This document shows, in pieces, positions 1-64,000 of a stretch of 64,000 nucleotides of DNA (position 1 is the stretch's first letter; every line of letters begins with the position of its first letter). The notes under the pieces are model-generated. The model did not search any database. It worked only from the letters and a program-made list of their open reading frames with translations, and was not told the DNA's origin. This DNA comes from a virus. Lineage: Duplodnaviria; Caudoviricetes. Made by a program: the position numbers and the translations under genes. Location: IMG/VR virus record IMGVR_UViG_3300035182_001152; one strand, 5' to 3'.

Positions 1-299
1 CTCCACTCGCTAGCTCCAGTGGAACTACCGGCTACAGCGATAATTGATCCCTGCCCCGCTCTAACGTGGCTGATTGGAAGTACCTCACGGCCTGAACTAC
101 ACAGGCTTGTTTGATTTGTAAAGTGGGCATTACTCCCAAGCGGGTCAACTTCTGTGGACTCCATACCACGGGCTCGTTATCAGCATTGCACTGATCTGTT
201 CCCACTCCGGAGGCAGTTAGGGCATGCACTCCTGATGTTTCTAGTTATTACGCTGTGTTGTTTCAGCGGGCTACTACGTTGGCAGCCTTGCCTTACGGC
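1..299 (-). ncRNA. Candidate structured non-coding RNA (partial, probably continues left of the window)
   Basis: No convincing ORF. The minus strand carries a run of short hairpins: GCC-GUAA-GGC, CGCUG/CAGCG, AUCAG/CUGAU, GUGG/CCAC, GCCUG/CAGGC and UAGC-CCGGU/ACUGG-A-GCUA. It starts right after the stop of the 300..581 ORF. Family not identified. Confidence 0.35.
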
Positions 300-581
300 T
301 TACTCTTGCACGACACTCACTGCTGGCGGCAGTTTCAGCCAGCGGATATCCCGGTCTGGATAGATGTCCATCAACATCTTTGCTTCAAGCTCGGGGCCAA
401 TGAAGTAGAATGTTGCGTGCTTGAATGCATCGATGGCATCATGAATAATTTGCGCACCCTCACAGACGATGTGCGCATCAGGTTGAGCACCATTCAATGA
501 CACACCGCGCGTGTTAAGAACGATCTTGATTCCATCAGTCCAGCTGTAGAATGTATACGGTGTGAGTGTTTCTTGTCTCAT
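300..581 (-). CDS. Hypothetical protein (93 aa)
   Basis: Start overlaps the stop of the upstream coaD-like gene (ATGA-type coupling). Confidence 0.6.
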   Translation of the reverse strand: MRQETLTPYTFYSWTDGIKIVLNTRGVSLNGAQPDAHIVCEGAQIIHDAIDAFKHATFYFIGPELEAKMLMDIYPDRDIRWLKLPPAVSVVQE

Positions 582-1309
582 TTCTGGCCGACCTTTTCCT
601 TGAGCTTATCCAACACGTATGGGTGGACGTAATCCTTGACAATCCGCTCCCAACCTTGGAACCTCGTGAATCCCTTGACAACCGATGAACTGACTTCTGT
701 TAGCTCACGCGGAGAGATAACGAACACTGTCTCAATCTGAGGCTGGATTTTCTGATTGATCAACTGGTTCTCATACTCATATTGATAGTCAGCAGCGTTC
801 CGAATCCCACGGATCAAGTGCGTAGCCTTGACAGAGGCGGCAAAGTCCGCCAGCAGCATATCCTCAACGAACGTAATGTTGCAGTCACCAAAACCACACA
901 TTGCGATCATCACTTGCCGCTCTTGCACTGAGAACATCGGCGTCTTTGCGGAGTTGACGCCAACGACAATATGAAGCTCATCAACCAACCGTCGGGCTTG
1001 GTTCAACATAGCCATATGACCAACAGTGATTGGATCAAATGATCCGGCTACAACACCAACGAGGATTGTGTTGACGACATTCTCTAGTTGCGCCATCTTT
1101 GCTGGATCACCGTGCCCGATGTCGCTGATCTCCGACTTGATGTGCGTACCAAAGATGACGTCGAGTGTCATCTGTGTAGTTGGGTCGTTGTAGAGGTCAG
1201 CAACTGCTTGATCGAAGTCAAACAGTGTATATCCTGGAAGCAACGGCATCAACATCTTGACCGCCGTTGACTTACCAGACCCAATATTGCCTGTGACAAC
1301 GATCCTCAT
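578..1309 (-). CDS. coaD: Phosphopantetheine adenylyltransferase (CoaD) with a fused N-terminal dephospho-CoA kinase (CoaE)-like fragment
   Basis: CoaD motifs GSFDPITVGH, RGIRNAADYQYE and VSSSVVK. The first ~80 aa carry TGNIGSGKST (P-loop) and FDFD, as in CoaE N-termini. Confidence 0.85.
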   Translation of the reverse strand: MRIVVTGNIGSGKSTAVKMLMPLLPGYTLFDFDQAVADLYNDPTTQMTLDVIFGTHIKSEISDIGHGDPAKMAQLENVVNTILVGVVAGSFDPITVGHMAMLNQARRLVDELHIVVGVNSAKTPMFSVQERQVMIAMCGFGDCNITFVEDMLLADFAASVKATHLIRGIRNAADYQYEYENQLINQKIQPQIETVFVISPRELTEVSSSVVKGFTRFQGWERIVKDYVHPYVLDKLKEKVGQK

Positions 1310-1749
1310 TGCGGATCCAGCACTTCAAACATCGGACCAACAGCACGCAGCATCACGATCTTCGGCAATGTATCACCGCCGGTGCGCGTGTAGTCGCGAC
1401 CCCCGTCAATGAATCCCCCACCTCCCTTGAGGCTACGGAAATCATGGCGATATCGGCTGTGGATGATCTCACCATCCGGCCCCTCGATAGCGGCAATGTC
1501 CGACTCGAAAGCGGACGCGCCACTAGTGATGTACAGCTGTTCACCCTGGAACATCAGCGCGAAGTAGTTGCTGTATCCTTCCACGGGCGGCTTTGCCTGC
1601 CAGAATACGGCCGCAGGCGCATTGGCCCAACCGCCGCCCTTTGCGCGCAGGCAGAAATCGCCCATGAACACAGCGTTGTACTTCTCTTCAACGGCAGAAA
1701 CATTGATTCCAACGATCGTTGGAATGTGGCGGAAGGAAACGGTTTTCAT
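1306..1749 (-). CDS. Conserved phage hypothetical protein
   Basis: Coupled ORF. The SRYRHDF...IDGGRDY motif resembles a recurrent phage protein family. Confidence 0.65.
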   Translation of the reverse strand: MKTVSFRHIPTIVGINVSAVEEKYNAVFMGDFCLRAKGGGWANAPAAVFWQAKPPVEGYSNYFALMFQGEQLYITSGASAFESDIAAIEGPDGEIIHSRYRHDFRSLKGGGGFIDGGRDYTRTGGDTLPKIVMLRAVGPMFEVLDPQ

Positions 1750-1751
1750 GC

Positions 1752-2276
1752 TCAGTCCTTGATTTGATATGTACTATTGAAGAAGCTTCGGCGAACGATC
1801 CAGACGTCGCTACGATCGGTCTTGCTACGGCAGACGAAGTCTCCAACGACACCCCGTTGGACGTTTTTCGTTCCGTCTTCAGCAGTCTCACCCCACAACC
1901 CAATTACTTCAAAATTCTTTTGGGTTGGAGAGAAATCAGGAACCTCAAAACAGTCAACCTCGTTGTCCGGTTTTGGCTCACAAATTAGCCAGCCGTCTGG
2001 TCGCATTCCCGTGATGAAGTACTTTGCAAACAACTTTGCAGGTGTTTGTTGCCACACATCCCCAGCCTCACCAACACAAATCACGTTGGTGGCAGTGATA
2101 GGCTCACGACCTTCCAACGTGTTGACGAGCATCTTTTCAAGGAATAGGGAATCGGACAGCCCGGCGCTGACGTGCTTAGCCACAATCGGCTTCGTCTTCG
2201 TAGCCGTCTTCCATTCGCTAACTAGTGTTGGGTCAAAGCGCACTGTGTTCTCCAAATTGATGGAGAACCGTAACAC
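1752..2276 (-). CDS. Hypothetical protein (possibly PGDYG-like)
   Basis: 174-aa ORF in an operon-like array; GDFVC...W motif. Confidence 0.6.
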   Translation of the reverse strand: MLRFSINLENTVRFDPTLVSEWKTATKTKPIVAKHVSAGLSDSLFLEKMLVNTLEGREPITATNVICVGEAGDVWQQTPAKLFAKYFITGMRPDGWLICEPKPDNEVDCFEVPDFSPTQKNFEVIGLWGETAEDGTKNVQRGVVGDFVCRSKTDRSDVWIVRRSFFNSTYQIKD

Positions 2277-2292
2277 TAGATTTTAAGGGAAA

Positions 2293-2859
2293 TCAACCGT
2301 TCAATGCTTTTGTGTAAGCGGTCGCCAGTTTTGTATCGTACTGGTTTTGAGCGTATTGAGGACCATTATACAGGCGCGCGAAATCAGCCCACCGCTTATC
2401 GCGCAACTCGTCAGCCAATCCCGAATGTACGATGTACTGTGTGAACGCAGCTAGTTGTGCACCCTCACTCTTACTCATCGCTGCAACATAGTCTTCAACG
2501 CTAGCAAAACCACACTTGGCGTAGTTGAAGCCCATAATTTGGAACATCCCCCACGATGCGCATTGGAGTGCAACGTGCGGATCGAGCGATTTCGCTTTTG
2601 CTAGGCGAGCCTGTTCCTCTTGCCACGTCTTACCGTAGATTTGTCGCGTCCACGTAGGATAGCTGATCGTGGGATACAGGGTGTCATATTTGCCGCCTGT
2701 CAGCTTGTGGAACCACTGACCTTCAAACAAAGTACGTGGAGAACCATCAGGATTGAAACCCCCACCATTAGTTTCCACAGTGGCGACGGCATGAACCGCA
2801 GCGGGTTCACAGCCAATAACTGCAGCGCATGATTCAAAGTCTTGTTGTGTTAGAGACAT
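2293..2859 (-). CDS. N-acetylmuramidase family endolysin (DUF3380-like)
   Basis: VETNGGGF, LFEGQWF, SWGMFQIMGFNY, WADFARLYNGP and YDTKL motifs. RBS GAAGGA precedes ATG at 2859. Confidence 0.9.
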   Translation of the reverse strand: MSLTQQDFESCAAVIGCEPAAVHAVATVETNGGGFNPDGSPRTLFEGQWFHKLTGGKYDTLYPTISYPTWTRQIYGKTWQEEQARLAKAKSLDPHVALQCASWGMFQIMGFNYAKCGFASVEDYVAAMSKSEGAQLAAFTQYIVHSGLADELRDKRWADFARLYNGPQYAQNQYDTKLATAYTKALNG

Positions 2860-3004
2860 ATCGGTATTCCTTCTACGGGCAAAAAGCACCTACAAGTACT
2901 TACACAAAAGTACCCCAAAGACGGCCTAAATTTCAGTTGGAAAACCCTTGTTAGGTACTCTACAATTACAATTCACCCACAAGAGTTGGGTTCGAGGAAG
3001 TGAC

Positions 3005-3199
3005 ATGACCGTAAAAGACACACGCGAGTTTGGTAAGTTCCTGAAGGTGATCGGTTTGATCCTGTTCTGGGGCTTGGGTGTGATACCCCTAGGCTTGTTC
3101 ATCTTCGAAGATGTGTTGGTGTTTCACCCATATGCAGCTTTGATTAGCGTGATTTCTGGATCATACATATATGTCCGCTCTCGAAAATACTCACGCTAA
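3005..3199 (+). CDS. Small two-TM membrane protein
   Basis: GAGG RBS, two hydrophobic stretches and a basic C-terminus. Confidence 0.6.
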   Translation: MTVKDTREFGKFLKVIGLILFWGLGVIPLGLFIFEDVLVFHPYAALISVISGSYIYVRSRKYSR

Positions 3200-3208
3200 G
3201 GAGACCAC

Positions 3209-4156
3209 ATGATTGGTGAAATGAAGCTGTTCGCAGGGACTGCGAACCTTACCCTCGCCAAGGCAATCTCAGCCAAACTCGGCATCCCTCTGCAACAAAC
3301 AGAGGTTCAACGGTTTAGCGATGGAGAGATCCGCGTTGAATTGATGGAAAACGTTCGTGGATGCAAGGCATTCATTATCCAACCAACGTGCGCGCCCGCT
3401 AACGACAATCTAATGGAGCTGTTGCTGATGGCAGACGCTCTCCGTCGATCGTCTGTTGAAGAGATCATCGCTGTGATCCCGTACTTTGGTTACGCACGGC
3501 AGGATCGCCGTCCGGGATACACACGTGTACCAATTTCAGCAAGCGTCGTTGCTCACATGATCGAAGCTGCAGGGATTGATCACGTTATCACCGTCGACCT
3601 ACATGCAACTCAAATCCAAGGATTCTTCCAGGTGCCCGTTGACAACATTACCGCCGTAAACCTGTTTGTGTCTGACGTATACCACAAGTGGATGGACGAA
3701 AATCCAATCATTGTGTCACCGGACGTTGGAGGGGTTGCCCGAGCGCGCTCCGTTGCGAAAAACCTGAAGGACATGGATCTGGCAATCGTTGACAAGCGGC
3801 GGCCAAAAGCGAACGTTTCAGAAGTGATGAATATTATCGGGGATGTTTCTGATCGCACATGCATCATGATTGACGACATGGTTGACACAGCCGGCACGCT
3901 TGCCAAAGCCGCAAATGCGCTGATTGAAGTTGGCGGAGCTCGGCGTGTAATTGCGTACGCATCACACGGCGTCTTGTCGGGAAAAGCGCTCGACAACATT
4001 GAAGGCTCAAAACTGCATCAGTTGGTAATTACCGACACGATCCCCTTGAAGTATACCAGCGACAAGGTTCGCCAGATTTCAATGGCAACTCTGCTAGCAG
4101 AAACAATCACACGCGTTGCGAGTGGTGCATCTTTGCGCCAAATGCTCGATGAGTAA
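3209..4156 (+). CDS. prs: Ribose-phosphate pyrophosphokinase
   Basis: FSDGE, YFGYARQDRR, DLHATQIQGFF, SPDVGG, DKRR and IDDMVDTAGT motifs of class I PRPP synthetase. Confidence 0.97.
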   Translation: MIGEMKLFAGTANLTLAKAISAKLGIPLQQTEVQRFSDGEIRVELMENVRGCKAFIIQPTCAPANDNLMELLLMADALRRSSVEEIIAVIPYFGYARQDRRPGYTRVPISASVVAHMIEAAGIDHVITVDLHATQIQGFFQVPVDNITAVNLFVSDVYHKWMDENPIIVSPDVGGVARARSVAKNLKDMDLAIVDKRRPKANVSEVMNIIGDVSDRTCIMIDDMVDTAGTLAKAANALIEVGGARRVIAYASHGVLSGKALDNIEGSKLHQLVITDTIPLKYTSDKVRQISMATLLAETITRVASGASLRQMLDE

Positions 4157-4481
4157 CCTCAGCACTCTGAGACCGTTATCGGTCAACAATATGTCTAAGG
4201 AAGAAGCTGCAGCCTTCATATTTAAGGCGCTTGGCCGCACTCTTGACCAAGACGAAGGCAACCTGATCCTTGAGTATATTGAGAGCCATTGTCTTGTGTC
4301 GTACGCTGAAGCTACTGGTCTACAAGGGTATAACTCAGAGTACGTCATTGAAGGTAGGTTCTACAGCGTTTGTGGAGCTTATGCCTTGGATGAGGTTGAA
4401 GTTATCGAACGTGCAGAAACGGCGTACCCCAACGAATACGCTGCGTATATCAGTCGAACACAACTGTCGTTGCCATTTTAA
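4149..4481 (+). CDS. Hypothetical protein
   Basis: ORF overlapping the prs stop; start uncertain (4149 or 4191). Confidence 0.6.
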   Translation: MSNLSTLRPLSVNNMSKEEAAAFIFKALGRTLDQDEGNLILEYIESHCLVSYAEATGLQGYNSEYVIEGRFYSVCGAYALDEVEVIERAETAYPNEYAAYISRTQLSLPF

Positions 4482-4490
4482 GGACTCACT

Positions 4491-4904
4491 ATGCATGAAA
4501 AGACTGCATCGATCTTCAGCCTGATCGATATGTACACCCACTCCCGGAATAAACTTGCGTCTGACTTTGAAGAGTACGTTGCCAACAAGAGCATCCCGCT
4601 AATCGAGCGGTGGGAGATGTTCTGTAAGGCTCCTGATGAGCTGAAGAACAGCGACAGCTCAATCGTCACATTTCAGTGTGAGGAGAAGTTTCACGAAATC
4701 GACTACACTGGCAGCGATAGTCCTTTCAGTATGCTTGCGACTCGCAATGAGGAAATCGCTACGGAGCGGTTGGTTGACCTGCTGATTGGCAATGAAGATG
4801 AAATCGATGCCGCTGGGTATGGTTGGACTGCGAAGCAATTCGCACAAGCCCTAATGGAAGATATTCTTCAATCAAATCTAGGATCATTCACGTTCGATTG
4901 GTAA
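4491..4904 (+). CDS. Hypothetical acidic protein
   Basis: AAGGA RBS; 137 aa. Confidence 0.7.
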   Translation: MHEKTASIFSLIDMYTHSRNKLASDFEEYVANKSIPLIERWEMFCKAPDELKNSDSSIVTFQCEEKFHEIDYTGSDSPFSMLATRNEEIATERLVDLLIGNEDEIDAAGYGWTAKQFAQALMEDILQSNLGSFTFDW

Positions 4905-4915
4905 ATGGGTAACCG

Positions 4916-4943
4916 TTGACAACGGATCCGTTTCATATATAGT
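4916..4943 (+). promoter_or_regulatory. Sigma70-like early promoter
   Basis: TTGACA (4916) - 16 nt - TATAGT (4938). Confidence 0.6.
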
Positions 4944-5084
4944 CAATGCACGGTCCGTAAACCGTGTATCTTATTGTCAACCAAGGAAAGATCATGAAGC
5001 TGTAGAACTGCCGAATCACTGGCCCACCGTTAATCTCTCGTCAAATCGTGTACGCACATCAAACTTTTGACTTTGGAGATTAAC

Positions 5085-5396
5085 ATGAATACTTCTCTCA
5101 ATCTGACTCGCGAACAATTCGCAACCTTCCGTACCGCTTATCGTCAACTGGCACACCGCAATTGCCTGACGCCTGCGGACATTCTGATCTACAACCTGCT
5201 GCGTGGATTTCCAGCAGACCGTGGATTCTCTCCAACAACTAACAGCACAAAACTGAGCAACGGCCAAGCACCGTGGCTTGGATTTGATAGCGCCAAGCTG
5301 GCGCTGCGCACCTCGATCCGGTATGGAACGTTGGCTGCGCGATACGGCAGCGCTCTTGGGAAAGAGCAAGCTGACGCATTGCTCTCAATGCTGTGA
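5085..5396 (+). CDS. Hypothetical protein
   Basis: GGAG RBS; the YNLLRG...RGF.P motif resembles small phage proteins. Confidence 0.7.
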   Translation: MNTSLNLTREQFATFRTAYRQLAHRNCLTPADILIYNLLRGFPADRGFSPTTNSTKLSNGQAPWLGFDSAKLALRTSIRYGTLAARYGSALGKEQADALLSML

Positions 5397-5406
5397 GGAG
5401 AGAAAA

Positions 5407-5712
5407 ATGGACAACACCCCATACACTTATCTGTTCATTCGTCTGGACCTCGAACCAGCCCGACAGATCGTGCAAGCAGCGCATGCAGCACTGGAAGCTG
5501 GCCATGCTTTCGGTGAGCACTCTCACCTCGTCCTAATCGGTGCAAATAGTGAGCAGCAATTGCTGAACATTGCTGAACATCTGACAACCCATCAAATTGA
5601 GTTCCAAATGTTTCACGAGCCCGACTACAACACTGGTCATACCGCTATTTGCACGCGACCTTTGACGGGCGATGAGCGCAAGCCCTTGCGCAAATTCTCT
5701 CTAATGAAATAA
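5407..5712 (+). CDS. Peptidyl-tRNA hydrolase type II (PTH2)-like protein
   Basis: GAGGAG RBS. Q..HA motif (QIVQAAHAA), hydrophobic strand then SEQQL, and EPD..TGHTAIC..PL follow the PTH2 layout. Confidence 0.7.
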   Translation: MDNTPYTYLFIRLDLEPARQIVQAAHAALEAGHAFGEHSHLVLIGANSEQQLLNIAEHLTTHQIEFQMFHEPDYNTGHTAICTRPLTGDERKPLRKFSLMK

Positions 5713-5825
5713 CCCCTTTTCACCTATTTTGTTGTGAAATAGGCCAGCCTCACGTATCGTGCGTATAGCTTTCCACTAAATACGCACGATACCAAAGGAA
5801 AGACGCCACGAAAGGAAAAACCAAC

Positions 5826-6413
5826 ATGGCAAGAGAACATCCACTGATTCTGCAACTGGACATGGGCGGTAACCCATGCCGCTGGATGACATACGAAGAT
5901 GCAGCATACTACAAGGCCAAGGATCTGATTGCTTGGACTGTTGGTGCTGACGAGTTCACCATTTATGGCGGCACAAGCCGTGAAACTGGTGAGCAATCCT
6001 CTATGGATCTGAACACGATCATCGCCGTCAAGGGCGAAATGGGCGACAAGGGAATCTTCCGCGTACCTACGCTGACGAACCGTGCGCTGTTCCGTCGTGA
6101 CCAGAACATCTGTGCATATTGTGGTGGTGAATTCAGCCATGACCACATGACGCGTGATCACATCACGCCGTCATCTCGTGGTGGCAAAGACGTTTGGCAA
6201 AACGTTGTCTCTTCTTGCGGCAGCTGCAACAAGTTTAAGGACGACAGGACGCCGGATGAAGCTGGTATGAAGCTGCTGTACGTCCCGTACGCACCGAACC
6301 GGGCTGAATACCTGATTCTGATGAACCGTGCGATCTTGGCTGATCAAATGGAATTCCTGAAGTCGCGTGTCACACGCGATAGTCGGATCTTGAACCCAAT
6401 CAAGATCCACTAG
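5826..6413 (+). CDS. HNH endonuclease (McrA-like)
   Basis: RDQNICAYCG, TRDHITPSSRGG, W.NVVSSC..CN..K. Confidence 0.9.
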   Translation: MAREHPLILQLDMGGNPCRWMTYEDAAYYKAKDLIAWTVGADEFTIYGGTSRETGEQSSMDLNTIIAVKGEMGDKGIFRVPTLTNRALFRRDQNICAYCGGEFSHDHMTRDHITPSSRGGKDVWQNVVSSCGSCNKFKDDRTPDEAGMKLLYVPYAPNRAEYLILMNRAILADQMEFLKSRVTRDSRILNPIKIH

Positions 6414-6429
6414 GCAACCCCCACAGTGG

Positions 6430-6437
6430 CATAAATA
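6430..6437 (+). promoter_or_regulatory. T4-like late promoter motif (representative copy)
   Basis: CATAAATA. The same nTAAATA motif lies upstream of genes at 5776, 10323, 14153, 15498, 18793, 21883, 23465, 26553, 38738, 39350, 42083, 42781, 44946, 54281 and 54650 (+), and at 15455, 21904, 26527, 36257, 38250, 56377 and 59391 (-). Confidence 0.75.
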
Positions 6438-6472
6438 GGAGGCGAGAACCTCCTATTTTTGATTGGACAGCC

Positions 6473-6907
6473 ATGAAATTGCAACACTTGCTCGAAATGA
6501 ACCCACGAGATATTCCAGGCCCAGGTGATTACCACCCCGGTGACGAATACCTACCAGGCAGCCCCGACTATGATCCGTCGGCAGGCCGCCGCCGCACTCG
6601 CAGCGGCGGCTATTCACAAGCTGAGCGTGACGCAGACTGGGATGCCGATCAACGAGCCCAGGAGAACCGCCGCCTCCAGCGCGAACAACAGCACAAGGCA
6701 AAGATTGCAGACGTAAAGTACGACGAAGAGTATCGCCACGGTCGTCAGTACGCCCCCGTCACAATCTACACGGGTGTCGCTGCAGATGAAGCCACTGCTC
6801 AACGAGAAGAGTCGCGCATCCGCTACGTTGCGTACCACTTTTACAAAGCAGACATCAAACCGCGTGACGATGGCCGGTTTGACTTCCGTTTTGAATACAT
6901 GATGTAA
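6473..6907 (+). CDS. Hypothetical protein, MKLxHLLE paralog 1 (possible internal virion protein)
   Basis: Follows a late motif; shares its N-terminal motifs with the next gene. Confidence 0.75.
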   Translation: MKLQHLLEMNPRDIPGPGDYHPGDEYLPGSPDYDPSAGRRRTRSGGYSQAERDADWDADQRAQENRRLQREQQHKAKIADVKYDEEYRHGRQYAPVTIYTGVAADEATAQREESRIRYVAYHFYKADIKPRDDGRFDFRFEYMM

Positions 6908-6915
6908 GGGCATAT

Positions 6916-7275
6916 ATGAAGCTGCCCCACCTATTAGAGGCATATATGCCTGACCCGAGCGATTATCGCTCGGGCGATGAACTAAATCCTCGCAGCCCGT
7001 ATTACGACGGCGATGATGACGAAGATGGCACGATTGACAGCGACGAAACGCACGAAGAACAGACTGATGACGGTCCAATGTCAGTTCGCGTGATCACCGG
7101 CTCTGAAAGCGCTGTAAACGCAATCTACCAAGATATGGCGAAGGACAAAACAATCGACATCTACGATAACCCCGTCGAACGTTCCAAGTACGCTGGACAG
7201 GCTAAGTCCCCAGACTGGGATCCGAGTGATGAGTACATCACAATGACGATTTACTACGGTCCAAAAGGATCGTAA
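6916..7275 (+). CDS. Hypothetical acidic protein, MKLxHLLE paralog 2
   Basis: MKLPHLLE...DYRSGDELNPRSPYYD matches the previous gene. Confidence 0.75.
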   Translation: MKLPHLLEAYMPDPSDYRSGDELNPRSPYYDGDDDEDGTIDSDETHEEQTDDGPMSVRVITGSESAVNAIYQDMAKDKTIDIYDNPVERSKYAGQAKSPDWDPSDEYITMTIYYGPKGS

Positions 7276-7282
7276 CGCACGA

Positions 7283-7310
7283 AGAAAAGGTCGCCTAGGC
7301 GACCTTTTCT
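7283..7310 (+). terminator. Intrinsic terminator
   Basis: GAAAAGGTCGC-CTAG-GCGACCTTTTC perfect stem. Confidence 0.8.
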
Positions 7311-7373
7311 GTTGCCGGGTTACAGTTATTGTTGTATGGTGATTAGACAACTACAACAATAAGGATACTACCA

Positions 7374-7985
7374 ATGGACTTCGCAACATACATCAAGAAG
7401 GCAACCGCCACTGAAAGCGTGATTGACTCTGTTAGCGTTGATTACGACCAATTCCTACACGTACTCAACGCAACAATTGGCGCCGGCAACTTGCTTGACG
7501 TAGCCAAGAAGGATATCTTCTACGGCCTGCCGAAGAACGAGGCGAAACTGACAGCTCGCCAACAGCGTCTCGATGACAATTCGAACCTAGCGTTCCGCGC
7601 TGCTAGTGCTGCTCGAAACAATATCCACTACGCTGGCAATCGTCACGGTACCGATCCGATTAACCTGTCAAAGATCAATCCGCGTGTCGCCCACGCTGTA
7701 ATTGGTCTCGCAACCGAGTCAATTGAACTGCTGGAAGCTCTCAAGCTCGCAATTGAATCAGATCAACCAATCGACGAAGTCAACGTGCTGGAAGAATTGG
7801 GCGACCTTGCCTGGTATCTAGCAATCGCAGTCGATTCTCTGAATGGCAACTGGGACACAATCCTAGAAGCAAACATCGCAAAACTGGCGAAGCGCAATCA
7901 AGGCAACACCTTCAACGCTGACGCAACGATCAACCGCGACGTTGTAGCGGAACGACAACTGCTCGAAACCCACCTGAGCACGTAA
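7374..7985 (+). CDS. MazG-like nucleotide pyrophosphohydrolase
   Basis: GLATESIELLE...EELGDLAWY...NIAKLAKR. Confidence 0.85.
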   Translation: MDFATYIKKATATESVIDSVSVDYDQFLHVLNATIGAGNLLDVAKKDIFYGLPKNEAKLTARQQRLDDNSNLAFRAASAARNNIHYAGNRHGTDPINLSKINPRVAHAVIGLATESIELLEALKLAIESDQPIDEVNVLEELGDLAWYLAIAVDSLNGNWDTILEANIAKLAKRNQGNTFNADATINRDVVAERQLLETHLST

Positions 7986-7995
7986 AGGAGAAGTA

Positions 7996-8289
7996 ATGGC
8001 TAATGGACAACTAATCACAGGCAAGAAAGCTCAATCATTGGTGAGCAAGGGTGCGGTGTTGGTTGATGTACGCGATCCCGTCGCATTCCGTGACGGGACA
8101 CTACCAAATGCCGTCAATATGTCGCTGAGACAGCTGTCTCAGCTTCAAAAATACCCAAAGACGACTGCTGTGGTGGTCTTTGGTGACAAGAACGATCCTG
8201 CAACCCTAAACTCGGCTCTGAATTATTTGACCTTGTATGGGTTCACGAATACGTTTTCCCTCGGAACAACTGATCAATGGTATAAGTAG
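7996..8289 (+). CDS. Rhodanese-like domain protein lacking the catalytic Cys
   Basis: LVDVRDP..F..GTLPNAVN motif; the expected Cys position reads VVVFG. Confidence 0.75.
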   Translation: MANGQLITGKKAQSLVSKGAVLVDVRDPVAFRDGTLPNAVNMSLRQLSQLQKYPKTTAVVVFGDKNDPATLNSALNYLTLYGFTNTFSLGTTDQWYK

Positions 8290-8354
8290 TTGAAGGGTAA
8301 CCGACCTCTGCGTACGATTGAATCGTCCCTTTTACCATTTTCAGGAGATCACAC

Positions 8355-10304
8355 ATGAGTATCGATACCGACGACATCTTTGGCGACTACCAAAGCCGGT
8401 TCTCAGAGAAACAAGGAACCGAAATGAGCCTGTTCGAGTACCTCGAACTGTGCAAGCGAGAACCAAAGGTGTACGCGACAGCTCCCCAGCGCATGCTGGA
8501 AGCAATCGGTGAACCTGTGGAAATCGATACCGCCAAGGACGCTCGTCTCGGCCGTATCTTCATGAACAGCAAGATCCGCTACTACCCGTCGTTCGCAGAG
8601 TTCTACGGAATGGAGAAGGCGATCGACGACACCGTTGCATACTTCAAGCACGCCGCACAAGGCCTGGAAGAACGCAAGCAGATTCTGTACCTGCTGGGCC
8701 CGGTCGGCGGTGGCAAGTCTTCACTGGCAGAACGCGTCAAGTCGCTGTTCGAAACGATTCCGATGTACGTACTGAAGATCAACGGCCAGATCTCGCCGCT
8801 GTTCGAGCACCCGTTCGGCATCTTCGATCCGAACACTGACGGCCCGAAGCTGGAGAAGAAGTTCGGCATCCCCCGTCTCGCACTGAAGACGATCATGTCG
8901 CCGTGGGCGACCAAGCGCCTCAAGGAACTGAACGGCGACATCAGCCAAGTCCGCGTCGTCAAGCTGTACCCCTCAGAACTGAGTCGTCTTGGTATCGCGA
9001 AGGCTGAGCCGGGTGACGATAACAGCCAGGACATCTCGTCTCTGGTCGGCAAGGTCGACATCCGCAAGCTGGAAGACTACAGCCAGGATGACCCGGACGC
9101 GTACAGCTACTCCGGTGCCCTGAACGTCGCCGCTCAAGGTCTGGTCGACTTCGCAGAAATGTTCAAGTCGAACGTCAAGACCCTGAACCCGCTGCTGGAA
9201 GCAACGCAAGGAGGGGCGTACAACCCGACTGAAGGACTTGCTTCGCTGCCATTCCAAGGCATCGTGATGGCTCACAGCAACGAATCAGAATGGGAACAGT
9301 TCCGCAACAACAAGCGCAACGAGGCGTTCCTCGATCGTGTCTATATCGTCAAGGTTCCGTACTGCCTGCGCGTGACCGAAGAAGCCAGCATCTACGACAA
9401 GCTGCTGCGTCATTCGACCCTCGCAAATGCCGTCCGCGCTCCTGGCACTCTGGAGATGATGGCGCAGTTCTCTGTTCTGGCGCGCCTGGTCGAACCTGAA
9501 AACTCGACTCTGTTCGCCAAGATGGAAATCTACGACGGCAAGAATCTGAAGGACAAGGATCCGGCTGCCAAGTCGTACCAAGAGTACCGCGATCTGGCTG
9601 GCGTCAACGAAGGCATGGAAGGTACGTCGACTCGCTTCGCGTTCAAGGTTCTGTCGAAGACTTTCAACTACGACAGCACGGAAGTCGCTGCGAACCCGGT
9701 TCACCTGATGTACGTGCTCGAACAGCAGATCATGAACGAGCGGCTGCCTCAAGCGCTGCAAGAAAAGTACATTGCGTTCATCAAGGGCCTGCTGGCACCG
9801 AAGTACGCAGAGTTCCTGTCGGACGAAATCCAGAAGGCATACCTCGAGTCGTACTCGGAATACGGCCAGAACATCTTCGACCGCTACATCACGTACGCTG
9901 ATGCCTGGATCCAGAACACCGACTACCGCGACTCGGACACGAACGAAATGTTCGACCGCGATGCACTGAACGCTGAACTGGAAAAGATCGAGAAGCCTGC
10001 GAAGATCAGCAATCCGAAGGACTTCCGCAACGAAGTCGTCGGCTTTGTTCTGCGCGCGTCGCGGAACAACGGCGGCAAGAACCCGGCGTGGACGTCGTAC
10101 GAGAAGCTGCGTGCTGTGATCGAGAAGAAGATGTTCTCGAACACCGAGGAGCTGCTGCCGGTGATCAGCTTCAGCAAGAAGGCTACCGCTGAAGAAGAAA
10201 ACAAGCACCACGACTTCGTCAAGCGCATGACGGACAAGGGCTACACTGCCAAGCAGGTTCGCCTGTTGGTCGACTGGTACATGCGGTACAGAAAACATAA
10301 TTGA
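8355..10304 (+). CDS. prkA: PrkA/YeaG family AAA+ ATPase / serine kinase
   Basis: LLGPVGGGKSSL Walker A, FYGME, EMFKS, AHSNESEW, FLDR, VPYCLRV. Confidence 0.95.
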   Translation: MSIDTDDIFGDYQSRFSEKQGTEMSLFEYLELCKREPKVYATAPQRMLEAIGEPVEIDTAKDARLGRIFMNSKIRYYPSFAEFYGMEKAIDDTVAYFKHAAQGLEERKQILYLLGPVGGGKSSLAERVKSLFETIPMYVLKINGQISPLFEHPFGIFDPNTDGPKLEKKFGIPRLALKTIMSPWATKRLKELNGDISQVRVVKLYPSELSRLGIAKAEPGDDNSQDISSLVGKVDIRKLEDYSQDDPDAYSYSGALNVAAQGLVDFAEMFKSNVKTLNPLLEATQGGAYNPTEGLASLPFQGIVMAHSNESEWEQFRNNKRNEAFLDRVYIVKVPYCLRVTEEASIYDKLLRHSTLANAVRAPGTLEMMAQFSVLARLVEPENSTLFAKMEIYDGKNLKDKDPAAKSYQEYRDLAGVNEGMEGTSTRFAFKVLSKTFNYDSTEVAANPVHLMYVLEQQIMNERLPQALQEKYIAFIKGLLAPKYAEFLSDEIQKAYLESYSEYGQNIFDRYITYADAWIQNTDYRDSDTNEMFDRDALNAELEKIEKPAKISNPKDFRNEVVGFVLRASRNNGGKNPAWTSYEKLRAVIEKKMFSNTEELLPVISFSKKATAEEENKHHDFVKRMTDKGYTAKQVRLLVDWYMRYRKHN

Positions 10305-10326
10305 GCTATCGAAAGCATAGCGCATA

Positions 10327-10354
10327 AATAACAGAGCCTACGGGCTCTGTTATT
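10327..10354 (+). terminator. Stable hairpin overlapping a late promoter motif
   Basis: AATAACAGAGCC-TACG-GGCTCTGTTATT: 12-bp stem with a C(UACG)G loop, just downstream of the prkA stop. Confidence 0.65.
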
Positions 10355-10366
10355 GTTTGGACAATT

Positions 10367-10981
10367 ATGAAACAATGCATTGATTGCAAACTAACTAAGG
10401 ATGCTACCGAATACGGTAAACATGCCACCACTGCGGATCGTTTGATGCAGCGCTGCAAGGCGTGTCAAAGCGCTTACAATAAGTGTTACCGTGACATGAA
10501 TCGCGATAGGTTAAATACAGAAGACCGCCGCCGGGCGGCAGAACAAGCGGAACTGCGCGCAGTTCGAACGCGAGAATGGATTAAGGCTAATCCTGAACGT
10601 CGCAAACAAACATTGGAATTAAACTATCAGCGCCATAAGGAAGCAGGAACACTGGATAAGTACTACGGTAAGCGCGACCCTAAGGTAGCTCGTCAGCGTG
10701 CCAAGCAGTGGCGTTTAGATAACCCTGGCAAAGTTGCAGCAACTACCGCAAAAAGGCGCGATGTTGTCAGACGGGCAACCGTTCCGTGGACTGAGTGGGA
10801 AGAAATTGAGAAAGTGTACATTGAGTGTGCGCGTATTAGTGAAGAAACAGGGGTCAAGCATCAAGTTGACCATAAGATACCTCTTGTCAACGCCGAAGTT
10901 TGTGGTCTTCACTGTTTAGCCAATCTTCAAATCATCACAGCTGTTGAAAACAATATCAAGAAGTGCAAATTTGTTGATTAA
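10367..10981 (+). CDS. Free-standing HNH homing endonuclease
   Basis: N-terminal C..C...C..C zinc ribbon; C-terminal VDHKIPL...VCGLHCLANLQIITAVEN..K. Confidence 0.9.
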   Translation: MKQCIDCKLTKDATEYGKHATTADRLMQRCKACQSAYNKCYRDMNRDRLNTEDRRRAAEQAELRAVRTREWIKANPERRKQTLELNYQRHKEAGTLDKYYGKRDPKVARQRAKQWRLDNPGKVAATTAKRRDVVRRATVPWTEWEEIEKVYIECARISEETGVKHQVDHKIPLVNAEVCGLHCLANLQIITAVENNIKKCKFVD

Positions 10982-11036
10982 CCCTTTTGACGCAGGTAAG
11001 ATGAAATTAACAAGCGCTAACGCAGGGAGAAATTGA

Positions 11037-11267
11037 ATGTACGAACAAATTGGAGCGACACAAGCGGTATTGCGCTATATTGATCACTACTCCACGGGTG
11101 AGCAAGAGACCTTCGAGAAATCCATCTTTGATGCCCTTGCTCCCGTATATGGACAACAAGAAATCCAAGCCGCCCTTGATTATTTGTTGGGTGTGAAACA
11201 CATCTACACCACTGCTGCTCCCAATCAACGTGATACTACCTACTACACTCTGAGGGGAGTGATCTAA
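11037..11267 (+). CDS. Hypothetical protein (76 aa)
   Basis: GGAG RBS; coupled to the next gene (TAATG). Confidence 0.65.
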   Translation: MYEQIGATQAVLRYIDHYSTGEQETFEKSIFDALAPVYGQQEIQAALDYLLGVKHIYTTAAPNQRDTTYYTLRGVI

Positions 11268-12595
11268 TGGCTCATGTAATTATCGACCGCCGCAAGAATG
11301 ACAAAGGTAAAAGTTCCGTCAACCGTCGGAAGTTTATCGACCGTGTCAAGGGCATTCTGAAGGACGGCGTCAAGGAGATCGTGCGTGATGGCGGTCTCAA
11401 GGATCTTGCAGCTGGTAAGGGCAAGAAGGTCCGCATTCCTGCTCGGAACCTCGACGAGCCGGATTTTCACCACGACGGTTCCGGCCAAAACGACATCGTT
11501 CGTCCTGGCAACGACCGCTATAAGCCTGGCGACAAGTTCAAGCGCCCTGAGAAGGGCGGTCGAGGCGGTCCTGGCAGCGAGGGATCTCCTGACGGTGAAG
11601 GTGAAGACGGCTTCACCTTCAACCTGACGAAGGAAGAGTTCCTCGACCTGTTCTTCGAGAATTGCGTGCTTCCAGATCTGATCAAGCAGAACCTTGCGGT
11701 AATGTCAGAGGAAGTGATTCAACGCAGTGGATTCACGACGGACGGCGCGCCTGCGCAGCTGAATATCATGCGCTCAATGCGCGGAGCAAAGGGTCGTCGT
11801 GCAGGCTTGCGTGCACTAAAGAACAAGAAGCTGCGTGAGTTGGAGGATCAACGAGACGCACTGGTTGCTGACATTGCGCACCGCACTGCGAACAGCATTG
11901 ATGCCTCGATCGAGAAAGACGCTCTCAAGCGCGTCGAACACGAGATTGAGGTGATCAAACGCCGGATCAAGGCAATTCCATTCCTCGATCCGATCGATCT
12001 GCGGTACAACAACTACACGAAGGTCCAGATCCCGAAGGTCCAAGCAGCAATGATCTGCTTGATGGACGTATCTGGCTCTATGGGTGAGTTCAAGAAGGAG
12101 CTGGCCAAGACGTTCTACCTCCTGTTGTACCTGTTCCTCGAGAAGCAGTACGAGAAGATTTCGATTGAGTACATCACGTACCATTCGAAGGCTCAGGTTG
12201 TTGACGAAGAGACGTTCTACTACGGCACGGAAACGGGCGGTACCGTCACGTCAAATGGCGTCAACCTGGCGTATGAGACGATCATGGAGAAGTACAACCC
12301 GAGCCAGTGGAACATCTATGTCGCCCACTCTTCGGACGGCGACAACTGGGGTCAGGACAACGAGCTTGTCACTGATACGGTTGTCAACAAGCTGCTGCCG
12401 ATCGTTCAGTACTATGCGTACGTGCAGGTAAACTCTGAGTATGAATCTGACTACGCCACTGAGCAGACAGGACACAATTTGTGGAGTGTGTACAAGCCGC
12501 TCAGTGATACGAAACGGAACCTGAGTGCTGCGTTGATCACCAGTCACGAAAACGTGTATCCTGTTTTCGTCAAACTGTTCGAGAGGAAGCCGTGA
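11267..12595 (+). CDS. yeaH: YeaH/YhbH (DUF444) vWA-domain protein
   Basis: IIDRR.N.K.KS.VNR.KF N-terminus, MDVSGSM MIDAS motif, GGTVTS, SDGDNW. Confidence 0.93.
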   Translation: MAHVIIDRRKNDKGKSSVNRRKFIDRVKGILKDGVKEIVRDGGLKDLAAGKGKKVRIPARNLDEPDFHHDGSGQNDIVRPGNDRYKPGDKFKRPEKGGRGGPGSEGSPDGEGEDGFTFNLTKEEFLDLFFENCVLPDLIKQNLAVMSEEVIQRSGFTTDGAPAQLNIMRSMRGAKGRRAGLRALKNKKLRELEDQRDALVADIAHRTANSIDASIEKDALKRVEHEIEVIKRRIKAIPFLDPIDLRYNNYTKVQIPKVQAAMICLMDVSGSMGEFKKELAKTFYLLLYLFLEKQYEKISIEYITYHSKAQVVDEETFYYGTETGGTVTSNGVNLAYETIMEKYNPSQWNIYVAHSSDGDNWGQDNELVTDTVVNKLLPIVQYYAYVQVNSEYESDYATEQTGHNLWSVYKPLSDTKRNLSAALITSHENVYPVFVKLFERKP

Positions 12596-14109
12596 TGACA
12601 GAAGTAACCAAGTTCGAAGCAGGTAAGGACTGGTCGTTTGAAGACATCGACCGAGCGTACGACGAAATCCGCAAGATCGCGGAGGACGAATTCAAGATTT
12701 CGTACTACCCAAACCAGATCGAAATCATCACCAGTGAGCAAATGCTGGATGCGTACTCCGCAGTCGGCATGCCTGTGTACTACTCTCACTGGTCGTTCGG
12801 CAAGCAATTCGTTGCGGAGTCGGACAAGTACAGTCGCGGTCACATGGGCCTCGCCTACGAGATTGTGATCAACAGCAATCCTGGCATCGCCTATCTGATG
12901 GAAGAGAACACGCTGATGATGCAGTGCTTGGTGATGGCGCACGCTTGCTTCGGTCACAATTCGTTCTTCAAGAACAACATCCACTTCAAGCAGTGGACTG
13001 ACGCTGAAGGGATCATCGACTACCTGTCGTACGCTAAGCACTTCATTCGCGAATGCGAAGAAAAGTACGGGGAGCAGGAAGTGGAAAAGGTGCTCGATCA
13101 CGCCCACGCGCTTCGTCATCAAGGGATCGACCGTTACAAGCGGCCGCCGCAGCTGTCGAAGGAAAAGCTGAAGGCGCGAGAGAAGGCTCGGATTGAGCAT
13201 GAGGAATCAACGTTTGACGACATGTGGCGGACGATTCCTACAACCAAGAACGAGGTTGTCAAGCGTAAGCATGAGAAGTTTCCAAAGGAATCTGAAGAGA
13301 ACATCCTGTACTTCATTGAGAAGCATGCTCCGAATCTCGAGCAGTGGAAGCGTGAGATTTTGCGAATCGTCCGCAAGGTCGCGCAGTACTTCTACCCTCA
13401 GATGCTGACGCAGATCATGAACGAGGGCTGGGCTACGTTCACGCACTACAACATTCTTGAGCAGATGTACGAGCGGGGACTGGTTACCGACGGATTCATG
13501 CTGGAGTTCTTCGAGAGCCACTCTGGCGTTGTCAATCAACGGCCGATGGCTGCGATCAACCCGTACGCACTCGGCTGGGCAATGTTCAAGGACATCAAGC
13601 GGATGTGCCTGGAACCGACAGACGAAGACCGTCGCTGGTTCCCTGATCTGTGCGGCAAGGAAGACTGGCTCGCTGAGTGCCAGTACGCTGCGTACAACTT
13701 CAAGGACGAGAGCTTCATCCTGCAATATCTGTCTCCGAAGGTGATCCGTGACTTCCAGCTGTTCTACATGCTGGACGACGACGAGAATCCGAAGATCCAG
13801 GTAGAGGCAATTCAGAATGACGAAGGTTACCGAATCATTCGCGAGAAGCTCGCAGAGCAACAGAACGTCAACAACCGACTGCCGTATATCAATGTGGTAG
13901 ACGTCGATGTTCGCGGCGACCGGAAGATGATTCTGGAGCACACGTCGTTCAAACGTCACCTGCTGGACGAGGATGATACTCGTAGGACCCTGGAGCACGT
14001 TGCTGCTCTGTGGGGGTATGAAGTGGAGATCCGCTCGATGGACCCGAGCGGAGAAATGGTGGAGCGGTACACGTTCGATCCAAACGATACGGACGACTAC
14101 GAGGATTAA
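12592..14109 (+). CDS. spoVR: SpoVR/YcgB family protein
   Basis: GMPVYYSHWSFGK, LAYEIVINSNP, AHACFGHNSFFKNN, TQIMNEGWATF, INPYALG. Confidence 0.95.
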   Translation: MMTEVTKFEAGKDWSFEDIDRAYDEIRKIAEDEFKISYYPNQIEIITSEQMLDAYSAVGMPVYYSHWSFGKQFVAESDKYSRGHMGLAYEIVINSNPGIAYLMEENTLMMQCLVMAHACFGHNSFFKNNIHFKQWTDAEGIIDYLSYAKHFIRECEEKYGEQEVEKVLDHAHALRHQGIDRYKRPPQLSKEKLKAREKARIEHEESTFDDMWRTIPTTKNEVVKRKHEKFPKESEENILYFIEKHAPNLEQWKREILRIVRKVAQYFYPQMLTQIMNEGWATFTHYNILEQMYERGLVTDGFMLEFFESHSGVVNQRPMAAINPYALGWAMFKDIKRMCLEPTDEDRRWFPDLCGKEDWLAECQYAAYNFKDESFILQYLSPKVIRDFQLFYMLDDDENPKIQVEAIQNDEGYRIIREKLAEQQNVNNRLPYINVVDVDVRGDRKMILEHTSFKRHLLDEDDTRRTLEHVAALWGYEVEIRSMDPSGEMVERYTFDPNDTDDYED

Positions 14110-14299
14110 CAGCGCGGAAACATACGGTTTTCTTGTTTCGCAAAATGCGAGCGATAAATAGTCATACACATCCTTCTGGACAGTTAATGACGACTTTTCG
14201 CTCGCATTTTTTCGTTCCTGTCACGCTTTTCTCCCTAGCGGAAATTCTTCCGCAACTCCCACCCCTGCACTCCAAAATCCTACCACAGGAGGTCTACCT

Positions 14300-15094
14300 A
14301 TGTCCCGAAAGCGCGCCGTAAAAGCATTCACCCGCCACTCACAACAGACCGCATACGAACGACAACTAGAACAAGCATTACTGGCAAACGGCCGGGCCCA
14401 GCAGGAAGGCCCAACAAAGCGCAAAACATGGTCTCCTCGCGATCTCAAGCCAATTGAAGCGTTGACGCCACCACAGACGGAGATGATTCACGACTATCTG
14501 AACGGATACAACATCATGGCTGGCGGCAGCGCTGGCACAGGTAAGACGTTTGTCGCAATGTATCTTGCACTAAAAGATGTGTTAGATCCACAGACAGAAG
14601 TGGACAAGATCATTCTTGTTCGCTCTGTTGTTGCAACTCGTGACGTAGGTCACCTTCCAGGTACACTCGAAGAAAAGACACAAATCTACGAACGTCCATA
14701 TAAGGACATCTTGCATGATCTGATGGGCCGTGCAAACACGTACCAGGACATGAAGGATGCCGGCATGATCACGTTTGACACAACGTCGTTCATCCGCGGT
14801 ATGACGTTTGATAATGCTGTGATTGTGGTAGATGAAGGTCAGAATATGACGTTCCACGAAATTAACTCAATCATGACGCGCTTGGGCAATAACTCTCGTG
14901 TGATCTTTGTCGGTGACCTGATTCAAACCGACCTGCGCAAACACCGCAGTGACGTATCAGGCATGGAAGACGCGATGAAAGTTGCTGGTCGCATGAGCCG
15001 CTTCTCAACGGTGACGTTTACCAAGCACGACATCGTCCGCAGCGAGTTTGTCAAGGAATGGATTACCGCCACGGAAGACGAGGGGATCCAATAA
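14300..15094 (+). CDS. phoH: PhoH-like ATPase
   Basis: GSAGTGKT, LPGTLEEK, FIRGMTF, DEGQN, GDLIQTD, DIVRS. Confidence 0.95.
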   Translation: MSRKRAVKAFTRHSQQTAYERQLEQALLANGRAQQEGPTKRKTWSPRDLKPIEALTPPQTEMIHDYLNGYNIMAGGSAGTGKTFVAMYLALKDVLDPQTEVDKIILVRSVVATRDVGHLPGTLEEKTQIYERPYKDILHDLMGRANTYQDMKDAGMITFDTTSFIRGMTFDNAVIVVDEGQNMTFHEINSIMTRLGNNSRVIFVGDLIQTDLRKHRSDVSGMEDAMKVAGRMSRFSTVTFTKHDIVRSEFVKEWITATEDEGIQ

Positions 15095-15109
15095 CCAATC
15101 TTCCTAAGA

Positions 15110-15135
15110 AAAAAGCCGCTGTGAAGCGGCTTTTT
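15110..15135. terminator. Bidirectional intrinsic terminator
   Basis: AAAAAGCCGCT-GTGA-AGCGGCTTTTT between convergent genes. Confidence 0.85.
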
Positions 15136-15430
15136 AGTTTGTGGCGTGTCGAGTTGGAGGCGGTCGACGAAGGATTGAAAACACTTGGTCCAAAATCAGC
15201 TCGTCATCCTGTTGGTGTGCGTTCAACCGCAGCACTTGATTGTCTAGCTTTTCAATCAAAGCAGCTTGTGCCTTATCGGTTGCTTGCAAGTCAACAACCT
15301 CACGTTCTAGAACCGTGATACGGGTTGTAAACAAGCCCCAAGCAACCGTCAGAGAGACGGCCAGGGAAATGATGGTAATCAGGTCTTTCAACTCCAACAC
15401 GTGCGTTGATGGTGCGAGTTTTGTGGCCAT
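15134..15430 (-). CDS. Single-TM coiled-coil membrane protein
   Basis: AAAGGAG RBS, late motif at 15455, hydrophobic N-terminal helix followed by heptad-like repeats. Confidence 0.75.
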   Translation of the reverse strand: MATKLAPSTHVLELKDLITIISLAVSLTVAWGLFTTRITVLEREVVDLQATDKAQAALIEKLDNQVLRLNAHQQDDELILDQVFSILRRPPPTRHATN

Positions 15431-15531
15431 TCTTTGCTCTCCTTTGCTGGTAGATATTTATGGGTCAGACCATTCTTCAGAAGTTTTACCCTTGATCTAT
15501 AAATACCAAACCATCATCATTGGAGCCCACA

Positions 15532-15753
15532 ATGAACATCAGCCAGTCCGCCATCGTTCGTGAAATTCTGCGAGCAATTACACTCGTGATTGTAGGGACA
15601 GCTATTATCACAGCTGTTGCAACTAGTCTCCATCCTGCAGCTCCTCCGTACTACGCGATGATTGCAAGCACGCGCACTGAAACACAGGTTGAGCTCAAAA
15701 AGCAAATGGGAGAGACAGTAAATGTTGCCAACAGCGGAACAGGTTCTAAGTAA
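15532..15753 (+). CDS. Small membrane protein
   Basis: GGAG RBS; one TM segment. Confidence 0.6.
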   Translation: MNISQSAIVREILRAITLVIVGTAIITAVATSLHPAAPPYYAMIASTRTETQVELKKQMGETVNVANSGTGSK

Positions 15754-16075
15754 TCTGCCTCTAGCGATTACGTTGTGGACTGCAGCAACGCTGTGCTGGG
15801 GATTGTATATCCTCACAGCGTATAACAAGATGATGAAGCGTGCGTTACAGTTCGACTGGATCAAAACGCGCACCGATCGTTATCATTCAATGTTTATCAT
15901 GGCAGGAAATGCCGTTTTAGTTGCGTTCCTGATGCTTGAGCCGAGCATGACGCAGTATTCAGATGCGGTAATCGTGACAAACATCTTCTTCGGTACATAT
16001 CTTGCAGCAACTTCCACTGCACTCGTTCGTTGGTGGAAAACTGACAAAACCACCCAAACTCGTCTCTTGTCGTAA
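15722..16075 (+). CDS. Small multi-TM membrane protein
   Basis: Three hydrophobic segments; start uncertain. Confidence 0.6.
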   Translation: MLPTAEQVLSNLPLAITLWTAATLCWGLYILTAYNKMMKRALQFDWIKTRTDRYHSMFIMAGNAVLVAFLMLEPSMTQYSDAVIVTNIFFGTYLAATSTALVRWWKTDKTTQTRLLS

Positions 16076-16123
16076 CCTAACAATTGCTGTAAGGTAGGTG
16101 GGTACCTTCAAAGGATACCCATT

Positions 16124-16864
16124 ATGACTACAAAAGACTCCCTAGGCGATAGGATGAAGGGGTACGAGGCAGTTTCCAAAGACTTCCTCATGAAACGAAC
16201 ACCCGTCATCATTCGCCTTGACGGTAAAGCCTTCCACACTTACGCACGGAACCTCCCCGACACAGGTGTCGTTCCGTTCAGTGAAACAATGCACACCGCA
16301 ATGGTTGCAGCTACCGTGGCAGCCGTCAAAGAAGCGCAGGGATGCGTACTGGGCTACACTCAATCGGACGAAATTACGCTACTACTGCGCGACTACGACA
16401 CGCTTGAAACGCAAGCGTGGTTTGGCTACAATGTTCAAAAGATCGTCTCTGTGATTGCGACAGCCACTGCCAACGCCTTCAACTGCGCGTTTCGCCGGAA
16501 TGAGCTGCGCGCTCCAGAGGATTTTGCGAAGTTTGACGCACGAGCATTCAACATTCCGAAGGAAGAAGCGACAAACAACTTCCTCTGGCGTCAACAGGAT
16601 GCCTCCCGCAACAGTATTCAAATGCTTGGGCACTACCACTTCTCTCAGAAGCAAATGCACGCTAAGAACAACAGCGAAGTGCAGGACATGCTGATGCTGG
16701 AAAAGGGCGTCAACTGGAACGACCTACCAACGTGGATGAAGCGCGGAACGTGCGTCGTCAACGACGGTGATCTACGCTTGGCTGTAGATGAGGAGATTCC
16801 AATCTTCACACAAGATCGAGCATACATAGATCAGCACGTGTATATCGACAAGGTAGCAGCATGA
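16124..16864 (+). CDS. thg1: tRNA(His) guanylyltransferase Thg1-like protein
   Basis: RLDGKAFHT, YTQSDEI, FDARAF, WRQQDA.RNSI, NWNDLP...RG. Confidence 0.93.
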   Translation: MTTKDSLGDRMKGYEAVSKDFLMKRTPVIIRLDGKAFHTYARNLPDTGVVPFSETMHTAMVAATVAAVKEAQGCVLGYTQSDEITLLLRDYDTLETQAWFGYNVQKIVSVIATATANAFNCAFRRNELRAPEDFAKFDARAFNIPKEEATNNFLWRQQDASRNSIQMLGHYHFSQKQMHAKNNSEVQDMLMLEKGVNWNDLPTWMKRGTCVVNDGDLRLAVDEEIPIFTQDRAYIDQHVYIDKVAA

Positions 16865-17043
16865 CATCTGAGCAAACGTACGTATTCGAAGGCGTGGAGG
16901 TTCGCAAAACGGGCCGCCGCGCTCAGAACAAATTGAAGAGTGGTAAGATCGACGAGATTGTTGAAGTAACCCCCGTTGACAACATGGTCGGCAGCTGGAA
17001 GAAATGGACACGAGAAGACATGCTGTTTGAGGTGCAACAATGA
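16861..17043 (+). CDS. Hypothetical protein (60 aa)
   Basis: ATGA overlaps on both ends. Confidence 0.65.
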   Translation: MTSEQTYVFEGVEVRKTGRRAQNKLKSGKIDEIVEVTPVDNMVGSWKKWTREDMLFEVQQ

Positions 17044-18797
17044 CTTTCCACGATACGCAATACTTAGAGCTGGTTAAAACAGCCCTTACCCGCGGTGTGC
17101 GCAAGTCAAATCGCACAGGCGTAGACACGCTGTCTGTGTTCGGTCATCAAATGAAGTTTGATCTCCGTGACGGCACAATCCCGATGTTGACAACCAAGAA
17201 AATCCATACTCGTTCGATCATTATTGAGCTGCTGTGGTATCTGCAGGCAAATACAAGTTCCCGAGAGTTGGAACGTCAGGGCGTTACCATCTGGCGAGAA
17301 TGGGCAAATAAGGAAGGTGAGCTAGGGCCCGTCTACGGCGACCAGTGGAGAAACTGGGCGGTCGAACCCAGTGTGGTATTTGTGCAACCGCGCCGGATCA
17401 GCCCCTGTGTGGCTGCACTAGCCACACGTGAACTTATTGAGCCAGAGCAAACAGCTGATGATTTCGTTGGAAGCCACCACCGTACAAAAGAATGTGGTGA
17501 ATTGTTGGTTATCAGACATGACGGAAAATCAGGAAAAGAAAAAACATACACCGTACAGTTCAAGGCGACGGGCTATATAAAAACGAATGTGCGACGCAGC
17601 GTGATTAAGCGTGGACATATTATTGATGTGCTCTTGCCTCGAGTCTCTGGTGTTGGATATCTTGGCGAATTCGATAAGACAGACCCAATGCTAAAGCAAT
17701 TGCAGCGCCATTGGTATAAAATGTTGGATAGATGCTACAATTCATCAACAATAGAATACGCTCTGTACGGCGGGGCCGGGGTACACGTACACCCTGACTG
17801 GCACAACTTTGCAACGTTCCAACGTGATGTAAAACGGATTCCAGGCTGGAACACCAAGCGGCTGAACCCCTTAGCGTACGAACTTGATAAGGATTATTAC
17901 GAATCTAATTGCTACTCTAAGACGACATGCGTGTGGCTGAGCACCCAACACAATACACTGTATCGTCGAAATCCTCGACCATTCATTGCCACCTCACCTG
18001 ACGGTCGTAAATTCACAAGTCTATCAATTGATCAGTTCGCGTCGATTCACGGACTGTCAGGACCCATCATTCGGAAAGTACTAACCGGTCAATACACTCA
18101 TCACAAAGGTTTTACTTTTCAATACCTTGATATTCCACCAGGGAGTGTTGCTCGATATCGCCTGCCAATCGATCAGATCGCCAATCTGGTCCATTCTCTG
18201 AAGAACAACCCGAACGACCGTCGAATGATCGTCACAGCATGGAACCCCGCAGTCCTGCCTGACACCTCCGTCTCATTCGACGACAATGTTGCGAACGGAA
18301 AGCAAGCCCTGCCACCGTGCCATTACACGTTCCAGTGCTTTGCACGCCCACGGACTGTTGAAGAGATGACAAAACATGCGGTCGCCTTACACGGCCAAGA
18401 AGTCATCAAAGACATCAGTGAAAACCAGCACAAAGGCGCTGATTTCTGGAAAGAAACAGACGTGCCGATGTACGAGTTGTCGCTGATGTTGAATCAGCGG
18501 TCGTGCGATATCGGCCTCGGCGTCCCATTCAACATCGTTCAATATAGCATCCTCCTCCGGATGCTATGTGAGGTAGCAAACATGGTTCCAGGTGATTTCA
18601 TTTGGAACGGCGGCGACGTTCACATCTATGAGAACCACATAGAGCAACTGGAGGTGCAACTAACTCACGATCCTCTGCCATCCCCAACGTTTGAATTTGC
18701 ACGGAAAATTACGGACATTGACGACTTCAAGTATGAAGATTTCAGGATCGTCAACTACACGTCACACCCCGTGCTAAAAATGGATGTGGCTGTATAA
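17040..18797 (+). CDS. thyA: Thymidylate synthase carrying an in-frame HNH endonuclease insertion
   Basis: RTGVDT, TTKK, ELLWYL, GPVYGDQWRNW [insert] IDQI, RRMIVTAWNP, LPPCH, QRSCD.GLGVPFN, GDVHIYENH. Confidence 0.95.
   Translation: MTFHDTQYLELVKTALTRGVRKSNRTGVDTLSVFGHQMKFDLRDGTIPMLTTKKIHTRSIIIELLWYLQANTSSRELERQGVTIWREWANKEGELGPVYGDQWRNWAVEPSVVFVQPRRISPCVAALATRELIEPEQTADDFVGSHHRTKECGELLVIRHDGKSGKEKTYTVQFKATGYIKTNVRRSVIKRGHIIDVLLPRVSGVGYLGEFDKTDPMLKQLQRHWYKMLDRCYNSSTIEYALYGGAGVHVHPDWHNFATFQRDVKRIPGWNTKRLNPLAYELDKDYYESNCYSKTTCVWLSTQHNTLYRRNPRPFIATSPDGRKFTSLSIDQFASIHGLSGPIIRKVLTGQYTHHKGFTFQYLDIPPGSVARYRLPIDQIANLVHSLKNNPNDRRMIVTAWNPAVLPDTSVSFDDNVANGKQALPPCHYTFQCFARPRTVEEMTKHAVALHGQEVIKDISENQHKGADFWKETDVPMYELSLMLNQRSCDIGLGVPFNIVQYSILLRMLCEVANMVPGDFIWNGGDVHIYENHIEQLEVQLTHDPLPSPTFEFARKITDIDDFKYEDFRIVNYTSHPVLKMDVAV
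17358..18167 (+). mobile_element. HNH-type homing endonuclease domain inserted in frame in thyA (aa 107-376)
   Basis: V.F..TG...I..G..D...P.V.GVGYLG, WYKMLDRCY...YGGAGV.V...W..FATF, ELDKDY...YSKTTCVW....N, and a C-terminal NUMOD1-like helix ending KGFTF. Confidence 0.85.
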
Positions 18798-18867
18798 ATA
18801 ATGCCAATACGATACGTCATACAACGGCGTCGCTGTGGTGCCGTTGAGCAATCTTCCGGAGAATAAG

Positions 18868-19209
18868 ATGGCTCACTTCAATGTTACGTACAAGGCTCGC
18901 AATGTAAACACTAAGCGTTTGCTTGAGCGTGTGGTACAAACCGTTCAAAACACAGTAGAAGAGTTCGTATATGTTCGTACGACACAATTCTCTCAACCGT
19001 ACGACTTCTCGGGCGTATCCGACTATATCGACATGTTCATGGAGCAGTTGGTTGAAGAACATGTTATCACCACATATGACGTGATCGGTGACACACGCAA
19101 CAATGACCTACACTCAATGACGCGTGGTACATTGGTCCTCGATCTTGAGTTCCAGCAGTTCAACTGCCTTAATACGACCTCAATTACGTTCGAGATCCGC
19201 AAAGTTTGA
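18868..19209 (+). CDS. Hypothetical protein
   Basis: GGAG RBS before ATG 18868; late motif at 18793. Confidence 0.7.
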   Translation: MAHFNVTYKARNVNTKRLLERVVQTVQNTVEEFVYVRTTQFSQPYDFSGVSDYIDMFMEQLVEEHVITTYDVIGDTRNNDLHSMTRGTLVLDLEFQQFNCLNTTSITFEIRKV

Positions 19210-19212
19210 CCG

Positions 19213-19241
19213 TTGACCCTCAGCCGTAGTCGTAGTATAGT
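19213..19241 (+). promoter_or_regulatory. Sigma70-like promoter of the ligase gene
   Basis: TTGACC - 17 nt - TATAGT. Confidence 0.65.
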
Positions 19242-19271
19242 CTCCGCATCAACTGATCGTGGAGACCATTC

Positions 19272-21227
19272 ATGCTGACTATCCAAGAGGGCAAGCAAAT
19301 TGCCAAGGAAATGTTCGTCCTCGGGTCGTACGAGGACTTTTCCGTTGCACAAATCATCGAGCTGCTGACGCTCGCAGATGATTTGTACTTCAACGAACAA
19401 CAGGCGATCGACCTTCTGGAAGATGATCAATACGACGCCCTGAAACAATACGCTGCGCGCCTCGCGCCGGCAAACGTGTACTTCACGGGCGTTGGCAGCT
19501 CCGTCCGCGGTGGGAAGATCACACTGCCTTTCCAAATGGGTTCGCTGAATCAAGTGTATGTCGGCGGAGACTTCGAGCGTTGGGTCGGCAAGTACTACAT
19601 CGCGGCTGAGTTGCTGGTGATTTCGAACAAGCTGGACGGCGCCAGTGCGATGTACGTGTACGACATCAACGGCAACCTTCAGATTGCGTATTCGCGTGGG
19701 GATGGCGTGCAAGGCGCTGACATCACCCGACACGCGCGCAAACTGCACGACGTTCCAGCAAAGATCGACAACAAGACGGGCGCTCCCGTCACTGTCCGCG
19801 CTGAGAATATCATCAAGCCGGTAGAGTTTGCGATCGTCAATACGGGCAAGTATGCGCGCGGCGGCCGCATCTACAAAAACCCGCGCAACATGGTCTCCGG
19901 CCTGATGAACTCATCGTCGTTGCACGACCAGATGTATGATGCGATCGACACGGTTGCATACGAAATCGTCGGCTCGACAACGACCAAAGAGGACCAACTG
20001 AAGCAACTGAAGGCATACGGCTTCCACGTCGTCGAGTACGAAACCGCAATTGCGGGCGATCTCGACGAACAAGACCTGACCGACATCCTCAACCGCGTCC
20101 GTAAGAACTCTGAGTATGAGTTGGACGGTATCGTGATCGACATTAACAGCGCGAAGATTCGGGCCAAGATCAAGACTGACGACCTGAATCCTGAGTACGC
20201 TGTCAAGTTCAAGGTCGCTGATTCGTCGAACTATGCAGAGGCTCGCTGCACGAACGTTGAATGGAACGTATCGAAAGACGGCTATTACAAGCCGCGCGTT
20301 CAGATTGAACCGACCAATCTCGTTGGCGTGACTATCACGAACCTCACTGGATTCAATGCGAAGTTCATCAAGGAAAACAACATCGGTCCTGGCGCGATCC
20401 TCAAGATCACGCGTTCAGGCGATGTGATCCCTTATATTTTGGGCGTCGCAACGCCTGCTCCGTCTGGCCCGCAATTGCCCGACGATGGTGAAGCGGTGTG
20501 GACGGATACTGGGGTTGACCTCGTCGTGGCAGATGTTAGCAACAACGAGACTGTTAATTTCGAGCGTCTGAACGACTTTTTTTCGTCGATTGACGTCCCG
20601 CACCTCGGTGCAGGGAACCTCAGGATGATGTTCGAGATGGGGTTCGACACTCCGGAAAAGATCATCCCGCTGACAGTTGAAGACATCAGTAGCCTGGTCA
20701 AATCGCGCTCGATTGGCTCCAAGATCCACAAAGGTCTTCGTGACAAGCTGACGAACATGGCGCTGCCGGATCTGATGGGCTCGCACAGTGCCTTCGGCCG
20801 TGGCGTGGGTAAGCGGAAGATGAAGAAGCTGTACGAAGCGTTCAAAGGCGAGATGCACTACTGTGTAGAGGTCAGCAAGATTGTTGGGATCGAAGGATTC
20901 GACACGAAGACGGCTACGAAGATCGCCCGCGGCTACCCGGAGTTCGAGGCATTCCTCGAGGTGATTCGCCCGTACGTGACGTTTGCTCCGTATGAGGAAA
21001 AGGCTGTCGGCAATCTGACCGGCAAGGATATCGTCATTACGGGTTTTCGTGATAAGTCCCTGGATATAAAGATTGAAGAGCTTGGTGGACGTGTTGCGTC
21101 TGGTGTATCAAACAAGACGCACGTTGTAGTGGCAGCTGATCCTACCGATTCATCTACTAAACTCACAAAAGCGCGGGCGTTGGGCATTCGGATTGTATCA
21201 AAGGACGAGTTTTTAGCATCTCTATAA
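19272..21227 (+). CDS. ligA: NAD-dependent DNA ligase
   Basis: Y..G...D.QYD.L, KLDGAS (KxDG), SRGDG, NPRN, ELDGIVI, AVKF, RSGDVIPYI and a C-terminal BRCT domain. Confidence 0.95.
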   Translation: MLTIQEGKQIAKEMFVLGSYEDFSVAQIIELLTLADDLYFNEQQAIDLLEDDQYDALKQYAARLAPANVYFTGVGSSVRGGKITLPFQMGSLNQVYVGGDFERWVGKYYIAAELLVISNKLDGASAMYVYDINGNLQIAYSRGDGVQGADITRHARKLHDVPAKIDNKTGAPVTVRAENIIKPVEFAIVNTGKYARGGRIYKNPRNMVSGLMNSSSLHDQMYDAIDTVAYEIVGSTTTKEDQLKQLKAYGFHVVEYETAIAGDLDEQDLTDILNRVRKNSEYELDGIVIDINSAKIRAKIKTDDLNPEYAVKFKVADSSNYAEARCTNVEWNVSKDGYYKPRVQIEPTNLVGVTITNLTGFNAKFIKENNIGPGAILKITRSGDVIPYILGVATPAPSGPQLPDDGEAVWTDTGVDLVVADVSNNETVNFERLNDFFSSIDVPHLGAGNLRMMFEMGFDTPEKIIPLTVEDISSLVKSRSIGSKIHKGLRDKLTNMALPDLMGSHSAFGRGVGKRKMKKLYEAFKGEMHYCVEVSKIVGIEGFDTKTATKIARGYPEFEAFLEVIRPYVTFAPYEEKAVGNLTGKDIVITGFRDKSLDIKIEELGGRVASGVSNKTHVVVAADPTDSSTKLTKARALGIRIVSKDEFLASL

Positions 21228-21870
21228 GATCGTCTGGGAGCATCCCCCACCTCCCGGATGGAGACGTAACGTATACGTTCCCTTGCCCTAGCCATCGCTC
21301 GTACTTGTCCACTTGAGCACGAATCAGCGACAGAGACCAGTAAGGAGCGTCCAATTTTACCTCCACTCCTACGCCAAGGTCAGGTAGATAGATATCTATT
21401 TGACCCTTAGATCTATTTCCTGTTGATGAATATTCTATTCGAACTGTTGACGTAACTTCATTAACAATGCGCCACACTATGTGTTGTCGAAATAAGTCCT
21501 CAAGACTGAAACTCACCGGTACAGGCATCTCTTTACCAAGATATAGATCCTTAATAAGTTCCGATTGCCGCTGCTTTTCAGCCTGGTACTGTGCCAAGCG
21601 GGTATCCTTGAGCAATGTCCCATATCGTTCTTTGTGGTAGGCGCTGATGCGCTCCTTGTTTCGCTCGGCATATGCTCTGTCCGTATATCGTCTGCGTTCG
21701 GTGTTATTTGCTCGCCACTGAGTCCGGCCGCTCGCTCGTTTCTCTGTACTACAACACTCAACGCACCCACTGTTTGACGTGTAGCGACGACCCACGTGCC
21801 CGAACGCCCGACAAGGGCCAACACTATCGTAGAATCTGGATCCTTGTTGTTTTGCTTCATCTTTTGTCAT
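21163..21870 (-). CDS. Putative homing endonuclease (N-terminal Cys/His Zn module plus PD-(D/E)xK domain)
   Basis: PC..GH..RY.S..CVEC N-terminus; IDIYLPDLGVGVEVK C-terminus; overlaps the ligA 3' end convergently. Confidence 0.7.
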   Translation of the reverse strand: MTKDEAKQQGSRFYDSVGPCRAFGHVGRRYTSNSGCVECCSTEKRASGRTQWRANNTERRRYTDRAYAERNKERISAYHKERYGTLLKDTRLAQYQAEKQRQSELIKDLYLGKEMPVPVSFSLEDLFRQHIVWRIVNEVTSTVRIEYSSTGNRSKGQIDIYLPDLGVGVEVKLDAPYWSLSLIRAQVDKYERWLGQGNVYVTSPSGRWGMLPDDLIEMLKTRPLIQSECPTPALL

Positions 21871-21933
21871 GTTCTCTACTTACATAAATACGTGTATAAT
21901 CTGTATTTATGTGAGTTCCGTTGCGGAGATGCT

Positions 21934-22304
21934 ATGATCGTACCACGCAACCTCGATTTGGATCGGCTGCATCAAGCCATAGAACTGGTCACATCTGAGC
22001 GCGACCGTCATCACCGTGAGGGCAAGACGGTAGCGTATGTCACGATGATGATTGGCGAGGTTGAACTGGGCGGCCAACAGAACAACACCTGTACATCGGC
22101 AATGACGGGTTCTTCACCGGCTTCCGCTCAGCGGAGCTGGAGAAGCAGATCATCAACGCAGGTGGTTCGATGGGCTCGTCGGTCAGCAAGAATACCACGT
22201 ACCTCGTCACTGCCGAACCAAACAGCACTTCGACGAAAGCGCAGAAGGCTCGCTCCATCGGTGTCACCGTTATCGGTCAAGATAAGCTGAAGGCGATGCT
22301 GTAA
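21934..22304 (+). pseudogene. ORF joined out of frame to an orphan second BRCT domain
   Basis: ATG 21934 with GGAG RBS. In another frame, 22113-22304 encodes FTGFRSAELEKQIINAGGSMGSSVSKNTTYLVTAEPNSTSTKAQKARSIGVTVIGQDKLKAML* with no start codon of its own (in-frame stop at 22062). Confidence 0.7.
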
Positions 22305-22374
22305 CCCAACAATATTACCTATTTTCACTACATCCCGATTGTGTTAGGATGTAGTGAACTAACAGGAGAAATGA

Positions 22375-22599
22375 ATGGTTCACGGACCAGAAGTTGGAAT
22401 GAAGTATCATGTGATTTTGCATGGCCGCCAGCAAGAATTGTTCGCTGGCCAGCCTGCGTCACGCCATCAACAACTGTCCAATCAGCTGCTGCAGTTTGCG
22501 GATCAGGTTCGCAACTGCAAGTGGGAAGAGTTTGAAGAGTGGTACGAAATCTACAAAGATACGTACATGCCACCTACCAAGAAGAGGAGTAGGGTTTGA
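22375..22599 (+). CDS. Hypothetical protein
   Basis: AGGAG RBS; overlaps the DHFR start. Confidence 0.55.
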   Translation: MVHGPEVGMKYHVILHGRQQELFAGQPASRHQQLSNQLLQFADQVRNCKWEEFEEWYEIYKDTYMPPTKKRSRV

Positions 22600-23309
22600 C
22601 GACCGAACAAGACACCGCTACACAAGAAGAAGCAGCGCGCCGCGCCGCGTTTGAGCAGGCTGCTCGACAGGCTCATGCTCAGCATGCCCACCAACAACGG
22701 CAAGCGTATGAGCAGCACCAGGCCGCAATGCGCGCTCAGATGGAGGCGGATCGCTGGGCACGAATCACACAGCAGCTGATTAACAAGAGCCCGCGCCAGC
22801 AGTACGCGTGCATTGTAGCAGTAGACCTTTGTGGTGGGTTCAGCAAGGACGGCAAGATCCCGTGGAACTATACTGCTGACTTCAAGTGGTTCCAACAAAA
22901 GACAGAGGGCCACATCTGTGTGATGGGTCGCGCAACTTACGATGACTTGGTCAACCACCTCGGCAGCAAGGGTGACGAGAGCATTTTGCCTGGCCGCAAG
23001 TGCTTTGTGGTAACGTCATCGCCGCTGCCCAAGGATAATGCAATCGCAGTTAAGTCGATCAGTGAGGTCGACAAGCATCTGACATTTGAGGACGCTGAGA
23101 ATAAGACGGTGTTCTTCATCGGTGGCGAGCGGATCTACAGTGAAGGAATCGCTAAGGCGAACACGCTGTACATCACGGTTGTCAACAAAGAGGTTGACGC
23201 GGACCGGTTTTTTCCAACCAACTATACGTTGAAGCACTTCAACATGGAGCAGCAGTTCGTCAACGACAAGACACCAGACTTGCGCTTCACCATCTGGAAA
23301 CGCAAATGA
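22596..23309 (+). CDS. folA: Dihydrofolate reductase with a Q/A-rich N-terminal extension
   Basis: IVAVD..GGF..DGKIPW...DFKWF...T.GH..VMGRATY, LPGRK, FFIGGERIY, DADRFFP. Confidence 0.92.
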   Translation: MTTEQDTATQEEAARRAAFEQAARQAHAQHAHQQRQAYEQHQAAMRAQMEADRWARITQQLINKSPRQQYACIVAVDLCGGFSKDGKIPWNYTADFKWFQQKTEGHICVMGRATYDDLVNHLGSKGDESILPGRKCFVVTSSPLPKDNAIAVKSISEVDKHLTFEDAENKTVFFIGGERIYSEGIAKANTLYITVVNKEVDADRFFPTNYTLKHFNMEQQFVNDKTPDLRFTIWKRK

Positions 23310-23578
23310 GTCCAGTGATCTACTGGGGTCCGTATGACCGCAAGATGATTGAGACGAAGTACGCAGAGTACAAAGCGAAGCGTGAAGCTGACGGTGGTGA
23401 GATTGAAGGATATGTGATTCAGGTCGACGAGCCCTATCACTTCAGTCACTTCAAAAACTATGTTGATAAATACGTTCGCAAAGGCCATGTTATGACAACG
23501 CAACATTGGATGTATGGCCAAGCTGTGGTGCCCAACACTTTGAAAGAGGGCCTCACCGGTTTTGAGTCGGTGACATAA
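23306..23578 (+). CDS. Hypothetical protein
   Basis: ATGA coupling with DHFR. Confidence 0.65.
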   Translation: MSPVIYWGPYDRKMIETKYAEYKAKREADGGEIEGYVIQVDEPYHFSHFKNYVDKYVRKGHVMTTQHWMYGQAVVPNTLKEGLTGFESVT

Positions 23579-23595
23579 TGAAAGACAAGTGTTAA

Positions 23596-24126
23596 ATGAC
23601 CCTCGATGAGTTACTACAAGAAAAACACACACCAAGTGGAACATACGCAGCCGTAAAGTTCAGCCAGGACACAAAGGATGCGATCGAAAAGTACATCAAA
23701 GACAATGACATCCCTAACGGGTTAGCAGCGTCAAAGATGCACTGCACTTTACTGTACAGCCGCAAGCATTGCCCTGATTACGAGCCATTAGGTAAGATCG
23801 ATCCACCGTGGATCGGCAAGCCGACTGGCTTGGATGTGTGGGAATCAAAAGGCGAACAGGACGGAGAAGAGGGAACACGTTGCCTCGTAATGGAGTTCAA
23901 GTGTGACAAGCTGAACGAACGCCATGAACAACTGATGGATGAACATCAAGCGACGTATGACTTCCCTGAATACAAAACACACGTCACACTGTCATATGAC
24001 ATTGGTGATTTAGACGAAGCAGAACTACCAGATATCAAGAGCGTTGTCAAGAAGCTGGAAATCGTTGAAGAATATGGCGAGGATCTTGATTTGAGCTGGG
24101 CCAAAAACGAGGGAACGGAAAAATGA
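23596..24126 (+). CDS. acb1: Acb1/T4 gp57B-like 2H phosphodiesterase (anti-CBASS nuclease)
   Basis: GTYAAVKFS N-terminus and two HxT motifs (MHCTLLYSR; YKTHVTLSYD) with DF.EY preceding, as in T4 57B. Confidence 0.85.
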   Translation: MTLDELLQEKHTPSGTYAAVKFSQDTKDAIEKYIKDNDIPNGLAASKMHCTLLYSRKHCPDYEPLGKIDPPWIGKPTGLDVWESKGEQDGEEGTRCLVMEFKCDKLNERHEQLMDEHQATYDFPEYKTHVTLSYDIGDLDEAELPDIKSVVKKLEIVEEYGEDLDLSWAKNEGTEK

Positions 24127-24410
24127 ACACAACAGACAAGACGATTTCTACGTACACACAAAACGATACAACATCAGGGAGTGAGGATGCAATCCTCACT
24201 GGCATGCGCTGCTTCTCCGTTGCGTTAGGCCACTGGCTAAAGCATGCTGAGGCTGTGTGTGTTACGCTGGCTCCACAGCCGAATTTTCCAAACGACCGTA
24301 GCGGCCGCTTTGTCGTGTTCCGCAATCAGGATCAGATCCTGATCAACTATGCGCCAGAAGGCTTGCGAGCTGCTGACGGTGAAGTGTTCTCCATTGGAGA
24401 ATTTCAATGA
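24123..24410 (+). CDS. Hypothetical protein
   Basis: Coupled ORF. Confidence 0.6.
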   Translation: MNTTDKTISTYTQNDTTSGSEDAILTGMRCFSVALGHWLKHAEAVCVTLAPQPNFPNDRSGRFVVFRNQDQILINYAPEGLRAADGEVFSIGEFQ

Positions 24411-24694
24411 TCACCGCCAAGCAAGTTGAAAGCCACAGCTGGTGCAAGTTCGCCAAGCTGCGGACGTTCGCGTTGTCGGGCGAAAATGGTCAACATCCGT
24501 TCTCGATCACGATTGATGCTCGTGACGTTGATGCGACACTTGAAATGGCGCTTACCCGATTCTGTGACGAACCCCACAATCCAATCATGCGTCAAGACGG
24601 CGGTAAGTACGTGATCGATCGTTGGGAGCCGGAAGCCCGCGCCCCCAAGGATGAGATCAAGCAAGCTCTGTTGCAAGCGCTACGCGTGGAATAA
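24407..24694 (+). CDS. Hypothetical protein
   Basis: Coupled ORF. Confidence 0.6.
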   Translation: MITAKQVESHSWCKFAKLRTFALSGENGQHPFSITIDARDVDATLEMALTRFCDEPHNPIMRQDGGKYVIDRWEPEARAPKDEIKQALLQALRVE

Positions 24695-25527
24695 TGCATT
24701 GGATACTGCAAGTAAACATCTCCAATGAAGACGGCTGGAAGTCATTGGTTGAAACACTCGACCGATTCGATATTCCGTATTCTATCCACAAGGTCGTTCC
24801 GTTTGTTGGTGAGATCGAACCTGACATTAACCCGGAAGGCCCGGTGATCTGTTTTGGTACATATTCACTCCGCCACCTTGCTAAGAAGAAGGGGTGGTAT
24901 CCGGGTGTATTTGACCTTGAGCCGTTCGACTTTAGTGTCCAGCTTGATCACTGGGGGCAGCATATGTTCAACGCTGACTCAGTGATCACCAGATTTGACG
25001 ACGCTGTGTTTACGAATGAGCAAATGTTTGTTCGTCCAGCAAACGATACGAAGTATTTTGCAGGTAAGGTCTACGACCGTGATGAGTTCGAGGAATGGCA
25101 GCGGAATGTCTGCACACTGAATCTCGACTACGGCAACAGCCTGAAGAATGACACCTTGATCCAAGTTAGCCCCGTCAAGAAGACGCTGAATGAACACCGG
25201 TTCTGGATCGTCAAAGGCAAGATTGTTACGGCGTCAACGTACAAGATCGGCCGGACTGTCCATTACCAGGCTCCCGTAGACGAACGGTTCCATCAGTACG
25301 TTGAGGAGCGGGTTGCTGAATGGCAGCCTCTTGATGCATTTGTTATTGACGTCTGTGATACTCAAGACGGTGGGATCAAGATCATGGAGATCAATACTAT
25401 CAATGCATCAGGCTTCTACGCTGGTGATATGCAGAAACTCGTGTTTGCACTAGAGGAGGCGTTCAACGTCCCTACGGAGCCAGATCTGCTTGACCATAAA
25501 ATAAGGAGCTGTGATGACACAATGTAG
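24694..25527 (+). CDS. ATP-grasp domain protein (DUF4343/R2K-like)
   Basis: FVRPANDTKYFAG, EHRFWIVKGKIVTAS.Y, FVIDV, IMEINTINASGFY. Confidence 0.85.
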   Translation: MHWILQVNISNEDGWKSLVETLDRFDIPYSIHKVVPFVGEIEPDINPEGPVICFGTYSLRHLAKKKGWYPGVFDLEPFDFSVQLDHWGQHMFNADSVITRFDDAVFTNEQMFVRPANDTKYFAGKVYDRDEFEEWQRNVCTLNLDYGNSLKNDTLIQVSPVKKTLNEHRFWIVKGKIVTASTYKIGRTVHYQAPVDERFHQYVEERVAEWQPLDAFVIDVCDTQDGGIKIMEINTINASGFYAGDMQKLVFALEEAFNVPTEPDLLDHKIRSCDDTM

Positions 25528-25924
25528 CCATCCGTATCAGGACATTGCGACATTTGTTGCAGAAAAGATGCCAGATGTTCTGTGGGTTCCTCGCAAGCAC
25601 CACATTATCTACATATCCCCAACAGAACGGTTGAACGTTACTGTTGAGCGTGGCACTTCGGAAGACGGGAAATACTTTGGTTACGGGATGTACCGCCACG
25701 ACATTCTGGAGCAGGCGGGGATTCACGAAGCAGCGAACGATTCGGAGAATCTGGCAGAGGCTTACTTTGAAAAGCTGTTTGACTACCTGTCTGTTCGAGA
25801 CATGCTGGCTGTCCGCCAGCGGATCAACAAGTACATTGATAATTTCAACACAAGGTGGGTCGAGCAAGGCCTGCAACCGGTTGGAGATGAAAATAAAACC
25901 ACTAGACAAAACGGAGCAGTTTGA
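25511..25924 (+). CDS. Hypothetical protein
   Basis: ORF in the co-oriented array; start uncertain. Confidence 0.6.
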   Translation: MMTQCSHPYQDIATFVAEKMPDVLWVPRKHHIIYISPTERLNVTVERGTSEDGKYFGYGMYRHDILEQAGIHEAANDSENLAEAYFEKLFDYLSVRDMLAVRQRINKYIDNFNTRWVEQGLQPVGDENKTTRQNGAV

Positions 25925-26069
25925 CAAGCTCAGTGAGGTTGAAACGGACGTTGGTAAGCGAGACGTCCGTGAATCGCGCCGCCGCATTAAGCAGCTAATG
26001 CACAAGCACGCCCGGACAGCCGGCAAGCGTGAGCTGAGGCGGGTGATGGAGGGTGAGAATGACGATTGA
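25887..26069 (+). CDS. Small basic hypothetical protein
   Basis: GGAG RBS before ATG 25887. Confidence 0.55.
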   Translation: MKIKPLDKTEQFDKLSEVETDVGKRDVRESRRRIKQLMHKHARTAGKRELRRVMEGENDD

Positions 26070-26071
26070 CC

Positions 26072-26479
26072 TTATTGAGCAAAGAAGGTGGCTTCAAAGG
26101 CCTCTTTGAGCTCAATCTGTTCTGGTGTGTACTTACCATTGCGGGGCGTTACTACCTTGTATTGCTCAAGGATCAGTAACGCCCTGCGTCGTTTTTCAGG
26201 CTCACGAAGGTATGGAGAAATTTGCTCCAGCACATTGATGGCAGACCCACGATAGGTTTGCCAATGCCAAGCTTGTTTGTGTCCTTGACTCTTGGCGCGC
26301 TTAAGTTTGATAATTTGTCCACCAAAGGTTGACTTCATGAAGTCAACCAGGGTGTAAGTCGTGCTGGACAACGATACTCCTGGCGCTCGAAATTGATTGG
26401 CAGCATTCATCTTCGTTAAGGTAACAGTGCCCTCTCCGTCAAACAAACCCGCCGCGTAAATGATATGGTCTAGGGTCAT
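26072..26479 (-). CDS. Single-motif LAGLIDADG homing endonuclease
   Basis: YAAGLFDGEG motif; FGG.I, W.W, L..I.PYL..K. Confidence 0.88.
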   Translation of the reverse strand: MTLDHIIYAAGLFDGEGTVTLTKMNAANQFRAPGVSLSSTTYTLVDFMKSTFGGQIIKLKRAKSQGHKQAWHWQTYRGSAINVLEQISPYLREPEKRRRALLILEQYKVVTPRNGKYTPEQIELKEAFEATFFAQ

Positions 26480-26569
26480 GCGTTGATTTCCTTCTGAACG
26501 GGGGGTACTATGAACCCGTCTGCAGTTATTTAGCAATCTTCACCGAAAGCCAGATAAATACGGACAATG

Positions 26570-26890
26570 ATAGTAAACTGTTTCATGGGAACGACGGGAA
26601 CACGGCGGTTCGATTCCGCCCAGGTCCACCAGAAATCATCAGTCGACGATCGTAGTTGACTCACTTTGTCGCGGGCTCCGGGGCATTGAGTTAGTAACAA
26701 GCTACGTAGGCGGGTGATTCCTAATGGGCCTGACCAGGCTTCGACTCACGGACAAGTATAATGTGACGGCTATCCGAAGTTATGGACGTAATCCATTGCC
26801 AAAACGTAAATGCAAACGTAAACATGCAATTCGCGCTCGCCCTCTAATCCAGGGTTCGCGACGGGGTAGGTAACCTTGTAACAAAGTCCC
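26570..26890 (+). ncRNA. ssrA: Circularly permuted (two-piece) tmRNA
   Basis: The T-arm GGCGG-TTCGATT-CCGCC and acceptor 3' strand CAGGTCC-A-CCA (26604-26631) come before the 5' strand GGGCCTG (26726-26732). The stem has 7 bp with a G3.U70 pair, followed by ACCAGGCTTCGAC. The tag ORF GCA..TAA (26812-26847) encodes ANVNMQFALAL*. Outer ends are approximate. Confidence 0.92.
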
Positions 26891-26923
26891 AAGAAACCAG
26901 CTTCGGCTGGTTTCTTCGTTTTT
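26891..26923 (+). terminator. Intrinsic terminator of the tmRNA gene
   Basis: AAGAAACCAGC-TTCG-GCTGGTTTCTT followed by CGTTTTT. Confidence 0.88.
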
Positions 26924-27005
26924 ACCCCCATTTCCCGCGGCTCTTCGGGTTATTCAACGTCGGTACTGAGCATATATAAATGTGTGCACAACTAAAGGAG
27001 CATGC

Positions 27006-27818
27006 ATGACTTACAAATATGTTTACAGCAAACCTGGAAGTAACCATGACGAGGATGAAGACGAGATTGAAGTTAAGTTCCCATTCGCCGACGTGGGAAA
27101 GAAACCATTCCGAGTGTTTGAGCAAACATTCACTGCCCAGCATGTTCACTTCTATCTGAGCAAGCCAGTTGGTGAGGCTGAAGGTTACACAGACATGATC
27201 CACAGGATCACCCTTGCCAATCCATCCGATACCATTTTCATTCACTTGAACATTCCAGGTGGTCAGATCGATACCGGTGTCCAACTGATTAACGCAATGC
27301 GTAACTCCCAGGCGCGAATCGTTACCGTTCTTGAAGCCACTGCCTACTCCCTGGGCACGCTAATCTTCCTGGCTGGTGACGAAATGGTCGTCAACGACAA
27401 CTGCATGATGATGTTCCACAACTTCAACGGTGGTCTCATCGGTAAGGGCAACGAACTGGTATCCGAGCTCGAAGCAACCGTTAAATGGTTCCAAGCGCTT
27501 GCTGAGGATGTCTACATCCCGTTCCTATCACGTGAAGAGTTCGATCGCATCACCCGTGGTGAAGATATGTGGATGCAAACCCCTGAAATTCGCACTCGCC
27601 TCGAGTGCATGGTTAAAGTGATGAAGGAAAAGCAGGAAGCAGAGGAGAAGGCTGAGCAAGAAGCCGAAATCGAAGCGGTGGCCGCTCTGCTCGCACCAGC
27701 AGTTGAGAAGAAGGTCAAAAAGTCACCACCCGCAAAGAAGACTGTCCCCGCAAAGAGGACGGGTCCAGTGAAGAAAACGCGCGCAAAACGTCAACCCAAG
27801 ACTTCTTCAGAAGAATGA
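27006..27818 (+). CDS. clpP: ClpP-like serine protease with an acidic/Lys-rich tail
   Basis: HLNIPGG...G..LINAM, AYSLGTLIFLAG (Ser nucleophile), MMFHN (His), ED.WM; AAGGAG RBS. Confidence 0.85.
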   Translation: MTYKYVYSKPGSNHDEDEDEIEVKFPFADVGKKPFRVFEQTFTAQHVHFYLSKPVGEAEGYTDMIHRITLANPSDTIFIHLNIPGGQIDTGVQLINAMRNSQARIVTVLEATAYSLGTLIFLAGDEMVVNDNCMMMFHNFNGGLIGKGNELVSELEATVKWFQALAEDVYIPFLSREEFDRITRGEDMWMQTPEIRTRLECMVKVMKEKQEAEEKAEQEAEIEAVAALLAPAVEKKVKKSPPAKKTVPAKRTGPVKKTRAKRQPKTSSEE

Positions 27819-27834
27819 TGTAAGGTAAGGAGTC

Positions 27835-28902
27835 ATGGAAGCTCCTACCTTACAACAAGTCATTCGTCAGCATATCCCACTCCCGCCGCGTGCAAACGCG
27901 CGCGGGTTTTTTAGTGTGCTGTGCAAGGTTTGTGGAGACCATGGCAAGAAGGGCAAACGTGCTGGCTTCAAATTTGAAGGGGAGTCCGTTGGGTATAACT
28001 GCTTCAACTGCGGACATAGTGGTGGATACGATCCTGCCAAGCACGATTCAATGCCGAAGAACATGGAAGTTGTGCTGGAGGCGTTTGGAATCCCAGAAAC
28101 AGACTGGCAGGCTGTCCTATTCCGCGGTTTGGAAATGCGAGAAGCAGGGATGCAGGGCGGGAAAGCGGTAGAATTCGTCAGCATTGAGCCGGACGAGATT
28201 GCGATGCCGCCGTTCTTCTATCCGCTAAAAGACGATCCTAGCGACGACTTCGCGCAATACGCGATTGAGTACCTAACGGGGCGTGGCGTTGATTGGAAGT
28301 CCCACCCGTTCCACCTCGTTGCAAAAGCAGACCATCCTGATTGCACACGTTGGTACGGTCGTCTGATTATCCCAACGTATAAGGGTAACAAGTTGGTATT
28401 TTGGCAAGGCCGTGACCTAACGGATATGCACCAAAAGAAATATCTTAGCCCGAATGTCCCACGTAACAACATTCTTAGTGGCTATGATCAAATAGAGCGC
28501 CATTCAGAAGAACCTCTATATATTGTAGAGGGATGGTTCGATGCGCACCATCTAAAGGGAGTTGCTGTCTTCAGTAACAAGATGACTGCGAACCAGATCA
28601 AGTGGATCAGTCGGTCATCACGACCGAAGGTCGTGATTCCTGATAGATTTGGCGACGGACATCTGCTTGCTAGGCAGGGACTAGACCTTGGATGGGCAGT
28701 CAGCACGCCGGACATCGGATCGTGCAAGGACGTAAATGATGCAATAATCAAGTACGGCCAACTGTACACGCAAATGACAATCCTTCAGAATACTAGTGGA
28801 GATCGGTTCTCCGCTGATACACAGTTGGGTGTCTATTGTGAAGCAGGAACATCAAAAGGCAAGGACGCTGATAAAGCGGCACTTGCGAAAAAGAGGAGAT
28901 GA
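27835..28902 (+). CDS. DNA primase (T4 gp61-like)
   Basis: CKVC...CFNC zinc ribbon, RLIIP, WQGR, TOPRIM IVEGWFDA, KDVND. Confidence 0.9.
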   Translation: MEAPTLQQVIRQHIPLPPRANARGFFSVLCKVCGDHGKKGKRAGFKFEGESVGYNCFNCGHSGGYDPAKHDSMPKNMEVVLEAFGIPETDWQAVLFRGLEMREAGMQGGKAVEFVSIEPDEIAMPPFFYPLKDDPSDDFAQYAIEYLTGRGVDWKSHPFHLVAKADHPDCTRWYGRLIIPTYKGNKLVFWQGRDLTDMHQKKYLSPNVPRNNILSGYDQIERHSEEPLYIVEGWFDAHHLKGVAVFSNKMTANQIKWISRSSRPKVVIPDRFGDGHLLARQGLDLGWAVSTPDIGSCKDVNDAIIKYGQLYTQMTILQNTSGDRFSADTQLGVYCEAGTSKGKDADKAALAKKRR

Positions 28903-29260
28903 ACTCGTAGAGTTGTCGCCTAAGGTGATCCATTACTGGTGGCGAAAGTTGAATCATGCTGTGTTCTACGGCAAACTTCCACGTGTCGCCGCAATCACAT
29001 TGATCAAGCACAGGCGCGAGCATGCATGGGCAATCCCCGCCCGCGCAGGCGCCATCAAGCTGACGATCCAACCACGATTTGAGAGCCGCAGACTCTTTCT
29101 AATGGTCTTAGTACATGAAATGGTTCATGCGTGGGACCACTTCCACCATTCGCATATGACGCACGGCGAGCAATTCTTCAAGTGGCAAAAGCGAATCATG
29201 CGAACGACCAACCTTGAGCTAAAGGAGTGCCCCGATGAACACAACCCTGACCCCGACTGA
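28838..29260 (+). CDS. SprT-like zinc metalloprotease domain protein
   Basis: LNHAVFYGKLP, LVHEMVH.W...HG..F; start uncertain. Confidence 0.8.
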   Translation: MKQEHQKARTLIKRHLRKRGDELVELSPKVIHYWWRKLNHAVFYGKLPRVAAITLIKHRREHAWAIPARAGAIKLTIQPRFESRRLFLMVLVHEMVHAWDHFHHSHMTHGEQFFKWQKRIMRTTNLELKECPDEHNPDPD

Positions 29261-29480
29261 TGAATTAGATATTGCAACAACCATCCGTTCCGATTTGTGG
29301 AATACGATGACTCTGGGACAACTAACCCAACAGCAAGAGCTGATAATTGGCAAGATTTCCCTGGTCTATCAAATGACAGGATTCAACGCGAATCCCTCGA
29401 TAAACAACATTTACGCAGCACTTCAGGTTGCGTTGACCGACTTGAATCGACTGATCGATAGTCGTGCGAAACGTACATAA
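29235..29480 (+). CDS. Hypothetical protein
   Basis: AAGGAG RBS. Confidence 0.65.
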   Translation: MNTTLTPTDELDIATTIRSDLWNTMTLGQLTQQQELIIGKISLVYQMTGFNANPSINNIYAALQVALTDLNRLIDSRAKRT

Positions 29481-29493
29481 CTATAAGGATACC

Positions 29494-31398
29494 ATGGCAA
29501 AGGATAAGACGTACACTGGCGCAGATATTCAAGCGCTAAGTGACCGTGAACACGTTCGGTTACGCACTCAAATCTACCTCGGTAGTATGAGTCCAACCAT
29601 CTACGCGATTCCTCTACTAACCGAAGATACTCTCAGTGTCAAGGAAGTGGAGTTCATTCCCTCCGTGTACAAGGCAATCGGTGAAGTTGTCGACAACGCG
29701 CTCGATGAGTTCTCACACCTGACGACGCGAATCAAGTTGCTGAAGCTTGACGCGAAGCCAGACATTGGCTGGTATTCCGTGGGGGACAACGGTCGTGGTA
29801 TCCCAATCGACACACACGCCACTGGTGTCCCAACGCCACAAATTGCTCTAGGTAGCCTAAAGGCTGGTCGCAACTTCACAGACGACAAAGAGGTTGGAGT
29901 AATTGGTCAAAACGGTGTTGGTGCAGCGTGTACTAACTACTGTTCGAGTGAATTTGACGTTGTGATCAATCGCGACGGTAAGCAGTATCACCAGCGATTT
30001 GTTGATGGTGCGGACAAGGTATCCAAGCCGAAGATCACAAAACCCACAACTCCCCAGCCAACCGGCACAAAGGTCACATTTCAACTCGATCCTTTGGTAT
30101 TCAAGAGCGTCGCCCTTCCGGAAGAATTGATCCGTAATCGTGCGATTGAGATTGCGATAACCAATCCCGATGTGACTGTCGAGTACAACGGCAAGCGATA
30201 TCGGTACAAAAAGGGTCTAATCGAACTGGTGGCGCAGATCGCAGGCGATAAGCAGTTTTACGCTTTCGAGATCAATGAGCTGAATGTGGTTGGTGAAATC
30301 TTCGTGATCTTGAATGCGCACGACCGCCCTGACTCACAGATGTTTACGTGGGTCAACAGCTCGATGCTGTTTGACGGAGGTAAGTGCAATACGCAGTTCT
30401 TCAACGCATTCACAGCTCGTGTCCAGGCAGAACTTGCCAGCACAGCGAAGAAGATGAAGATTGAGATCACGAACGAAGACATCACGCGTGGAATGCTCGT
30501 TCTGGCAAGCCTGAAGGTCAAGAATCCTGAATACGACAGTCAGGCGAAGACGCGCCTGACTGGGCCCGACCTCCGTCGCGAACTTGTTGGGTCAATCGAT
30601 AATCAGTGGAAGGCGTTTGCTAAGAAGACCAGCCAGTGGCTGGATGAGGTAATTGAGCACGCCAACAGCCGGTATCACCGTCAAGCTGATCGAGAAGCGT
30701 TGAAGGAACACGAAAAGAAGATGCGCAAGCCAGTTCCCGGCTTGCTTGATGCTACAGGAAAGGACCGGATGAAATGCCGAATCCTGATCACAGAAGGTGA
30801 TTCTGCCAAAAGTCAGATCAGTGAAGTTCGTGACCCAACGACGACTGCAGCCTTTGCGTTGACGGGTAAGATCAACAACGTGTACGATGCGACTCCTGCA
30901 CAAGCTCTGAAGATGGGTAAAATCTCAGAACTGTTGCTGGCAATTGGATTGACTCCTGGAAAGCGCGCTGTTCGTAGTGAGCTTAACTACGGTGAAATTG
31001 TGGTTGCAACTGACGCTGACTACGACGGAGATGATATCTTCACACTGCTGGTCAATATGTTCTACAAGTTCTGGCCAGAACTGTTCGATCCAAAGTACCC
31101 ACCAATCATCAAACGGTTGGTCGCTCCAAACGTTTGTGTGGTCAAGGGGAAGACGCGGATCCACTTTACGCGCCGGTCCGAATACGAAGCAGTCAAGGAA
31201 AAGTACAAAGGTTACGAGGTTCGGTACTACAAGGGTCTCGGCTCAATGGCTCCTGCAGATTGGGAGATGATTCTGTCTGGTAAGAGCGACACGATGATTT
31301 CAATCGTCGACGACGGAAAGGTTAAGGACGTGCTTACGCTGTTGTTCAGCGACGACGCTGACGCTCGTAAGGCATGGCTGACCAATCCTCTGGAATAA
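29494..31398 (+). CDS. Type II DNA topoisomerase, ATPase/TOPRIM subunit (GyrB / gp39+60-like)
   Basis: EVVDNALDE, DNGRGIP, GQNGVG, TGTKVTF, EGDSA, ATDADYDG, YYKGLG. Confidence 0.95.
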   Translation: MAKDKTYTGADIQALSDREHVRLRTQIYLGSMSPTIYAIPLLTEDTLSVKEVEFIPSVYKAIGEVVDNALDEFSHLTTRIKLLKLDAKPDIGWYSVGDNGRGIPIDTHATGVPTPQIALGSLKAGRNFTDDKEVGVIGQNGVGAACTNYCSSEFDVVINRDGKQYHQRFVDGADKVSKPKITKPTTPQPTGTKVTFQLDPLVFKSVALPEELIRNRAIEIAITNPDVTVEYNGKRYRYKKGLIELVAQIAGDKQFYAFEINELNVVGEIFVILNAHDRPDSQMFTWVNSSMLFDGGKCNTQFFNAFTARVQAELASTAKKMKIEITNEDITRGMLVLASLKVKNPEYDSQAKTRLTGPDLRRELVGSIDNQWKAFAKKTSQWLDEVIEHANSRYHRQADREALKEHEKKMRKPVPGLLDATGKDRMKCRILITEGDSAKSQISEVRDPTTTAAFALTGKINNVYDATPAQALKMGKISELLLAIGLTPGKRAVRSELNYGEIVVATDADYDGDDIFTLLVNMFYKFWPELFDPKYPPIIKRLVAPNVCVVKGKTRIHFTRRSEYEAVKEKYKGYEVRYYKGLGSMAPADWEMILSGKSDTMISIVDDGKVKDVLTLLFSDDADARKAWLTNPLE

Positions 31399-31402
31399 TC
31401 AA

Positions 31403-32080
31403 ATGAAACAAACATACGACACACTCCGTGCATGGTATTTGCACGATCTCGAACACCCGGACATTCATCGTGGCCGGACAACACCAAAAGCTCGCTCAAT
31501 CACCCGATGGAAGGCGATTGAGTCTAAGCGGCAGGCTGTCAACCACCTAACGTCAGAACCCACAGGCGATATCTGGGTGTGGAGTGACACTCACTTCGGA
31601 CACAAAAACATCATCAAGTACGCAGATGGTGCTCGACCGTACGAGTCGGTCGAGCAGATGAACCAGGCAATGATCGACAACTATATGGCCAACGTTAAGC
31701 CTGAAGACATCGTGATTTTCGGTGGTGATGTAGCGTTTATGTCCGTCACTGCGATGAATGAAATCCTTGATCGCTTACCTGGCTACAAAATCCAGATTGT
31801 CGGCAACCACGACATGGATCGAAGCGGCGCTCTGATCAACTTCCACATGCATGAGCGGCATCTGTGCATGGTTCGTGACATTCCTGGCACCAATTTCCAG
31901 CTGCTGTTTACCCACTATCCACTGGATACTGTTCCTCCTGGATGTGGTAACGTGCACGGTCACATTCACCAGAATCTGGCCAATGAACACAATATCAACA
32001 TCTGTGTTGAACATACTGGCTGTGCACCCCTCAACATCAAGAGCGTGTACGAACGCGCCCTAGCCTACCTGACCCGATGA
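31403..32080 (+). CDS. Calcineurin-like metallophosphoesterase
   Basis: SDTHFGH, GGD, GNHD, THYP, HGHIH. Confidence 0.9.
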   Translation: MKQTYDTLRAWYLHDLEHPDIHRGRTTPKARSITRWKAIESKRQAVNHLTSEPTGDIWVWSDTHFGHKNIIKYADGARPYESVEQMNQAMIDNYMANVKPEDIVIFGGDVAFMSVTAMNEILDRLPGYKIQIVGNHDMDRSGALINFHMHERHLCMVRDIPGTNFQLLFTHYPLDTVPPGCGNVHGHIHQNLANEHNINICVEHTGCAPLNIKSVYERALAYLTR

Positions 32081-33423
32081 AAAAGCCAGAATCCTCGAAA
32101 TACATTAGCCAACAGCGTCGTGACTATTCGCTATACGTCATGCAGATGCGAGCAATCGTGGCTGCAACGGATGGCCTGAAGGCGAGCGGACGGCGCGTAT
32201 TGTGGACGGGTCGCGACGGGAAGCACTACAAGAGTGCATCTCTGGCCGGCGCAACAATGCCGATTCACCCCCACGACTCACCAGAGGGGTCTATCAACAC
32301 TCTTGCAGCTCCATACGGTAACAACATCCCTCTGCTGAAAGGTGATGGTGCATTCGGCACACTGTTGAATCCAAAGGCGTATGGTGCAGCTCGATACACT
32401 GCCGTTGAGACGTCCGAGTTCACTAACGATGTCGTGTTTCGGGACATTGAGATTGTTCCAATGATGGAGAACTACGACGGCACTCTTCAGGAGCCCGTCC
32501 ACTTTTTGCCACTAATCCCAATCGCTTTGTTGAACCCAAGCTCTGGCACAGGTGTGGGTTTTGCATCTACGATTCTGCCTCGAGCTTTAGATGATCTGAT
32601 CATCGGACAGATTTCACACCTGAAGGGCGCTAAAAAGCTGTCTAACCCGATGCCAAAGTTCCGACCGCTTGACACTCAAGCGTACGCTAAGGAAACGACG
32701 GAACGGGGCATAGCATACTACTTCAAGGGCAAGGTTGAAGTCAAAGATACATCAACAGCAGTGATCACGATGCTGCCGTACAGCACCTCTCACCCTGAAG
32801 TGATCGCCAAGCTCGATGGGTTGATTGAGAAGGGGATCTTGCTGGATTATGTTGACAATTCGAAGAATGTGATCGACATCAAACTGAAGTTCAAGCGTGG
32901 CTATCTCAGCACCGTTGAGGAAGCTGACTTGTTGAAGATGCTCGGATTAGCTGTGCGCGAGTTTGAGAATCTTAACGTGCTGGACTTCACAGGCAAAGCC
33001 GTGTGGAACACAACGCCCGAAGAGTTGATCGCTAAGTTTACCGACTGGCGACTAACGTGGTATGTTAAGCGCTATGAGCGCCTGCGCGACCTACTAGCAA
33101 TTGACATCCAACGCTACTACGACATCCGAACCGCTATCAAACACAATGTTGGTAGCGTCGCCCGGAAGACGCAGTCACGTTCGGAACTGAAAGAGTACCT
33201 CGAACAAATCAAGATCGTGTATCTTGACTACATCGCTGACCTGCCAATTTACCGGTTCACGGAAGACGAGCGTATCAAGAACGATGAACGAATCAAAGAG
33301 GCTGAGGCCCAGATGAAGGTGTACCTCGAATTGTTAGCCTCTGAAGACAAGCGCAAACAAGTGTACCTGACGGAACTGCAAGAAGTTCTAACCAAGTATA
33401 CTAAAGGTATCTACACAAAGTAA
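32077..33423 (+). CDS. Type II DNA topoisomerase, breakage-reunion subunit (GyrA / gp52-like)
   Basis: DGLK.S.RR.L, HPHDS, G.FG, AARYT catalytic Tyr, GTGVGF. Confidence 0.93.
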   Translation: MKKPESSKYISQQRRDYSLYVMQMRAIVAATDGLKASGRRVLWTGRDGKHYKSASLAGATMPIHPHDSPEGSINTLAAPYGNNIPLLKGDGAFGTLLNPKAYGAARYTAVETSEFTNDVVFRDIEIVPMMENYDGTLQEPVHFLPLIPIALLNPSSGTGVGFASTILPRALDDLIIGQISHLKGAKKLSNPMPKFRPLDTQAYAKETTERGIAYYFKGKVEVKDTSTAVITMLPYSTSHPEVIAKLDGLIEKGILLDYVDNSKNVIDIKLKFKRGYLSTVEEADLLKMLGLAVREFENLNVLDFTGKAVWNTTPEELIAKFTDWRLTWYVKRYERLRDLLAIDIQRYYDIRTAIKHNVGSVARKTQSRSELKEYLEQIKIVYLDYIADLPIYRFTEDERIKNDERIKEAEAQMKVYLELLASEDKRKQVYLTELQEVLTKYTKGIYTK

Positions 33424-33437
33424 TTGCAGGAAAACAA

Positions 33438-33683
33438 ATGAGCAAGCACCATGTGCACACCCACTGTACGGTGATGCATGACATCGACTGCATGTCGCTC
33501 GACGAACTCGAGGAGCAGTACGATATTGAGGTTGATGATGACGGATACGTCTGGGACAACCTCGAAGGTCAAGGGTTCGACAGTCTTCGGGAATGGGGAA
33601 GGTTCATCGAAGAGCGAGACTCCGATGAACCTGAGGAAATCTTCATTCCGCGCGCTGGGAAGCGCCGATACGAAGACGACTAA
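33438..33683 (+). CDS. Small acidic hypothetical protein
   Basis: AGGA RBS. Confidence 0.65.
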   Translation: MSKHHVHTHCTVMHDIDCMSLDELEEQYDIEVDDDGYVWDNLEGQGFDSLREWGRFIEERDSDEPEEIFIPRAGKRRYEDD

Positions 33684-34054
33684 TCGACCAGCTCAAACTG
33701 AGTAGCAATACTCGGTCCATGCAGAGGTGTATAGCCTTCCGCGATCAGTCTGTTGGAATCAACAGACTTTTTGCCCTTGCTGCGATCAAGCGACCATGTT
33801 ACGTGGTACAGCTTCCCATTAGGACGTATCTTCGTCCCGTCTCTCATCGCAACGACAAAAGCTTCAAGACCGTCCTCCATTGCGTAACCGATAATGTCGA
33901 AGGTCACAGTTGAGCCATACGGGATGTCTTGCTTGAACGGGCCACCAAATACGTGCGTCACGTGATGGCCAATCCACTCGGGAAACTTTGGCGGGAAAAG
34001 CGTCGCCACCTTCGCACGCGACGCTTCTGTTAGAACAAACGCTTGGTAGCTCAT
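33680..34054 (-). CDS. Putative 2H phosphoesterase-like protein
   Basis: Two HxT-like motifs: GHHVTHVF and LYHVTWS. Confidence 0.6.
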   Translation of the reverse strand: MSYQAFVLTEASRAKVATLFPPKFPEWIGHHVTHVFGGPFKQDIPYGSTVTFDIIGYAMEDGLEAFVVAMRDGTKIRPNGKLYHVTWSLDRSKGKKSVDSNRLIAEGYTPLHGPSIATQFELVD

Positions 34055-34563
34055 TGGTGCACCACGATCTTCTTGAGTTGGGCGATTGTGTCATGGGCAC
34101 TCTTGTGCAGAATGCCAATTCCTCCAGCTTCGATCCACGGCTCGATCGACTTCTTGCGATCATCAATCAAGATCCTGCCAACACCGGCGAACTGCGCCTT
34201 GTCACGAGAAGTGCTCACAAAGCGGGCGAAATTTGCCGCCTCGTGGCCAAGATGCTTGCGCACCCAAGCCCGCTTCTCGTCCGCAGCATTCGGCAGATGG
34301 CCAGGTGCAGAGCAGATTACCTTTGGAATGTGGTACGTGCGCAGATGCTCCCACAACACGAATGCGTCCTCCAAAGGGTCCATTTCCTCGAAGAATTTGC
34401 CACCCTTGCGCCTGTGAGCAGCGAGAGCCTTCCAAAAGTCACTCTTCAGTTGCTTGTTGTTCGGGTCGTGCTCGGGATAGAACCCTGCAATTGCCAGCGC
34501 CCGCTTTTCGAAGTCTGCCAGGACCCCATCAAGGTCGACGTTGATTTCTACGATTGTTGTCAT
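34051..34563 (-). CDS. HAD-family 5'(3')-deoxyribonucleotidase-like protein
   Basis: VDLDGVLADF, ICSAP, K..W...H, LIDDR..W...GG.GILH. Confidence 0.88.
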   Translation of the reverse strand: MTTIVEINVDLDGVLADFEKRALAIAGFYPEHDPNNKQLKSDFWKALAAHRRKGGKFFEEMDPLEDAFVLWEHLRTYHIPKVICSAPGHLPNAADEKRAWVRKHLGHEAANFARFVSTSRDKAQFAGVGRILIDDRKKSIEPWIEAGGIGILHKSAHDTIAQLKKIVVHQ

Positions 34564-34600
34564 CTCATTTTCTCCTATAACAGTCAGTATATAGCAAAAA

Positions 34601-34625
34601 GAAAGGCCGGACAAGCCGGCCTTTC
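34601..34625 (-). terminator. Intrinsic terminator after nrdB
   Basis: GAAAGGCCGG-ACAAG-CCGGCCTTTC, with an upstream A-run that is a U-tract on the minus strand. Confidence 0.8.
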
Positions 34626-34643
34626 GTAATCGCATGTGTGCGG

Positions 34644-35648
34644 TTATTGCTTCAGAGCACCCCACACGTCATCCCACGTCCCCTGCAGAGCGCCCTTGGA
34701 GTAACTCGACTCCGTTTGCTCAAAGAAGTTGGTGTGTGACGGCAGAGCAAGCATTTCGTCGACCCAGGGCAGGGGGTTCTTCTTTTGCTTGAAGATGCCC
34801 TTGAGACCCATGCCAATCAATCGGCGGTCTGCAATGTATCGAATGTACGCATGCATGTCTTCCCTGGACAACTGCTGCTTGAATTCTGATGGATCCAGTT
34901 GCTTGTATGCAAGAGTGATGAACGCATCTTCGAGTTCAACCATCTTCTCAGCGATACCGTACAGTTCTGCCTTCAGTTCATTGGTCCAAACGTCCTTGTT
35001 TTCCTTGACAAATTCACGGAACAAGTACGTCATGCCTTCACAGTGAGTCGTCTCGTCAATGATTGACCACGTCACGATCTTTGTCGTGCCAGGCATCAGG
35101 TTATTGCGACCAAAATTCAGCAGCATCACAAATGAGCTGAACAGCTGCATCCCTTCCGTGAACGCAGAGATGGCGCACATTTGTTGAATCACCTTCGTCG
35201 CATCACCCGATTCAGCGATCTTCAGGATGAACTCGTGCTTGTCAGCCATCTCCTTGTATTTCATGAACTCGGTGTACGTAGTGTCTGGGAAGCCCAGTGT
35301 TTCGAGCAGGTGGCTGTACGCAGCGATGTGAACAGCCTCACGTGCTGCGAAGCCAAGTAACATCATCCGAACTTCAGGCTGTGGGAATGCTGGCAGGTAG
35401 TTGTTAACATAGCCAGCTGCAACATCAACGTCTCCTTGTGTGAACAGACGCAAAATCTGCGTTAGGAAGTCCTTCTGTCCAGCACTCAAACGCTTCTTGA
35501 AGTCGTACACATCTTGTTGCATTGGCACCACAGAGTGCAGCCAGTGAATCTGCTCGTGCTTAAGCCACAGCTCGTAGCACTTTGGATAGACGAACGGCTT
35601 AAATGTGCTTCGTACGTCTGTCAATTTAGTCTTCGTCTTTGTCATCAT
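34644..35648 (-). CDS. nrdB: Ribonucleotide reductase class Ia beta subunit
   Basis: FTQGDVDV, EAVHIAAYS, TEGMQLFSSF, DETTH, NFFE. Confidence 0.95.
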   Translation of the reverse strand: MMTKTKTKLTDVRSTFKPFVYPKCYELWLKHEQIHWLHSVVPMQQDVYDFKKRLSAGQKDFLTQILRLFTQGDVDVAAGYVNNYLPAFPQPEVRMMLLGFAAREAVHIAAYSHLLETLGFPDTTYTEFMKYKEMADKHEFILKIAESGDATKVIQQMCAISAFTEGMQLFSSFVMLLNFGRNNLMPGTTKIVTWSIIDETTHCEGMTYLFREFVKENKDVWTNELKAELYGIAEKMVELEDAFITLAYKQLDPSEFKQQLSREDMHAYIRYIADRRLIGMGLKGIFKQKKNPLPWVDEMLALPSHTNFFEQTESSYSKGALQGTWDDVWGALKQ

Positions 35649-36240
35649 GTTTATCATCCTTGATAATTTGCTCGATGCCATACTTTGGTATCGGTAGTTG
35701 TTTGATCACAGCTCGTATCCACGTCGCACGTGGTATCCCTAACTGTTCATATCCTAACTTGCCATATTGGTATGTTTTTGTAGTTCCATCCATAAACACA
35801 ACCGTATGGGGTGCAGCTGTTGGATTCTTTTCAGGCTTACCGCGCATTGGATTCTGGTCACCGGACATACGCTTTGATGCTGCTCTTCGAGATTGCGCTG
35901 TACGTCCAGGATTGTTAATTTTGTGGTGCCATTTCTTAAACTCAGAATAATTACGCTTAATAGTGTCAATCATTCGAGCAGTGAGAAGCCGATGTCCATG
36001 TGGATCACGAAGCATGCACAGAAATGCATATTGAATTCCAGCTTCAGTTGGATGCATTTTGCATAACAAATGATGAGCAACGTAATGCTCTTTATAGGTT
36101 AGCCTAACAAGATTCTCCTTTTCGTTAGTCCCACCCATTGCTTTGGGAACTTTGTGGTGAACCTCATATCCTTGTTCACGTTTATGACCGCGATGAGATC
36201 GTGTTTCAATTAGTTGTTGATATGCTTTGAAATAGTCCAT
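35626..36240 (-). CDS. MobE-like HNH homing endonuclease between nrdA and nrdB
   Basis: Y..Y..LI..., EVHHKVPKAMGG.N..ENLV.LT..EH.VAH.LL.K resembles the T4 MobE N-terminus, and the position matches T4 mobE. Confidence 0.88.
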   Translation of the reverse strand: MDYFKAYQQLIETRSHRGHKREQGYEVHHKVPKAMGGTNEKENLVRLTYKEHYVAHHLLCKMHPTEAGIQYAFLCMLRDPHGHRLLTARMIDTIKRNYSEFKKWHHKINNPGRTAQSRRAASKRMSGDQNPMRGKPEKNPTAAPHTVVFMDGTTKTYQYGKLGYEQLGIPRATWIRAVIKQLPIPKYGIEQIIKDDKHDDKDED

Positions 36241-36264
36241 GGATCCCTCCATGGACTATTTATT
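36230..36264 (-). promoter_or_regulatory. RBS/start-sequestering hairpin with an overlapping late promoter
   Basis: Perfect 14-bp inverted repeat AAATAGTCCATGGA-GGGA-TCCATGGACTATTT (minus strand). It covers the SD and ATG; TAAATA overlaps the 5' arm. Confidence 0.85.
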
Positions 36265-36288
36265 AGCCTTCGCAACCTTCCGCGAGGG

Positions 36289-38094
36289 TCAACCTTGACA
36301 CGCCAAACAATCTTCGCCTTCGGCAACCTTACGCATTGTCTCAATTTCCTCTTCAATCCGAACTCGCTTGACACGCTTACCAACCTTGTCGGTGTTCGCC
36401 AGCTTTTCAGTGCGGACGTAATACATTGCCTTCGCACCCTTTTTCCAAGCAGAGAAGTGGATCATGTGCAGCTTAGCAATAGAAATGTCGGGACGAATGA
36501 ACACGTTGAACGATTGGCCCTGATCAATGTACGGCTGACGATCTGTCACGTGCTCAACAGTCCACAATTGGTCAATTTCAGACGCACACTTGAACACGTC
36601 TTTCTCATCCTGTGTCAGACAATCCAAAGACTGCGCTGATCCTTCGTCTTGAACGATTTGTAGCCACGCCTGATCGTAATTGCATCGGCCTTGTGCAGCC
36701 TTGACCTTCAGCAGCTCGTCTAGTTGCTTGTTCTTCTGAATGAACGTCCCCGACAGCGTGTCCTGCCGGAATGCATTTGCGCGCCACGCCTCACCCGACG
36801 GCGAAACATTACCGCAGATCAGAGCATTGCTCGCCGTGGGTGCAAGAGCGCTCATATGAGCAAAGCGAAGGCCGGTACCTTCCAGCCACTTCGGCGATCC
36901 ACGTTCAGCGCCGAGATCGGCATTGGCACGCTCCAGGTGAGCGTGGAACTGCTTGAAGATTCGAATATTCGTCGACTTTGCGATAGCACAGTCGAACGGA
37001 ATCAGGTGCTTCTGCAGGTATGAGTGGAAACCCATAATCCCAATACCAATCGAACGCTCTTCAACGGCCGACTTGATGGCACGGGAAATCTGATGAGGAG
37101 CATTGTCGATGAAGTACTGCAGGACGTTGTCCAGCATCTCTGCAATGTCCTTGAAGAACTGGTAGTTGTCCTTGTACTCATCCCAGTGAGCCAGATTGAT
37201 CGAAGACAGGCAGCAGACAGCAGTTGTATCCTTGTCCGTCATCAGCTCAATCTCAGAGCACAGGTTGGACTGCACAACTTTGTAACCGCGTTCCTTGAGG
37301 ATCGGACGGATCGCCTTGTTGACGTTCCCCACAAAGTGGATGTACGGCTCACCGCGGCCTTGGCCAGCACGAAGCTCGAGGAGCTTTGTCCACAATTCGC
37401 GCGCTGAAACCGTTTCATGTAGCTTGCCAGACTGAGGATCGCGCAGTTCCCATGAGTCATCAGCATTCTCGTCGTACATGCAGCGTTCAATGATCTCCAT
37501 GAACTCATCAGGGATATTAACGCCATGGTGGAGGTTTAAGCAGCGACGATTCTGGTCGCCAGTTTCCTTGCGCATTTCAAGGAATTCGGTGATATCTGGG
37601 TGGCTGATATCAAGATACATAGCGTAGCTGCCGCGCCGAGTAGTACCCTGCTTGTACGCTAGACTGGAACGATCGTATACGCCCATGTGCGGTAGAACAC
37701 CAACGGACTTCTCATCGGCGCCGCGGGTGCCAAAATACACACCAACACCACCTCCCAGCATAGACAGCCAGTTCGTTTCCGACAGAGCGTCTACCAGACC
37801 TTCCTTGGAATCGTGAACGTTCACTAGGAAACACGAAATTGGCAGGCCTACCTTGTTGCGGCCGAATGATAGAACCGGGGTGGAGTAGCCTAGCCAGTGC
37901 TTGCTTGCATAGTCATACAAGCGCTGTGCGTGTTCTGGGTTGCTGCCGAAAGCGTGCGATACGTATGCGTATCGGTGCTGCGGCGACGTCTCGTTGTCCA
38001 TCATGTACGAGTCTTTGAGACGTTGAATACCGATCTCATCGAGCAATGCATCGCGCGATGTGTCAATTTCGATGCCTAAGTACACATCTTTCAT
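36289..38094 (-). CDS. nrdA: Ribonucleotide reductase class Ia alpha subunit
   Basis: TPVLS, PISCF, GGGVG, QG.TRRGS, GEPY, QSNLCSE, VCCLSS, GIGIMG, LAPTAS, DQGQS.N, KAMYY.R, C-terminal CLACQG. Confidence 0.96.
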   Translation of the reverse strand: MKDVYLGIEIDTSRDALLDEIGIQRLKDSYMMDNETSPQHRYAYVSHAFGSNPEHAQRLYDYASKHWLGYSTPVLSFGRNKVGLPISCFLVNVHDSKEGLVDALSETNWLSMLGGGVGVYFGTRGADEKSVGVLPHMGVYDRSSLAYKQGTTRRGSYAMYLDISHPDITEFLEMRKETGDQNRRCLNLHHGVNIPDEFMEIIERCMYDENADDSWELRDPQSGKLHETVSARELWTKLLELRAGQGRGEPYIHFVGNVNKAIRPILKERGYKVVQSNLCSEIELMTDKDTTAVCCLSSINLAHWDEYKDNYQFFKDIAEMLDNVLQYFIDNAPHQISRAIKSAVEERSIGIGIMGFHSYLQKHLIPFDCAIAKSTNIRIFKQFHAHLERANADLGAERGSPKWLEGTGLRFAHMSALAPTASNALICGNVSPSGEAWRANAFRQDTLSGTFIQKNKQLDELLKVKAAQGRCNYDQAWLQIVQDEGSAQSLDCLTQDEKDVFKCASEIDQLWTVEHVTDRQPYIDQGQSFNVFIRPDISIAKLHMIHFSAWKKGAKAMYYVRTEKLANTDKVGKRVKRVRIEEEIETMRKVAEGEDCLACQG

Positions 38095-38345
38095 GTAAGA
38101 GTACCTTTGTTGTTGTTATTAGAATTAGTTACCAATGATCACGCGCATACGTACGACTGGACCCAGTCGCCCCAACATTGCATTGGGAGGAAGAAGAAGA
38201 AGAACGGTCGACAGACCGTTTTGGTGTTGATGTCGGTTCATAGGTGGCCTATTTAGTGTTGTTATTTTGAACCGTCGGAACGAACTGAAAGACGCTGCGG
38301 TAGTCTCATTTCATTTTAGCTGACCCCTCTGTTTGTTATCAACAG

Positions 38346-38373
38346 TTGACGATCGATTAACAATTCGTATACT
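38346..38373 (+). promoter_or_regulatory. Sigma70-like promoter
   Basis: TTGACG - 16 nt - TATACT. Confidence 0.55.
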
Positions 38374-38443
38374 GAAAAGCGTTAGTTCGTGATCTGCAGC
38401 CCGCAGATCGTTTTCATCAACTGTCATCCATAGGACACCCACC

Positions 38444-38719
38444 ATGGCAGAAAAAGAAGCCCCCAAGGAAAAGGATATCGGTCAGATCGTCCGTTACCTG
38501 ACGACCACGTTCAATCAGGCTACCAGTCAACTCAACCGTCCCTTCCGCAGCAACGCTAAGGGCGCCAACCAGGCGTATCAGTTGCAGACTGCGTTCGCCT
38601 ACCTGCTGAACGAGGTTGTGCAAGGCCCACGCTGCGTCCTGCAGAAGAACATTGCAGCTTGCAATGAGTTCATCGATCAGGTCATTCAAGACCTGAATCA
38701 AGAACAGGCCTCTGCCTGA
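38444..38719 (+). CDS. Hypothetical protein
   Basis: AGGA RBS; high-GC3 codon style. Confidence 0.7.
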   Translation: MAEKEAPKEKDIGQIVRYLTTTFNQATSQLNRPFRSNAKGANQAYQLQTAFAYLLNEVVQGPRCVLQKNIAACNEFIDQVIQDLNQEQASA

Positions 38720-38770
38720 ACCGAGCGGTCTCAGTGACATAAATACCTCGGTTGCAAAACTGGGGTAACC

Positions 38771-39349
38771 ATGCTCATTGAAGACCTTATCGGGACGAAT
38801 GTCGGTGTCGGCATTCAAGAAATTCAGACAATCAAACGAGAGTGCTCGCAATTCCTAACGGAAGCTGCGGGCTCTCCGTTGTTGAAGGCTCTACCCGAAA
38901 CGTACTTCAACTTCCACAAAGTTAAGGTGCGCTTGCAAAAGCGCCATGATCAAGTGTCTGAGGTATTTGAACGGGCGTTTGGGAGTGAGTTTGCGAACCT
39001 TCGCCAACGAGCTGTGTTCTCATACCCCGTAAAGCCCCACATTCATGAGGGTTCGGACTTGTTCTACGTGTTTCCGATCAACGGATACAAGTACCTATAC
39101 AGCAAAGAAGTATCAAACTCTGGTACGGAGTACCAGCACGTAATCGATACGATGTGTGAGCAATTTGATGACCCATCTCAGGCTTCTGACCTTGTTTCAG
39201 ACCTGTTGAAGTATACGTACGTTTCAGATAACCTACGTGAAGGGATTGCTGCCGACTCAGAAATCATCCTGTACGGCATCCCCTACTACTACGCAATCCG
39301 TGTCAATGCATGTCGCGAGTACGCGCCGTTCTTTGCCAATTGCCGGTGA
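38771..39349 (+). CDS. Hypothetical late protein
   Basis: Follows CATAAATA at 38738. Confidence 0.75.
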   Translation: MLIEDLIGTNVGVGIQEIQTIKRECSQFLTEAAGSPLLKALPETYFNFHKVKVRLQKRHDQVSEVFERAFGSEFANLRQRAVFSYPVKPHIHEGSDLFYVFPINGYKYLYSKEVSNSGTEYQHVIDTMCEQFDDPSQASDLVSDLLKYTYVSDNLREGIAADSEIILYGIPYYYAIRVNACREYAPFFANCR

Positions 39350-39376
39350 CATAAATATATCAACAAAGGACCATAA

Positions 39377-39691
39377 ATGGCCAACATTCTGTTTTCCCTG
39401 CCTAACGGCGCTGAACTGATCGGCAAGGTTGTCGAAGAAACGACCGAAGCGTATACGATCGACCAACCTTTGGCAATTCGCCCAGTTCAAAAGGTCCCTG
39501 GCCAGTTCGTTCTCGACCTGTTCCCCCACAGTCTGACGAACCCCGAAGGCAAGCACAAGTTTAGCAAGAGCCAACTGCTCAGCATCTCACTTGAGATCCC
39601 TGACATGCTTGAGAAGGCTTACAACGAACGCACATCCAGCATCATCATCAACGGTGCTGTTGACGCTTTCGCTAACCTGATTCAGAAGTAA
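39377..39691 (+). CDS. Small beta-rich (Sm/SH3-like) hypothetical protein
   Basis: Follows a late motif; L.NG.ELIG.V pattern. Confidence 0.7.
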   Translation: MANILFSLPNGAELIGKVVEETTEAYTIDQPLAIRPVQKVPGQFVLDLFPHSLTNPEGKHKFSKSQLLSISLEIPDMLEKAYNERTSSIIINGAVDAFANLIQK

Positions 39692-39694
39692 GCA

Positions 39695-40696
39695 ATGCCA
39701 AAGGTCGTAGTTAAAGGCGAAAGCGTCTATAAGTGCAACGTATGCACGCGAAGCGTCCGTGTCCCAACTAACAAACAGGGACTGGACGTACTATCTCGTT
39801 GCATCATTACACATGGATGCCAAGGCAAACTACACCGAGTGACATTGACTAAAGATATCAATGAAACCCCTGCCTTCCCTCCAGAAGTGCAGGGCGTTGA
39901 AGATTGGTTCCAACGGAAGGTGCTGTACACACATGAGCAGCCCGTCCAATCGCTGACGTGGACAATTAAGCACGATCTTCAGAATCGTCCCAAGATCCAC
40001 ATTTACGTCAACCGAATCATTGACGGCGTGAAGACGCTCGTCAGCTCGAATCCAAAGACTGTAACAATAATTGACTTGAACACCGTCCAGGTCACGTTTG
40101 ATACAGCTGAATCTGGACTTGCACAGTGCATCGCACTGTCCTCCCAAAATTCAACTAACCCATCCTCTACAGCAGCAACGGCTGCATCAACGACCGCCGT
40201 GCAGATTACGAGCGACGTTGGTGAGCTGACTCTCGCAACGCTGTCGTCCTCCCCACTTGTAGCCCTCGCGTTGACGTATCGCACGTCTGGTATTGCTCAA
40301 GACGTAACAATCCAGTACTCTGGCATTGACAACGTCGCATCGATCAATTCCCCATGGTCGGGCGCTCGCAACGTGGTGATCAATGGCAAAAAGTACACGG
40401 TTCGAAGCTTCAACCTAACTACAACACCGCTCGCACCAGCATACTTCGCTGCTGGTGATGTGCCTGCAGGCTCTGCATTCTACGTAAGCAACTACGTTGG
40501 TGCACCTCCTGCGGCTGGTGAGTGCTTGATTCTGCTCGGCTCACCACCGTACGCAACTATCGACCGTGTGTACGACAAATACATCGACGTGGCATATTTG
40601 AACTCAGACGCACCCGAGTTGTTCTATACAACTGGCAAGGGGTATGCTCAACCGTCAGTGTTGAGGTCTACATACCCGCCCGTGTTGGTAGTTTAA
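39695..40696 (+). CDS. Probable virion structural protein
   Basis: Thr/Ser-rich; WTIKHDL.NRP...Y motif typical of tail/baseplate domains; N-terminal Cys cluster. Confidence 0.6.
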   Translation: MPKVVVKGESVYKCNVCTRSVRVPTNKQGLDVLSRCIITHGCQGKLHRVTLTKDINETPAFPPEVQGVEDWFQRKVLYTHEQPVQSLTWTIKHDLQNRPKIHIYVNRIIDGVKTLVSSNPKTVTIIDLNTVQVTFDTAESGLAQCIALSSQNSTNPSSTAATAASTTAVQITSDVGELTLATLSSSPLVALALTYRTSGIAQDVTIQYSGIDNVASINSPWSGARNVVINGKKYTVRSFNLTTTPLAPAYFAAGDVPAGSAFYVSNYVGAPPAAGECLILLGSPPYATIDRVYDKYIDVAYLNSDAPELFYTTGKGYAQPSVLRSTYPPVLVV

Positions 40697-40736
40697 TCCG
40701 ACTTTTTGATTCTATAATCTCCAAATAGGAGAAGAT

Positions 40737-42086
40737 ATGGATAATAACAACAAACAACGCCTTCTGGTGGAGTACTTGATTTCCTCCCCGGATACCTTTG
40801 CGCGATGCAAAGGAATTGTCAAGTCGACATACTTCGATCCAGAGTATCGCAAGACAGTTGACTTTTTGCACTCATACTACGACAAGTATAGTGCAACGCC
40901 GAACCCAGCACAGGTCAAGGCTGAAACTGGCGTTCATCTAGAAACACACCACATTACCCGAGATCAGATTATGTACTGTTCGGATGAGATTGAAACATTC
41001 TGTCGCCGCCGCGCGGTGCAACAGGCAATCCTCGCTGCACCGAAGATGATTGCAGATGAGGATTATGGCGGTGTTGAGAACCTAATCAAGGACGCGATTT
41101 CTGTGTCCTTGAATCGTGAACTTGGCCTTGAGTATTTCTTATCGCCACTTGAACGACTACGGGCCCTTGCAGCGACACCGCAACGCACCCCAACCTTGTG
41201 GACCGCATTTGATCAACTGCTCGGTGGTGGCCTGGCACGCAAGGAAATCTTGCTGTTCTCGGCTAACTCCGGCGGTGGTAAGTCGATCACTCTCGCCAAC
41301 TTAGCACTAAACTTCTTGATGCAAGAGAAGTTCCCAGGAGCTGGCAAGAAGATGGATGTGTTGTACATATCTCTAGAACTGTCTGAAGAGTTGATTGCTC
41401 AGCGATTCGACACGATGTACACTGGGATTTCATCGGTTTGCTGGCAGGATAACTACCGCCGAATTGCTGATGAGGTCAAAGATATCGGCCAGCATATGGG
41501 TCGATTGACAATCAAGCACATGCCATCAGGCACGAATGCTAACGCAATCCGCGGATTCCTGAAAGAGTTTGAACTCAAAAATGGATATATCCCTGACCTG
41601 TTAGTGATCGATTACCTTGATATTATGGGAGCAAATGAGCACGTTTCAGCGGATAATGTATTCGAGAAAGACAAGCGCTCAGCTGAACAGCTTCGTGATA
41701 TCTTGTTTGAATACAACATGTATGGTGCCACTGCTTCCCAACAGAACCGTTCTGCCATTGATGCTCAAGAGTTGAATCACAGCCACATCGCTGGCGGTAT
41801 CAGTAAGGTCAATACTGTTGACTGGTATGTGTCAATCATCATGAATTCAACCATGAAAGCCGCTGGCGAGATTGGATTTGCATTCCTGAAGACTCGTAGC
41901 AGCGACGGTGTTGGCAAGACGATCTACCTGAAGTGGGACAACAACAGCCTGCGGATCAAGAACATGCCGAAGGATGAAGAAGTCGATGACGATGGTGTCA
42001 TAAGTAACAAGATCGCCGATCTGAAGGCGAAGAGAACCCCAAAGCAGCAAAAACTGCTTGACATCTTCGACTTGCCAGAGTCGTAA
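40737..42086 (+). CDS. DnaB-like replicative helicase (T4 gp41-like)
   Basis: ANSGGGKS, YISLELSE, VIDYLD, TASQQNR, KTRS. Confidence 0.93.
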   Translation: MDNNNKQRLLVEYLISSPDTFARCKGIVKSTYFDPEYRKTVDFLHSYYDKYSATPNPAQVKAETGVHLETHHITRDQIMYCSDEIETFCRRRAVQQAILAAPKMIADEDYGGVENLIKDAISVSLNRELGLEYFLSPLERLRALAATPQRTPTLWTAFDQLLGGGLARKEILLFSANSGGGKSITLANLALNFLMQEKFPGAGKKMDVLYISLELSEELIAQRFDTMYTGISSVCWQDNYRRIADEVKDIGQHMGRLTIKHMPSGTNANAIRGFLKEFELKNGYIPDLLVIDYLDIMGANEHVSADNVFEKDKRSAEQLRDILFEYNMYGATASQQNRSAIDAQELNHSHIAGGISKVNTVDWYVSIIMNSTMKAAGEIGFAFLKTRSSDGVGKTIYLKWDNNSLRIKNMPKDEEVDDDGVISNKIADLKAKRTPKQQKLLDIFDLPES

Positions 42087-42114
42087 ATACACCAATAACA
42101 ATAAAGGAGACGAT

Positions 42115-42417
42115 ATGTCACTGAAGCTCGAACCAACCACAATCATCAACGTTGATAGCTCATCATTCGAAGTATCGAAGATGAGTGCAGAAGTTCAACA
42201 AATGATCAAGTACTTCGATGATTGGCGTCAGAAGGAAGTTGATCTGACCAGCAACCTGCTGATGGTCCGCGGGGCAATCCGCGACATCCAGAACACCCTC
42301 CTGGAGACGATCACCAAGGAATTGGAGGCAGCCAAGGTGAAGGCTGTAGCCCCGGCAGAAGACGTTACCGACGTCGCCCCTGCTCCGGTCAAGCGCATCA
42401 AGCGCACAGCCAAGTAA
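42115..42417 (+). CDS. Hypothetical coiled-coil protein
   Basis: AAAGGAG RBS. Confidence 0.75.
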   Translation: MSLKLEPTTIINVDSSSFEVSKMSAEVQQMIKYFDDWRQKEVDLTSNLLMVRGAIRDIQNTLLETITKELEAAKVKAVAPAEDVTDVAPAPVKRIKRTAK

Positions 42418-42448
42418 CTCTACCCACTTATAACCAGAAGGATATCAC

Positions 42449-42742
42449 ATGAAACTAACCGAAGGCAAAATCACCACGATCATCTACGAGAAGGACAGTG
42501 GTGAGAAATCGTCCCGTGTCATCATCCCCGTTCAAGTTCCAAAGGATCTGATCCGCGCAATCGACCTGTCGGACGTTGAACCGGATCAACGTGAAGCCGT
42601 CGCGAAGCTGTATGAAGAGTACGCTGAGTACAAGGCTCGATACCTGAGCAATATGTTCAACTTCGAGACGTGGGCTGATCACACATATGGTGCTGTGATG
42701 AAACCAGCGTGGCGATCCTTCAAAACTTCTGGTCTACGGTGA
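42449..42742 (+). CDS. WYL/Sm-like beta-barrel protein
   Basis: IIYEK.SGE.S.R...AID...WRSFK pattern. Confidence 0.6.
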   Translation: MKLTEGKITTIIYEKDSGEKSSRVIIPVQVPKDLIRAIDLSDVEPDQREAVAKLYEEYAEYKARYLSNMFNFETWADHTYGAVMKPAWRSFKTSGLR

Positions 42743-42745
42743 ACG

Positions 42746-42773
42746 AGAGCCTCTTCGGAGGCTCTTTTCTTTT
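42746..42773 (+). terminator. Intrinsic terminator
   Basis: AGAGCCTC-TTCG-GAGGCTCT-TTTCTTTC. Confidence 0.85.
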
Positions 42774-42824
42774 CTGGTTCCATAAATACAGCACGAAACT
42801 ACACGCTGTAGAGGAACAGAATCC

Positions 42825-43994
42825 ATGAAACTGCTGAAACAACTAAACGATAACGCCAAGACCCAAGCTCTTGCAGAAGATGCGGCAGGGGGTGCTGTAG
42901 GCGGCGGCGCTATGGGGATTGTTGCTATGCCCCTGTTCTCCTCTCTAGTGAAGAACACCAAGCCTGGCACGTCCATCAAGCCAATCCCAGGCCCGTATGC
43001 TGGCAAGAAGTCCAAGAAGAAGGGCATCTTTGGTCTGAAGGAAGCGTTCGACTCGGCAATGGGTGGTCAAGGTATGGGTGACGCTGCAGGTGGGGCAAAG
43101 CCAGCCCTTGACACCACAGAGGTGATGGCAAAGCTAAAGGGCCTTGAGCAGAAAGAAAAGGTCGACCACCGTGATACCGTCTCGTTTGGCCTTGAGGATG
43201 ATAATGGCGCTACAGTCCGCGTCACTGTCAAGCGCGACCAAGCTGAAGACTTTGAAAAGGCCCTCCAATCGATGATGGCCAGCTTCGAGGAGGAAGACGA
43301 AACTGTGCCAGAGATTGCTGAAGTACTGTTCAAGCTGAAGGATCAGTTTGACATTGTCGATGTTAAGTGGCCAGAAATCGCTGAAGACGAAGAAGAAGAC
43401 CAAGCTGTTGCAGGCGGTGAGCAGGCTGATCCTGGTGGCGAAGGCGACCTAGGCGATCCAAACGATCCGAATGCTGGAGGTGACATGGACCTCGGCGAAC
43501 CAGAGCCAGCTGCTGGTGGGGATGCCGACGCTGCCGGCCTACTGACGCAAGTCATTGACATGATGAAGGCTGACGCTGAAGCCCGTAAGGCAGAGGCGCG
43601 TGCTCGCGAAGCAGAGGCAAAGGGCAAGGAAGCAAACGCGATCGTTGCACAAACAATGGCTCGTGTTAAGCAAGAAGAGCAGTACCTGGACATGGACAGC
43701 TACAACAAGGCTAAGAAGGAAGAGAGCAAGGAAGCCAAGCGTCTAGCACAACTGGCTAAGTGGAAGCACGATCTTGCACGCGATTCTGGCGACAGCCTTG
43801 ATGACGACACTGACGGTGCTGATATGCCTTTGGTTCCAAATCGCGAGACAGCACCAGAAGAAGAGGAGCGCACGTATCGCACCCCTTCACGTGTTCCACA
43901 CACCCAAGTAGCACAACCGAAGAAGGTAGCCCCCGCTAAGGGCCGCGTACACCCGTACGACATCGCCGAATTCATCATTGGTAGGGTCAAATAA
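42825..43994 (+). CDS. Acidic low-complexity late protein (possible internal head protein)
   Basis: Follows CATAAATA at 42781; Gly/Asp/Glu-rich with an AEAR coiled coil. Confidence 0.75.
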   Translation: MKLLKQLNDNAKTQALAEDAAGGAVGGGAMGIVAMPLFSSLVKNTKPGTSIKPIPGPYAGKKSKKKGIFGLKEAFDSAMGGQGMGDAAGGAKPALDTTEVMAKLKGLEQKEKVDHRDTVSFGLEDDNGATVRVTVKRDQAEDFEKALQSMMASFEEEDETVPEIAEVLFKLKDQFDIVDVKWPEIAEDEEEDQAVAGGEQADPGGEGDLGDPNDPNAGGDMDLGEPEPAAGGDADAAGLLTQVIDMMKADAEARKAEARAREAEAKGKEANAIVAQTMARVKQEEQYLDMDSYNKAKKEESKEAKRLAQLAKWKHDLARDSGDSLDDDTDGADMPLVPNRETAPEEEERTYRTPSRVPHTQVAQPKKVAPAKGRVHPYDIAEFIIGRVK

Positions 43995-44311
43995 TGGACG
44001 CCCAGTTGTCATTTAAGAGTTACCTAAGTATGGTTGTGGAAGATGTCCAACAAGACATCGCCAAGATCACGTCCGACATTGCAATGATTGATACACAAAT
44101 CAATCAACGCACACAACCGCTTCTGACGCGCAAGGCCGCTCTACAAAAGATGCTGGCCCTCAAGCAGAAGCAGGCGCAAGCGGACGCAACCAAGGATGGC
44201 GCGCCCCAGCCTGGTCAGACGCAGAACCCGATGCAGGCATCAAACCAGACGAAGACGCCTGGTGCTGCACAGACGCAAACACCAGGTAATGCACCTCAGC
44301 TACCTCAATAA
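43994..44311 (+). CDS. Gln-rich hypothetical protein
   Basis: TAATG coupling. Confidence 0.7.
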   Translation: MDAQLSFKSYLSMVVEDVQQDIAKITSDIAMIDTQINQRTQPLLTRKAALQKMLALKQKQAQADATKDGAPQPGQTQNPMQASNQTKTPGAAQTQTPGNAPQLPQ

Positions 44312-44313
44312 CA

Positions 44314-44982
44314 GTGTTCACACATTTAGACACGATTAGTCCTGTAGAACTGAAGACAATTGAAGGCCCCAAGGGTCGATTCTACGTCACGCCAGAAGGC
44401 AAGAAATACCCATCGATTACCACCGTTCTTGGGGCAGGTGAGAAAGTCTGGCTCCAAGAATGGCGTGCTAGCATGGGTGCTGACCGAGCGGACAAAGAAA
44501 TGCGGCGTGCCGCCAAACGCGGCACGGCAGTGCATGCGATGATCGAGAAGCATCTCGATAACGATCCAAACCCCACACAGGGGCACAAGCTCGAGCACAT
44601 TCCCGATTTCAACCAGCTGCGCCTTCCCCTGAAGAAGGTTAACAACATCCTAACGCAAGAGAGCGCTCTATGGAGCGACACCATGCGTGTTGCGGGACGA
44701 GTGGACTGCGTTGGGGAGTACAAGGGGAAGCTGGCAATCATTGACTTCAAGACGTCAACAAACAACAAGAATACGTCAATGATTGAGGACTACTACCTTC
44801 AAACTACGGCCTATGCCTTGATGTTTGAGGAACGTTACGGAATCCAAATCGATCACCTAGTGATTCTCATGAGCGTTGAGAAGGGATCAGTTCCTTTAGT
44901 GTTTGAGCGCCCGATTGATCCGTACATCGAGCCGCTACTTTTGCGCATAAATAGCTATCACACAAAGTATGGAGCAAAGTAA
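44314..44982 (+). CDS. PD-(D/E)xK exonuclease (T4-like phage type)
   Basis: YPSITTVL, RGTAVH, AGRVDC, IIDFKTS, Y.LQ..AYA. Confidence 0.88.
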   Translation: MFTHLDTISPVELKTIEGPKGRFYVTPEGKKYPSITTVLGAGEKVWLQEWRASMGADRADKEMRRAAKRGTAVHAMIEKHLDNDPNPTQGHKLEHIPDFNQLRLPLKKVNNILTQESALWSDTMRVAGRVDCVGEYKGKLAIIDFKTSTNNKNTSMIEDYYLQTTAYALMFEERYGIQIDHLVILMSVEKGSVPLVFERPIDPYIEPLLLRINSYHTKYGAK

Positions 44983-45566
44983 TGGACAATCTCGAAACAG
45001 GTGATACCGGCAAGGTACTTGGCAACACAGCAAAGGTCGAATTCTCGTCCTTCGGTAATCGTGCTGTTGAGGGCAAGGTTGATACTGGTGCCACCACGTC
45101 GTCGCTCCATGCCACGAATATCAATGTTAATCAACAACGTGGCCAAGTCTCATTCTCGAGCGAAGCCATTGGCGACAATGTGGTCACACTAGACCTGAAG
45201 GGTGTGCAGGAAGTGCACTCTGCAGACGGTGGAGGCCAACCTCGTCCAATCGTTGAAATTGATGTTACTGTTGACGGCACACCCATCCGCGGAGCCCAAT
45301 TTAACCTGAACGATCGCAGCAACATGGACTCCATGGTTCTGATCGGGCAGAACATCCTAAAGGCGGGCCACTTTACCATCGACCCTAATAAGGGCGGTGA
45401 TGAAGAGGGTACAGCTCCTGATGACCAAACGGCAGCGATGCCCAACGGCGTCAAGAACGAAAGCCAAATTATGCAGGCCATTGAAGTGTTAGTCGAGAAC
45501 AATGTCTCCTTGGGTGACATCCTCGTGTATCTTCAGACGGCTGCAATCAATCGCATCAAAGAGTAA
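44982..45566 (+). CDS. Retropepsin-like protease (RimK-associated putative ATP-dependent Zn protease family)
   Basis: GKVDTGATTSSLHA, RP.V, F.L.DRS.M...LIG. Confidence 0.85.
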   Translation: MDNLETGDTGKVLGNTAKVEFSSFGNRAVEGKVDTGATTSSLHATNINVNQQRGQVSFSSEAIGDNVVTLDLKGVQEVHSADGGGQPRPIVEIDVTVDGTPIRGAQFNLNDRSNMDSMVLIGQNILKAGHFTIDPNKGGDEEGTAPDDQTAAMPNGVKNESQIMQAIEVLVENNVSLGDILVYLQTAAINRIKE

Positions 45567-45571
45567 TAGTC

Positions 45572-46192
45572 GTGGAAACAAAATCACCTTTTTACATTGT
45601 AGAGAACTTCGTATCGCCTTTGAAGTGTGAGGATCTGATCGACACCATTGACTTCAATGTCCCAGATACGGACAAAGAAGGTCACGAGGTGAAGACGATC
45701 AAATACAGCGAAGGTGCAGAGAAGGTAATCTACAATCGGATTAAGATGATCATGCCCGAGCTGCAGGCATATTACCAATTTGTGTATCGTGGCACAGAAC
45801 GTGTCACGTTTGAGTGGTTCCCCGAAGGCAGCAGGGGACAGCATCAGAGTGAAAACAGTGAGTTCACTCGCGGTAAGTGGCTACGCACGCGCGGACGAGA
45901 TTTCTCAGCCGTACTGTTCCTATGCGACTACCAGGACAAGGTGCCTTTCGAGGCAGATTATGAAGTGTACGGCGGTAAGCTCGAATTTGCGCAACACAAA
46001 TTCGGTTTTAACCCTCAGCGTGGTACGTTGGTTGTGTTTCCCAGCGATCCGCACTTCATCAACTGCACCGCTCCTATTTTAGCCGGCGATCTGTATCAGG
46101 CTCGCATTCACATTGCAGCTCAGACGCCGTACCTGTATAATCCCCAAGACTTCCCTGGGGATTATACGAAGTGGTTCAACTCGGTGTTGTGA
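45572..46192 (+). CDS. 2OG-Fe(II) oxygenase-fold protein with degenerate metal ligands
   Basis: RDFSAVLFL, GGKLEF and P.RGTLVVFPS fold motifs are present; HxD and the distal His are not conserved. Confidence 0.7.
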   Translation: METKSPFYIVENFVSPLKCEDLIDTIDFNVPDTDKEGHEVKTIKYSEGAEKVIYNRIKMIMPELQAYYQFVYRGTERVTFEWFPEGSRGQHQSENSEFTRGKWLRTRGRDFSAVLFLCDYQDKVPFEADYEVYGGKLEFAQHKFGFNPQRGTLVVFPSDPHFINCTAPILAGDLYQARIHIAAQTPYLYNPQDFPGDYTKWFNSVL

Positions 46193-46283
46193 TCCGCAGT
46201 TGATCTAACAACTTAACCGTTGTAACTTCCCTATGCGATTCAGTTCGCATGGGGATCTATTCACTCGACGAAAAGGAAAGACG

Positions 46284-46979
46284 ATGAAGAATACTCATCT
46301 ATTCACCAACGTCACTGCGATTATTGTTTTGTTCGTAGTGCTATTGATCGGCGGCACAACTACCCGCGTCGATCCTGCCAGGGCTACTCCTGTGCAGACC
46401 GTTGAACAGGCAGAGCCTGTTCACAAAATGTCCGTTGAACTGGTTGAAATTTCGACACCAGTGATGGTCAAGAGCAGCATGTCTGCTAACATGAAGAAGG
46501 TGTTTATGATCGGCCGTGAGGTCGGAAACGCTGAAACCCTGCAAGCAATCCTACTGCAGGAAAGTGGCGGTGGCGCCGCTGATCCAGTTGGTACAAAGGG
46601 TGCACCAGTTGGTAAGCGTTCGTACGGTGTGATGCAGGTACAAGTCGTTGCCGCTCGTTCGATCCTGCAACGCCATCCCGAAATGGTCAAAAAGTACTTC
46701 CCTGGGCGGGTGTACGCATCGCTTGCTGACGAGGAAATCATCGCTTTGCTGTTGACCAATGACGAAGCAAACATCCGAATTGCCGCTACCCATTTCAAAC
46801 TGTACATGCAGCTGTGTGGTGGCGATTGGGACCGGGCTGTCGCAGCTTGGAACGCCGGTATTGGTGGTGTTGAAAACATCCCAGATCCTGCGGAATATGA
46901 CTACGTCATCAGCGTCAAATCAAAGCTGGACAACGTAGTTCGATCGTTTAACCGTAAGAACAACCTCACGTTGACTTAA
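46284..46979 (+). CDS. Lytic transglycosylase (SLT domain) with an N-terminal signal anchor
   Basis: LLQES, YGVMQV, NI..A..., AVAAWNAG; hydrophobic N-terminus. Confidence 0.88.
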   Translation: MKNTHLFTNVTAIIVLFVVLLIGGTTTRVDPARATPVQTVEQAEPVHKMSVELVEISTPVMVKSSMSANMKKVFMIGREVGNAETLQAILLQESGGGAADPVGTKGAPVGKRSYGVMQVQVVAARSILQRHPEMVKKYFPGRVYASLADEEIIALLLTNDEANIRIAATHFKLYMQLCGGDWDRAVAAWNAGIGGVENIPDPAEYDYVISVKSKLDNVVRSFNRKNNLTLT

Positions 46980-47037
46980 CAGACGTGAAAAACGTAACAT
47001 AAAACACTGAGACGAATACACCTATAAGGAGAAAAAC

Positions 47038-47400
47038 ATGGCAAAGTTCGCAAAGAAGGAAAAGGAAAGCAAGGGCAACGTGTTGGCTGATCCGGAAGTT
47101 CGGAAGAAGTTCAAATCAGCACTTGCCACGATTACCCACTACTTCCAACAAGCTGATGATGCAAAGGAAGGTGCGAAAGAGTCTGTTGCTGACATCGCCG
47201 TTGAGTACGGTGTCGACAAGAAGCTCGTCCGTAAGTTAGCTACAGTTATGTACAAGCATAACTACGGCGATCTCCAGGAAGAAAATCACCACTTTGAGAT
47301 CCTGTACGAGACAGTGATCGAAGGTAAACTGCGTGACGCGGACCAGATCGGAGGCGATCCTCTGGATGCGCCGGTCGACGACGAAGCTGGTGACGAATAA
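47038..47400 (+). CDS. T4 DsbA-like dsDNA-binding protein
   Basis: KK..RKLA..MYK.NY......FE.LYE pattern. Confidence 0.7.
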   Translation: MAKFAKKEKESKGNVLADPEVRKKFKSALATITHYFQQADDAKEGAKESVADIAVEYGVDKKLVRKLATVMYKHNYGDLQEENHHFEILYETVIEGKLRDADQIGGDPLDAPVDDEAGDE

Positions 47401-47402
47401 AC

Positions 47403-47423
47403 AAAGCGGCCTTGTGCCGCTTT
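47403..47423 (+). terminator. Intrinsic terminator
   Basis: AAAGCGGC-CTTGT-GCCGCTTT. Confidence 0.65.
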
Positions 47424-47439
47424 CCTTCTTGGAGACTCA

Positions 47440-50274
47440 ATGAGTTACATTTCCGCAATAACGAAAGAGAACAAGGTCTACGTTTGGGAGCGAAACGAAG
47501 ACGACGAACGCGTTCTCAAACAGTACAATGCACCGTACTACTACTATTACGATGATGAAGATGGTGATTACACTACCATCTTTGGCACGAAGGTAGCGAA
47601 GGCCGAATTCGAAACGGGTGCACAGTTTCACGCAGCAAAGAAGAAGCATGCTGCTGAGCGCGTGCAGACGTGGGAGAGTGATATTTCTCCTGAGTTGCGC
47701 CTACTGTCCAATGAATACTACGGTAAGCCCGCGCCAAAGCTACACATCACCCTCCTCGATATCGAAGTTGATTACGATCCAGAACTCGGCGTTCGTGTGA
47801 TTGACATGGTTGCAACGAATCCGTACGCACCTATCAATTCCGTTGCGTTAATCCACTGCTGGAAGAAAGAGATTGTCGTTATGTGCGTTCCTCCCGAGGG
47901 ACAAGACTGGAACGATGATAGTCTTCGCATTGCCGTAGAACAGGCTGCTCCAGAAGCTCCGATTGATCCAGACTTGCGCGTTCGTTACATCGTCTGTGAC
48001 ACAGAGCGTGAGTTGCTGCTGAACTTGATCCTTGAGATTGAAGATAGCGACGTGCTTGGCGGCTGGAACAGCGACTTCTTCGACATGCCGTACATTGCAC
48101 AACGGATCGCAAGAGTGCTGGACGGTGAACAAATCTCTCTGGAGACTGCAGAGACGATCGATGAGCGCACGGGCAAGCTCCGTCTGTCGTACACGGAGAA
48201 CCCGAATCCGTCGATCTCTAAAGCCAACAAGTTCAAGTGGCTAAAGAAGCTCGACTTCCCAACATATGGCGCGCCAACGTTCCGTGCTGTTGAGAATAAG
48301 AACACCGGCAAACTGATGGGCAACACGATCGATCTGGTTGGTCGCATTCGCACTGACTACATGAATCTAGTCAAGAAGTACGAGCCAGGTGAGAAAGAAT
48401 CATACAAGCTGGCTACTGTTTCAGCAGACATTCTTGTTGACGACAAGACTGGCGCTCCACTGCTGCCCAAGCTAGAGTATCAGGGCAACCTTGCTGATTT
48501 GTACCGCAACAACTTCCCGTTCTTCGTTCGATACAACATCCGAGATACGGAGATTCTGTACGGCTTTGAACGCAAGCTCGGATACATCGAAATTGCGAAC
48601 CAAAACTACCACCTGTCCACCGGTCTATTCACGCACGTTCTCGGCACGCTGAAGCTTGCTGAACTCGCGCTTGTTAACTACTGTCACCACTCTCTTCGTC
48701 GCGTTGTCAAGAACGTCACAGAGCCTGAGGTTGATCGAGCAATTGACGGTGCACTGGTTCTGCTACCTCAGGTTGGATTGCATGAGTTCATTGGCTCAAT
48801 CGACATCAACTCCCTGTACCCATCTGCGATTCGGTCGTTGAACATTTCTCCGGAAACCCTGCGTGGTCAATTCACACGATTCGTTAAGGATGCTGATGAG
48901 ATTGCCAAGGGCAGCCACGCACGACTAACGTTCCGTGTTGAAGCAACAGGACAGGAAGTGACAAAGACTGCTGCTGAGTGGCGTGAGTACTTCATCGAAC
49001 GTAAGTGGGCTGTGTCCGGCTACGGCACGGTGTTTGATCAGACGAAGCAAGGTTTCATTCCGGCGCTTCTTGCTGAGTGGTACGCAATGCGTAAGCAGTA
49101 TCAGGGCATGAAGAAGGACGCAGCAAATGCGGGCGATTACGAAAAGGCAGGTTATTACGACCGCCTGCAGTATGTGTACAAGATCAAACTGAACAGCCTC
49201 TATGGTGCTCTAACGAACCTGTACTTCCGTTTCTATGACCTGCGAATGGGCGAGTCGACCACAGCTACGGGCCGAGCAATTCTACGACACCAATGTCGTA
49301 CTGTTGCTTTGACTCTTGAAGGGACGTACGACGTCAACTTCCCAATGTACACTGACCTTGATGGAGCTGCTGAGATGGGGTACGATGAGGATGAAGCCCG
49401 GATGGTTTCCCTTAACGGCCCGTACTTCAATGGCAAGCACCAGTCTGACTCCGTGATCTACGGTGACACCGACTCAACGTACTTCAAAACGTACGCACAG
49501 ACGCCTGAAGAGGCGATCGCAATTGCCGATGCAATTGCGGATAAGGTCAACGCATCGTACCCTGAGTTCATGCGCAACACGTTCTTGTGTACGACAGGCT
49601 ACGACAACATCATCAAGGCCGGACGCGAAATCGTATCAGACCGTGGTATTTTCGTAGAAAAGAAGCGATACATCCTGCACTTGATTGACTTGGACGGTAA
49701 GACGGTCGACAAGCTGAAGGTGATGGGCCTAGACACAAAGAAAACAACACTTCCAGCAGAAGTGTCCAAGAAGCTGAACGGCTTTATTGAGCGATTCCTT
49801 AAGGGTGAATCCTGGGAAGAAATCTCCGTGTCGATTGTTGAGTACAAAGAAGAGCTCAAGAACGCAACTGATTTGATGCGTATTGGCATGCCGAAGGGTG
49901 TCAATAAGATTGAAGAGTACACCACGAAGTATGCTGACAAAGGAAAGACGGCTCGACTGCCTGGTCATGTTGCCGCGTCGATCTATTACAATGAAAGTCT
50001 CATAACTTACAAGGACAACATTAGTACACCAATCTCTTCAGGCATGAAGATCAAGGTGTTCTACTTGATCGGTAACCACGGCAAGTTCAAGAGTATTGCT
50101 ATTCCTACCGATTCGGAAGTGATCCCACAATGGTTCCTGGATCACTTCCGCGTTGACCGAGAGGCTCACGTTGAGCGTTTGGTTGATAACCCTCTGAACA
50201 ACATTCTGAAGGCTATTGGCAAGGAACCTCCATCGAAGCAGAGTCTATTTGTGGATAGTCTGCTGGTATTTTAA
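47440..50274 (+). CDS. Family B DNA polymerase
   Basis: Exonuclease motifs DIE, WNSDFFD and YNIRD; polymerase motifs DINSLYPS, KIKLNSLYG, YGDTDS and KKRY. Confidence 0.97.
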   Translation: MSYISAITKENKVYVWERNEDDERVLKQYNAPYYYYYDDEDGDYTTIFGTKVAKAEFETGAQFHAAKKKHAAERVQTWESDISPELRLLSNEYYGKPAPKLHITLLDIEVDYDPELGVRVIDMVATNPYAPINSVALIHCWKKEIVVMCVPPEGQDWNDDSLRIAVEQAAPEAPIDPDLRVRYIVCDTERELLLNLILEIEDSDVLGGWNSDFFDMPYIAQRIARVLDGEQISLETAETIDERTGKLRLSYTENPNPSISKANKFKWLKKLDFPTYGAPTFRAVENKNTGKLMGNTIDLVGRIRTDYMNLVKKYEPGEKESYKLATVSADILVDDKTGAPLLPKLEYQGNLADLYRNNFPFFVRYNIRDTEILYGFERKLGYIEIANQNYHLSTGLFTHVLGTLKLAELALVNYCHHSLRRVVKNVTEPEVDRAIDGALVLLPQVGLHEFIGSIDINSLYPSAIRSLNISPETLRGQFTRFVKDADEIAKGSHARLTFRVEATGQEVTKTAAEWREYFIERKWAVSGYGTVFDQTKQGFIPALLAEWYAMRKQYQGMKKDAANAGDYEKAGYYDRLQYVYKIKLNSLYGALTNLYFRFYDLRMGESTTATGRAILRHQCRTVALTLEGTYDVNFPMYTDLDGAAEMGYDEDEARMVSLNGPYFNGKHQSDSVIYGDTDSTYFKTYAQTPEEAIAIADAIADKVNASYPEFMRNTFLCTTGYDNIIKAGREIVSDRGIFVEKKRYILHLIDLDGKTVDKLKVMGLDTKKTTLPAEVSKKLNGFIERFLKGESWEEISVSIVEYKEELKNATDLMRIGMPKGVNKIEEYTTKYADKGKTARLPGHVAASIYYNESLITYKDNISTPISSGMKIKVFYLIGNHGKFKSIAIPTDSEVIPQWFLDHFRVDREAHVERLVDNPLNNILKAIGKEPPSKQSLFVDSLLVF

Positions 50275-50283
50275 GGGGTAATC

Positions 50284-51144
50284 ATGGTCCGATATCTCGC
50301 TGCAATTGTGCTGGCGCTTCTGACGCAAGTCGCAAATGCTCAGCCTGATCCATCTGCGAAGTCGGTCCTTGTGATTGACGCTGACACTAAGGATGTGCTG
50401 TTCCAGAAGAATCAGGACGACGTTCGGCCAATTGCTTCGATTACAAAGCTGGTCAACGCAATCGTGATTCTGAACGAGCAGCAGCCAATGGATGAGAAGA
50501 TCACAATTACAGAGGATGACGTGGCAGCAACGATGCTGCGAGGCTATCCAACGGGAACATCCCTGCCCGTGGGAACTACGCTCACCCGCGCTGAGCTGCT
50601 GCACCTCGCATTGATGAACTCTCAGAACCGAGCAGCAGCAGCTCTGGCGCGGAGTTACCCAGGAGGGGTACCTGCGTTCGTTCTCCAGATGAATGCCACC
50701 GCTAAGTTGCTGGGGATGACTCACAGCAAATTTGTCGATCCTACGGGGTTGATCAACACAAACGTCTCTACCGTCGGCGATCTCGCACTGCTCGTCTCAG
50801 CGGCTGCGAACTACCCAGTTATCCGTGATTTTAGCACGTCTACTTCGTTCCAAATGACGCAGTACAGCAAGCGGCGTAGTCATACAATCGGATACGGAAC
50901 TACGAACCGTCTTGTCAAATTGGCAGGATGGGACACGATCGTTCAAAAGACAGGCTTCATCAATGACGCTGGCCACTGTATGGTAATGATGACCAAAATT
51001 GCGTCGCGGCGTGTGGTAATGGTGCTGTTGAACACCCCGTCGAACGACCGACGTACAACCGATGCGATCACATTGAAATACTGGGTGGAAACCGGCGAAA
51101 TGCCTCCAGCCACACAACCCAAGAGTCAACGTCGTCATCGTTGA
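50284..51144 (+). CDS. D-alanyl-D-alanine endopeptidase/carboxypeptidase (peptidase S11, PBP7-like)
   Basis: Signal peptide; ASITKL (SxxK), SQN (SxN), KTG; F.DPTGL. Confidence 0.93.
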   Translation: MVRYLAAIVLALLTQVANAQPDPSAKSVLVIDADTKDVLFQKNQDDVRPIASITKLVNAIVILNEQQPMDEKITITEDDVAATMLRGYPTGTSLPVGTTLTRAELLHLALMNSQNRAAAALARSYPGGVPAFVLQMNATAKLLGMTHSKFVDPTGLINTNVSTVGDLALLVSAAANYPVIRDFSTSTSFQMTQYSKRRSHTIGYGTTNRLVKLAGWDTIVQKTGFINDAGHCMVMMTKIASRRVVMVLLNTPSNDRRTTDAITLKYWVETGEMPPATQPKSQRRHR

Positions 51145-51199
51145 CTTCTACAGACTAAACCTGTAGTGTAATCTGACAACAATAATAAGGAGAACCTCC

Positions 51200-51916
51200 A
51201 TGAAGGTCGATCAGCAATCCCTTGCGTACATCGAGAATGTCGTAACCACAGCACGGTTAGTTGGCATCGATGGCATCATCATTGAGAAGGATCGCGTCCG
51301 AGCCGTCGACGAAGACAGCACCGTGATTCTGCTACATACAACTAATGTTCCAGAGTTACCATTTGGTTCGATCGGTCTCAACCGAACGGACGTGTTCTCT
51401 TCCCGCTATGCAATCGCACGGTCGATTGACAACTTTGAGATGGACGTCATTGTAGACGGTCCTGAAGACGCTCGGTACGCACGGGCGCTCACAATGAAGG
51501 CAAAGGGCACGAAGATCGATTACCGTTGTGCCAACCCCGCAACGATCCGTGCCCCAAAGGCTCTGAACGATGCTGTGAAGTATCGTGTTCGGATGCATCC
51601 GGAAGCAGTTCTGCACATGCAAAAGGGTGCGAGTGCTATGGAATCTGATGAGCTGACAATGATTGGCAGCAAAGATTCAGTCTCGTTTGAAGTCTCTGAC
51701 ATCAACGGCGACAAGTTGTCATTCAAATTTGGCGACACAGTTGATAACGTTCAACCAGACGACACGTCAGACCCAAAGTTTGCCAACCGTTATCCCATCA
51801 AGCTGCTACAGACGCTGTTCAAGGCAAATCCTGACGGCTACTTCTTTGTCACGTCCCGTGGCATGTTGAAAGTCTCTGTCAACGGTCTTGACGTCTATGT
51901 TCTTCCGAGGACCTAA
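51200..51916 (+). CDS. Probable DNA sliding clamp (gp45-like)
   Basis: Size of about 240 aa, beta-rich pattern and position in the replication cluster; no diagnostic motif. Confidence 0.5.
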   Translation: MKVDQQSLAYIENVVTTARLVGIDGIIIEKDRVRAVDEDSTVILLHTTNVPELPFGSIGLNRTDVFSSRYAIARSIDNFEMDVIVDGPEDARYARALTMKAKGTKIDYRCANPATIRAPKALNDAVKYRVRMHPEAVLHMQKGASAMESDELTMIGSKDSVSFEVSDINGDKLSFKFGDTVDNVQPDDTSDPKFANRYPIKLLQTLFKANPDGYFFVTSRGMLKVSVNGLDVYVLPRT

Positions 51917-51918
51917 TC

Positions 51919-52359
51919 ATGTGGCAAGCATTCAAAAATTGGTGGAAGCGCGACCAACTTGCGCTTGAACAGCGATTCTCTAGTCTTGCAGCTGCCGTCA
52001 ACCAGCAGGCTGCTGAGAGTGCCAAACGAGAGCAAGAGCTCCAGCAACGCTTAGAACAGGCAGAAGCAGAAGCGGCGGTCCTTCGGGAACAAGCAGTTGC
52101 TGACCAATCTAAGCGCGATAGCACTGAGCCGTGGGTTGAAATCAAGAGCGCTGAACATCACCCCGTTCGCGGTCTTGAGATCAAACTCGACTGGAACGAG
52201 GCGTTTGTTCAATACCTGAAGGATGAGGGAATGACCGCTCGCGATGACGAAACGCTCGTCCAAAAGTGGCTTGCCAACATGTACCAGCACGTAGTCGAAC
52301 GACTGGAACAGAAGGTGATCGACAAGTCGGATCAACCTCGCGTTAACGACTTCCTATGA
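51919..52359 (+). CDS. Hypothetical coiled-coil protein
   Basis: Coupled ORF; EPWV...LDWN..F motif. Confidence 0.75.
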   Translation: MWQAFKNWWKRDQLALEQRFSSLAAAVNQQAAESAKREQELQQRLEQAEAEAAVLREQAVADQSKRDSTEPWVEIKSAEHHPVRGLEIKLDWNEAFVQYLKDEGMTARDDETLVQKWLANMYQHVVERLEQKVIDKSDQPRVNDFL

Positions 52360-52392
52360 GACCTGCGTGCAAAATCAGTAAGCGCCATTTCA

Positions 52393-52584
52393 GTGATGCG
52401 ATGGCGCAGGAGTCGGCTGAAGGATCAGCTGCCTTCCTTGATTCAGCCGACTAACAGCGACGTTGATATGGTTCTGTTGCTCAATGAGATCGACGATCTT
52501 CAGCAACAGAACTATGCCGCATACACGCTGATAAACGAATACAGACAAAAACTAGACAAAGCTCATGAAATCACTCGTATTTGA
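52393..52584 (+). CDS. Hypothetical protein
   Basis: Short ORF overlapping the next start; start uncertain. Confidence 0.45.
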   Translation: MMRWRRSRLKDQLPSLIQPTNSDVDMVLLLNEIDDLQQQNYAAYTLINEYRQKLDKAHEITRI

Positions 52585-53479
52585 CATTTCAAACTTGCTG
52601 TACCGTACGTTCTTCGTCCAAAAGGAAGAGAGCGACGAAACCCTGGCGGGGTTAGCAACCCACTCTGCACTAGTAATGCTGAACAAGTACTTTCGCCAGT
52701 TCAAACCTGACCGCGTTGTGATGGCATTTGACCGCAAGTCATGGCGCAAGGCGTACACTGCCAGCGACAAGTGCATCTCGAAGAAGCCGTACAAGGGCAA
52801 CCGCCGGCAGGACATGACACCGTCGCAGCAGATCAAGTACCAGAAGTTCATCGAGCACATGAAGGAATTCGAGGCGCTGATTGGATCTCATACTACAATC
52901 ATCACGCTCGTGGAGGATGATCTTGAAGCGGACGACTTGATCGCTGGCTATTGCGAGCTCTGTCAAGATGAGACAGAGCATGAAGTGATCGTGATCAGTA
53001 CTGACAGTGACTTGCTGCAATTACTTCGCTACCCCAGTGTCCGAATTGTCTCACCAGCGACTGACAAGCCTCAAGTCTTGTCAGACTTTGACGGCGATCC
53101 TGAGTTCTACGTATTCACAAAATGTCTCCGAGGTGACCCAACCGACAATGTCCAGTCAGCATACCCTGGTGTCCGGTCCACGCGGATCAAGAAGGCGTAT
53201 GACGATCCGTTCGAGCGTGTCCAGTTAATGAAAACGACGTGGACAAATCAGGACAAGATTGAATTCACAGTTCAACAATTGTTTGAGGAAAATCAGATCC
53301 TGATCGATCTGACCAAACAACCGGAAGACATTCGTGAGTTGATCAAGTATTCCGTTGCTGCGTCTGTAGCCAAGCAACGGAAGTTCTCAATGTTCCATAT
53401 TCTGCGATTCATCGGCAAGTACAAGCTGGTCAAAATTAAGGAATCACTGGATCAGTACATTCCGATGTTGAGCTGCTGA
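52565..53479 (+). CDS. RNase H / 5'-3' exonuclease (T4 Rnh-like, FEN family)
   Basis: FDISN, AFD..SWRK, YKGNR, EADD.I, STDSDLLQL, GD..DN. Confidence 0.92.
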   Translation: MKSLVFDISNLLYRTFFVQKEESDETLAGLATHSALVMLNKYFRQFKPDRVVMAFDRKSWRKAYTASDKCISKKPYKGNRRQDMTPSQQIKYQKFIEHMKEFEALIGSHTTIITLVEDDLEADDLIAGYCELCQDETEHEVIVISTDSDLLQLLRYPSVRIVSPATDKPQVLSDFDGDPEFYVFTKCLRGDPTDNVQSAYPGVRSTRIKKAYDDPFERVQLMKTTWTNQDKIEFTVQQLFEENQILIDLTKQPEDIRELIKYSVAASVAKQRKFSMFHILRFIGKYKLVKIKESLDQYIPMLSC

Positions 53480-53889
53480 TGCGTTGCTTCATTTACCGCA
53501 ACCTACACAAGGACGGTTACACGTATTCGTTACGTGCTGTTGAAGGCGTCTACAAAGGCCGCGTTATTGGCTACAGTACATTTCTGTGGGTAGATAACGC
53601 GTCCTTTGTGGTGTCAGAGGCAGGAAGGCAGCGCGTTCTTGCAACGCAACGGAAGAACGTTCATGCGGGGATTGTTGGCGATGTTGGCTATCTATTCAAC
53701 TATGAGCCACGACTGATAGTTGACGTCGGGATGACGGAAATGGAGCGGCCGCTAGACCAACTGGTTGAAATTGGCTACAACCCCTACAAGTATGATTCTT
53801 TTGTGGCCAAAATGACGGAAGCGCCCATCAAGAGCGCTTCCCATGTGCTGATTAGTGGTGGCTTAATTGAGGCGTGCGGTCTTACTTAG
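53479..53889 (+). CDS. Conserved phage hypothetical protein
   Basis: YRNLH...S, F.VSEAGRQRV...RKNVHA, YNPYK motifs. Confidence 0.75.
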   Translation: MRCFIYRNLHKDGYTYSLRAVEGVYKGRVIGYSTFLWVDNASFVVSEAGRQRVLATQRKNVHAGIVGDVGYLFNYEPRLIVDVGMTEMERPLDQLVEIGYNPYKYDSFVAKMTEAPIKSASHVLISGGLIEACGLT

Positions 53890-54253
53890 GATCTGCACCA
53901 TCCGCTGGTGATGCCGTCTTGTTCTTCAGGAACGAATTCCATCCCGCACCACCAAGCAAATACGTCAGATACATGCCGAAGATGTCGTACGTTAGCTTGT
54001 CGTGGTCTGTGAACGTTAGCACGATCCAAGTGCCGACGATTACACCAACAAGATAGCCTAGTTTGTACGGTGATGCACGATCGTTGGACGAATCGATAAC
54101 CATGTCTTCCCAGCGAATTGGGCTTTTTGGATCATGGCTAGCACGTGCGAACAAGATTACAAACAGTGCGAGTGTTGCGATGACGAACCATGTCGCCCCC
54201 GTGAATGGAATCGCTTGAATAAGGTCGCCAGCCTTGGCGATGATGTTTGACAT
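53882..54253 (-). CDS. Three-TM membrane protein (holin candidate)
   Basis: Three hydrophobic helices; GGAG RBS; late-like motif at 54274. Confidence 0.7.
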   Translation of the reverse strand: MSNIIAKAGDLIQAIPFTGATWFVIATLALFVILFARASHDPKSPIRWEDMVIDSSNDRASPYKLGYLVGVIVGTWIVLTFTDHDKLTYDIFGMYLTYLLGGAGWNSFLKNKTASPADGADPK

Positions 54254-54310
54254 AGTGAACTCCCAGAATCCCATATTTACCTAAATACCACCGGAAAAAG
54301 GAGAAAAACT

Positions 54311-54604
54311 ATGGCAGGCATTGCACGGGTGGGAGATGGAATCTCCTGCGACCCAACCAACAACGTGATCGCTAGCGGCAGCCCTAACGTATTCGTCAAC
54401 GGCAAGGCTGCTGCACGCAAGGGGGATCCGACAACCGCTCATCCGCACGGATCCGCCGCCACAATTCTTGGCGGCAACAGCAAGCATGTGTACATTAACG
54501 GAATTGAAGCTGCGATCATTGGTGATCTTGATAGCCCACACGGGAGCGGATCTCATGTAAACGCTGTGATTGTTGGTGGATCATCTGACGTTAAAATTGG
54601 TTGA
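54311..54604 (+). CDS. PAAR-repeat spike-tip protein
   Basis: ARVGD, GSPNVFVNGKAAARKGD, V.INGIEAA..GD. Confidence 0.92.
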   Translation: MAGIARVGDGISCDPTNNVIASGSPNVFVNGKAAARKGDPTTAHPHGSAATILGGNSKHVYINGIEAAIIGDLDSPHGSGSHVNAVIVGGSSDVKIG

Positions 54605-54693
54605 TGGGGACCGGAGAAACACAGATAGGTCACTGCTAAAACTCTGTTGGTAAATATCTTTTACGGTACAACTACTCATAGGAGATAACCAAC

Positions 54694-55077
54694 ATGGCAG
54701 CAGCAGTTTCTTACAAAGTTCAAAAGGCACCGAATTCACTCCCTCACATTGAGTGGATCGAGTTGCATAACGATGGCATTCTTCACGAATGCGCAATCAT
54801 GAAGCGTGACGCTTCAGGTAACGTTCTGTTCTTCAAGACGAACGATTTGGACGAAATTGACAAGAAGCGACTCGCCGGCATCCTGATGGATCGTAACGCT
54901 CGCACGTTCGAACTGTGGGATCTAATGGCAAACAAGACACTCGGCAACGGCGTAAACGCTCTTACCTACTTCAACCAGCTTGTTCGTCAGATGACGCCTA
55001 ACGGCCGTATTCTTGACCCACGCGCCGGTCAGATGGGCACGGGCGCAGCTGGTACAGTCAATACCAACACGCAATAA
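54694..55077 (+). CDS. Hypothetical late protein
   Basis: AGGAG RBS; GTAAATA motif upstream. Confidence 0.75.
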   Translation: MAAAVSYKVQKAPNSLPHIEWIELHNDGILHECAIMKRDASGNVLFFKTNDLDEIDKKRLAGILMDRNARTFELWDLMANKTLGNGVNALTYFNQLVRQMTPNGRILDPRAGQMGTGAAGTVNTNTQ

Positions 55078-55098
55078 TCAGGCAACTGATTTGCAAAC

Positions 55099-55126
55099 AA
55101 AAATAGCCGCTTAAGCGGCTATTTTT
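55099..55126. terminator. Bidirectional intrinsic terminator
   Basis: AAAAATAGCCGC-TTAA-GCGGCTATTTTT between convergent genes. Confidence 0.88.
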
Positions 55127-55143
55127 TCGTCCGTTGTACTTGG

Positions 55144-56355
55144 TTACGACGTGATTGTGCGAGCAACAGAGATCGTAATCGTGTATGTGATTGCGAGCGT
55201 ACGGTTGGCCGTCTTCAGCACGGGCGAGAAGATCAGGTGAGATAGCAGACGCTCACGTTGAGCAGACGGATTGGTGGGCGAGTTTTGCAAGCCCGCAACC
55301 GTACCCTGAACTGGTGCCAATAGTTGTGCTCCTGACGGTGGGTTTAGCTGTGTCAAGAACGTTGACGTGGCAGACCCAGACAAGTTAACAGCTGAGATAG
55401 CTCCCGAAGAAGGGCTCTGAACCTGCAGGTAGCCAGATGTTTGAGCGCCCGTGATCGACGGGAACGTACCGCCCGTTAAATCAGTAATCAGGAATGTCGC
55501 TGCAGGAGCACCCGGTAGAATTGTCCAAGCGACGTCATTCGTGTTCAGGGCTTGGCATAGATCACCGTACAAAATTTCGCTGCTAGCACCCGAACCGCCA
55601 CTAGAAGGTGTTGTGAACGTGATTGTCTGCAGCGATCCGCCGTCAATCGTGATATTGAAAGAGTACGTGTGACCGGGCAGCAACCCAGTATCATCTGTTG
55701 ACGTCTTCGAAACTGTACCGAAGGCGATCTGGTGATAACCTGAGGTGTTAATCGCGCTTGCACCCATCGTGTACAAGCCGATTTCGTCGAATACAAAGTC
55801 CGATTCTGTGCTAACGACAACACCGTCGTTAATGAATTGGCCGCGTGGTTCATTGCCATTCAATGTGCACGAGATGATCACTTCCGATGTTAGTCCTAGT
55901 TCGTTTGAACGGACGCCAGGACCAGACACGTGCAAAACGGAGACGGGATCGCTTGAAGGAACGGCGCCACCGCCAGCTCGTACGCCAGTATTGCCGTCAG
56001 CAGAACCTGGATCCGTGCCAAGCAGAGGATTCAGCGCTGTCTGACCCGCATCGACGATTTCTGAGTACGTTTCATTGTAAATGCGACTGTCCCACGTAGC
56101 AATGTCGGGTGACTGGCCATCATTTGGCGTCTTGTATGTTACCGTGAACGCAGCATCAACAAGAGTACCACCGTTACCGAATGCCATGCGGTAGATCTGC
56201 GACTGCGCTTCGTTCGCAAGAGCACGAGCGATGATACGCGCCATGTTCTGAGGATGAATTGCGTTATCCTTGTCGAGTAGGACGTTACCAAGATCGTCGA
56301 CGATCTTGCAGTGGCCCTTGACGTGGATGGGCAAATTTACATTGTTTGTTGACAT
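55144..56355 (-). CDS. Tail/baseplate structural protein
   Basis: G...I....G.V..DK.N, MAFGNGG, FDEIGLY, K..NR...I.Y.I patterns typical of baseplate/tail-fibre anchor proteins. Confidence 0.7.
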   Translation of the reverse strand: MSTNNVNLPIHVKGHCKIVDDLGNVLLDKDNAIHPQNMARIIARALANEAQSQIYRMAFGNGGTLVDAAFTVTYKTPNDGQSPDIATWDSRIYNETYSEIVDAGQTALNPLLGTDPGSADGNTGVRAGGGAVPSSDPVSVLHVSGPGVRSNELGLTSEVIISCTLNGNEPRGQFINDGVVVSTESDFVFDEIGLYTMGASAINTSGYHQIAFGTVSKTSTDDTGLLPGHTYSFNITIDGGSLQTITFTTPSSGGSGASSEILYGDLCQALNTNDVAWTILPGAPAATFLITDLTGGTFPSITGAQTSGYLQVQSPSSGAISAVNLSGSATSTFLTQLNPPSGAQLLAPVQGTVAGLQNSPTNPSAQRERLLSHLIFSPVLKTANRTLAITYTITISVARTITS

Positions 56356-56382
56356 TAAATGTTCTCCTTGATCGGATATTTA

Positions 56383-56610
56383 TCAGTCCATCCGACGCAC
56401 GGAAGTCGTCAACTGTTTGATGGCATTGTTAAGGGCTACAGGCTCTACAGAGGCTTTGCCGAGATCGTACGCACGAATTAGTTCTTCACGAACTTGCTCA
56501 AACACAAACGTGCCTTTTTGTCCTTGTTTCTCGATCCTCAGCATCTGGCAACCACTTAGCTTCAGGTAAGAAGCCAAGACGATGTCGGATGTTCTATATT
56601 CGGATTGCAT
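56383..56610 (-). CDS. Small protein (DUF5659-like)
   Basis: YRTSDIVLASYL...G.....K....F.F pattern; GAGG RBS. Confidence 0.6.
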   Translation of the reverse strand: MQSEYRTSDIVLASYLKLSGCQMLRIEKQGQKGTFVFEQVREELIRAYDLGKASVEPVALNNAIKQLTTSVRRMD

Positions 56611-56635
56611 GTGTATTCCTCTTATATGCGTTTGG

Positions 56636-58651
56636 TTATGTGTTGACAGCCTCAATGCGGCTGAGTTTGAATTGTGTTGGATCTCCAGCTGGCACACCAA
56701 AATTGAAACCTGTGAACGTCAATGGCGGGTATGTCAATACTGCGGAGGTATATACAAGCACTCCGTTGATGTAACCCTTGATCTGGTTACCAGATACTAC
56801 TTCCAGGCGAACAGTAATCATGTTGTTGACAGCCACACCAGAGGATAGCGTGTGTGTTGTTCCGCCTGTTTCAGCACCGTCGTTGATCTGGACCATGATC
56901 TGATTGGTTGTCAGATTCGGATAGATGTCGACGTATGGGCCAAAGAAGTCGATTACATTTGTTTCTTTGGCGAAGAAGCGGAAGTACGGATCACCAGTAG
57001 CGGGAGCGGACTTGACGTACACGTCAACCTCTGTGTAGAAGTTGCCGTTGCTTGGGGCGGCCCAACTAGAGCGAGCCCAGATGTTCGTATCCGCTGTCGT
57101 AACAAAGCCGTCGCCTGTCAAAATCAGTTCACTCAGATCGTCAACCACCTGGAAGATGCTCCACGTGTGGCCACTATCAACGGTGTGGGTAGAAAGGTCG
57201 CCGGTTCCCGAGAAAGTGTCCAACAGATAGGCCTGTGCACCAGGGCCGAACACAAACTGAATCTGTTCATGAAAGAATGCAGCGGTGTACAAATCAGGAG
57301 CAGACGCTACTGCGCAGTATGCATCACCATACGAACCGGCATACACCATTGCACCGTCGGTTGACTGACCAACGGGCGTTGTTTGCTTGACGTTTTCCAA
57401 TGTTGTCAAGCGGAAGTTTGCACCCTCAGCTTGAATCGAATTTACTGTGTACGATCCGTCGTTAATACCAAGGTAAGAGCCTGTCACAATCACAGCATCA
57501 CCAGGGACAAATGGTTCCGTGCGGAACACTGCCAATTGACCAGTGCCCAGTGACGTAATGTCAACAATATCCGTGTAAGTTTGCGGATAGCGAGTGGCGG
57601 CCAAGTTAAACACACCAAACTTCGTCGATGGGTTGAAGTAATACGTGTCCACGCCATTGATGGGTGCAGGATATCCGCCTGCGTCTGTCAGCTTGATGGC
57701 TGCGCCGGCCGGCCAATATGGAACGTTATCCGCACTAAGGGGAACGTTTAAGCGCCCATTGCCTTGGACGAGCAGGGAGATTGGCTCAACCAACGTGACT
57801 GTAGACTGCGTTTGTGGGCCGTTTACTGTTACATTCGCGACAGTAAACTTACCATTTGCCGTCGTATCACCGTTACCGTTAACGTACACATAATCACCGG
57901 GTGCTACTGTAACAGTACCTGAGACCAGATTGCCGGTAACAACGATCTGCTTCATTGTGCCTGTCGCCGCAATGATCTGAAACGGTGTAGCCATTACCAA
58001 TTGATTCGTTGTTAAAGCATCAACAACGCAATCGATCGGCGTGCCAGGCGATTGGTTAACGAGGAATGAATTGACTTTCAAGCCGACAGGCTGAACACGC
58101 AGTTGGCCAGTACCCGCACTTGTAAAGCCAATTGGTGATCCACCTGACGTTGCAGATACGTAAATCACATTACCAATGACTGTGACAACATAGTATTGCA
58201 CGCCTGGTAGAATCGTCGTTGTTGCGGTTGGGAACGTTCCATCAGTGGTAAACGTCACCCTGTCACCAACCGTGAACGTGAAGCCGCTAGCGTCTGGTGT
58301 TAGTGTAATCTGAACGGCACCAGTACCAGCAACGGAAGCCAGTAAGTTGATCGGTCCTTGTGCGCTAACAATCGTTGCTTGAGGCAAATCACCACTGTCC
58401 GCCTCACTGTACGGATTCCAAACGAAGCCAAAACCGCACGAATACGTTACAGGAGCATCACCATTGGGACCCGTCATGCCAACGTCTAGGAACATTTTAT
58501 CCGTAACGCCTGCTTTCAGAGCTTCTGAGTACACATACTCAACAAAAACATCAAGCACCTTCGAGTGGTATGGTTTGACCTCTTGGATATACTCCAAGAG
58601 GCCTTCCGTTGGATCGACACGAAACAGTGCAGAAGAAAGTGTGTTAGCCAT
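56636..58651 (-). CDS. Virion structural protein (beta-repeat, tail-associated)
   Basis: Thr/Gly/Val-rich with repeated V.F...P......YYV and G.....NG..TV units; VKPYHSK motif. Confidence 0.75.
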   Translation of the reverse strand: MANTLSSALFRVDPTEGLLEYIQEVKPYHSKVLDVFVEYVYSEALKAGVTDKMFLDVGMTGPNGDAPVTYSCGFGFVWNPYSEADSGDLPQATIVSAQGPINLLASVAGTGAVQITLTPDASGFTFTVGDRVTFTTDGTFPTATTTILPGVQYYVVTVIGNVIYVSATSGGSPIGFTSAGTGQLRVQPVGLKVNSFLVNQSPGTPIDCVVDALTTNQLVMATPFQIIAATGTMKQIVVTGNLVSGTVTVAPGDYVYVNGNGDTTANGKFTVANVTVNGPQTQSTVTLVEPISLLVQGNGRLNVPLSADNVPYWPAGAAIKLTDAGGYPAPINGVDTYYFNPSTKFGVFNLAATRYPQTYTDIVDITSLGTGQLAVFRTEPFVPGDAVIVTGSYLGINDGSYTVNSIQAEGANFRLTTLENVKQTTPVGQSTDGAMVYAGSYGDAYCAVASAPDLYTAAFFHEQIQFVFGPGAQAYLLDTFSGTGDLSTHTVDSGHTWSIFQVVDDLSELILTGDGFVTTADTNIWARSSWAAPSNGNFYTEVDVYVKSAPATGDPYFRFFAKETNVIDFFGPYVDIYPNLTTNQIMVQINDGAETGGTTHTLSSGVAVNNMITVRLEVVSGNQIKGYINGVLVYTSAVLTYPPLTFTGFNFGVPAGDPTQFKLSRIEAVNT

Positions 58652-59372
58652 TCAGGGTTTCCAATTCTTTAGTAAACGGTTCAACCATCGCCAATGGAAA
58701 ACATTCTGTCCACCCTGCAAACTGACGGGACGTAAGTCCAACAGTACGATATCGTTGCCCCTTATACTTATGAAGTAGTGCCTGTTCTAGTCGGTATGCT
58801 TCTCCAAGGGTTGTTGATACGGAAATGATAGTTTTGACCTTGCTTGTTCCAAATCGTTGACTGACTCTCTGTTTAGTTATGCCAATCTTGCAAAACCGAT
58901 CGTCAACGGTAACCAAATACAATAGTGCATGGTGATTCTGTTCATCTGGATTCTCTGTAAAATACGAATCTGAATACTTGCCACGCACGTACATAGAGCA
59001 TTTCATGCACCCAGCACCATTCAAGTGGTCAGCCGGCCGCTGTAGGAACGTTCCATGATCATAACACTTAATCGCGACCTTCTTATTCATACTGATGAGC
59101 GTTGTTGAGTCATAGCAGTATGTGGAGCCGTGTACTTGTCGAGCTCTAGCGATGAACTCTTGCGTGGTTACCTTACCCGTCCCACCGCATTTGGGACAGC
59201 CATACTTGTGCATATGGTCTTTAGGTGTCTGCATGAATGATCCATGACTAGGGCACGTAATCTCAACTTTTGTTGTTACGTTTACAAACTCTACTTTTTC
59301 ATATGTGTATTGACCGCCATGCTTTTGCATGGCACGGTCAATAAACGTCTGTTGTGATAATTTTGCTGGCAT
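58644..59372 (-). CDS. Homing endonuclease (DUF723-like zinc-ribbon repeats plus a GIY-YIG-like domain)
   Basis: Two repeats of Y.Y......KV.I.C..HG.F.Q....H..G.GC.KC; C-terminal LYLV...KIGIT...RF...E...WTE.F. Confidence 0.85.
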   Translation of the reverse strand: MPAKLSQQTFIDRAMQKHGGQYTYEKVEFVNVTTKVEITCPSHGSFMQTPKDHMHKYGCPKCGGTGKVTTQEFIARARQVHGSTYCYDSTTLISMNKKVAIKCYDHGTFLQRPADHLNGAGCMKCSMYVRGKYSDSYFTENPDEQNHHALLYLVTVDDRFCKIGITKQRVSQRFGTSKVKTIISVSTTLGEAYRLEQALLHKYKGQRYRTVGLTSRQFAGWTECFPLAMVEPFTKELETLNG

Positions 59373-59398
59373 AAAATAGCTCCTTTGATCTATTTATG
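59370..59398 (-). promoter_or_regulatory. Start-sequestering hairpin overlapping a late promoter
   Basis: Minus strand CATAAATAG-ATC-AAAG-GAG-CTATTTTATG: the promoter arm pairs with the arm carrying the ATG, and the SD (AGGAG) spans loop and stem. Confidence 0.7.
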
Positions 59399-59409
59399 AC
59401 ACAGGAGGG

Positions 59410-62400
59410 TCAGTCGTCGAAAAGACCCCCAACCTCAAGCACGCGAATACCGTGCAGGGCGATCCAGGACGTCTTCAGTAGTTCCTTGTATTTAGCGCGA
59501 GTGGATAGGGCGTCAGATAACGCTTCGAACCAAATTGCGTTGACGTGCAAGGCGTTGAACGTTGTGTAAATCGTATCCATCGCTACTGCAATATTCGCAG
59601 GAGTATCAAACGAATGTGTCGCGAAGAAAGCATCGATATCCGTTGGAGAGAAGTCATTCAGCGGATTGGTCAAGTACGCAAGTACTGTCGCAAGGCCAAG
59701 CTGTTTATCAACGAATGCTTGATCAATTCCAAGACCGAAGCGAGTGTCCGTGCCTAGTGCAGCATCGTACAGCTCGCGCTCAAGCGAAGGTACGCGGATA
59801 GACGAATCGGTTAGCTTGTAGCCGATTAGAGATTCAACCAAACGATCCCACAGAACACGAGCAATCGTGCTCGTTTGATCACGACGGAACATCAACCACT
59901 CCTGGTGCTTGTTCTTCAGATTCATCTGCTTGCCGTTGGCAGCAGGATCATCGCGAAGAGCCCAGTCGCGGGTGAAACGAACGAAGTAACGGTTGTCGTC
60001 GTTGATGTAGCTTGCAACCTTACGAATGATTGCTTCACGATACAGCACCGGCACTTGGTAGTCCGCCTCTGTCAGAATGCCGAGACTAAAGATTGATCCG
60101 TACTCAATCATGCCATAACCGTACTTCTCCATCAGGTATGGGTCGTCCTTAGGACGCTGAACGATGAAGTAAGGAGTTGGAATTGCAACCAGCTGCTGTG
60201 CTACCTCGAATGCTGATAGGCTGCTCGAATCCGTTACGTCACGTGTGGTCGACCCTTCTACCCAGAAGTAGTAGTTTGTCACTGTTGTGGCACCAGTATT
60301 AGCACCACCATACGTGAACGTCGTTGTTGAGTATTCGTAATCAGACTTCCACTGGATCATCTGCGTGCCGTCGTCAACCACGTCTGGGTTAAACGCAGCT
60401 TCAGCAGTCGTGATTGTGTGGACTGGACGGATAATGTCAATAATGTCGTACTCATTCAGCACAACCGGGTTAGCAGCTGTGACGTAGAACTGTGAACCAT
60501 CCTGCGTAATTGGCAGGCCGGTCTCAACGAGCACACCGTTGACATACACATCAACTGTGTCAGCACCAGTACCCGTCAGCACCCAAGCACTTGGATTGGA
60601 CGGTGTCCAAACGTAACGTTGCAGACCCGTTGCCGTCGACACATTATACGGCCACGTAATCGTAGCAGTGACACTTGCCGTTGCACGCAAAGAAGCAACC
60701 ATGAGAGGTGCTAGAACACGGTCGCGCAACATCGACTGGGAGACCCAATCAGTAGCAACGAAGCCTGGAACAACCATAACGCTGGCGCCGGCTGTGGTAA
60801 TTACCACAGGTTCCTCAGTCGATGGGTCCAGTAACGTGAACGTTGTTCCAGTATTAGCAACAACATACGGTACACCTGAGTCAATTCCAACAGGTAGGGT
60901 AGCTGCAGTGAACAACACACGATCACCTTGTGTGAACGATACTGACGTTGTGACTTCGTTAGTGGTGGTGTTAATCGTTGCAGCGTGTGACGTACGTACA
61001 CGCTTGAACACGTTCTTACGAGGTGTTCCGGTTGCTTTGTTGTTCTGAGCGATCAACGAGTTTGTCGATTGAGATGTAACCAGTGCGTCCCACTGGGATG
61101 GTGGCACTGAAGACTTGACCCACTCATACACCTTAACGTCAGCCCACGGTGCCAGCTTACCCCAGTTGTACAGGCGTGCGTTGACGTCTGGGAACACCTT
61201 GTCATCGTAGTATGGCAGATAGCCAAGTGCAGCCGTATCTAGCCACACCGTGCCGACTTCTTGTTGGTTCCAGAAGTTCAGCGATGCGTTTGTTGGGTTT
61301 GCAGTGAATTCGTAGCGAGCTGGGTCACCAGCGTGCTGCAGATCAACGTTGTGGATTGCAACGTGTGAATGACTGCCGCGTGCCGGATCCCAAATCGGAA
61401 TCTGCTGAACTACTGTATTCGCAACGTTGTCAATCAATTTAGCCGGGCTTAGCTTTGTCTTGGCGGGGTTTAATGCGAAGATTATCAGCACGTCTTGGAA
61501 GCCGAGCTTGTTGAAGCGAATGATCTCAGAGTCAACCTTCGTCACTTCCTTAACACCCGACCCAGCGTCATAGAACTCCGTCACGTAGTTACCGAAGTCT
61601 TCCGTCGTCACGAAGCCGAGCGGCGCGGTTGTTGAAGGTACAGACACAACAGTGATTGTTGTGTTTGTGCCATCGTACACGACAGCTGTTGGGTAGTACG
61701 AACCATTGTTCGAATCAGATTGTGTGATTGCAAAGGGGACACCCACTTGCACGTTGTTGGTTTCGTTGCCTGCAAGCACGATGGTTGTACTTGTAGCGCT
61801 GACGATCGGCGTATCCGTCTTCGCTAGAATGCGGTGCAACACGCGGACATCGTCACAAGGCTGATCCAACTTGAAATACACACAGTCAGTCGCAGCCAAG
61901 CCGTCAACTAGCACCGGTTGAACCGTAACTCGCGCTGATTGATCAACCGTCCACAGCCCCGTAGTTGAATTATAACCAAACAACTGGTTCGTTGTTGGGT
62001 TGAACCAGAACGTAATCGTCCTTTCAGCGCCAGGAGGGGGTGGGTTTACACCAGAGTGAATCAGCGTCATTGAAGAGACGCTTGCATCCAGGAACAGTGG
62101 TGAACCAATTTCCGCCTTTTGCTCTGGGAAGTTGTTCCAACGTGTTCCGTCGTTCCACGAAACAGGCTGGAAGCCCTTGTTGACGGCAGCAACAACGTCG
62201 TCATCCGTTGGTAGTTCAGACGTAGCCAAGAACTCCAGACGGACGTCGTCCAGCGCACCGTCCGTTGAAAACATGTTGATCTCTGGATACACACGTGGGC
62301 GGGAGTCGCCATATTCAGCAATCTTGTACGCCCAGAATTCATCCATCTGCGCGTCGATGAAGCGACGAGAGTTGATGTATGCCTTGACGCTGTTGACGGA

Positions 62401-64000
62401 GCCCTTTGTTTGAATCATGCCACGGTAGAACAAAAACTGTGACTTGCTGTTAATGTTCAAGAAGTCAAGGAAGGACGACTTGCCCGTGTATCCTAGTAGG
62501 GCGCGGGACCGGCGTGCGAACTCTGATGTTTCAGACAGCTCCATCGTATCGTAGAAGTTGCGGATATCTCCCGTGGAACCTTCAATGTTACGATTGAATT
62601 GTTGATCGAGCAGGTAGTATCCACCCAACGTTGGACGAAGGGTGTAGTCAGCCTTCTCAAAGTAATCAACGTCGAACTTCTGCGACTGCAACCCGAGGAA
62701 CGGATCGTAAATCAGTGAGCCATCAACGGTGTAATCATTGAAGATCAAGAAGTGTTCGTAGCCTTCCACGAACAAGTGAGCGCCACCAACGTGGATGTAG
62801 TTGTATGGATCATCCACGTAGATCGGATCTACGTCATTCGTAATCGCAGGACGGATAGCAATTTGGCTCCGCTTGTCTTGACGGTACACAGTAATTTTAT
62901 CGGCGTTCAACGGACGGGCATATTGGTCATAGATCGTCTGTTGGATGCGAATATCACTGTATGGACCTTCAATCACATTCGACAGCACGCCAAGCGGTGT
63001 GTCAATCCAAGCACCGTTCCGCTGTGGGTTCATTTCAAAACGTGGGTATGCGCGATTCTTGTTGTACAGACCGACCATCACCTGACCGGATCCCGCAGTC
63101 GACAGCGTAACAAACGACGATGAGTCGTTTGGATTGGCACTAATTGACAAGCGGAACACACCCGTTGACACATTGACAATGTAGTATGGAGTGTTGCCGA
63201 TCAGTGGTGCAGGTAAGTCGCCTGACGACGACACAGTCACAACCGTACCGCTCAACCACTGAGGAACAGCGGCGCCGAACGTCAACAGGCTGGTCGTTGG
63301 GTTAGCTGTGACGGGGAACGTGTCGGAGATTGTGATTCGCGATTGACGCAGACCATACGCCCAGTTAATGAACCGCTCCGTCTCAACTGACCAGTCAGCG
63401 ATGCGGCCGGTTTCAGGATCGAAGTCGCGAGCATCCGCAACACCTTGGAGAATTCCCTGGTCAGCCTGGTACGCAGCATAGCCATCAAACAAGTTGATCA
63501 GCGATTGCATACCCAACACCGTGTATGGTGGTGAGAATTTCTGAACGTCTGTCCGATCGACAACGTAGTGGAACCACAGATCCTGTGTATTGCCATTGCC
63601 ACCGTACACATAGAACGACGTATCAACCTGAGAGATCGTCAAGTTGCCTTCACCCGCAGACGTTAGATCGATTGCATTACCGAGGATTGCGTCGTTTGGT
63701 GTTGCGGCGAGCTTGAACGTGTTACCTGTGATGCGGATCACGTAGTATGGCGTGTTGGGCAGTAGTGGTGCTGGTAGGAACTTCGCGGAACCAATCACCA
63801 CCATATCGCCTGTTTGCCAAGGCAGAGACTTAGCAACGTTAACAGTACCATCGGCAGCAGACGTAGCAATCGCCTGCTGCACGTTAATGCGGGTTCGGTT
63901 CGTCGTAGTTTCAAACACGGACGATGTCACGGTATACGTGCCGTTGTTGGTCGATGAACCAACAACGGTCAATGTTGAACCTGCTGTGAACGTTGACGTG
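59410..64000 (-). CDS. Large baseplate wedge-like structural protein (5' end outside the window, >1520 aa)
   Basis: Frame open to the window edge; Thr/Val-rich repeats (V.F....LP.PL..NTPYY); FYRG.I..KG and E.WA.K..EYG motifs. Confidence 0.75.
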   Translation of the reverse strand, partial: TSTFTAGSTLTVVGSSTNNGTYTVTSSVFETTTNRTRINVQQAIATSAADGTVNVAKSLPWQTGDMVVIGSAKFLPAPLLPNTPYYVIRITGNTFKLAATPNDAILGNAIDLTSAGEGNLTISQVDTSFYVYGGNGNTQDLWFHYVVDRTDVQKFSPPYTVLGMQSLINLFDGYAAYQADQGILQGVADARDFDPETGRIADWSVETERFINWAYGLRQSRITISDTFPVTANPTTSLLTFGAAVPQWLSGTVVTVSSSGDLPAPLIGNTPYYIVNVSTGVFRLSISANPNDSSSFVTLSTAGSGQVMVGLYNKNRAYPRFEMNPQRNGAWIDTPLGVLSNVIEGPYSDIRIQQTIYDQYARPLNADKITVYRQDKRSQIAIRPAITNDVDPIYVDDPYNYIHVGGAHLFVEGYEHFLIFNDYTVDGSLIYDPFLGLQSQKFDVDYFEKADYTLRPTLGGYYLLDQQFNRNIEGSTGDIRNFYDTMELSETSEFARRSRALLGYTGKSSFLDFLNINSKSQFLFYRGMIQTKGSVNSVKAYINSRRFIDAQMDEFWAYKIAEYGDSRPRVYPEINMFSTDGALDDVRLEFLATSELPTDDDVVAAVNKGFQPVSWNDGTRWNNFPEQKAEIGSPLFLDASVSSMTLIHSGVNPPPPGAERTITFWFNPTTNQLFGYNSTTGLWTVDQSARVTVQPVLVDGLAATDCVYFKLDQPCDDVRVLHRILAKTDTPIVSATSTTIVLAGNETNNVQVGVPFAITQSDSNNGSYYPTAVVYDGTNTTITVVSVPSTTAPLGFVTTEDFGNYVTEFYDAGSGVKEVTKVDSEIIRFNKLGFQDVLIIFALNPAKTKLSPAKLIDNVANTVVQQIPIWDPARGSHSHVAIHNVDLQHAGDPARYEFTANPTNASLNFWNQQEVGTVWLDTAALGYLPYYDDKVFPDVNARLYNWGKLAPWADVKVYEWVKSSVPPSQWDALVTSQSTNSLIAQNNKATGTPRKNVFKRVRTSHAATINTTTNEVTTSVSFTQGDRVLFTAATLPVGIDSGVPYVVANTGTTFTLLDPSTEEPVVITTAGASVMVVPGFVATDWVSQSMLRDRVLAPLMVASLRATASVTATITWPYNVSTATGLQRYVWTPSNPSAWVLTGTGADTVDVYVNGVLVETGLPITQDGSQFYVTAANPVVLNEYDIIDIIRPVHTITTAEAAFNPDVVDDGTQMIQWKSDYEYSTTTFTYGGANTGATTVTNYYFWVEGSTTRDVTDSSSLSAFEVAQQLVAIPTPYFIVQRPKDDPYLMEKYGYGMIEYGSIFSLGILTEADYQVPVLYREAIIRKVASYINDDNRYFVRFTRDWALRDDPAANGKQMNLKNKHQEWLMFRRDQTSTIARVLWDRLVESLIGYKLTDSSIRVPSLERELYDAALGTDTRFGLGIDQAFVDKQLGLATVLAYLTNPLNDFSPTDIDAFFATHSFDTPANIAVAMDTIYTTFNALHVNAIWFEALSDALSTRAKYKELLKTSWIALHGIRVLEVGGLFDD

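What the first reader, a model, noticed from the sequence alone, without database searches (positions are those of the whole stretch)
17358..18167. Homing endonuclease fused in frame inside thymidylate synthase with no splicing element
Seen in sequence: between QWRNW (aa 106) and IDQI (aa 377), where ThyA normally has a loop of a few residues, lie 270 codons with no stop. They encode a complete HNH-type endonuclease (WYKMLDRCY..YGG.GV; ELDKD..YS..TCVW..N; NUMOD1-like end). The insert begins AVEP and ends RYRLP|I. It lacks intein termini (no C-terminal His-Asn/Gln followed by Cys/Ser/Thr) and shows no HINT blocks, and no non-coding space is available for a group I intron core. I found no internal late promoter or SD. 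Short linkers (SVVFVQPR ... SVARYRL) flank the nuclease. An 8-bp hairpin (GTGTGGCT-GCACT-AGCCACAC, 17407-17427) sits near the 5' junction. Inference: this may be a kind of selfish element that neither splices nor stands alone, and instead survives as a permanent domain in a tolerant surface loop, giving a bifunctional ThyA-nuclease.
Basis: partly seen in the sequence, partly recalled or inferred. Interest (0 to 1): 0.9.

Follow-up and report, generated by a model that had tools for sequence, protein, structure and literature searches.

The report
Non-splicing homing nuclease inside ThyA
A phage thymidylate synthase gene carries, in frame and with no sign of an intron or intein, a complete homing-endonuclease-like protein that comparative data show is translated, under selection, and moving between thyA genes of many phages, which points to a little-described way for a selfish gene to live inside an essential enzyme.

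Summary
Window 17040-18797 (+) is one 585-aa ORF: a complete ThyA with 270 stop-free codons (17358-18167) between QWRNW and IDQI.

- **What the insert is:** a whole free-standing phage endonuclease-family protein (PHROG 2081, I-HmuI-like DNA-binding tail) plus a 32-aa N-linker and a ~12-aa C-strand.
- **No splicing signs:** no intein nucleophiles or HINT fold, no room for an intron core, and no Rfam hit (a weak test).
- **How common:** about 70 clusters (50% identity) of phage and metagenome ThyAs share this build, including cultured Bacillus, Klebsiella, E. coli and Tenacibaculum phages.
- **Mobility:** near-identical phage loci (98-99.6% DNA identity) differ only by insert presence, with sharp breakpoints and a co-converted upstream thyA flank. 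AU tests reject one origin (p = 0.0001).
- **Selection:** dN/dS is about 0.1 across the insert, junctions included.
- **Structure:** AlphaFold models the fusion as one confident body (pLDDT 96.5).

Best reading (about 0.7): a homing element that stays in the protein.

Caveats: no RNA or protein data exist, and the core lacks the canonical HNH histidine, so "HNH" is annotation only. The nearest precedent is the ShiLan insertion, whose HNH is out of frame (PMC11855218). I rate it a new variant of a known kind.

The parts
17040..18797 (+). Single 585-aa ORF: thymidylate synthase (ThyA) with an embedded endonuclease-like insert. Its start overlaps the stop of the upstream ORF (ATGA).
   Evidence: AlphaFold2 model: pLDDT 96.5, pTM 0.93. 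The ThyA part superposes on E. coli TS with TM 0.95 by target.
17040..17357 (+). ThyA N-terminal part (aa 1-106), ending in LGPVYGDQWRNW.
   Evidence: Pfam/NCBIfam stretch 1. R25, E63, W85, W88 and Y99 are invariant in alignment A2.
17238..17357 (+). Upstream flank (aa 67-106) with a separate history; probably a co-conversion tract that travelled with the insert.
   Evidence: Identity to the nearest insert-free ThyA (P0021) is 85% for aa 1-66, 55% for aa 67-106 and 75% for aa 377-585. Over aa 67-106 the gene is 65-70% identical to other lineage-A fusion hosts. Other pairs show the same sharp left breakpoints at the DNA level.
17358..18167 (+). In-frame insert, 270 codons (aa 107-376).
   Evidence: GC3 is 0.43 against 0.58-0.62 in the ThyA parts. 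The insert-only model has pLDDT 96.7.
17358..17453 (+). N-linker (insert aa 1-32) with a short beta-strand (VVFV, aa 112-115). It is absent from free-standing relatives.
   Evidence: Free-standing Chotacabras gp46 aligns only from insert aa 33. Strand E112-115 is in the model. dN/dS is 0.18-0.22 in the homologous linker of lineage C.
17407..17427 (+).
   Evidence: z = -1.08; several equal or longer inverted repeats in the same gene.
17454..17621 (+). Small beta domain (insert aa 33-88; SH3/Tudor/AP2-like), a presumed DNA-binding module.
   Evidence: VIA-align Z 4-6 to small beta-barrels. AFDB relatives are named AP2-domain or HNH proteins.
17661..17957 (+). Central core (insert aa ~102-200) with invariant W119, C126, G138, V144, W148, K178 and Y186, and near-invariant D177, D179 and C191. 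This is the presumed catalytic module. The L-D-K-D motif lies at 17883-17894.
   Evidence: Conservation over 61 fusions. Only a weak fold match to PacI, Z 4.6. No Pfam HNH hit. ESM Atlas neighbours are unnamed phage clusters that often carry NUMOD modules.
17961..18137 (+). I-HmuI-like NUMOD/helix-turn-helix DNA-binding domain (insert aa 202-260).
   Evidence: PDB profile hit 1u3e, E 2e-6. VIA Z 9.3, rmsd 1.3 A, 58 residues, 34% identity. PF22083 found in 25 of 47 members.
18138..18167 (+). C-junction strand (…ARYRLP) with a near-invariant Arg (insert R266). Together with the N-linker strand it flanks the inserted module.
   Evidence: Strand E370-373. R266 is present in 60 of 61. dN/dS is 0.08-0.14.
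18168..18797 (+). ThyA C-terminal part (aa 377-585, starting at IDQI) with the catalytic Cys427, R394/R395, R487, D490, N498, H528 and Y530.

Best explanation
The insert is a homing-endonuclease-type mobile element that has adopted an in-frame, non-splicing lifestyle inside thyA.

At the DNA level it spreads between thyA alleles of co-infecting phages by break-induced gene conversion. It carries along up to ~40 codons of its donor's upstream thyA flank and replaces the recipient's native ~20-25-residue loop.

At the protein level it is translated as part of ThyA from ThyA's own start signals. It folds as three modules: a small beta domain, a conserved core and an I-HmuI-like HTH. These hang off the enzyme on a two-stranded stalk formed by the element's own N-linker and C-strand, so the ThyA fold and catalytic residues stay intact.

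Shown by comparative data: translation in frame under purifying selection, mobility, co-conversion, and lack of intein features.

Inferred: that the embedded core is the nuclease that makes the break, that neither the RNA nor the protein is spliced, and that the fusion keeps ThyA activity.
For: - **Same architecture in distant phages.** Single-ORF ThyA with a homologous insert occurs in Bacillus, Klebsiella, E. coli and Tenacibaculum phages. Dozens of metagenomic proteins at 32-57% identity share it. About 72 of the best 150 representatives (50% clusters) of the family are such fusions.
- **The insert is a whole free-standing protein.** Insert aa 33-242 align to a 240-aa free-standing protein from its residue 3 (36% identity, E 2e-45). 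That protein sits just upstream of intact thyA in Bacillus phage Chotacabras. [quoted passage not shown]
- **Presence/absence in near-identical loci.** L014 versus L015 have flanks 98.2% and 99.64% identical over 1.7 and 3.6 kb, and 933 nt replace 186 nt. The left breakpoint is at thyA codon ~67 and the right one exactly at P-IDQ. L010 versus L011 behave the same way.
- **Multiple gains and losses.** The ThyA tree needs at least 15 changes of state. AU tests reject a single clade of fusions (p = 0.0001) and of lineage-A hosts (p = 0.003). Insert and ThyA identities correlate only weakly (r = 0.40), and some pairs are 72% identical in ThyA but 19% in the insert.
- **Selection and age.** Insert dN/dS is 0.09-0.10, N-linker 0.18-0.22 and C-junction 0.08-0.14. 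Insert dS is 0.6-0.7 while dS of the ThyA flanks is saturated, so the insert was shared more recently than its hosts diverged.
- **The window's own gene.** It is mosaic (85% / 55% / 75% identity to P0021 by segment), and insert GC3 is 0.43 against 0.58-0.62.
- **No splicing features.** Junction columns carry no conserved nucleophiles. Pfam finds no HINT domain. Only 96 + 36 nt lie outside the endonuclease homology, whereas Bastillevirinae introns have 350 +/- 108 nt of non-coding sequence.
- **Structure.** The full fusion models at pLDDT 96.5 and pTM 0.93, and its ThyA part has TM 0.95 to E. coli TS. ThyA catalytic residues are invariant.
Against: - No RNA or protein data exist for this phage or its relatives, so the absence of splicing or processing is inferred.
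- The core has no canonical HNH histidine and matches no Pfam nuclease model. Its best structural match to an HNH enzyme is weak (PacI, Z 4.6). Nuclease activity is therefore unproven.
- The Rfam negative is weak. A control locus with thyA split by an HNH gene (Erwinia phage AH06) also gave no intron hit.
- AlphaFold models whatever chain it is given, so its confidence does not show that the fusion persists in the cell.
Confidence: 0.7

Rival explanations
1. The domain is a passenger without nuclease activity. It is a DNA-binding pseudo-nuclease that moves between thyA alleles only through ordinary phage recombination or through breaks made by another, trans-acting nuclease.
For: The canonical HNH general-base His is absent; K178 is invariant in the L-D-K-D motif. 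No Pfam HNH model hits any of 47 members. Trans-homing of a defunct endonuclease gene by a neighbouring one is documented in T4 (PMC2790892, listed; I know the mechanism from the abstract only).
Against: The core motif (D177, K178, D179, C126, C191, W119, W148, Y186) is conserved in 60-61 of 61 fusions that are only 25-54% identical. dN/dS is 0.065-0.09 on the core. Relatives occupy classic homing-endonuclease positions: intron ORFs, free-standing genes next to thyA, and genes inside a fragmented gyrB-like gene. Breakpoints are sharp and recur at the same site in independent pairs.
Confidence: 0.12
2. The insert is a domesticated functional domain of ThyA and no longer a selfish element. It might tether the enzyme to DNA or the replication complex, or act as a weapon against competing phages or host DNA. 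On this reading it is kept because it benefits the phage.
For: Purifying selection is strong. The fold prediction is integrated and highly confident, and an Arg in the junction strand is near-invariant. A competitive benefit of an intron endonuclease in a jumbo phage is documented (PMC11620839, abstract).
Against: Distribution is patchy, with at least 15 gains or losses. Near-identical phages occur with and without the insert, and closely related ThyAs carry different insert lineages. Fixed beneficial domains are not expected to behave like this. A benefit and selfish spread are not mutually exclusive.
Confidence: 0.1
3. The insert is removed after all. Possible routes are an unrecognised RNA splicing element, an unconventional protein-splicing chemistry, or proteolytic release that leaves a two-piece ThyA.
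For: No direct RNA or protein evidence excludes it. The Rfam group I model missed a likely control. Members of the same protein family do live inside group I introns.
Against: The junction segments evolve as protein (dN/dS 0.08-0.22). Across 60+ homologues there is no conserved junction nucleophile and no terminal Asn/Gln. Only about 45 residues lie outside the endonuclease homology, too few for a HINT fold. Only 132 nt lie outside the endonuclease homology, against ~350 nt of non-coding sequence in Bastillevirinae introns. The frame stays open in all ~130 fusions seen.
Confidence: 0.08

Closest known systems
ShiLan-domain insertion in mycobacteriophage DNA methylase (Arsenault, Gosselin & Gogarten 2025, PMC11855218)
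   Same: It is an actively homing insertion inside a phage gene. It is open in the host frame, has no detectable intein or intron features, and is predicted to remain in the host protein as an excursion.
   Different: In ShiLan the HNH endonuclease is encoded in another frame, and the in-frame product is an unstructured hairpin or loop. Here the endonuclease-like protein itself is in frame and translated as a folded three-module domain of an essential-pathway enzyme. It is also far more widespread.
Inteins carrying homing endonuclease domains (including HNH-type inteins of phages)
   Same: Both are in-frame insertions in conserved enzymes, near functionally critical sequence. Both show DNA-level homing and a sporadic distribution.
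   Different: There is no HINT splicing domain, no N-terminal Cys/Ser, and no C-terminal Asn followed by Cys/Ser/Thr. The insert is predicted to stay in the mature protein.
I-HmuI (Bacillus phage SPO1 DNA polymerase intron HNH nicking endonuclease, PDB 1u3e) and intron-encoded PHROG 2081 proteins of Bastillevirinae (PMC11878797)
   Same: The C-terminal NUMOD-like/HTH DNA-binding domain is homologous (E 2e-6; Z 9.3, rmsd 1.3 A). The PHROG family is the same as that of intron ORFs.
   Different: There is no surrounding ribozyme. The core lacks the canonical HNH His, and an extra N-terminal beta domain is present.
Free-standing phage homing endonucleases with intronless homing and flank co-conversion (T4 seg/mob genes), and genes split by them
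   Same: The nuclease family also occurs free-standing beside thyA and inside a fragmented gyrB-like gene. Gene conversion co-converts flanking host sequence.
   Different: Those elements have their own ORF and expression signals and either sit between genes or split the host gene. Here host and element form one polypeptide.
I-TevI and I-BmoI in group I introns of td/thyA
   Same: They are homing elements that target thymidylate synthase genes at conserved coding sequence. What I know of these enzymes is established knowledge; related papers are listed.
   Different: They have a different nuclease family (GIY-YIG) and a different insertion site, and they are removed by RNA splicing.

Membership tests
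Thymidylate synthase ThyA (PF00303) | Full-length match to the family profile and an intact fold | tested here: met
   PF00303 E 5e-94 in two stretches covering profile positions 1-~108 and 109-266. TM 0.95 (by target) to E. coli TS structures.
Thymidylate synthase ThyA (PF00303) | Catalytic and substrate-binding residues (Cys nucleophile in PPCH, RR pair, RSxD, N of PFN, H/Y of GDxHxY) | tested here: met
   R25, E63, R394, R395, C427, H428, R487, S488, D490, N498, H528 and Y530 are invariant across 96 sequences, the window protein included.
Intein (HINT domain) | N-terminal Cys/Ser (or Ala) and C-terminal His-Asn/Gln followed by Cys/Ser/Thr at +1 | tested here: not met
   The insert begins AVEP and ends RYRLP, followed by Ile. 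Junction columns of more than 60 homologous fusions show no conserved nucleophile or Asn/Gln.
Intein (HINT domain) | HINT fold or sequence blocks of about 130-150 residues | tested here: not met
   Pfam gives no Intein or Hint hit. Only about 32 + 12 residues lie outside the region that aligns to a free-standing endonuclease-family protein. Fold searches return no HINT protein; a missing row alone is not proof.
Group I (or II) self-splicing intron | Match to the ribozyme covariance models | tested here: inconclusive
   No Rfam hit at E<=10 in the window or at E<=1 in 10 homologous loci. A presumed intron-containing control (AH06 thyA) was also negative.
Group I (or II) self-splicing intron | Non-coding sequence able to hold the catalytic core, with junctions conserved as RNA rather than as protein | tested here: not met
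   Only 132 nt lie outside the endonuclease homology, against 350 +/- 108 nt of non-coding sequence in Bastillevirinae introns. Linker and junction codons have dN/dS 0.08-0.22. The frame is open in every homologue.
HNH / His-Me finger nucleases | Match to HNH family profiles | tested here: not met
   None of 47 family members hits any Pfam HNH model at E<=1. Only the PHROG annotation says 'HNH endonuclease'.
HNH / His-Me finger nucleases | Catalytic His at the end of the first beta-strand of a beta-beta-alpha-metal motif | tested here: not met
   The motif is L-D-K-D with K178 invariant, D177/D179 in 60 of 61, and no His. N199 in the following helix is N or Q in 58 of 61. The correspondence to the HNH consensus is my own by-eye alignment, not a tool result.
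HNH / His-Me finger nucleases | Beta-beta-alpha-Me fold | tested here: inconclusive
   The best match to an HNH enzyme is PacI, Z 4.6 with rmsd 3.4 A over 92 residues. The secondary structure (strand 174-177, strand 192-195, helix 196-203) is compatible.
I-HmuI-like NUMOD/HTH DNA-binding domain (PF22083) | Sequence and structural match to the I-HmuI C-terminal domain | tested here: met
   The window protein scores 21.8-23.9 bits, below the 27-bit cut-off. The family profile hits 1u3e at E 2e-6. VIA Z 9.3, rmsd 1.3 A, 34% identity. 25 of 47 members match PF22083, best E 1.5e-9.
Homing endonuclease gene (defined by behaviour) | Sporadic presence among closely related host alleles, with precise boundaries | tested here: met
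Homing endonuclease gene (defined by behaviour) | Co-conversion of flanking host sequence, and an element phylogeny incongruent with the host gene | tested here: met
Homing endonuclease gene (defined by behaviour) | Site-specific cleavage of the empty allele by the encoded protein | not testable with these tools
   Needs biochemistry or mixed-infection genetics.
ShiLan-type non-splicing homing insertion (PMC11855218) | Insertion open in the host frame, with no intein or intron features and a homing-like distribution | tested here: met
   the definition is.
ShiLan-type non-splicing homing insertion (PMC11855218) | Endonuclease encoded in an alternative frame of the insertion | tested here: not met
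   The endonuclease-family homology is in the ThyA frame. Other-frame ORFs in 17358-18167 are only 40-76 aa.

The most novel reading that the evidence does not exclude
Homing endonucleases may have a third widespread lifestyle besides standing free and hiding in introns or inteins: permanent translation as a folded domain of the host enzyme. In this reading the element brings its own two-stranded stalk to replace a native surface hairpin. It borrows ThyA's promoter, ribosome-binding site and obligate homodimer, so that two single-site nuclease modules are paired to cut both strands of insert-free thyA in competing phages. The catalytic core would be a histidine-less relative of the HNH motif (D-K-D ... 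N) with a new chemistry.
Probability: 0.25. Interest if true: 0.85.

Novelty: new variant of a known kind. Interest (0 to 1): 0.74.

Why it matters
Selfish endonuclease genes are thought to survive in essential genes only by splicing themselves out, as introns or inteins, or by sitting between genes. Here a whole endonuclease-type protein appears to stay inside an enzyme of nucleotide synthesis. It still spreads horizontally and is under strong selection, in roughly 70 divergent clusters of phage ThyAs.

If confirmed, this has several consequences:
- It shows that tolerance by the host protein can replace splicing.
- It offers a natural example of large-domain insertion into a well-studied enzyme.
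- It supplies a large, unrecognised nuclease-like family for biochemical study: over 100,000 proteins at E<=0.001, with no Pfam model for the core.
- It flags a systematic annotation problem, since these genes are labelled simply 'thymidylate synthase', 'HNH endonuclease' or 'hypothetical protein'.

Cultured phages of B. subtilis, B. thuringiensis, K. pneumoniae and E. coli carry the same architecture, so the idea is directly testable.

Tried and rejected
- **Near-identical DNA in GenBank phages:** none found.
- **Rfam scans:** nothing in the window (E<=10) or in 10 homologous loci. The AH06 control also failed, so I treat this as a weak negative only.
- **Sequencing runs:** four DNA metagenome runs (microbial mat and sediment) hold the stretch, and no RNA holder is listed. 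Laying their contigs showed no joint across the insert and no insert-free variant. The only extra pieces were short contigs of other organisms matching the conserved LGPVYG..QWR codons.
- **PDB sequence search with the single insert:** it gave spurious WD40 repeat matches, which I disregarded.
- **Word-indexed search for free-standing relatives:** only two were found; the exhaustive profile search was needed.
- **In-frame insertion into other host enzymes:** 20 longer family members were scanned. The ones with a recognisable host were again ThyA, and the rest had no Pfam family.
- **Earlier notes of this scan, searched by sequence:** nothing.
- **Hairpin at 17407-17427 as a functional element:** rejected.
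- **Internal promoter:** no excess of sigma-70-like sites.
- **Complex prediction for the fusion homodimer:** not run. The full-length dimer exceeds the size limit, and a pass would mostly reflect known ThyA dimers.
Full report
**1. The observation**

Window 17040-18797 (+) is a single 585-aa ORF. Pfam's thymidylate synthase model matches it at E 5e-94 in two stretches, and the second resumes at profile position 109 at residue 377. NCBIfam and PHROG results agree. Between QWRNW (aa 102-106) and IDQI (aa 377-380) lie 270 codons without a stop (17358-18167).

The insert matches PHROG 2081 'HNH endonuclease' at E 7e-53 over insert residues 38-258. It matches the I-HmuI NUMOD-like domain weakly.

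The 8-bp hairpin at 17407-17427 is present. It sits in a non-conserved linker, the region folds no better than shuffles (z = -1.08), and the gene holds several longer inverted repeats. I treat it as chance.

**2. The architecture is common**

A tblastn search of GenBank phages found single-ORF ThyAs of 517-564 aa with a homologous insert at the same place. They occur in Bacillus phages 015DV002 and Kioshi, Klebsiella phage KP13-7 and Escherichia phage ph0011.

In Tenacibaculum phage PTm1 the insert lies about 17 codons further upstream, before the GxxYGxQW motif. Depositors annotated these genes as 'thymidylate synthase', 'hypothetical protein' or 'HNH endonuclease'.

The large protein collection holds dozens more at 32-57% identity and full coverage, together with insert-free relatives up to 73% identical.

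An exhaustive profile search with the insert core found 104,780 proteins at E<=0.001 and 1,520 at E<=1e-30. Of the best 150 representatives of 50%-identity clusters:
- about 72 are ThyA fusions, almost all at the same site;
- about 47 are free-standing proteins of 228-320 aa;
- 31 are longer proteins without a recognisable host.

**3. What the insert is made of**

A 240-aa free-standing protein lies just upstream of intact thyA in Bacillus phage Chotacabras. It aligns from its third residue to insert residues 33-242 (36% identity, E 2e-45). So the insert is a whole free-standing protein plus a 32-residue N-linker and a roughly 12-residue C-terminal strand.

AlphaFold2 models the insert at pLDDT 96.7. 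It has three modules:
- **A small beta domain (33-88).** It resembles SH3/Tudor/AP2-type modules (Z 4-6).
- **A central core (about 102-200).**
- **A C-terminal helix-turn-helix domain.** It superposes on the DNA-binding domain of I-HmuI (Z 9.3, rmsd 1.3 A, 34% identity; profile E 2e-6).

The core is extremely conserved across 61 fusions that are only 25-54% identical. W119, C126, G138, V144, W148, K178 and Y186 are invariant, and D177, D179, C191 and R125 are at 97% or more.

However, the core matches no Pfam HNH model in any of 47 members. It has no His in the L-D-K-D motif, where my own by-eye alignment to the HNH consensus would place the catalytic histidine. It resembles an HNH enzyme only weakly (PacI, Z 4.6). 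'HNH' is therefore an annotation, not a demonstrated membership. That the core is a nuclease is inferred from its company:
- NUMOD-type DNA-binding modules;
- residence of PHROG 2081 proteins as ORFs in self-splicing group I introns of Bastillevirinae DNA polymerase genes (PMC11878797);
- free-standing copies next to thyA;
- copies inside a fragmented gyrB-like gene.

**4. It is mobile**

On a tree of the ThyA parts alone, fusion and insert-free proteins are interleaved. At least 15 changes of state are needed, and starred branches force 8 of them. AU tests reject a single clade of all fusions (p = 0.0001) and of the hosts of the window's insert lineage (p = 0.003).

Insert identity and ThyA identity correlate only weakly (r = 0.40). 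Some ThyAs 72% identical carry inserts only 19% identical, and some inserts are more alike than their hosts.

Two pairs give direct DNA evidence.
- **L014 (fusion) and L015 (insert-free).** They are syntenic phage contigs whose flanks are 98.2% identical over 1,701 nt and 99.64% over 3,592 nt. They differ by 933 nt that replace 186 nt. The left breakpoint is sharp at thyA codon ~67 and the right one falls exactly at the codons for P-IDQ.
- **L010 and L011.** The pattern is the same, with the left breakpoint at codon ~90.

The replaced segment includes 20-40 codons of still-homologous but diverged upstream thyA sequence. This is what co-conversion from a diverged donor would leave.

The window's own gene shows the same mosaic. 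Identity to its nearest insert-free relative is 85% for aa 1-66, 55% for aa 67-106 and 75% for aa 377-585. Over aa 67-106 it is closer to other hosts of the same insert lineage. Insert GC3 is 0.43 against 0.58-0.62 in the ThyA parts.

In 30-44% of fusions the Gly-Pro of LGPVYG is substituted, against under 5% of empty alleles. This hints at target-site immunity, but I did not correct it for phylogeny.

**5. It is translated, and apparently it stays**

Between three related fusions, dN/dS is 0.09-0.10 over the insert, 0.18-0.22 in the N-linker and 0.08-0.14 in the C-junction. Insert dS is 0.6-0.7 while dS of the ThyA flanks is saturated. The junction segments therefore evolve as protein, and the insert was shared more recently than its hosts diverged.

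Evidence against an intein:
- Junction columns of more than 60 fusions carry no conserved Cys/Ser/Thr at +1 and no terminal Asn/Gln. The only conserved junction features are a beta-strand in the N-linker and a near-invariant Arg in the C-strand.
- No HINT or intein model matches.
- The roughly 45 residues outside the endonuclease homology are too few for a HINT fold.

Evidence against an intron:
- Only 132 nt lie outside the endonuclease homology, whereas Bastillevirinae group I introns have 350 +/- 108 nt of non-coding sequence.
- Rfam finds nothing. A presumed positive control also failed, so this counts for little.

AlphaFold2 models the whole 585-aa chain at pLDDT 96.5 and pTM 0.93. Strands 112-115 and 370-373 flank the inserted module. 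The ThyA part superposes on E. coli TS at TM 0.95 by target, and all ThyA catalytic residues are invariant.

Insert-free relatives have a 20-25-residue loop at this site, which the element replaces with its own two strands. That these strands mimic a native hairpin is my inference.

**6. Mechanism proposed**

- *Shown by comparison:* the element moves between thyA alleles by gene conversion with flank co-conversion. It is read in frame and kept by selection.
- *Inferred:* the embedded core makes the initiating break or nick in empty thyA alleles of co-infecting phages. Neither the RNA nor the protein is spliced. The fusion remains an active ThyA, and the element uses ThyA's expression signals.
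- *Speculative:* ThyA's obligate dimer pairs two nuclease modules to cut both strands. The nuclease may also serve in competition between phages, as shown for an intron endonuclease in PhiPA3 (PMC11620839).

**7. Comparison with what is known**

The closest published case I found is the ShiLan domain of a mycobacteriophage methylase. It is an actively homing insertion that is open in the host frame, is neither intein nor intron, and is predicted to stay in the protein. Its HNH, however, is hidden in another frame, and the in-frame product is an unstructured loop (PMC11855218).

Inteins share the in-frame homing logic but splice. I-TevI and I-BmoI share the host gene but are GIY-YIG enzymes in introns. 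I-HmuI shares the DNA-binding domain.

Seven full-text searches and six papers read found no description of an in-frame endonuclease-type domain in ThyA. The library does not cover most subscription journals.

**8. Verdict**

I rate it a new variant of a known kind: a homing endonuclease element with a non-splicing, in-frame, host-embedded lifestyle.

The main uncertainties are the unproven nuclease chemistry and the lack of any RNA or protein data. Confidence in the best explanation is about 0.7, and interest is 0.74.

Noticed in passing
L020:2774-8623 (metagenome contig; also L021, L022): A free-standing relative of the insert (P0123, 259 aa) sits directly after a 383-aa GyrB-like N-terminal fragment. 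A second 259-aa gene lies just before a 63-aa GyrB_C fragment. This looks like a topoisomerase gene broken into pieces by two copies of the same endonuclease family.
   Followed up: partly
L002:1495-3078 (Tenacibaculum phage PTm1): The homologous insert lies at a different thyA site, about 17 codons upstream (between ...IWRDWC and ...GAMYGVQWNKW), and lacks most of the N-terminal beta domain. This suggests an independent insertion event. P0158 from the profile search may be similar.
   Followed up: partly
window 18252-18311 and 18345-18473 (aa ~405-424 and ~436-478): This ThyA subfamily has two further extra segments relative to E. coli ThyA. They are shared with insert-free relatives such as P0021 and with PTm1, so they belong to the host enzyme lineage, not to the mobile insert.
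   Followed up: partly
L014:2899-2994 versus L015: A second dense patch of mismatches (about 22 in 96 nt) lies at the 3' end of the upstream NT5C-like gene, in otherwise 98-99.6% identical loci. It is another small mosaic or recombination tract close to thyA.
   Followed up: no
L008:995-2989 (Erwinia phage AH06): thyA is split into 870-nt and 300-nt pieces around an 'HNH homing endonuclease' gene at a different site, yet Rfam gave no group I intron hit at E<=1. Either the intron is divergent or this is a gene in pieces.
   Followed up: no
window 9000-26000 versus L016 (135.7-kb contig): The window is syntenic at about 72-83% DNA identity with a metagenomic phage contig: SpoVR, PhoH, Thg1, thyA, NAD-ligase, DHFR, RNA ligase, Acb1. 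That contig's thyA lacks the insert, so it is a natural 'empty-site' comparator for this phage lineage.
   Followed up: partly
P0080, P0083, P0087, P0098, P0115, P0086 (fusion homologues): Some fusions have shortened inserts (about 150-200 aa) that lack the N-terminal beta domain or more. This may reflect the degeneration phase of a homing cycle or minimal functional variants.
   Followed up: no

Follow-up and report, generated by a model that had tools for sequence, protein, structure and literature searches.

The 64-kb stretch of viral DNA analysed here (the window) contains a circularly permuted tmRNA gene that lies between a homing-endonuclease-like gene and a gene for a ClpP-like serine peptidase. 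The features of the locus are the following:

26072..26479, minus strand: homing-endonuclease-like gene, 135 aa (phrog_5046, 2e-23), divergent, starting 74 nt from the tmRNA promoter
26553..26560, plus strand: promoter motif GATAAATA, ATAAATA class, ending 8 nt before the first helix strand
26567-26923, plus strand: circularly permuted tmRNA gene (Rfam and sequence reading)
26567..26631, plus strand: predicted acceptor piece (Rfam alignments, sequence, parsed stems), its 5' end at 26567 placed from the position of the promoter
26569-73, plus strand: 5' strand of helix 2, GAUAG (Rfam alignments)
26604-08 and 26616-20, plus strand: T stem GGCGG and CCGCC with T loop UUCGAUU between them (sequence)
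26621-27, plus strand: 3' acceptor strand CAGGUCC (sequence)
26628-31, plus strand: encoded ACCA (sequence)
26632..26725, plus strand: intervening segment (spacer) of 94 nt, expected to be excised (MFE fold of the precursor)
26726..26811, plus strand: start of the coding piece (Rfam alignments, parsed stems)
26726-32, plus strand: 5' acceptor strand GGGCCUG, in which G3 pairs with U70
within 26726..26811, plus strand: D-loop-like ACCAGGCUUCGAC, after the 5' acceptor strand
26770-74, plus strand: 3' strand of helix 2, CUAUC (Rfam alignments)
26782-96, plus strand: pseudoknot-1 hairpin AUGGA-CGUAA-UCCAU (Rfam alignments)
26812..26847, plus strand: tag reading frame (Rfam alignment and ARAGORN -ps80, same frame)
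26848..26923, plus strand: 3' domain (pseudoknot region) and intrinsic terminator (RF01850 alignment, terminator scan)
27006..27818, plus strand: ClpP-like serine peptidase, 270 aa (Pfam CLP_protease, PF00574, 6e-12; phrog_1827, 4e-53)

Both the anatomy of the gene and its family are direct observations of the present analysis. When the whole window was compared with Rfam, RF04321 (tmRNA_permuted) was the sole family above threshold, matching positions 26569-26847 of the plus strand over model positions 1-213 with 72.9 bits (E 4e-12; gathering score 47 bits). The betaproteobacterial model RF01850 (beta_tmRNA) aligns over its full length (26518-26918, model positions 1-331) and spans the leader, the tRNA-like domain, the resume region, the 3' pseudoknot and the terminal hairpin, but its 73.7 bits stay below the cut-off of 84 bits. 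ARAGORN did not call the tmRNA gene with either default or -ps settings; at -ps80 it gave the right tag and resume site and misplaced the tRNA domains. An earlier note on this DNA had proposed ARAGORN and the Rfam permuted-tmRNA models as a check, and the outcome is divided: RF04321 supports the gene, whereas RF01850 falls short and ARAGORN by default is silent. The locus is therefore a practical case of a real tmRNA that is overlooked by both the default ARAGORN search and the lineage model.

The sequence confirms the permuted order described in the earlier note: the 5' acceptor strand (26726-26732) comes only after the T arm, the 3' acceptor strand and the CCA (26604-26631). All seven positions of the acceptor stem GGGCCUG/CAGGUCC are paired according to the parsed stems, with G.U as the third pair. 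This G3.U70 pair, which had also been recognized before, is the alanine identity element. The tag starts at the alanine resume codon GCA, which follows the consensus context UAAAU, and comprises 11 codons and UAA (GCA AAC GUA AAC AUG CAA UUC GCG CUC GCC CUC UAA). Its translation, ANVNMQFALAL*, agrees with the earlier reading and is obtained in the same frame from the Rfam alignment and from ARAGORN at -ps80. The terminator scan found an 11-bp stem at 26891-26916 with the loop UUCG and a T run behind it. The MFE fold of the precursor (z = -2.6 against shuffles) contains the T arm and the terminator as well as the acceptor stem, which closes over the spacer; the spacer itself makes a long hairpin that stacks on this stem. 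The 94-nt spacer holds no credible ORF; spacer length ranges from 13 to 106 nt across relatives. Four DNA runs from mat and sediment metagenomes, three of which may be the source sample, contain the gene letter for letter. Since the gene is identical in the contigs of four runs, the Ala-Leu end of the tag is no assembly slip.

The motif GATAAATA is a normal representative of the T4-late-like promoters of this phage. The window contains 17 copies of ATAAATA where 3.0 are expected, a count reached by none of 100 shuffles, and the copies mostly lie just upstream of a same-strand gene, often 20-45 nt from the start codon (sites include 10324, 23466, 26554, 38739 and 42782, and on the minus strand 36257, 56377 and 59391). 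The ATAAATA sites of the window have no conserved -35 element and the base before the motif varies. They thus resemble T4-type late promoters, a TATAAATA-like -10 element without a -35 that is enriched upstream of genes. This enrichment points to a T4-late-type transcription system in the phage, and by analogy to T4 the tmRNA promoter would be active late. Relatives carry GTATAAATAC at the same place, in several cases with a GTTGAC -35 element 17 nt upstream. The idea that the window's GATAAATA is a decayed form of the relatives' TATAAATA with GTTGAC was rejected because the first base varies and a -35 is lacking throughout the window's own set of motifs. The earlier note had assigned the gene its own promoter motif (26553) and terminator; the enriched ATAAATA class upholds the former and the 11-bp stem with its T run the latter.

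The tmRNA belongs to the phage, a giant phage from microbial mats, and is no host gene; its locus is fixed. The window encodes a T4-type topoisomerase II, a family B polymerase, a ribonucleotide reductase, an NAD-ligase and Acb1 (PHROG/Pfam), and phage genes flank the tmRNA on both sides, which together with the RF04321 score bears out the earlier description of a phage-encoded, circularly permuted tmRNA. No close relative among deposited phages was found by blastn with the locus or with the 8 kb that follow it. A search with the ClpP-like protein returned 6 loci in viral and 43 in metagenomic sequences, of which 4 and 29, respectively (33 in total), have a permuted tmRNA upstream on the same strand. 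The gene order ligase, Acb1, tmRNA, ClpP-like, primase, SprT-like and topoisomerase II is kept in about 40 large-phage contigs. Among the relatives, one genome of 350 kb is complete and bears terminal repeats; it contains a single such tmRNA and encodes neither SmpB nor ClpX. The lineage consists of T4-like giant phages of freshwater, sediment and mat habitats, in which the tmRNA is a conserved gene. When IMG/VR was scanned with a pattern, 37 additional viral contigs showed the same permuted arrangement of the acceptor strands.

Several other genes mark the surroundings of the tmRNA. Just upstream, and conserved in relatives, are an Acb1 anti-CBASS phosphodiesterase (Pfam 1e-33; 23596-24126) and an R2K-clade ATP-grasp protein (24694-25527). 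In the homing-endonuclease-like gene a LAGLIDADG-like GLFDGEG motif is visible, and LAGLIDADG Pfam matches are sub-threshold (E 0.016). A homologue occupies the same spot in contig L048 (2666-3064, minus strand) and is absent from the near-identical sister L046, which suggests a mobile gene that targets the neighbourhood of the tmRNA. On the other side, the gap between the tmRNA and the ClpP-like gene measures only 120-200 nt in the window and in many other contigs. In L044 (2546-3442) and L041 (3183-3938), and also in L039, L042, L052 and L101, an inserted ORF of about 1 kb separates the terminator of the tmRNA from the ClpP-like gene; the ORFs of L044 and L041 have no PHROG match and no significant Pfam family. 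In a pattern scan of genome contigs, the window's acceptor stem together with a short spacer occurred only in seven Cupriavidus contigs (L088-L094) with a permuted tmRNA-like layout, from which no host call is made. These Cupriavidus copies may be extras on islands or prophages.

The conservation of the gene and the covariation of its stems are likewise observed directly. Acceptor stems across relatives read GGGCCUG, GGGGAUG, GGGGGCG, GGGCUCG, GGGGCCG and GGGCCCG, and each parsed copy, in sets of 10 and 19, has all seven acceptor positions paired and keeps G3.U70. The pseudoknot-1 stem, read by eye, also covaries (CCGA/UCGG, CUGA/UCAG and UGA/UCA in relatives). At least eight synonymous codon pairs encode the terminal Ala-Ala of the relatives' tags, and therefore the tag is translated and under selection in the lineage. 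Some members of the lineage deviate in other respects. CCA is not encoded after the acceptor stem in L041 and L050 (ACUA) or in L042 and L102 (ACAA), so that in these contigs the acceptor piece would have to be trimmed at its 3' end and given a CCA. In the distant syntenic members L062, L070, L071, L075 and L078 the alphaproteobacterial model scores above the beta model, and the phage RNAs thus map uncleanly onto any one bacterial permuted lineage.

A decaying or reduced tmRNA, in which selection on the degradation signal has been lost, the copy is drifting and ribosome rescue is poor or absent, would account for several peculiarities of the window. Its tag is the sole one without an alanine end while the relatives keep Ala-Ala by synonymous codons, and the acidic third residue of the tag has been lost. 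In addition, its RF04321 score was the lowest among full-length copies before the contig L099 was found, and it stays below the RF01850 cut-off that more distant relatives reach (85-173 bits). Several pairs of helix 2 and of the 3' pseudoknot are flagged as non-standard in the Rfam alignments, and in two-piece MFE cofolding only the 7-bp acceptor stem joins the pieces, although the closest relatives do little better. L099, the closest relative found (a 136-kb contig whose ClpP-like protein is 84% identical), changes this picture. It scores equally low (RF04321 72.1 bits, RF01850 60.7 bits), so that low scores are a trait of the sub-lineage. Between L099 and the window, the acceptor stem (GGGGGCG/CGCCUCC against GGGCCUG/CAGGUCC) and the T stem (GGGGG/CCCCC against GGCGG/CCGCC) differ by compensatory changes, whereas pseudoknot-1, the resume region and the tag block are nearly identical. 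Compensatory changes imply structural selection, which argues for a working RNA and against a pseudogene. The tRNA-like domain, the encoded CCA, the promoter motif, the tag frame and the terminator are all intact in the window. Decay of helix 2 found no support either, as its pairing energy of -16.2 kcal/mol is inside the family range (-9 to -24.5 kcal/mol in relatives); shuffle z-scores for this helix do not discriminate. Overall, we regard a decaying tmRNA as unlikely.

The tag end is what sets the window apart. The tags of syntenic relatives end in Ala in 33 of 33 cases and in Ala-Ala in 32 of them. The same holds for the terminal Ala of all 22 other unique tags of the pattern set and of 5 further close relatives. 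Among about 60 phage permuted-tmRNA tags sampled, the window has the only non-Ala terminus, so that the earlier designation of the tag as non-canonical, i.e. not ending in Ala-Ala, is well founded. Its end is hydrophobic, as is usual for tmRNA tags, but reads -Ala-Leu in place of the typical Ala-Ala. Near the window the ends are graded: -LAA in L044 and L101, -LVA in L102 and L103, -LMA in L099 and -LAL in the window itself. The tag of L099, ANENMQFALMA*, shares the core AN(E/V)NMQFAL with the window and has an acidic third residue, which the window lacks. Tags ending in LAL were not found in the three small supplementary files of the tmRNA-database paper. In the IMG/VR contigs L005, L012, L015, L019, L025 and L026, the tags are 28-35 residues long and share ...KVSMGRGFRF..., and some end in -VLA.

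The consequences of such an end can be estimated from E. coli, where the carboxylate of the terminal Ala-Ala is the main ClpX determinant, and mutating either terminal Ala of the ssrA tag raises the KM of ClpXP with little effect on Vmax (PMC7652416). Engineered tag-end variants such as LVA, AAV, ASV and DAS alter turnover (PMC9382460). By this analogy it is reasonable to expect weaker ClpX capture of proteins tagged with an -AL end, although a rule from E. coli may not hold in the host of this phage. The earlier note had supposed that the tag end changes the fate of the tagged protein, and the KM data make the direction of that supposition reasonable. The -ALAL end may change this fate usefully, but the graded loosening of the tag end fits relaxed constraint at least equally well. 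The -AL end is carried by one genotype, from four runs that perhaps belong to one campaign; with a single genotype, selected fixation is indistinguishable from a change of recent date that is neutral or slightly deleterious.

The product of the neighbouring gene has the fold of ClpP (peptidase S14) together with a Ser-His-Asp triad: profile matches to ClpP in the PDB were obtained, Foldseek aligned the AF2 model with ClpP at TM 0.62-0.69, and Ser115, His138 and Asp187 are invariant in the alignment of relatives. About 40 acidic, disordered residues make up its N-terminus, and at the C-terminus a long helix leads into a Lys/Pro-rich tail; both features are absent from cellular ClpP. In the complete relative a T4 gp21-type prohead protease (Peptidase_S77) is encoded 60 kb away from the ClpP-like gene, so that the ClpP-like protein is an extra protease and no capsid protease.

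The tmRNA and this protein could form a tag-and-degrade unit of the phage, in which recoding of the tag to -AL or -MA evades the host ClpXP or reroutes tagged proteins to a phage-controlled protease. The permuted tmRNA lies upstream of the ClpP-like gene on the same strand in about 30 of about 36 loci with enough upstream sequence, and the unrelated phage contigs L009 and L016 have a distant ClpP-like gene 1.5 kb downstream of the tmRNA. The intact ClpP fold and triad and the separate capsid protease would fit a unit of this kind. A precedent for co-evolution of tag and protease is the Mycoplasma tag that is read by Lon (PMC9382460). However, the adjacency is unspecific; the entire block from the ligase to topoisomerase II is syntenic, and we rejected adjacency as proof of a module on this ground. 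The ClpP-like gene is kept without the tmRNA in L067, L068 and L081-L083, while no ClpP-like gene is nearby at 33 of the 37 other phage tmRNA loci. Moreover, tags are read by the unfoldase and not by ClpP, and it is this unfoldase, ClpX, that the complete relative does not encode. The ClpP-like gene also has its own promoter-like motif behind the tmRNA terminator. A joint tag-and-degrade function therefore appears distinctly improbable to us.

Another conceivable role is that of a decoy, whose tRNA-like domain titrates SmpB or AlaRS of the host and thereby blocks host trans-translation. A precedent is reported for the domain-only RNA of mycobacteriophage DS6A (cited in PMC4131195 and PMC11915505), and the tRNA-like domain is the best-conserved part of the RNA. 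Nevertheless, both the window and L099 carry a full message domain with the resume context, an open tag frame, pseudoknot elements and a terminator, and the peptide-level selection on the relatives' tags shows that the frame is translated in the lineage. We give a decoy function very little credence.

Taken together, we favour a genuine and probably active phage two-piece tmRNA (ssrA) of the betaproteobacterial type, in which ribosome release has been selected and the leucine end of the tag has drifted; judged from the sequence, we assign this reading a probability of about 0.65. How the RNA is processed and charged, how it tags proteins and what becomes of these we infer as follows. Transcription would start a few bases past GATAAATA and stop at the terminator at 26891-26916. 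In the precursor, the acceptor stem would close the 94-nt spacer hairpin. RNase P of the host could then cleave 5' of G26726, and 3' trimming would expose the encoded CCA at 26631. The predicted acceptor piece measures about 65 nt and the predicted coding piece about 195 nt, and the two would stay joined through the acceptor stem and helix 2. The host AlaRS would charge the RNA via G3.U70, and host SmpB and EF-Tu would carry it to stalled ribosomes, where translation would resume at GCA 26812 and append ANVNMQFALAL. Release of the ribosome is the function that we assume to be selected. The terminal Leu would be a derived state, the tag end of the sub-lineage having drifted from Ala-Ala, and proteins with the Leu-ended tag would most likely be poorer ClpX substrates without designed retargeting.

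A phage-borne RNA for ribosome rescue shows that turnover of host ribosomes is worth a gene during infection. The series of tag ends -AA, -VA, -MA and -AL on otherwise similar RNAs offers a test bed for separating the degradation signal from ribosome release. A leucine end in a drifting sub-lineage poses an experimentally easy question and is no surprise of principle.

Phage two-piece tmRNAs are already known, and the novelty that the earlier note attributed to the gene was overstated. Buchholz et al. 2022 described the two-piece ssrA of the Methylophilales phage Melnitz and found that 53 of 133 unique phage tmRNAs were two-piece forms, which came almost entirely from aquatic phages (PMC9004378), and a tmRNA database of 2025 lists 79 phage sequences. 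The gene of the window, itself part of a large phage lineage, thus adds to an established kind, and its unusual point is the Leu end of the tag. Like the window, Melnitz, pelagimyophages and cyanophages combine a permuted ssrA with a large lytic T4-like phage that has no SmpB of its own (PMC9004378). The ssrA of such phages also lies amid genes for replication and transcription, under a promoter of its own, and comes mostly from aquatic samples (PMC9004378). In contrast to the betaproteobacterial type of the window, these copies are alphaproteobacterial or cyanobacterial in type (PMC9004378). Melnitz is reported to have an early promoter and a glutamine riboswitch (PMC9004378), whereas the window has the T4-late-like ATAAATA and no Rfam riboswitch match. 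The Leu-ended tag distinguishes the window from the Melnitz-type phages.

The two-piece tmRNA of betaproteobacteria is the third permuted lineage (Sharkady & Williams 2004, as cited in PMC9004378). Its model RF01850 is the best lineage-specific model for the window, and relatives pass its cut-off. The window differs from this model in its spacer, 94 nt as opposed to about 40 nt in the RF01850 consensus, and in the location of the gene on a phage. Like the E. coli tag AANDENYALAA, whose recognition by ClpXP was treated by Flynn 2001 and Fei et al. 2020 (PMC7652416), the window tag is 11 residues long and has an aromatic seventh residue followed by Ala-Leu-Ala (positions 8-10). It differs in the last residue, which is Leu instead of Ala, and in that V-N-M-Q takes the place of the acidic residues of E. 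coli. The -LVA end of near relatives is also among the end variants engineered for the E. coli tag (PMC9382460). The ssrA tags of Mycoplasma and Mesoplasma (...NYAFA), which are read by Lon and not by ClpXP (Gur & Sauer 2008, as summarized in PMC9382460), are like the window's tag a natural C-terminal departure from LAA. According to the same summary in PMC9382460, the switch in these bacteria accompanies the loss of ClpXP and was tested experimentally, whereas for the window's tag a change of protease partner is hypothetical. The case of Mycoplasma and Mesoplasma illustrates that tag ends can shift together with the protease that reads them (PMC9382460).
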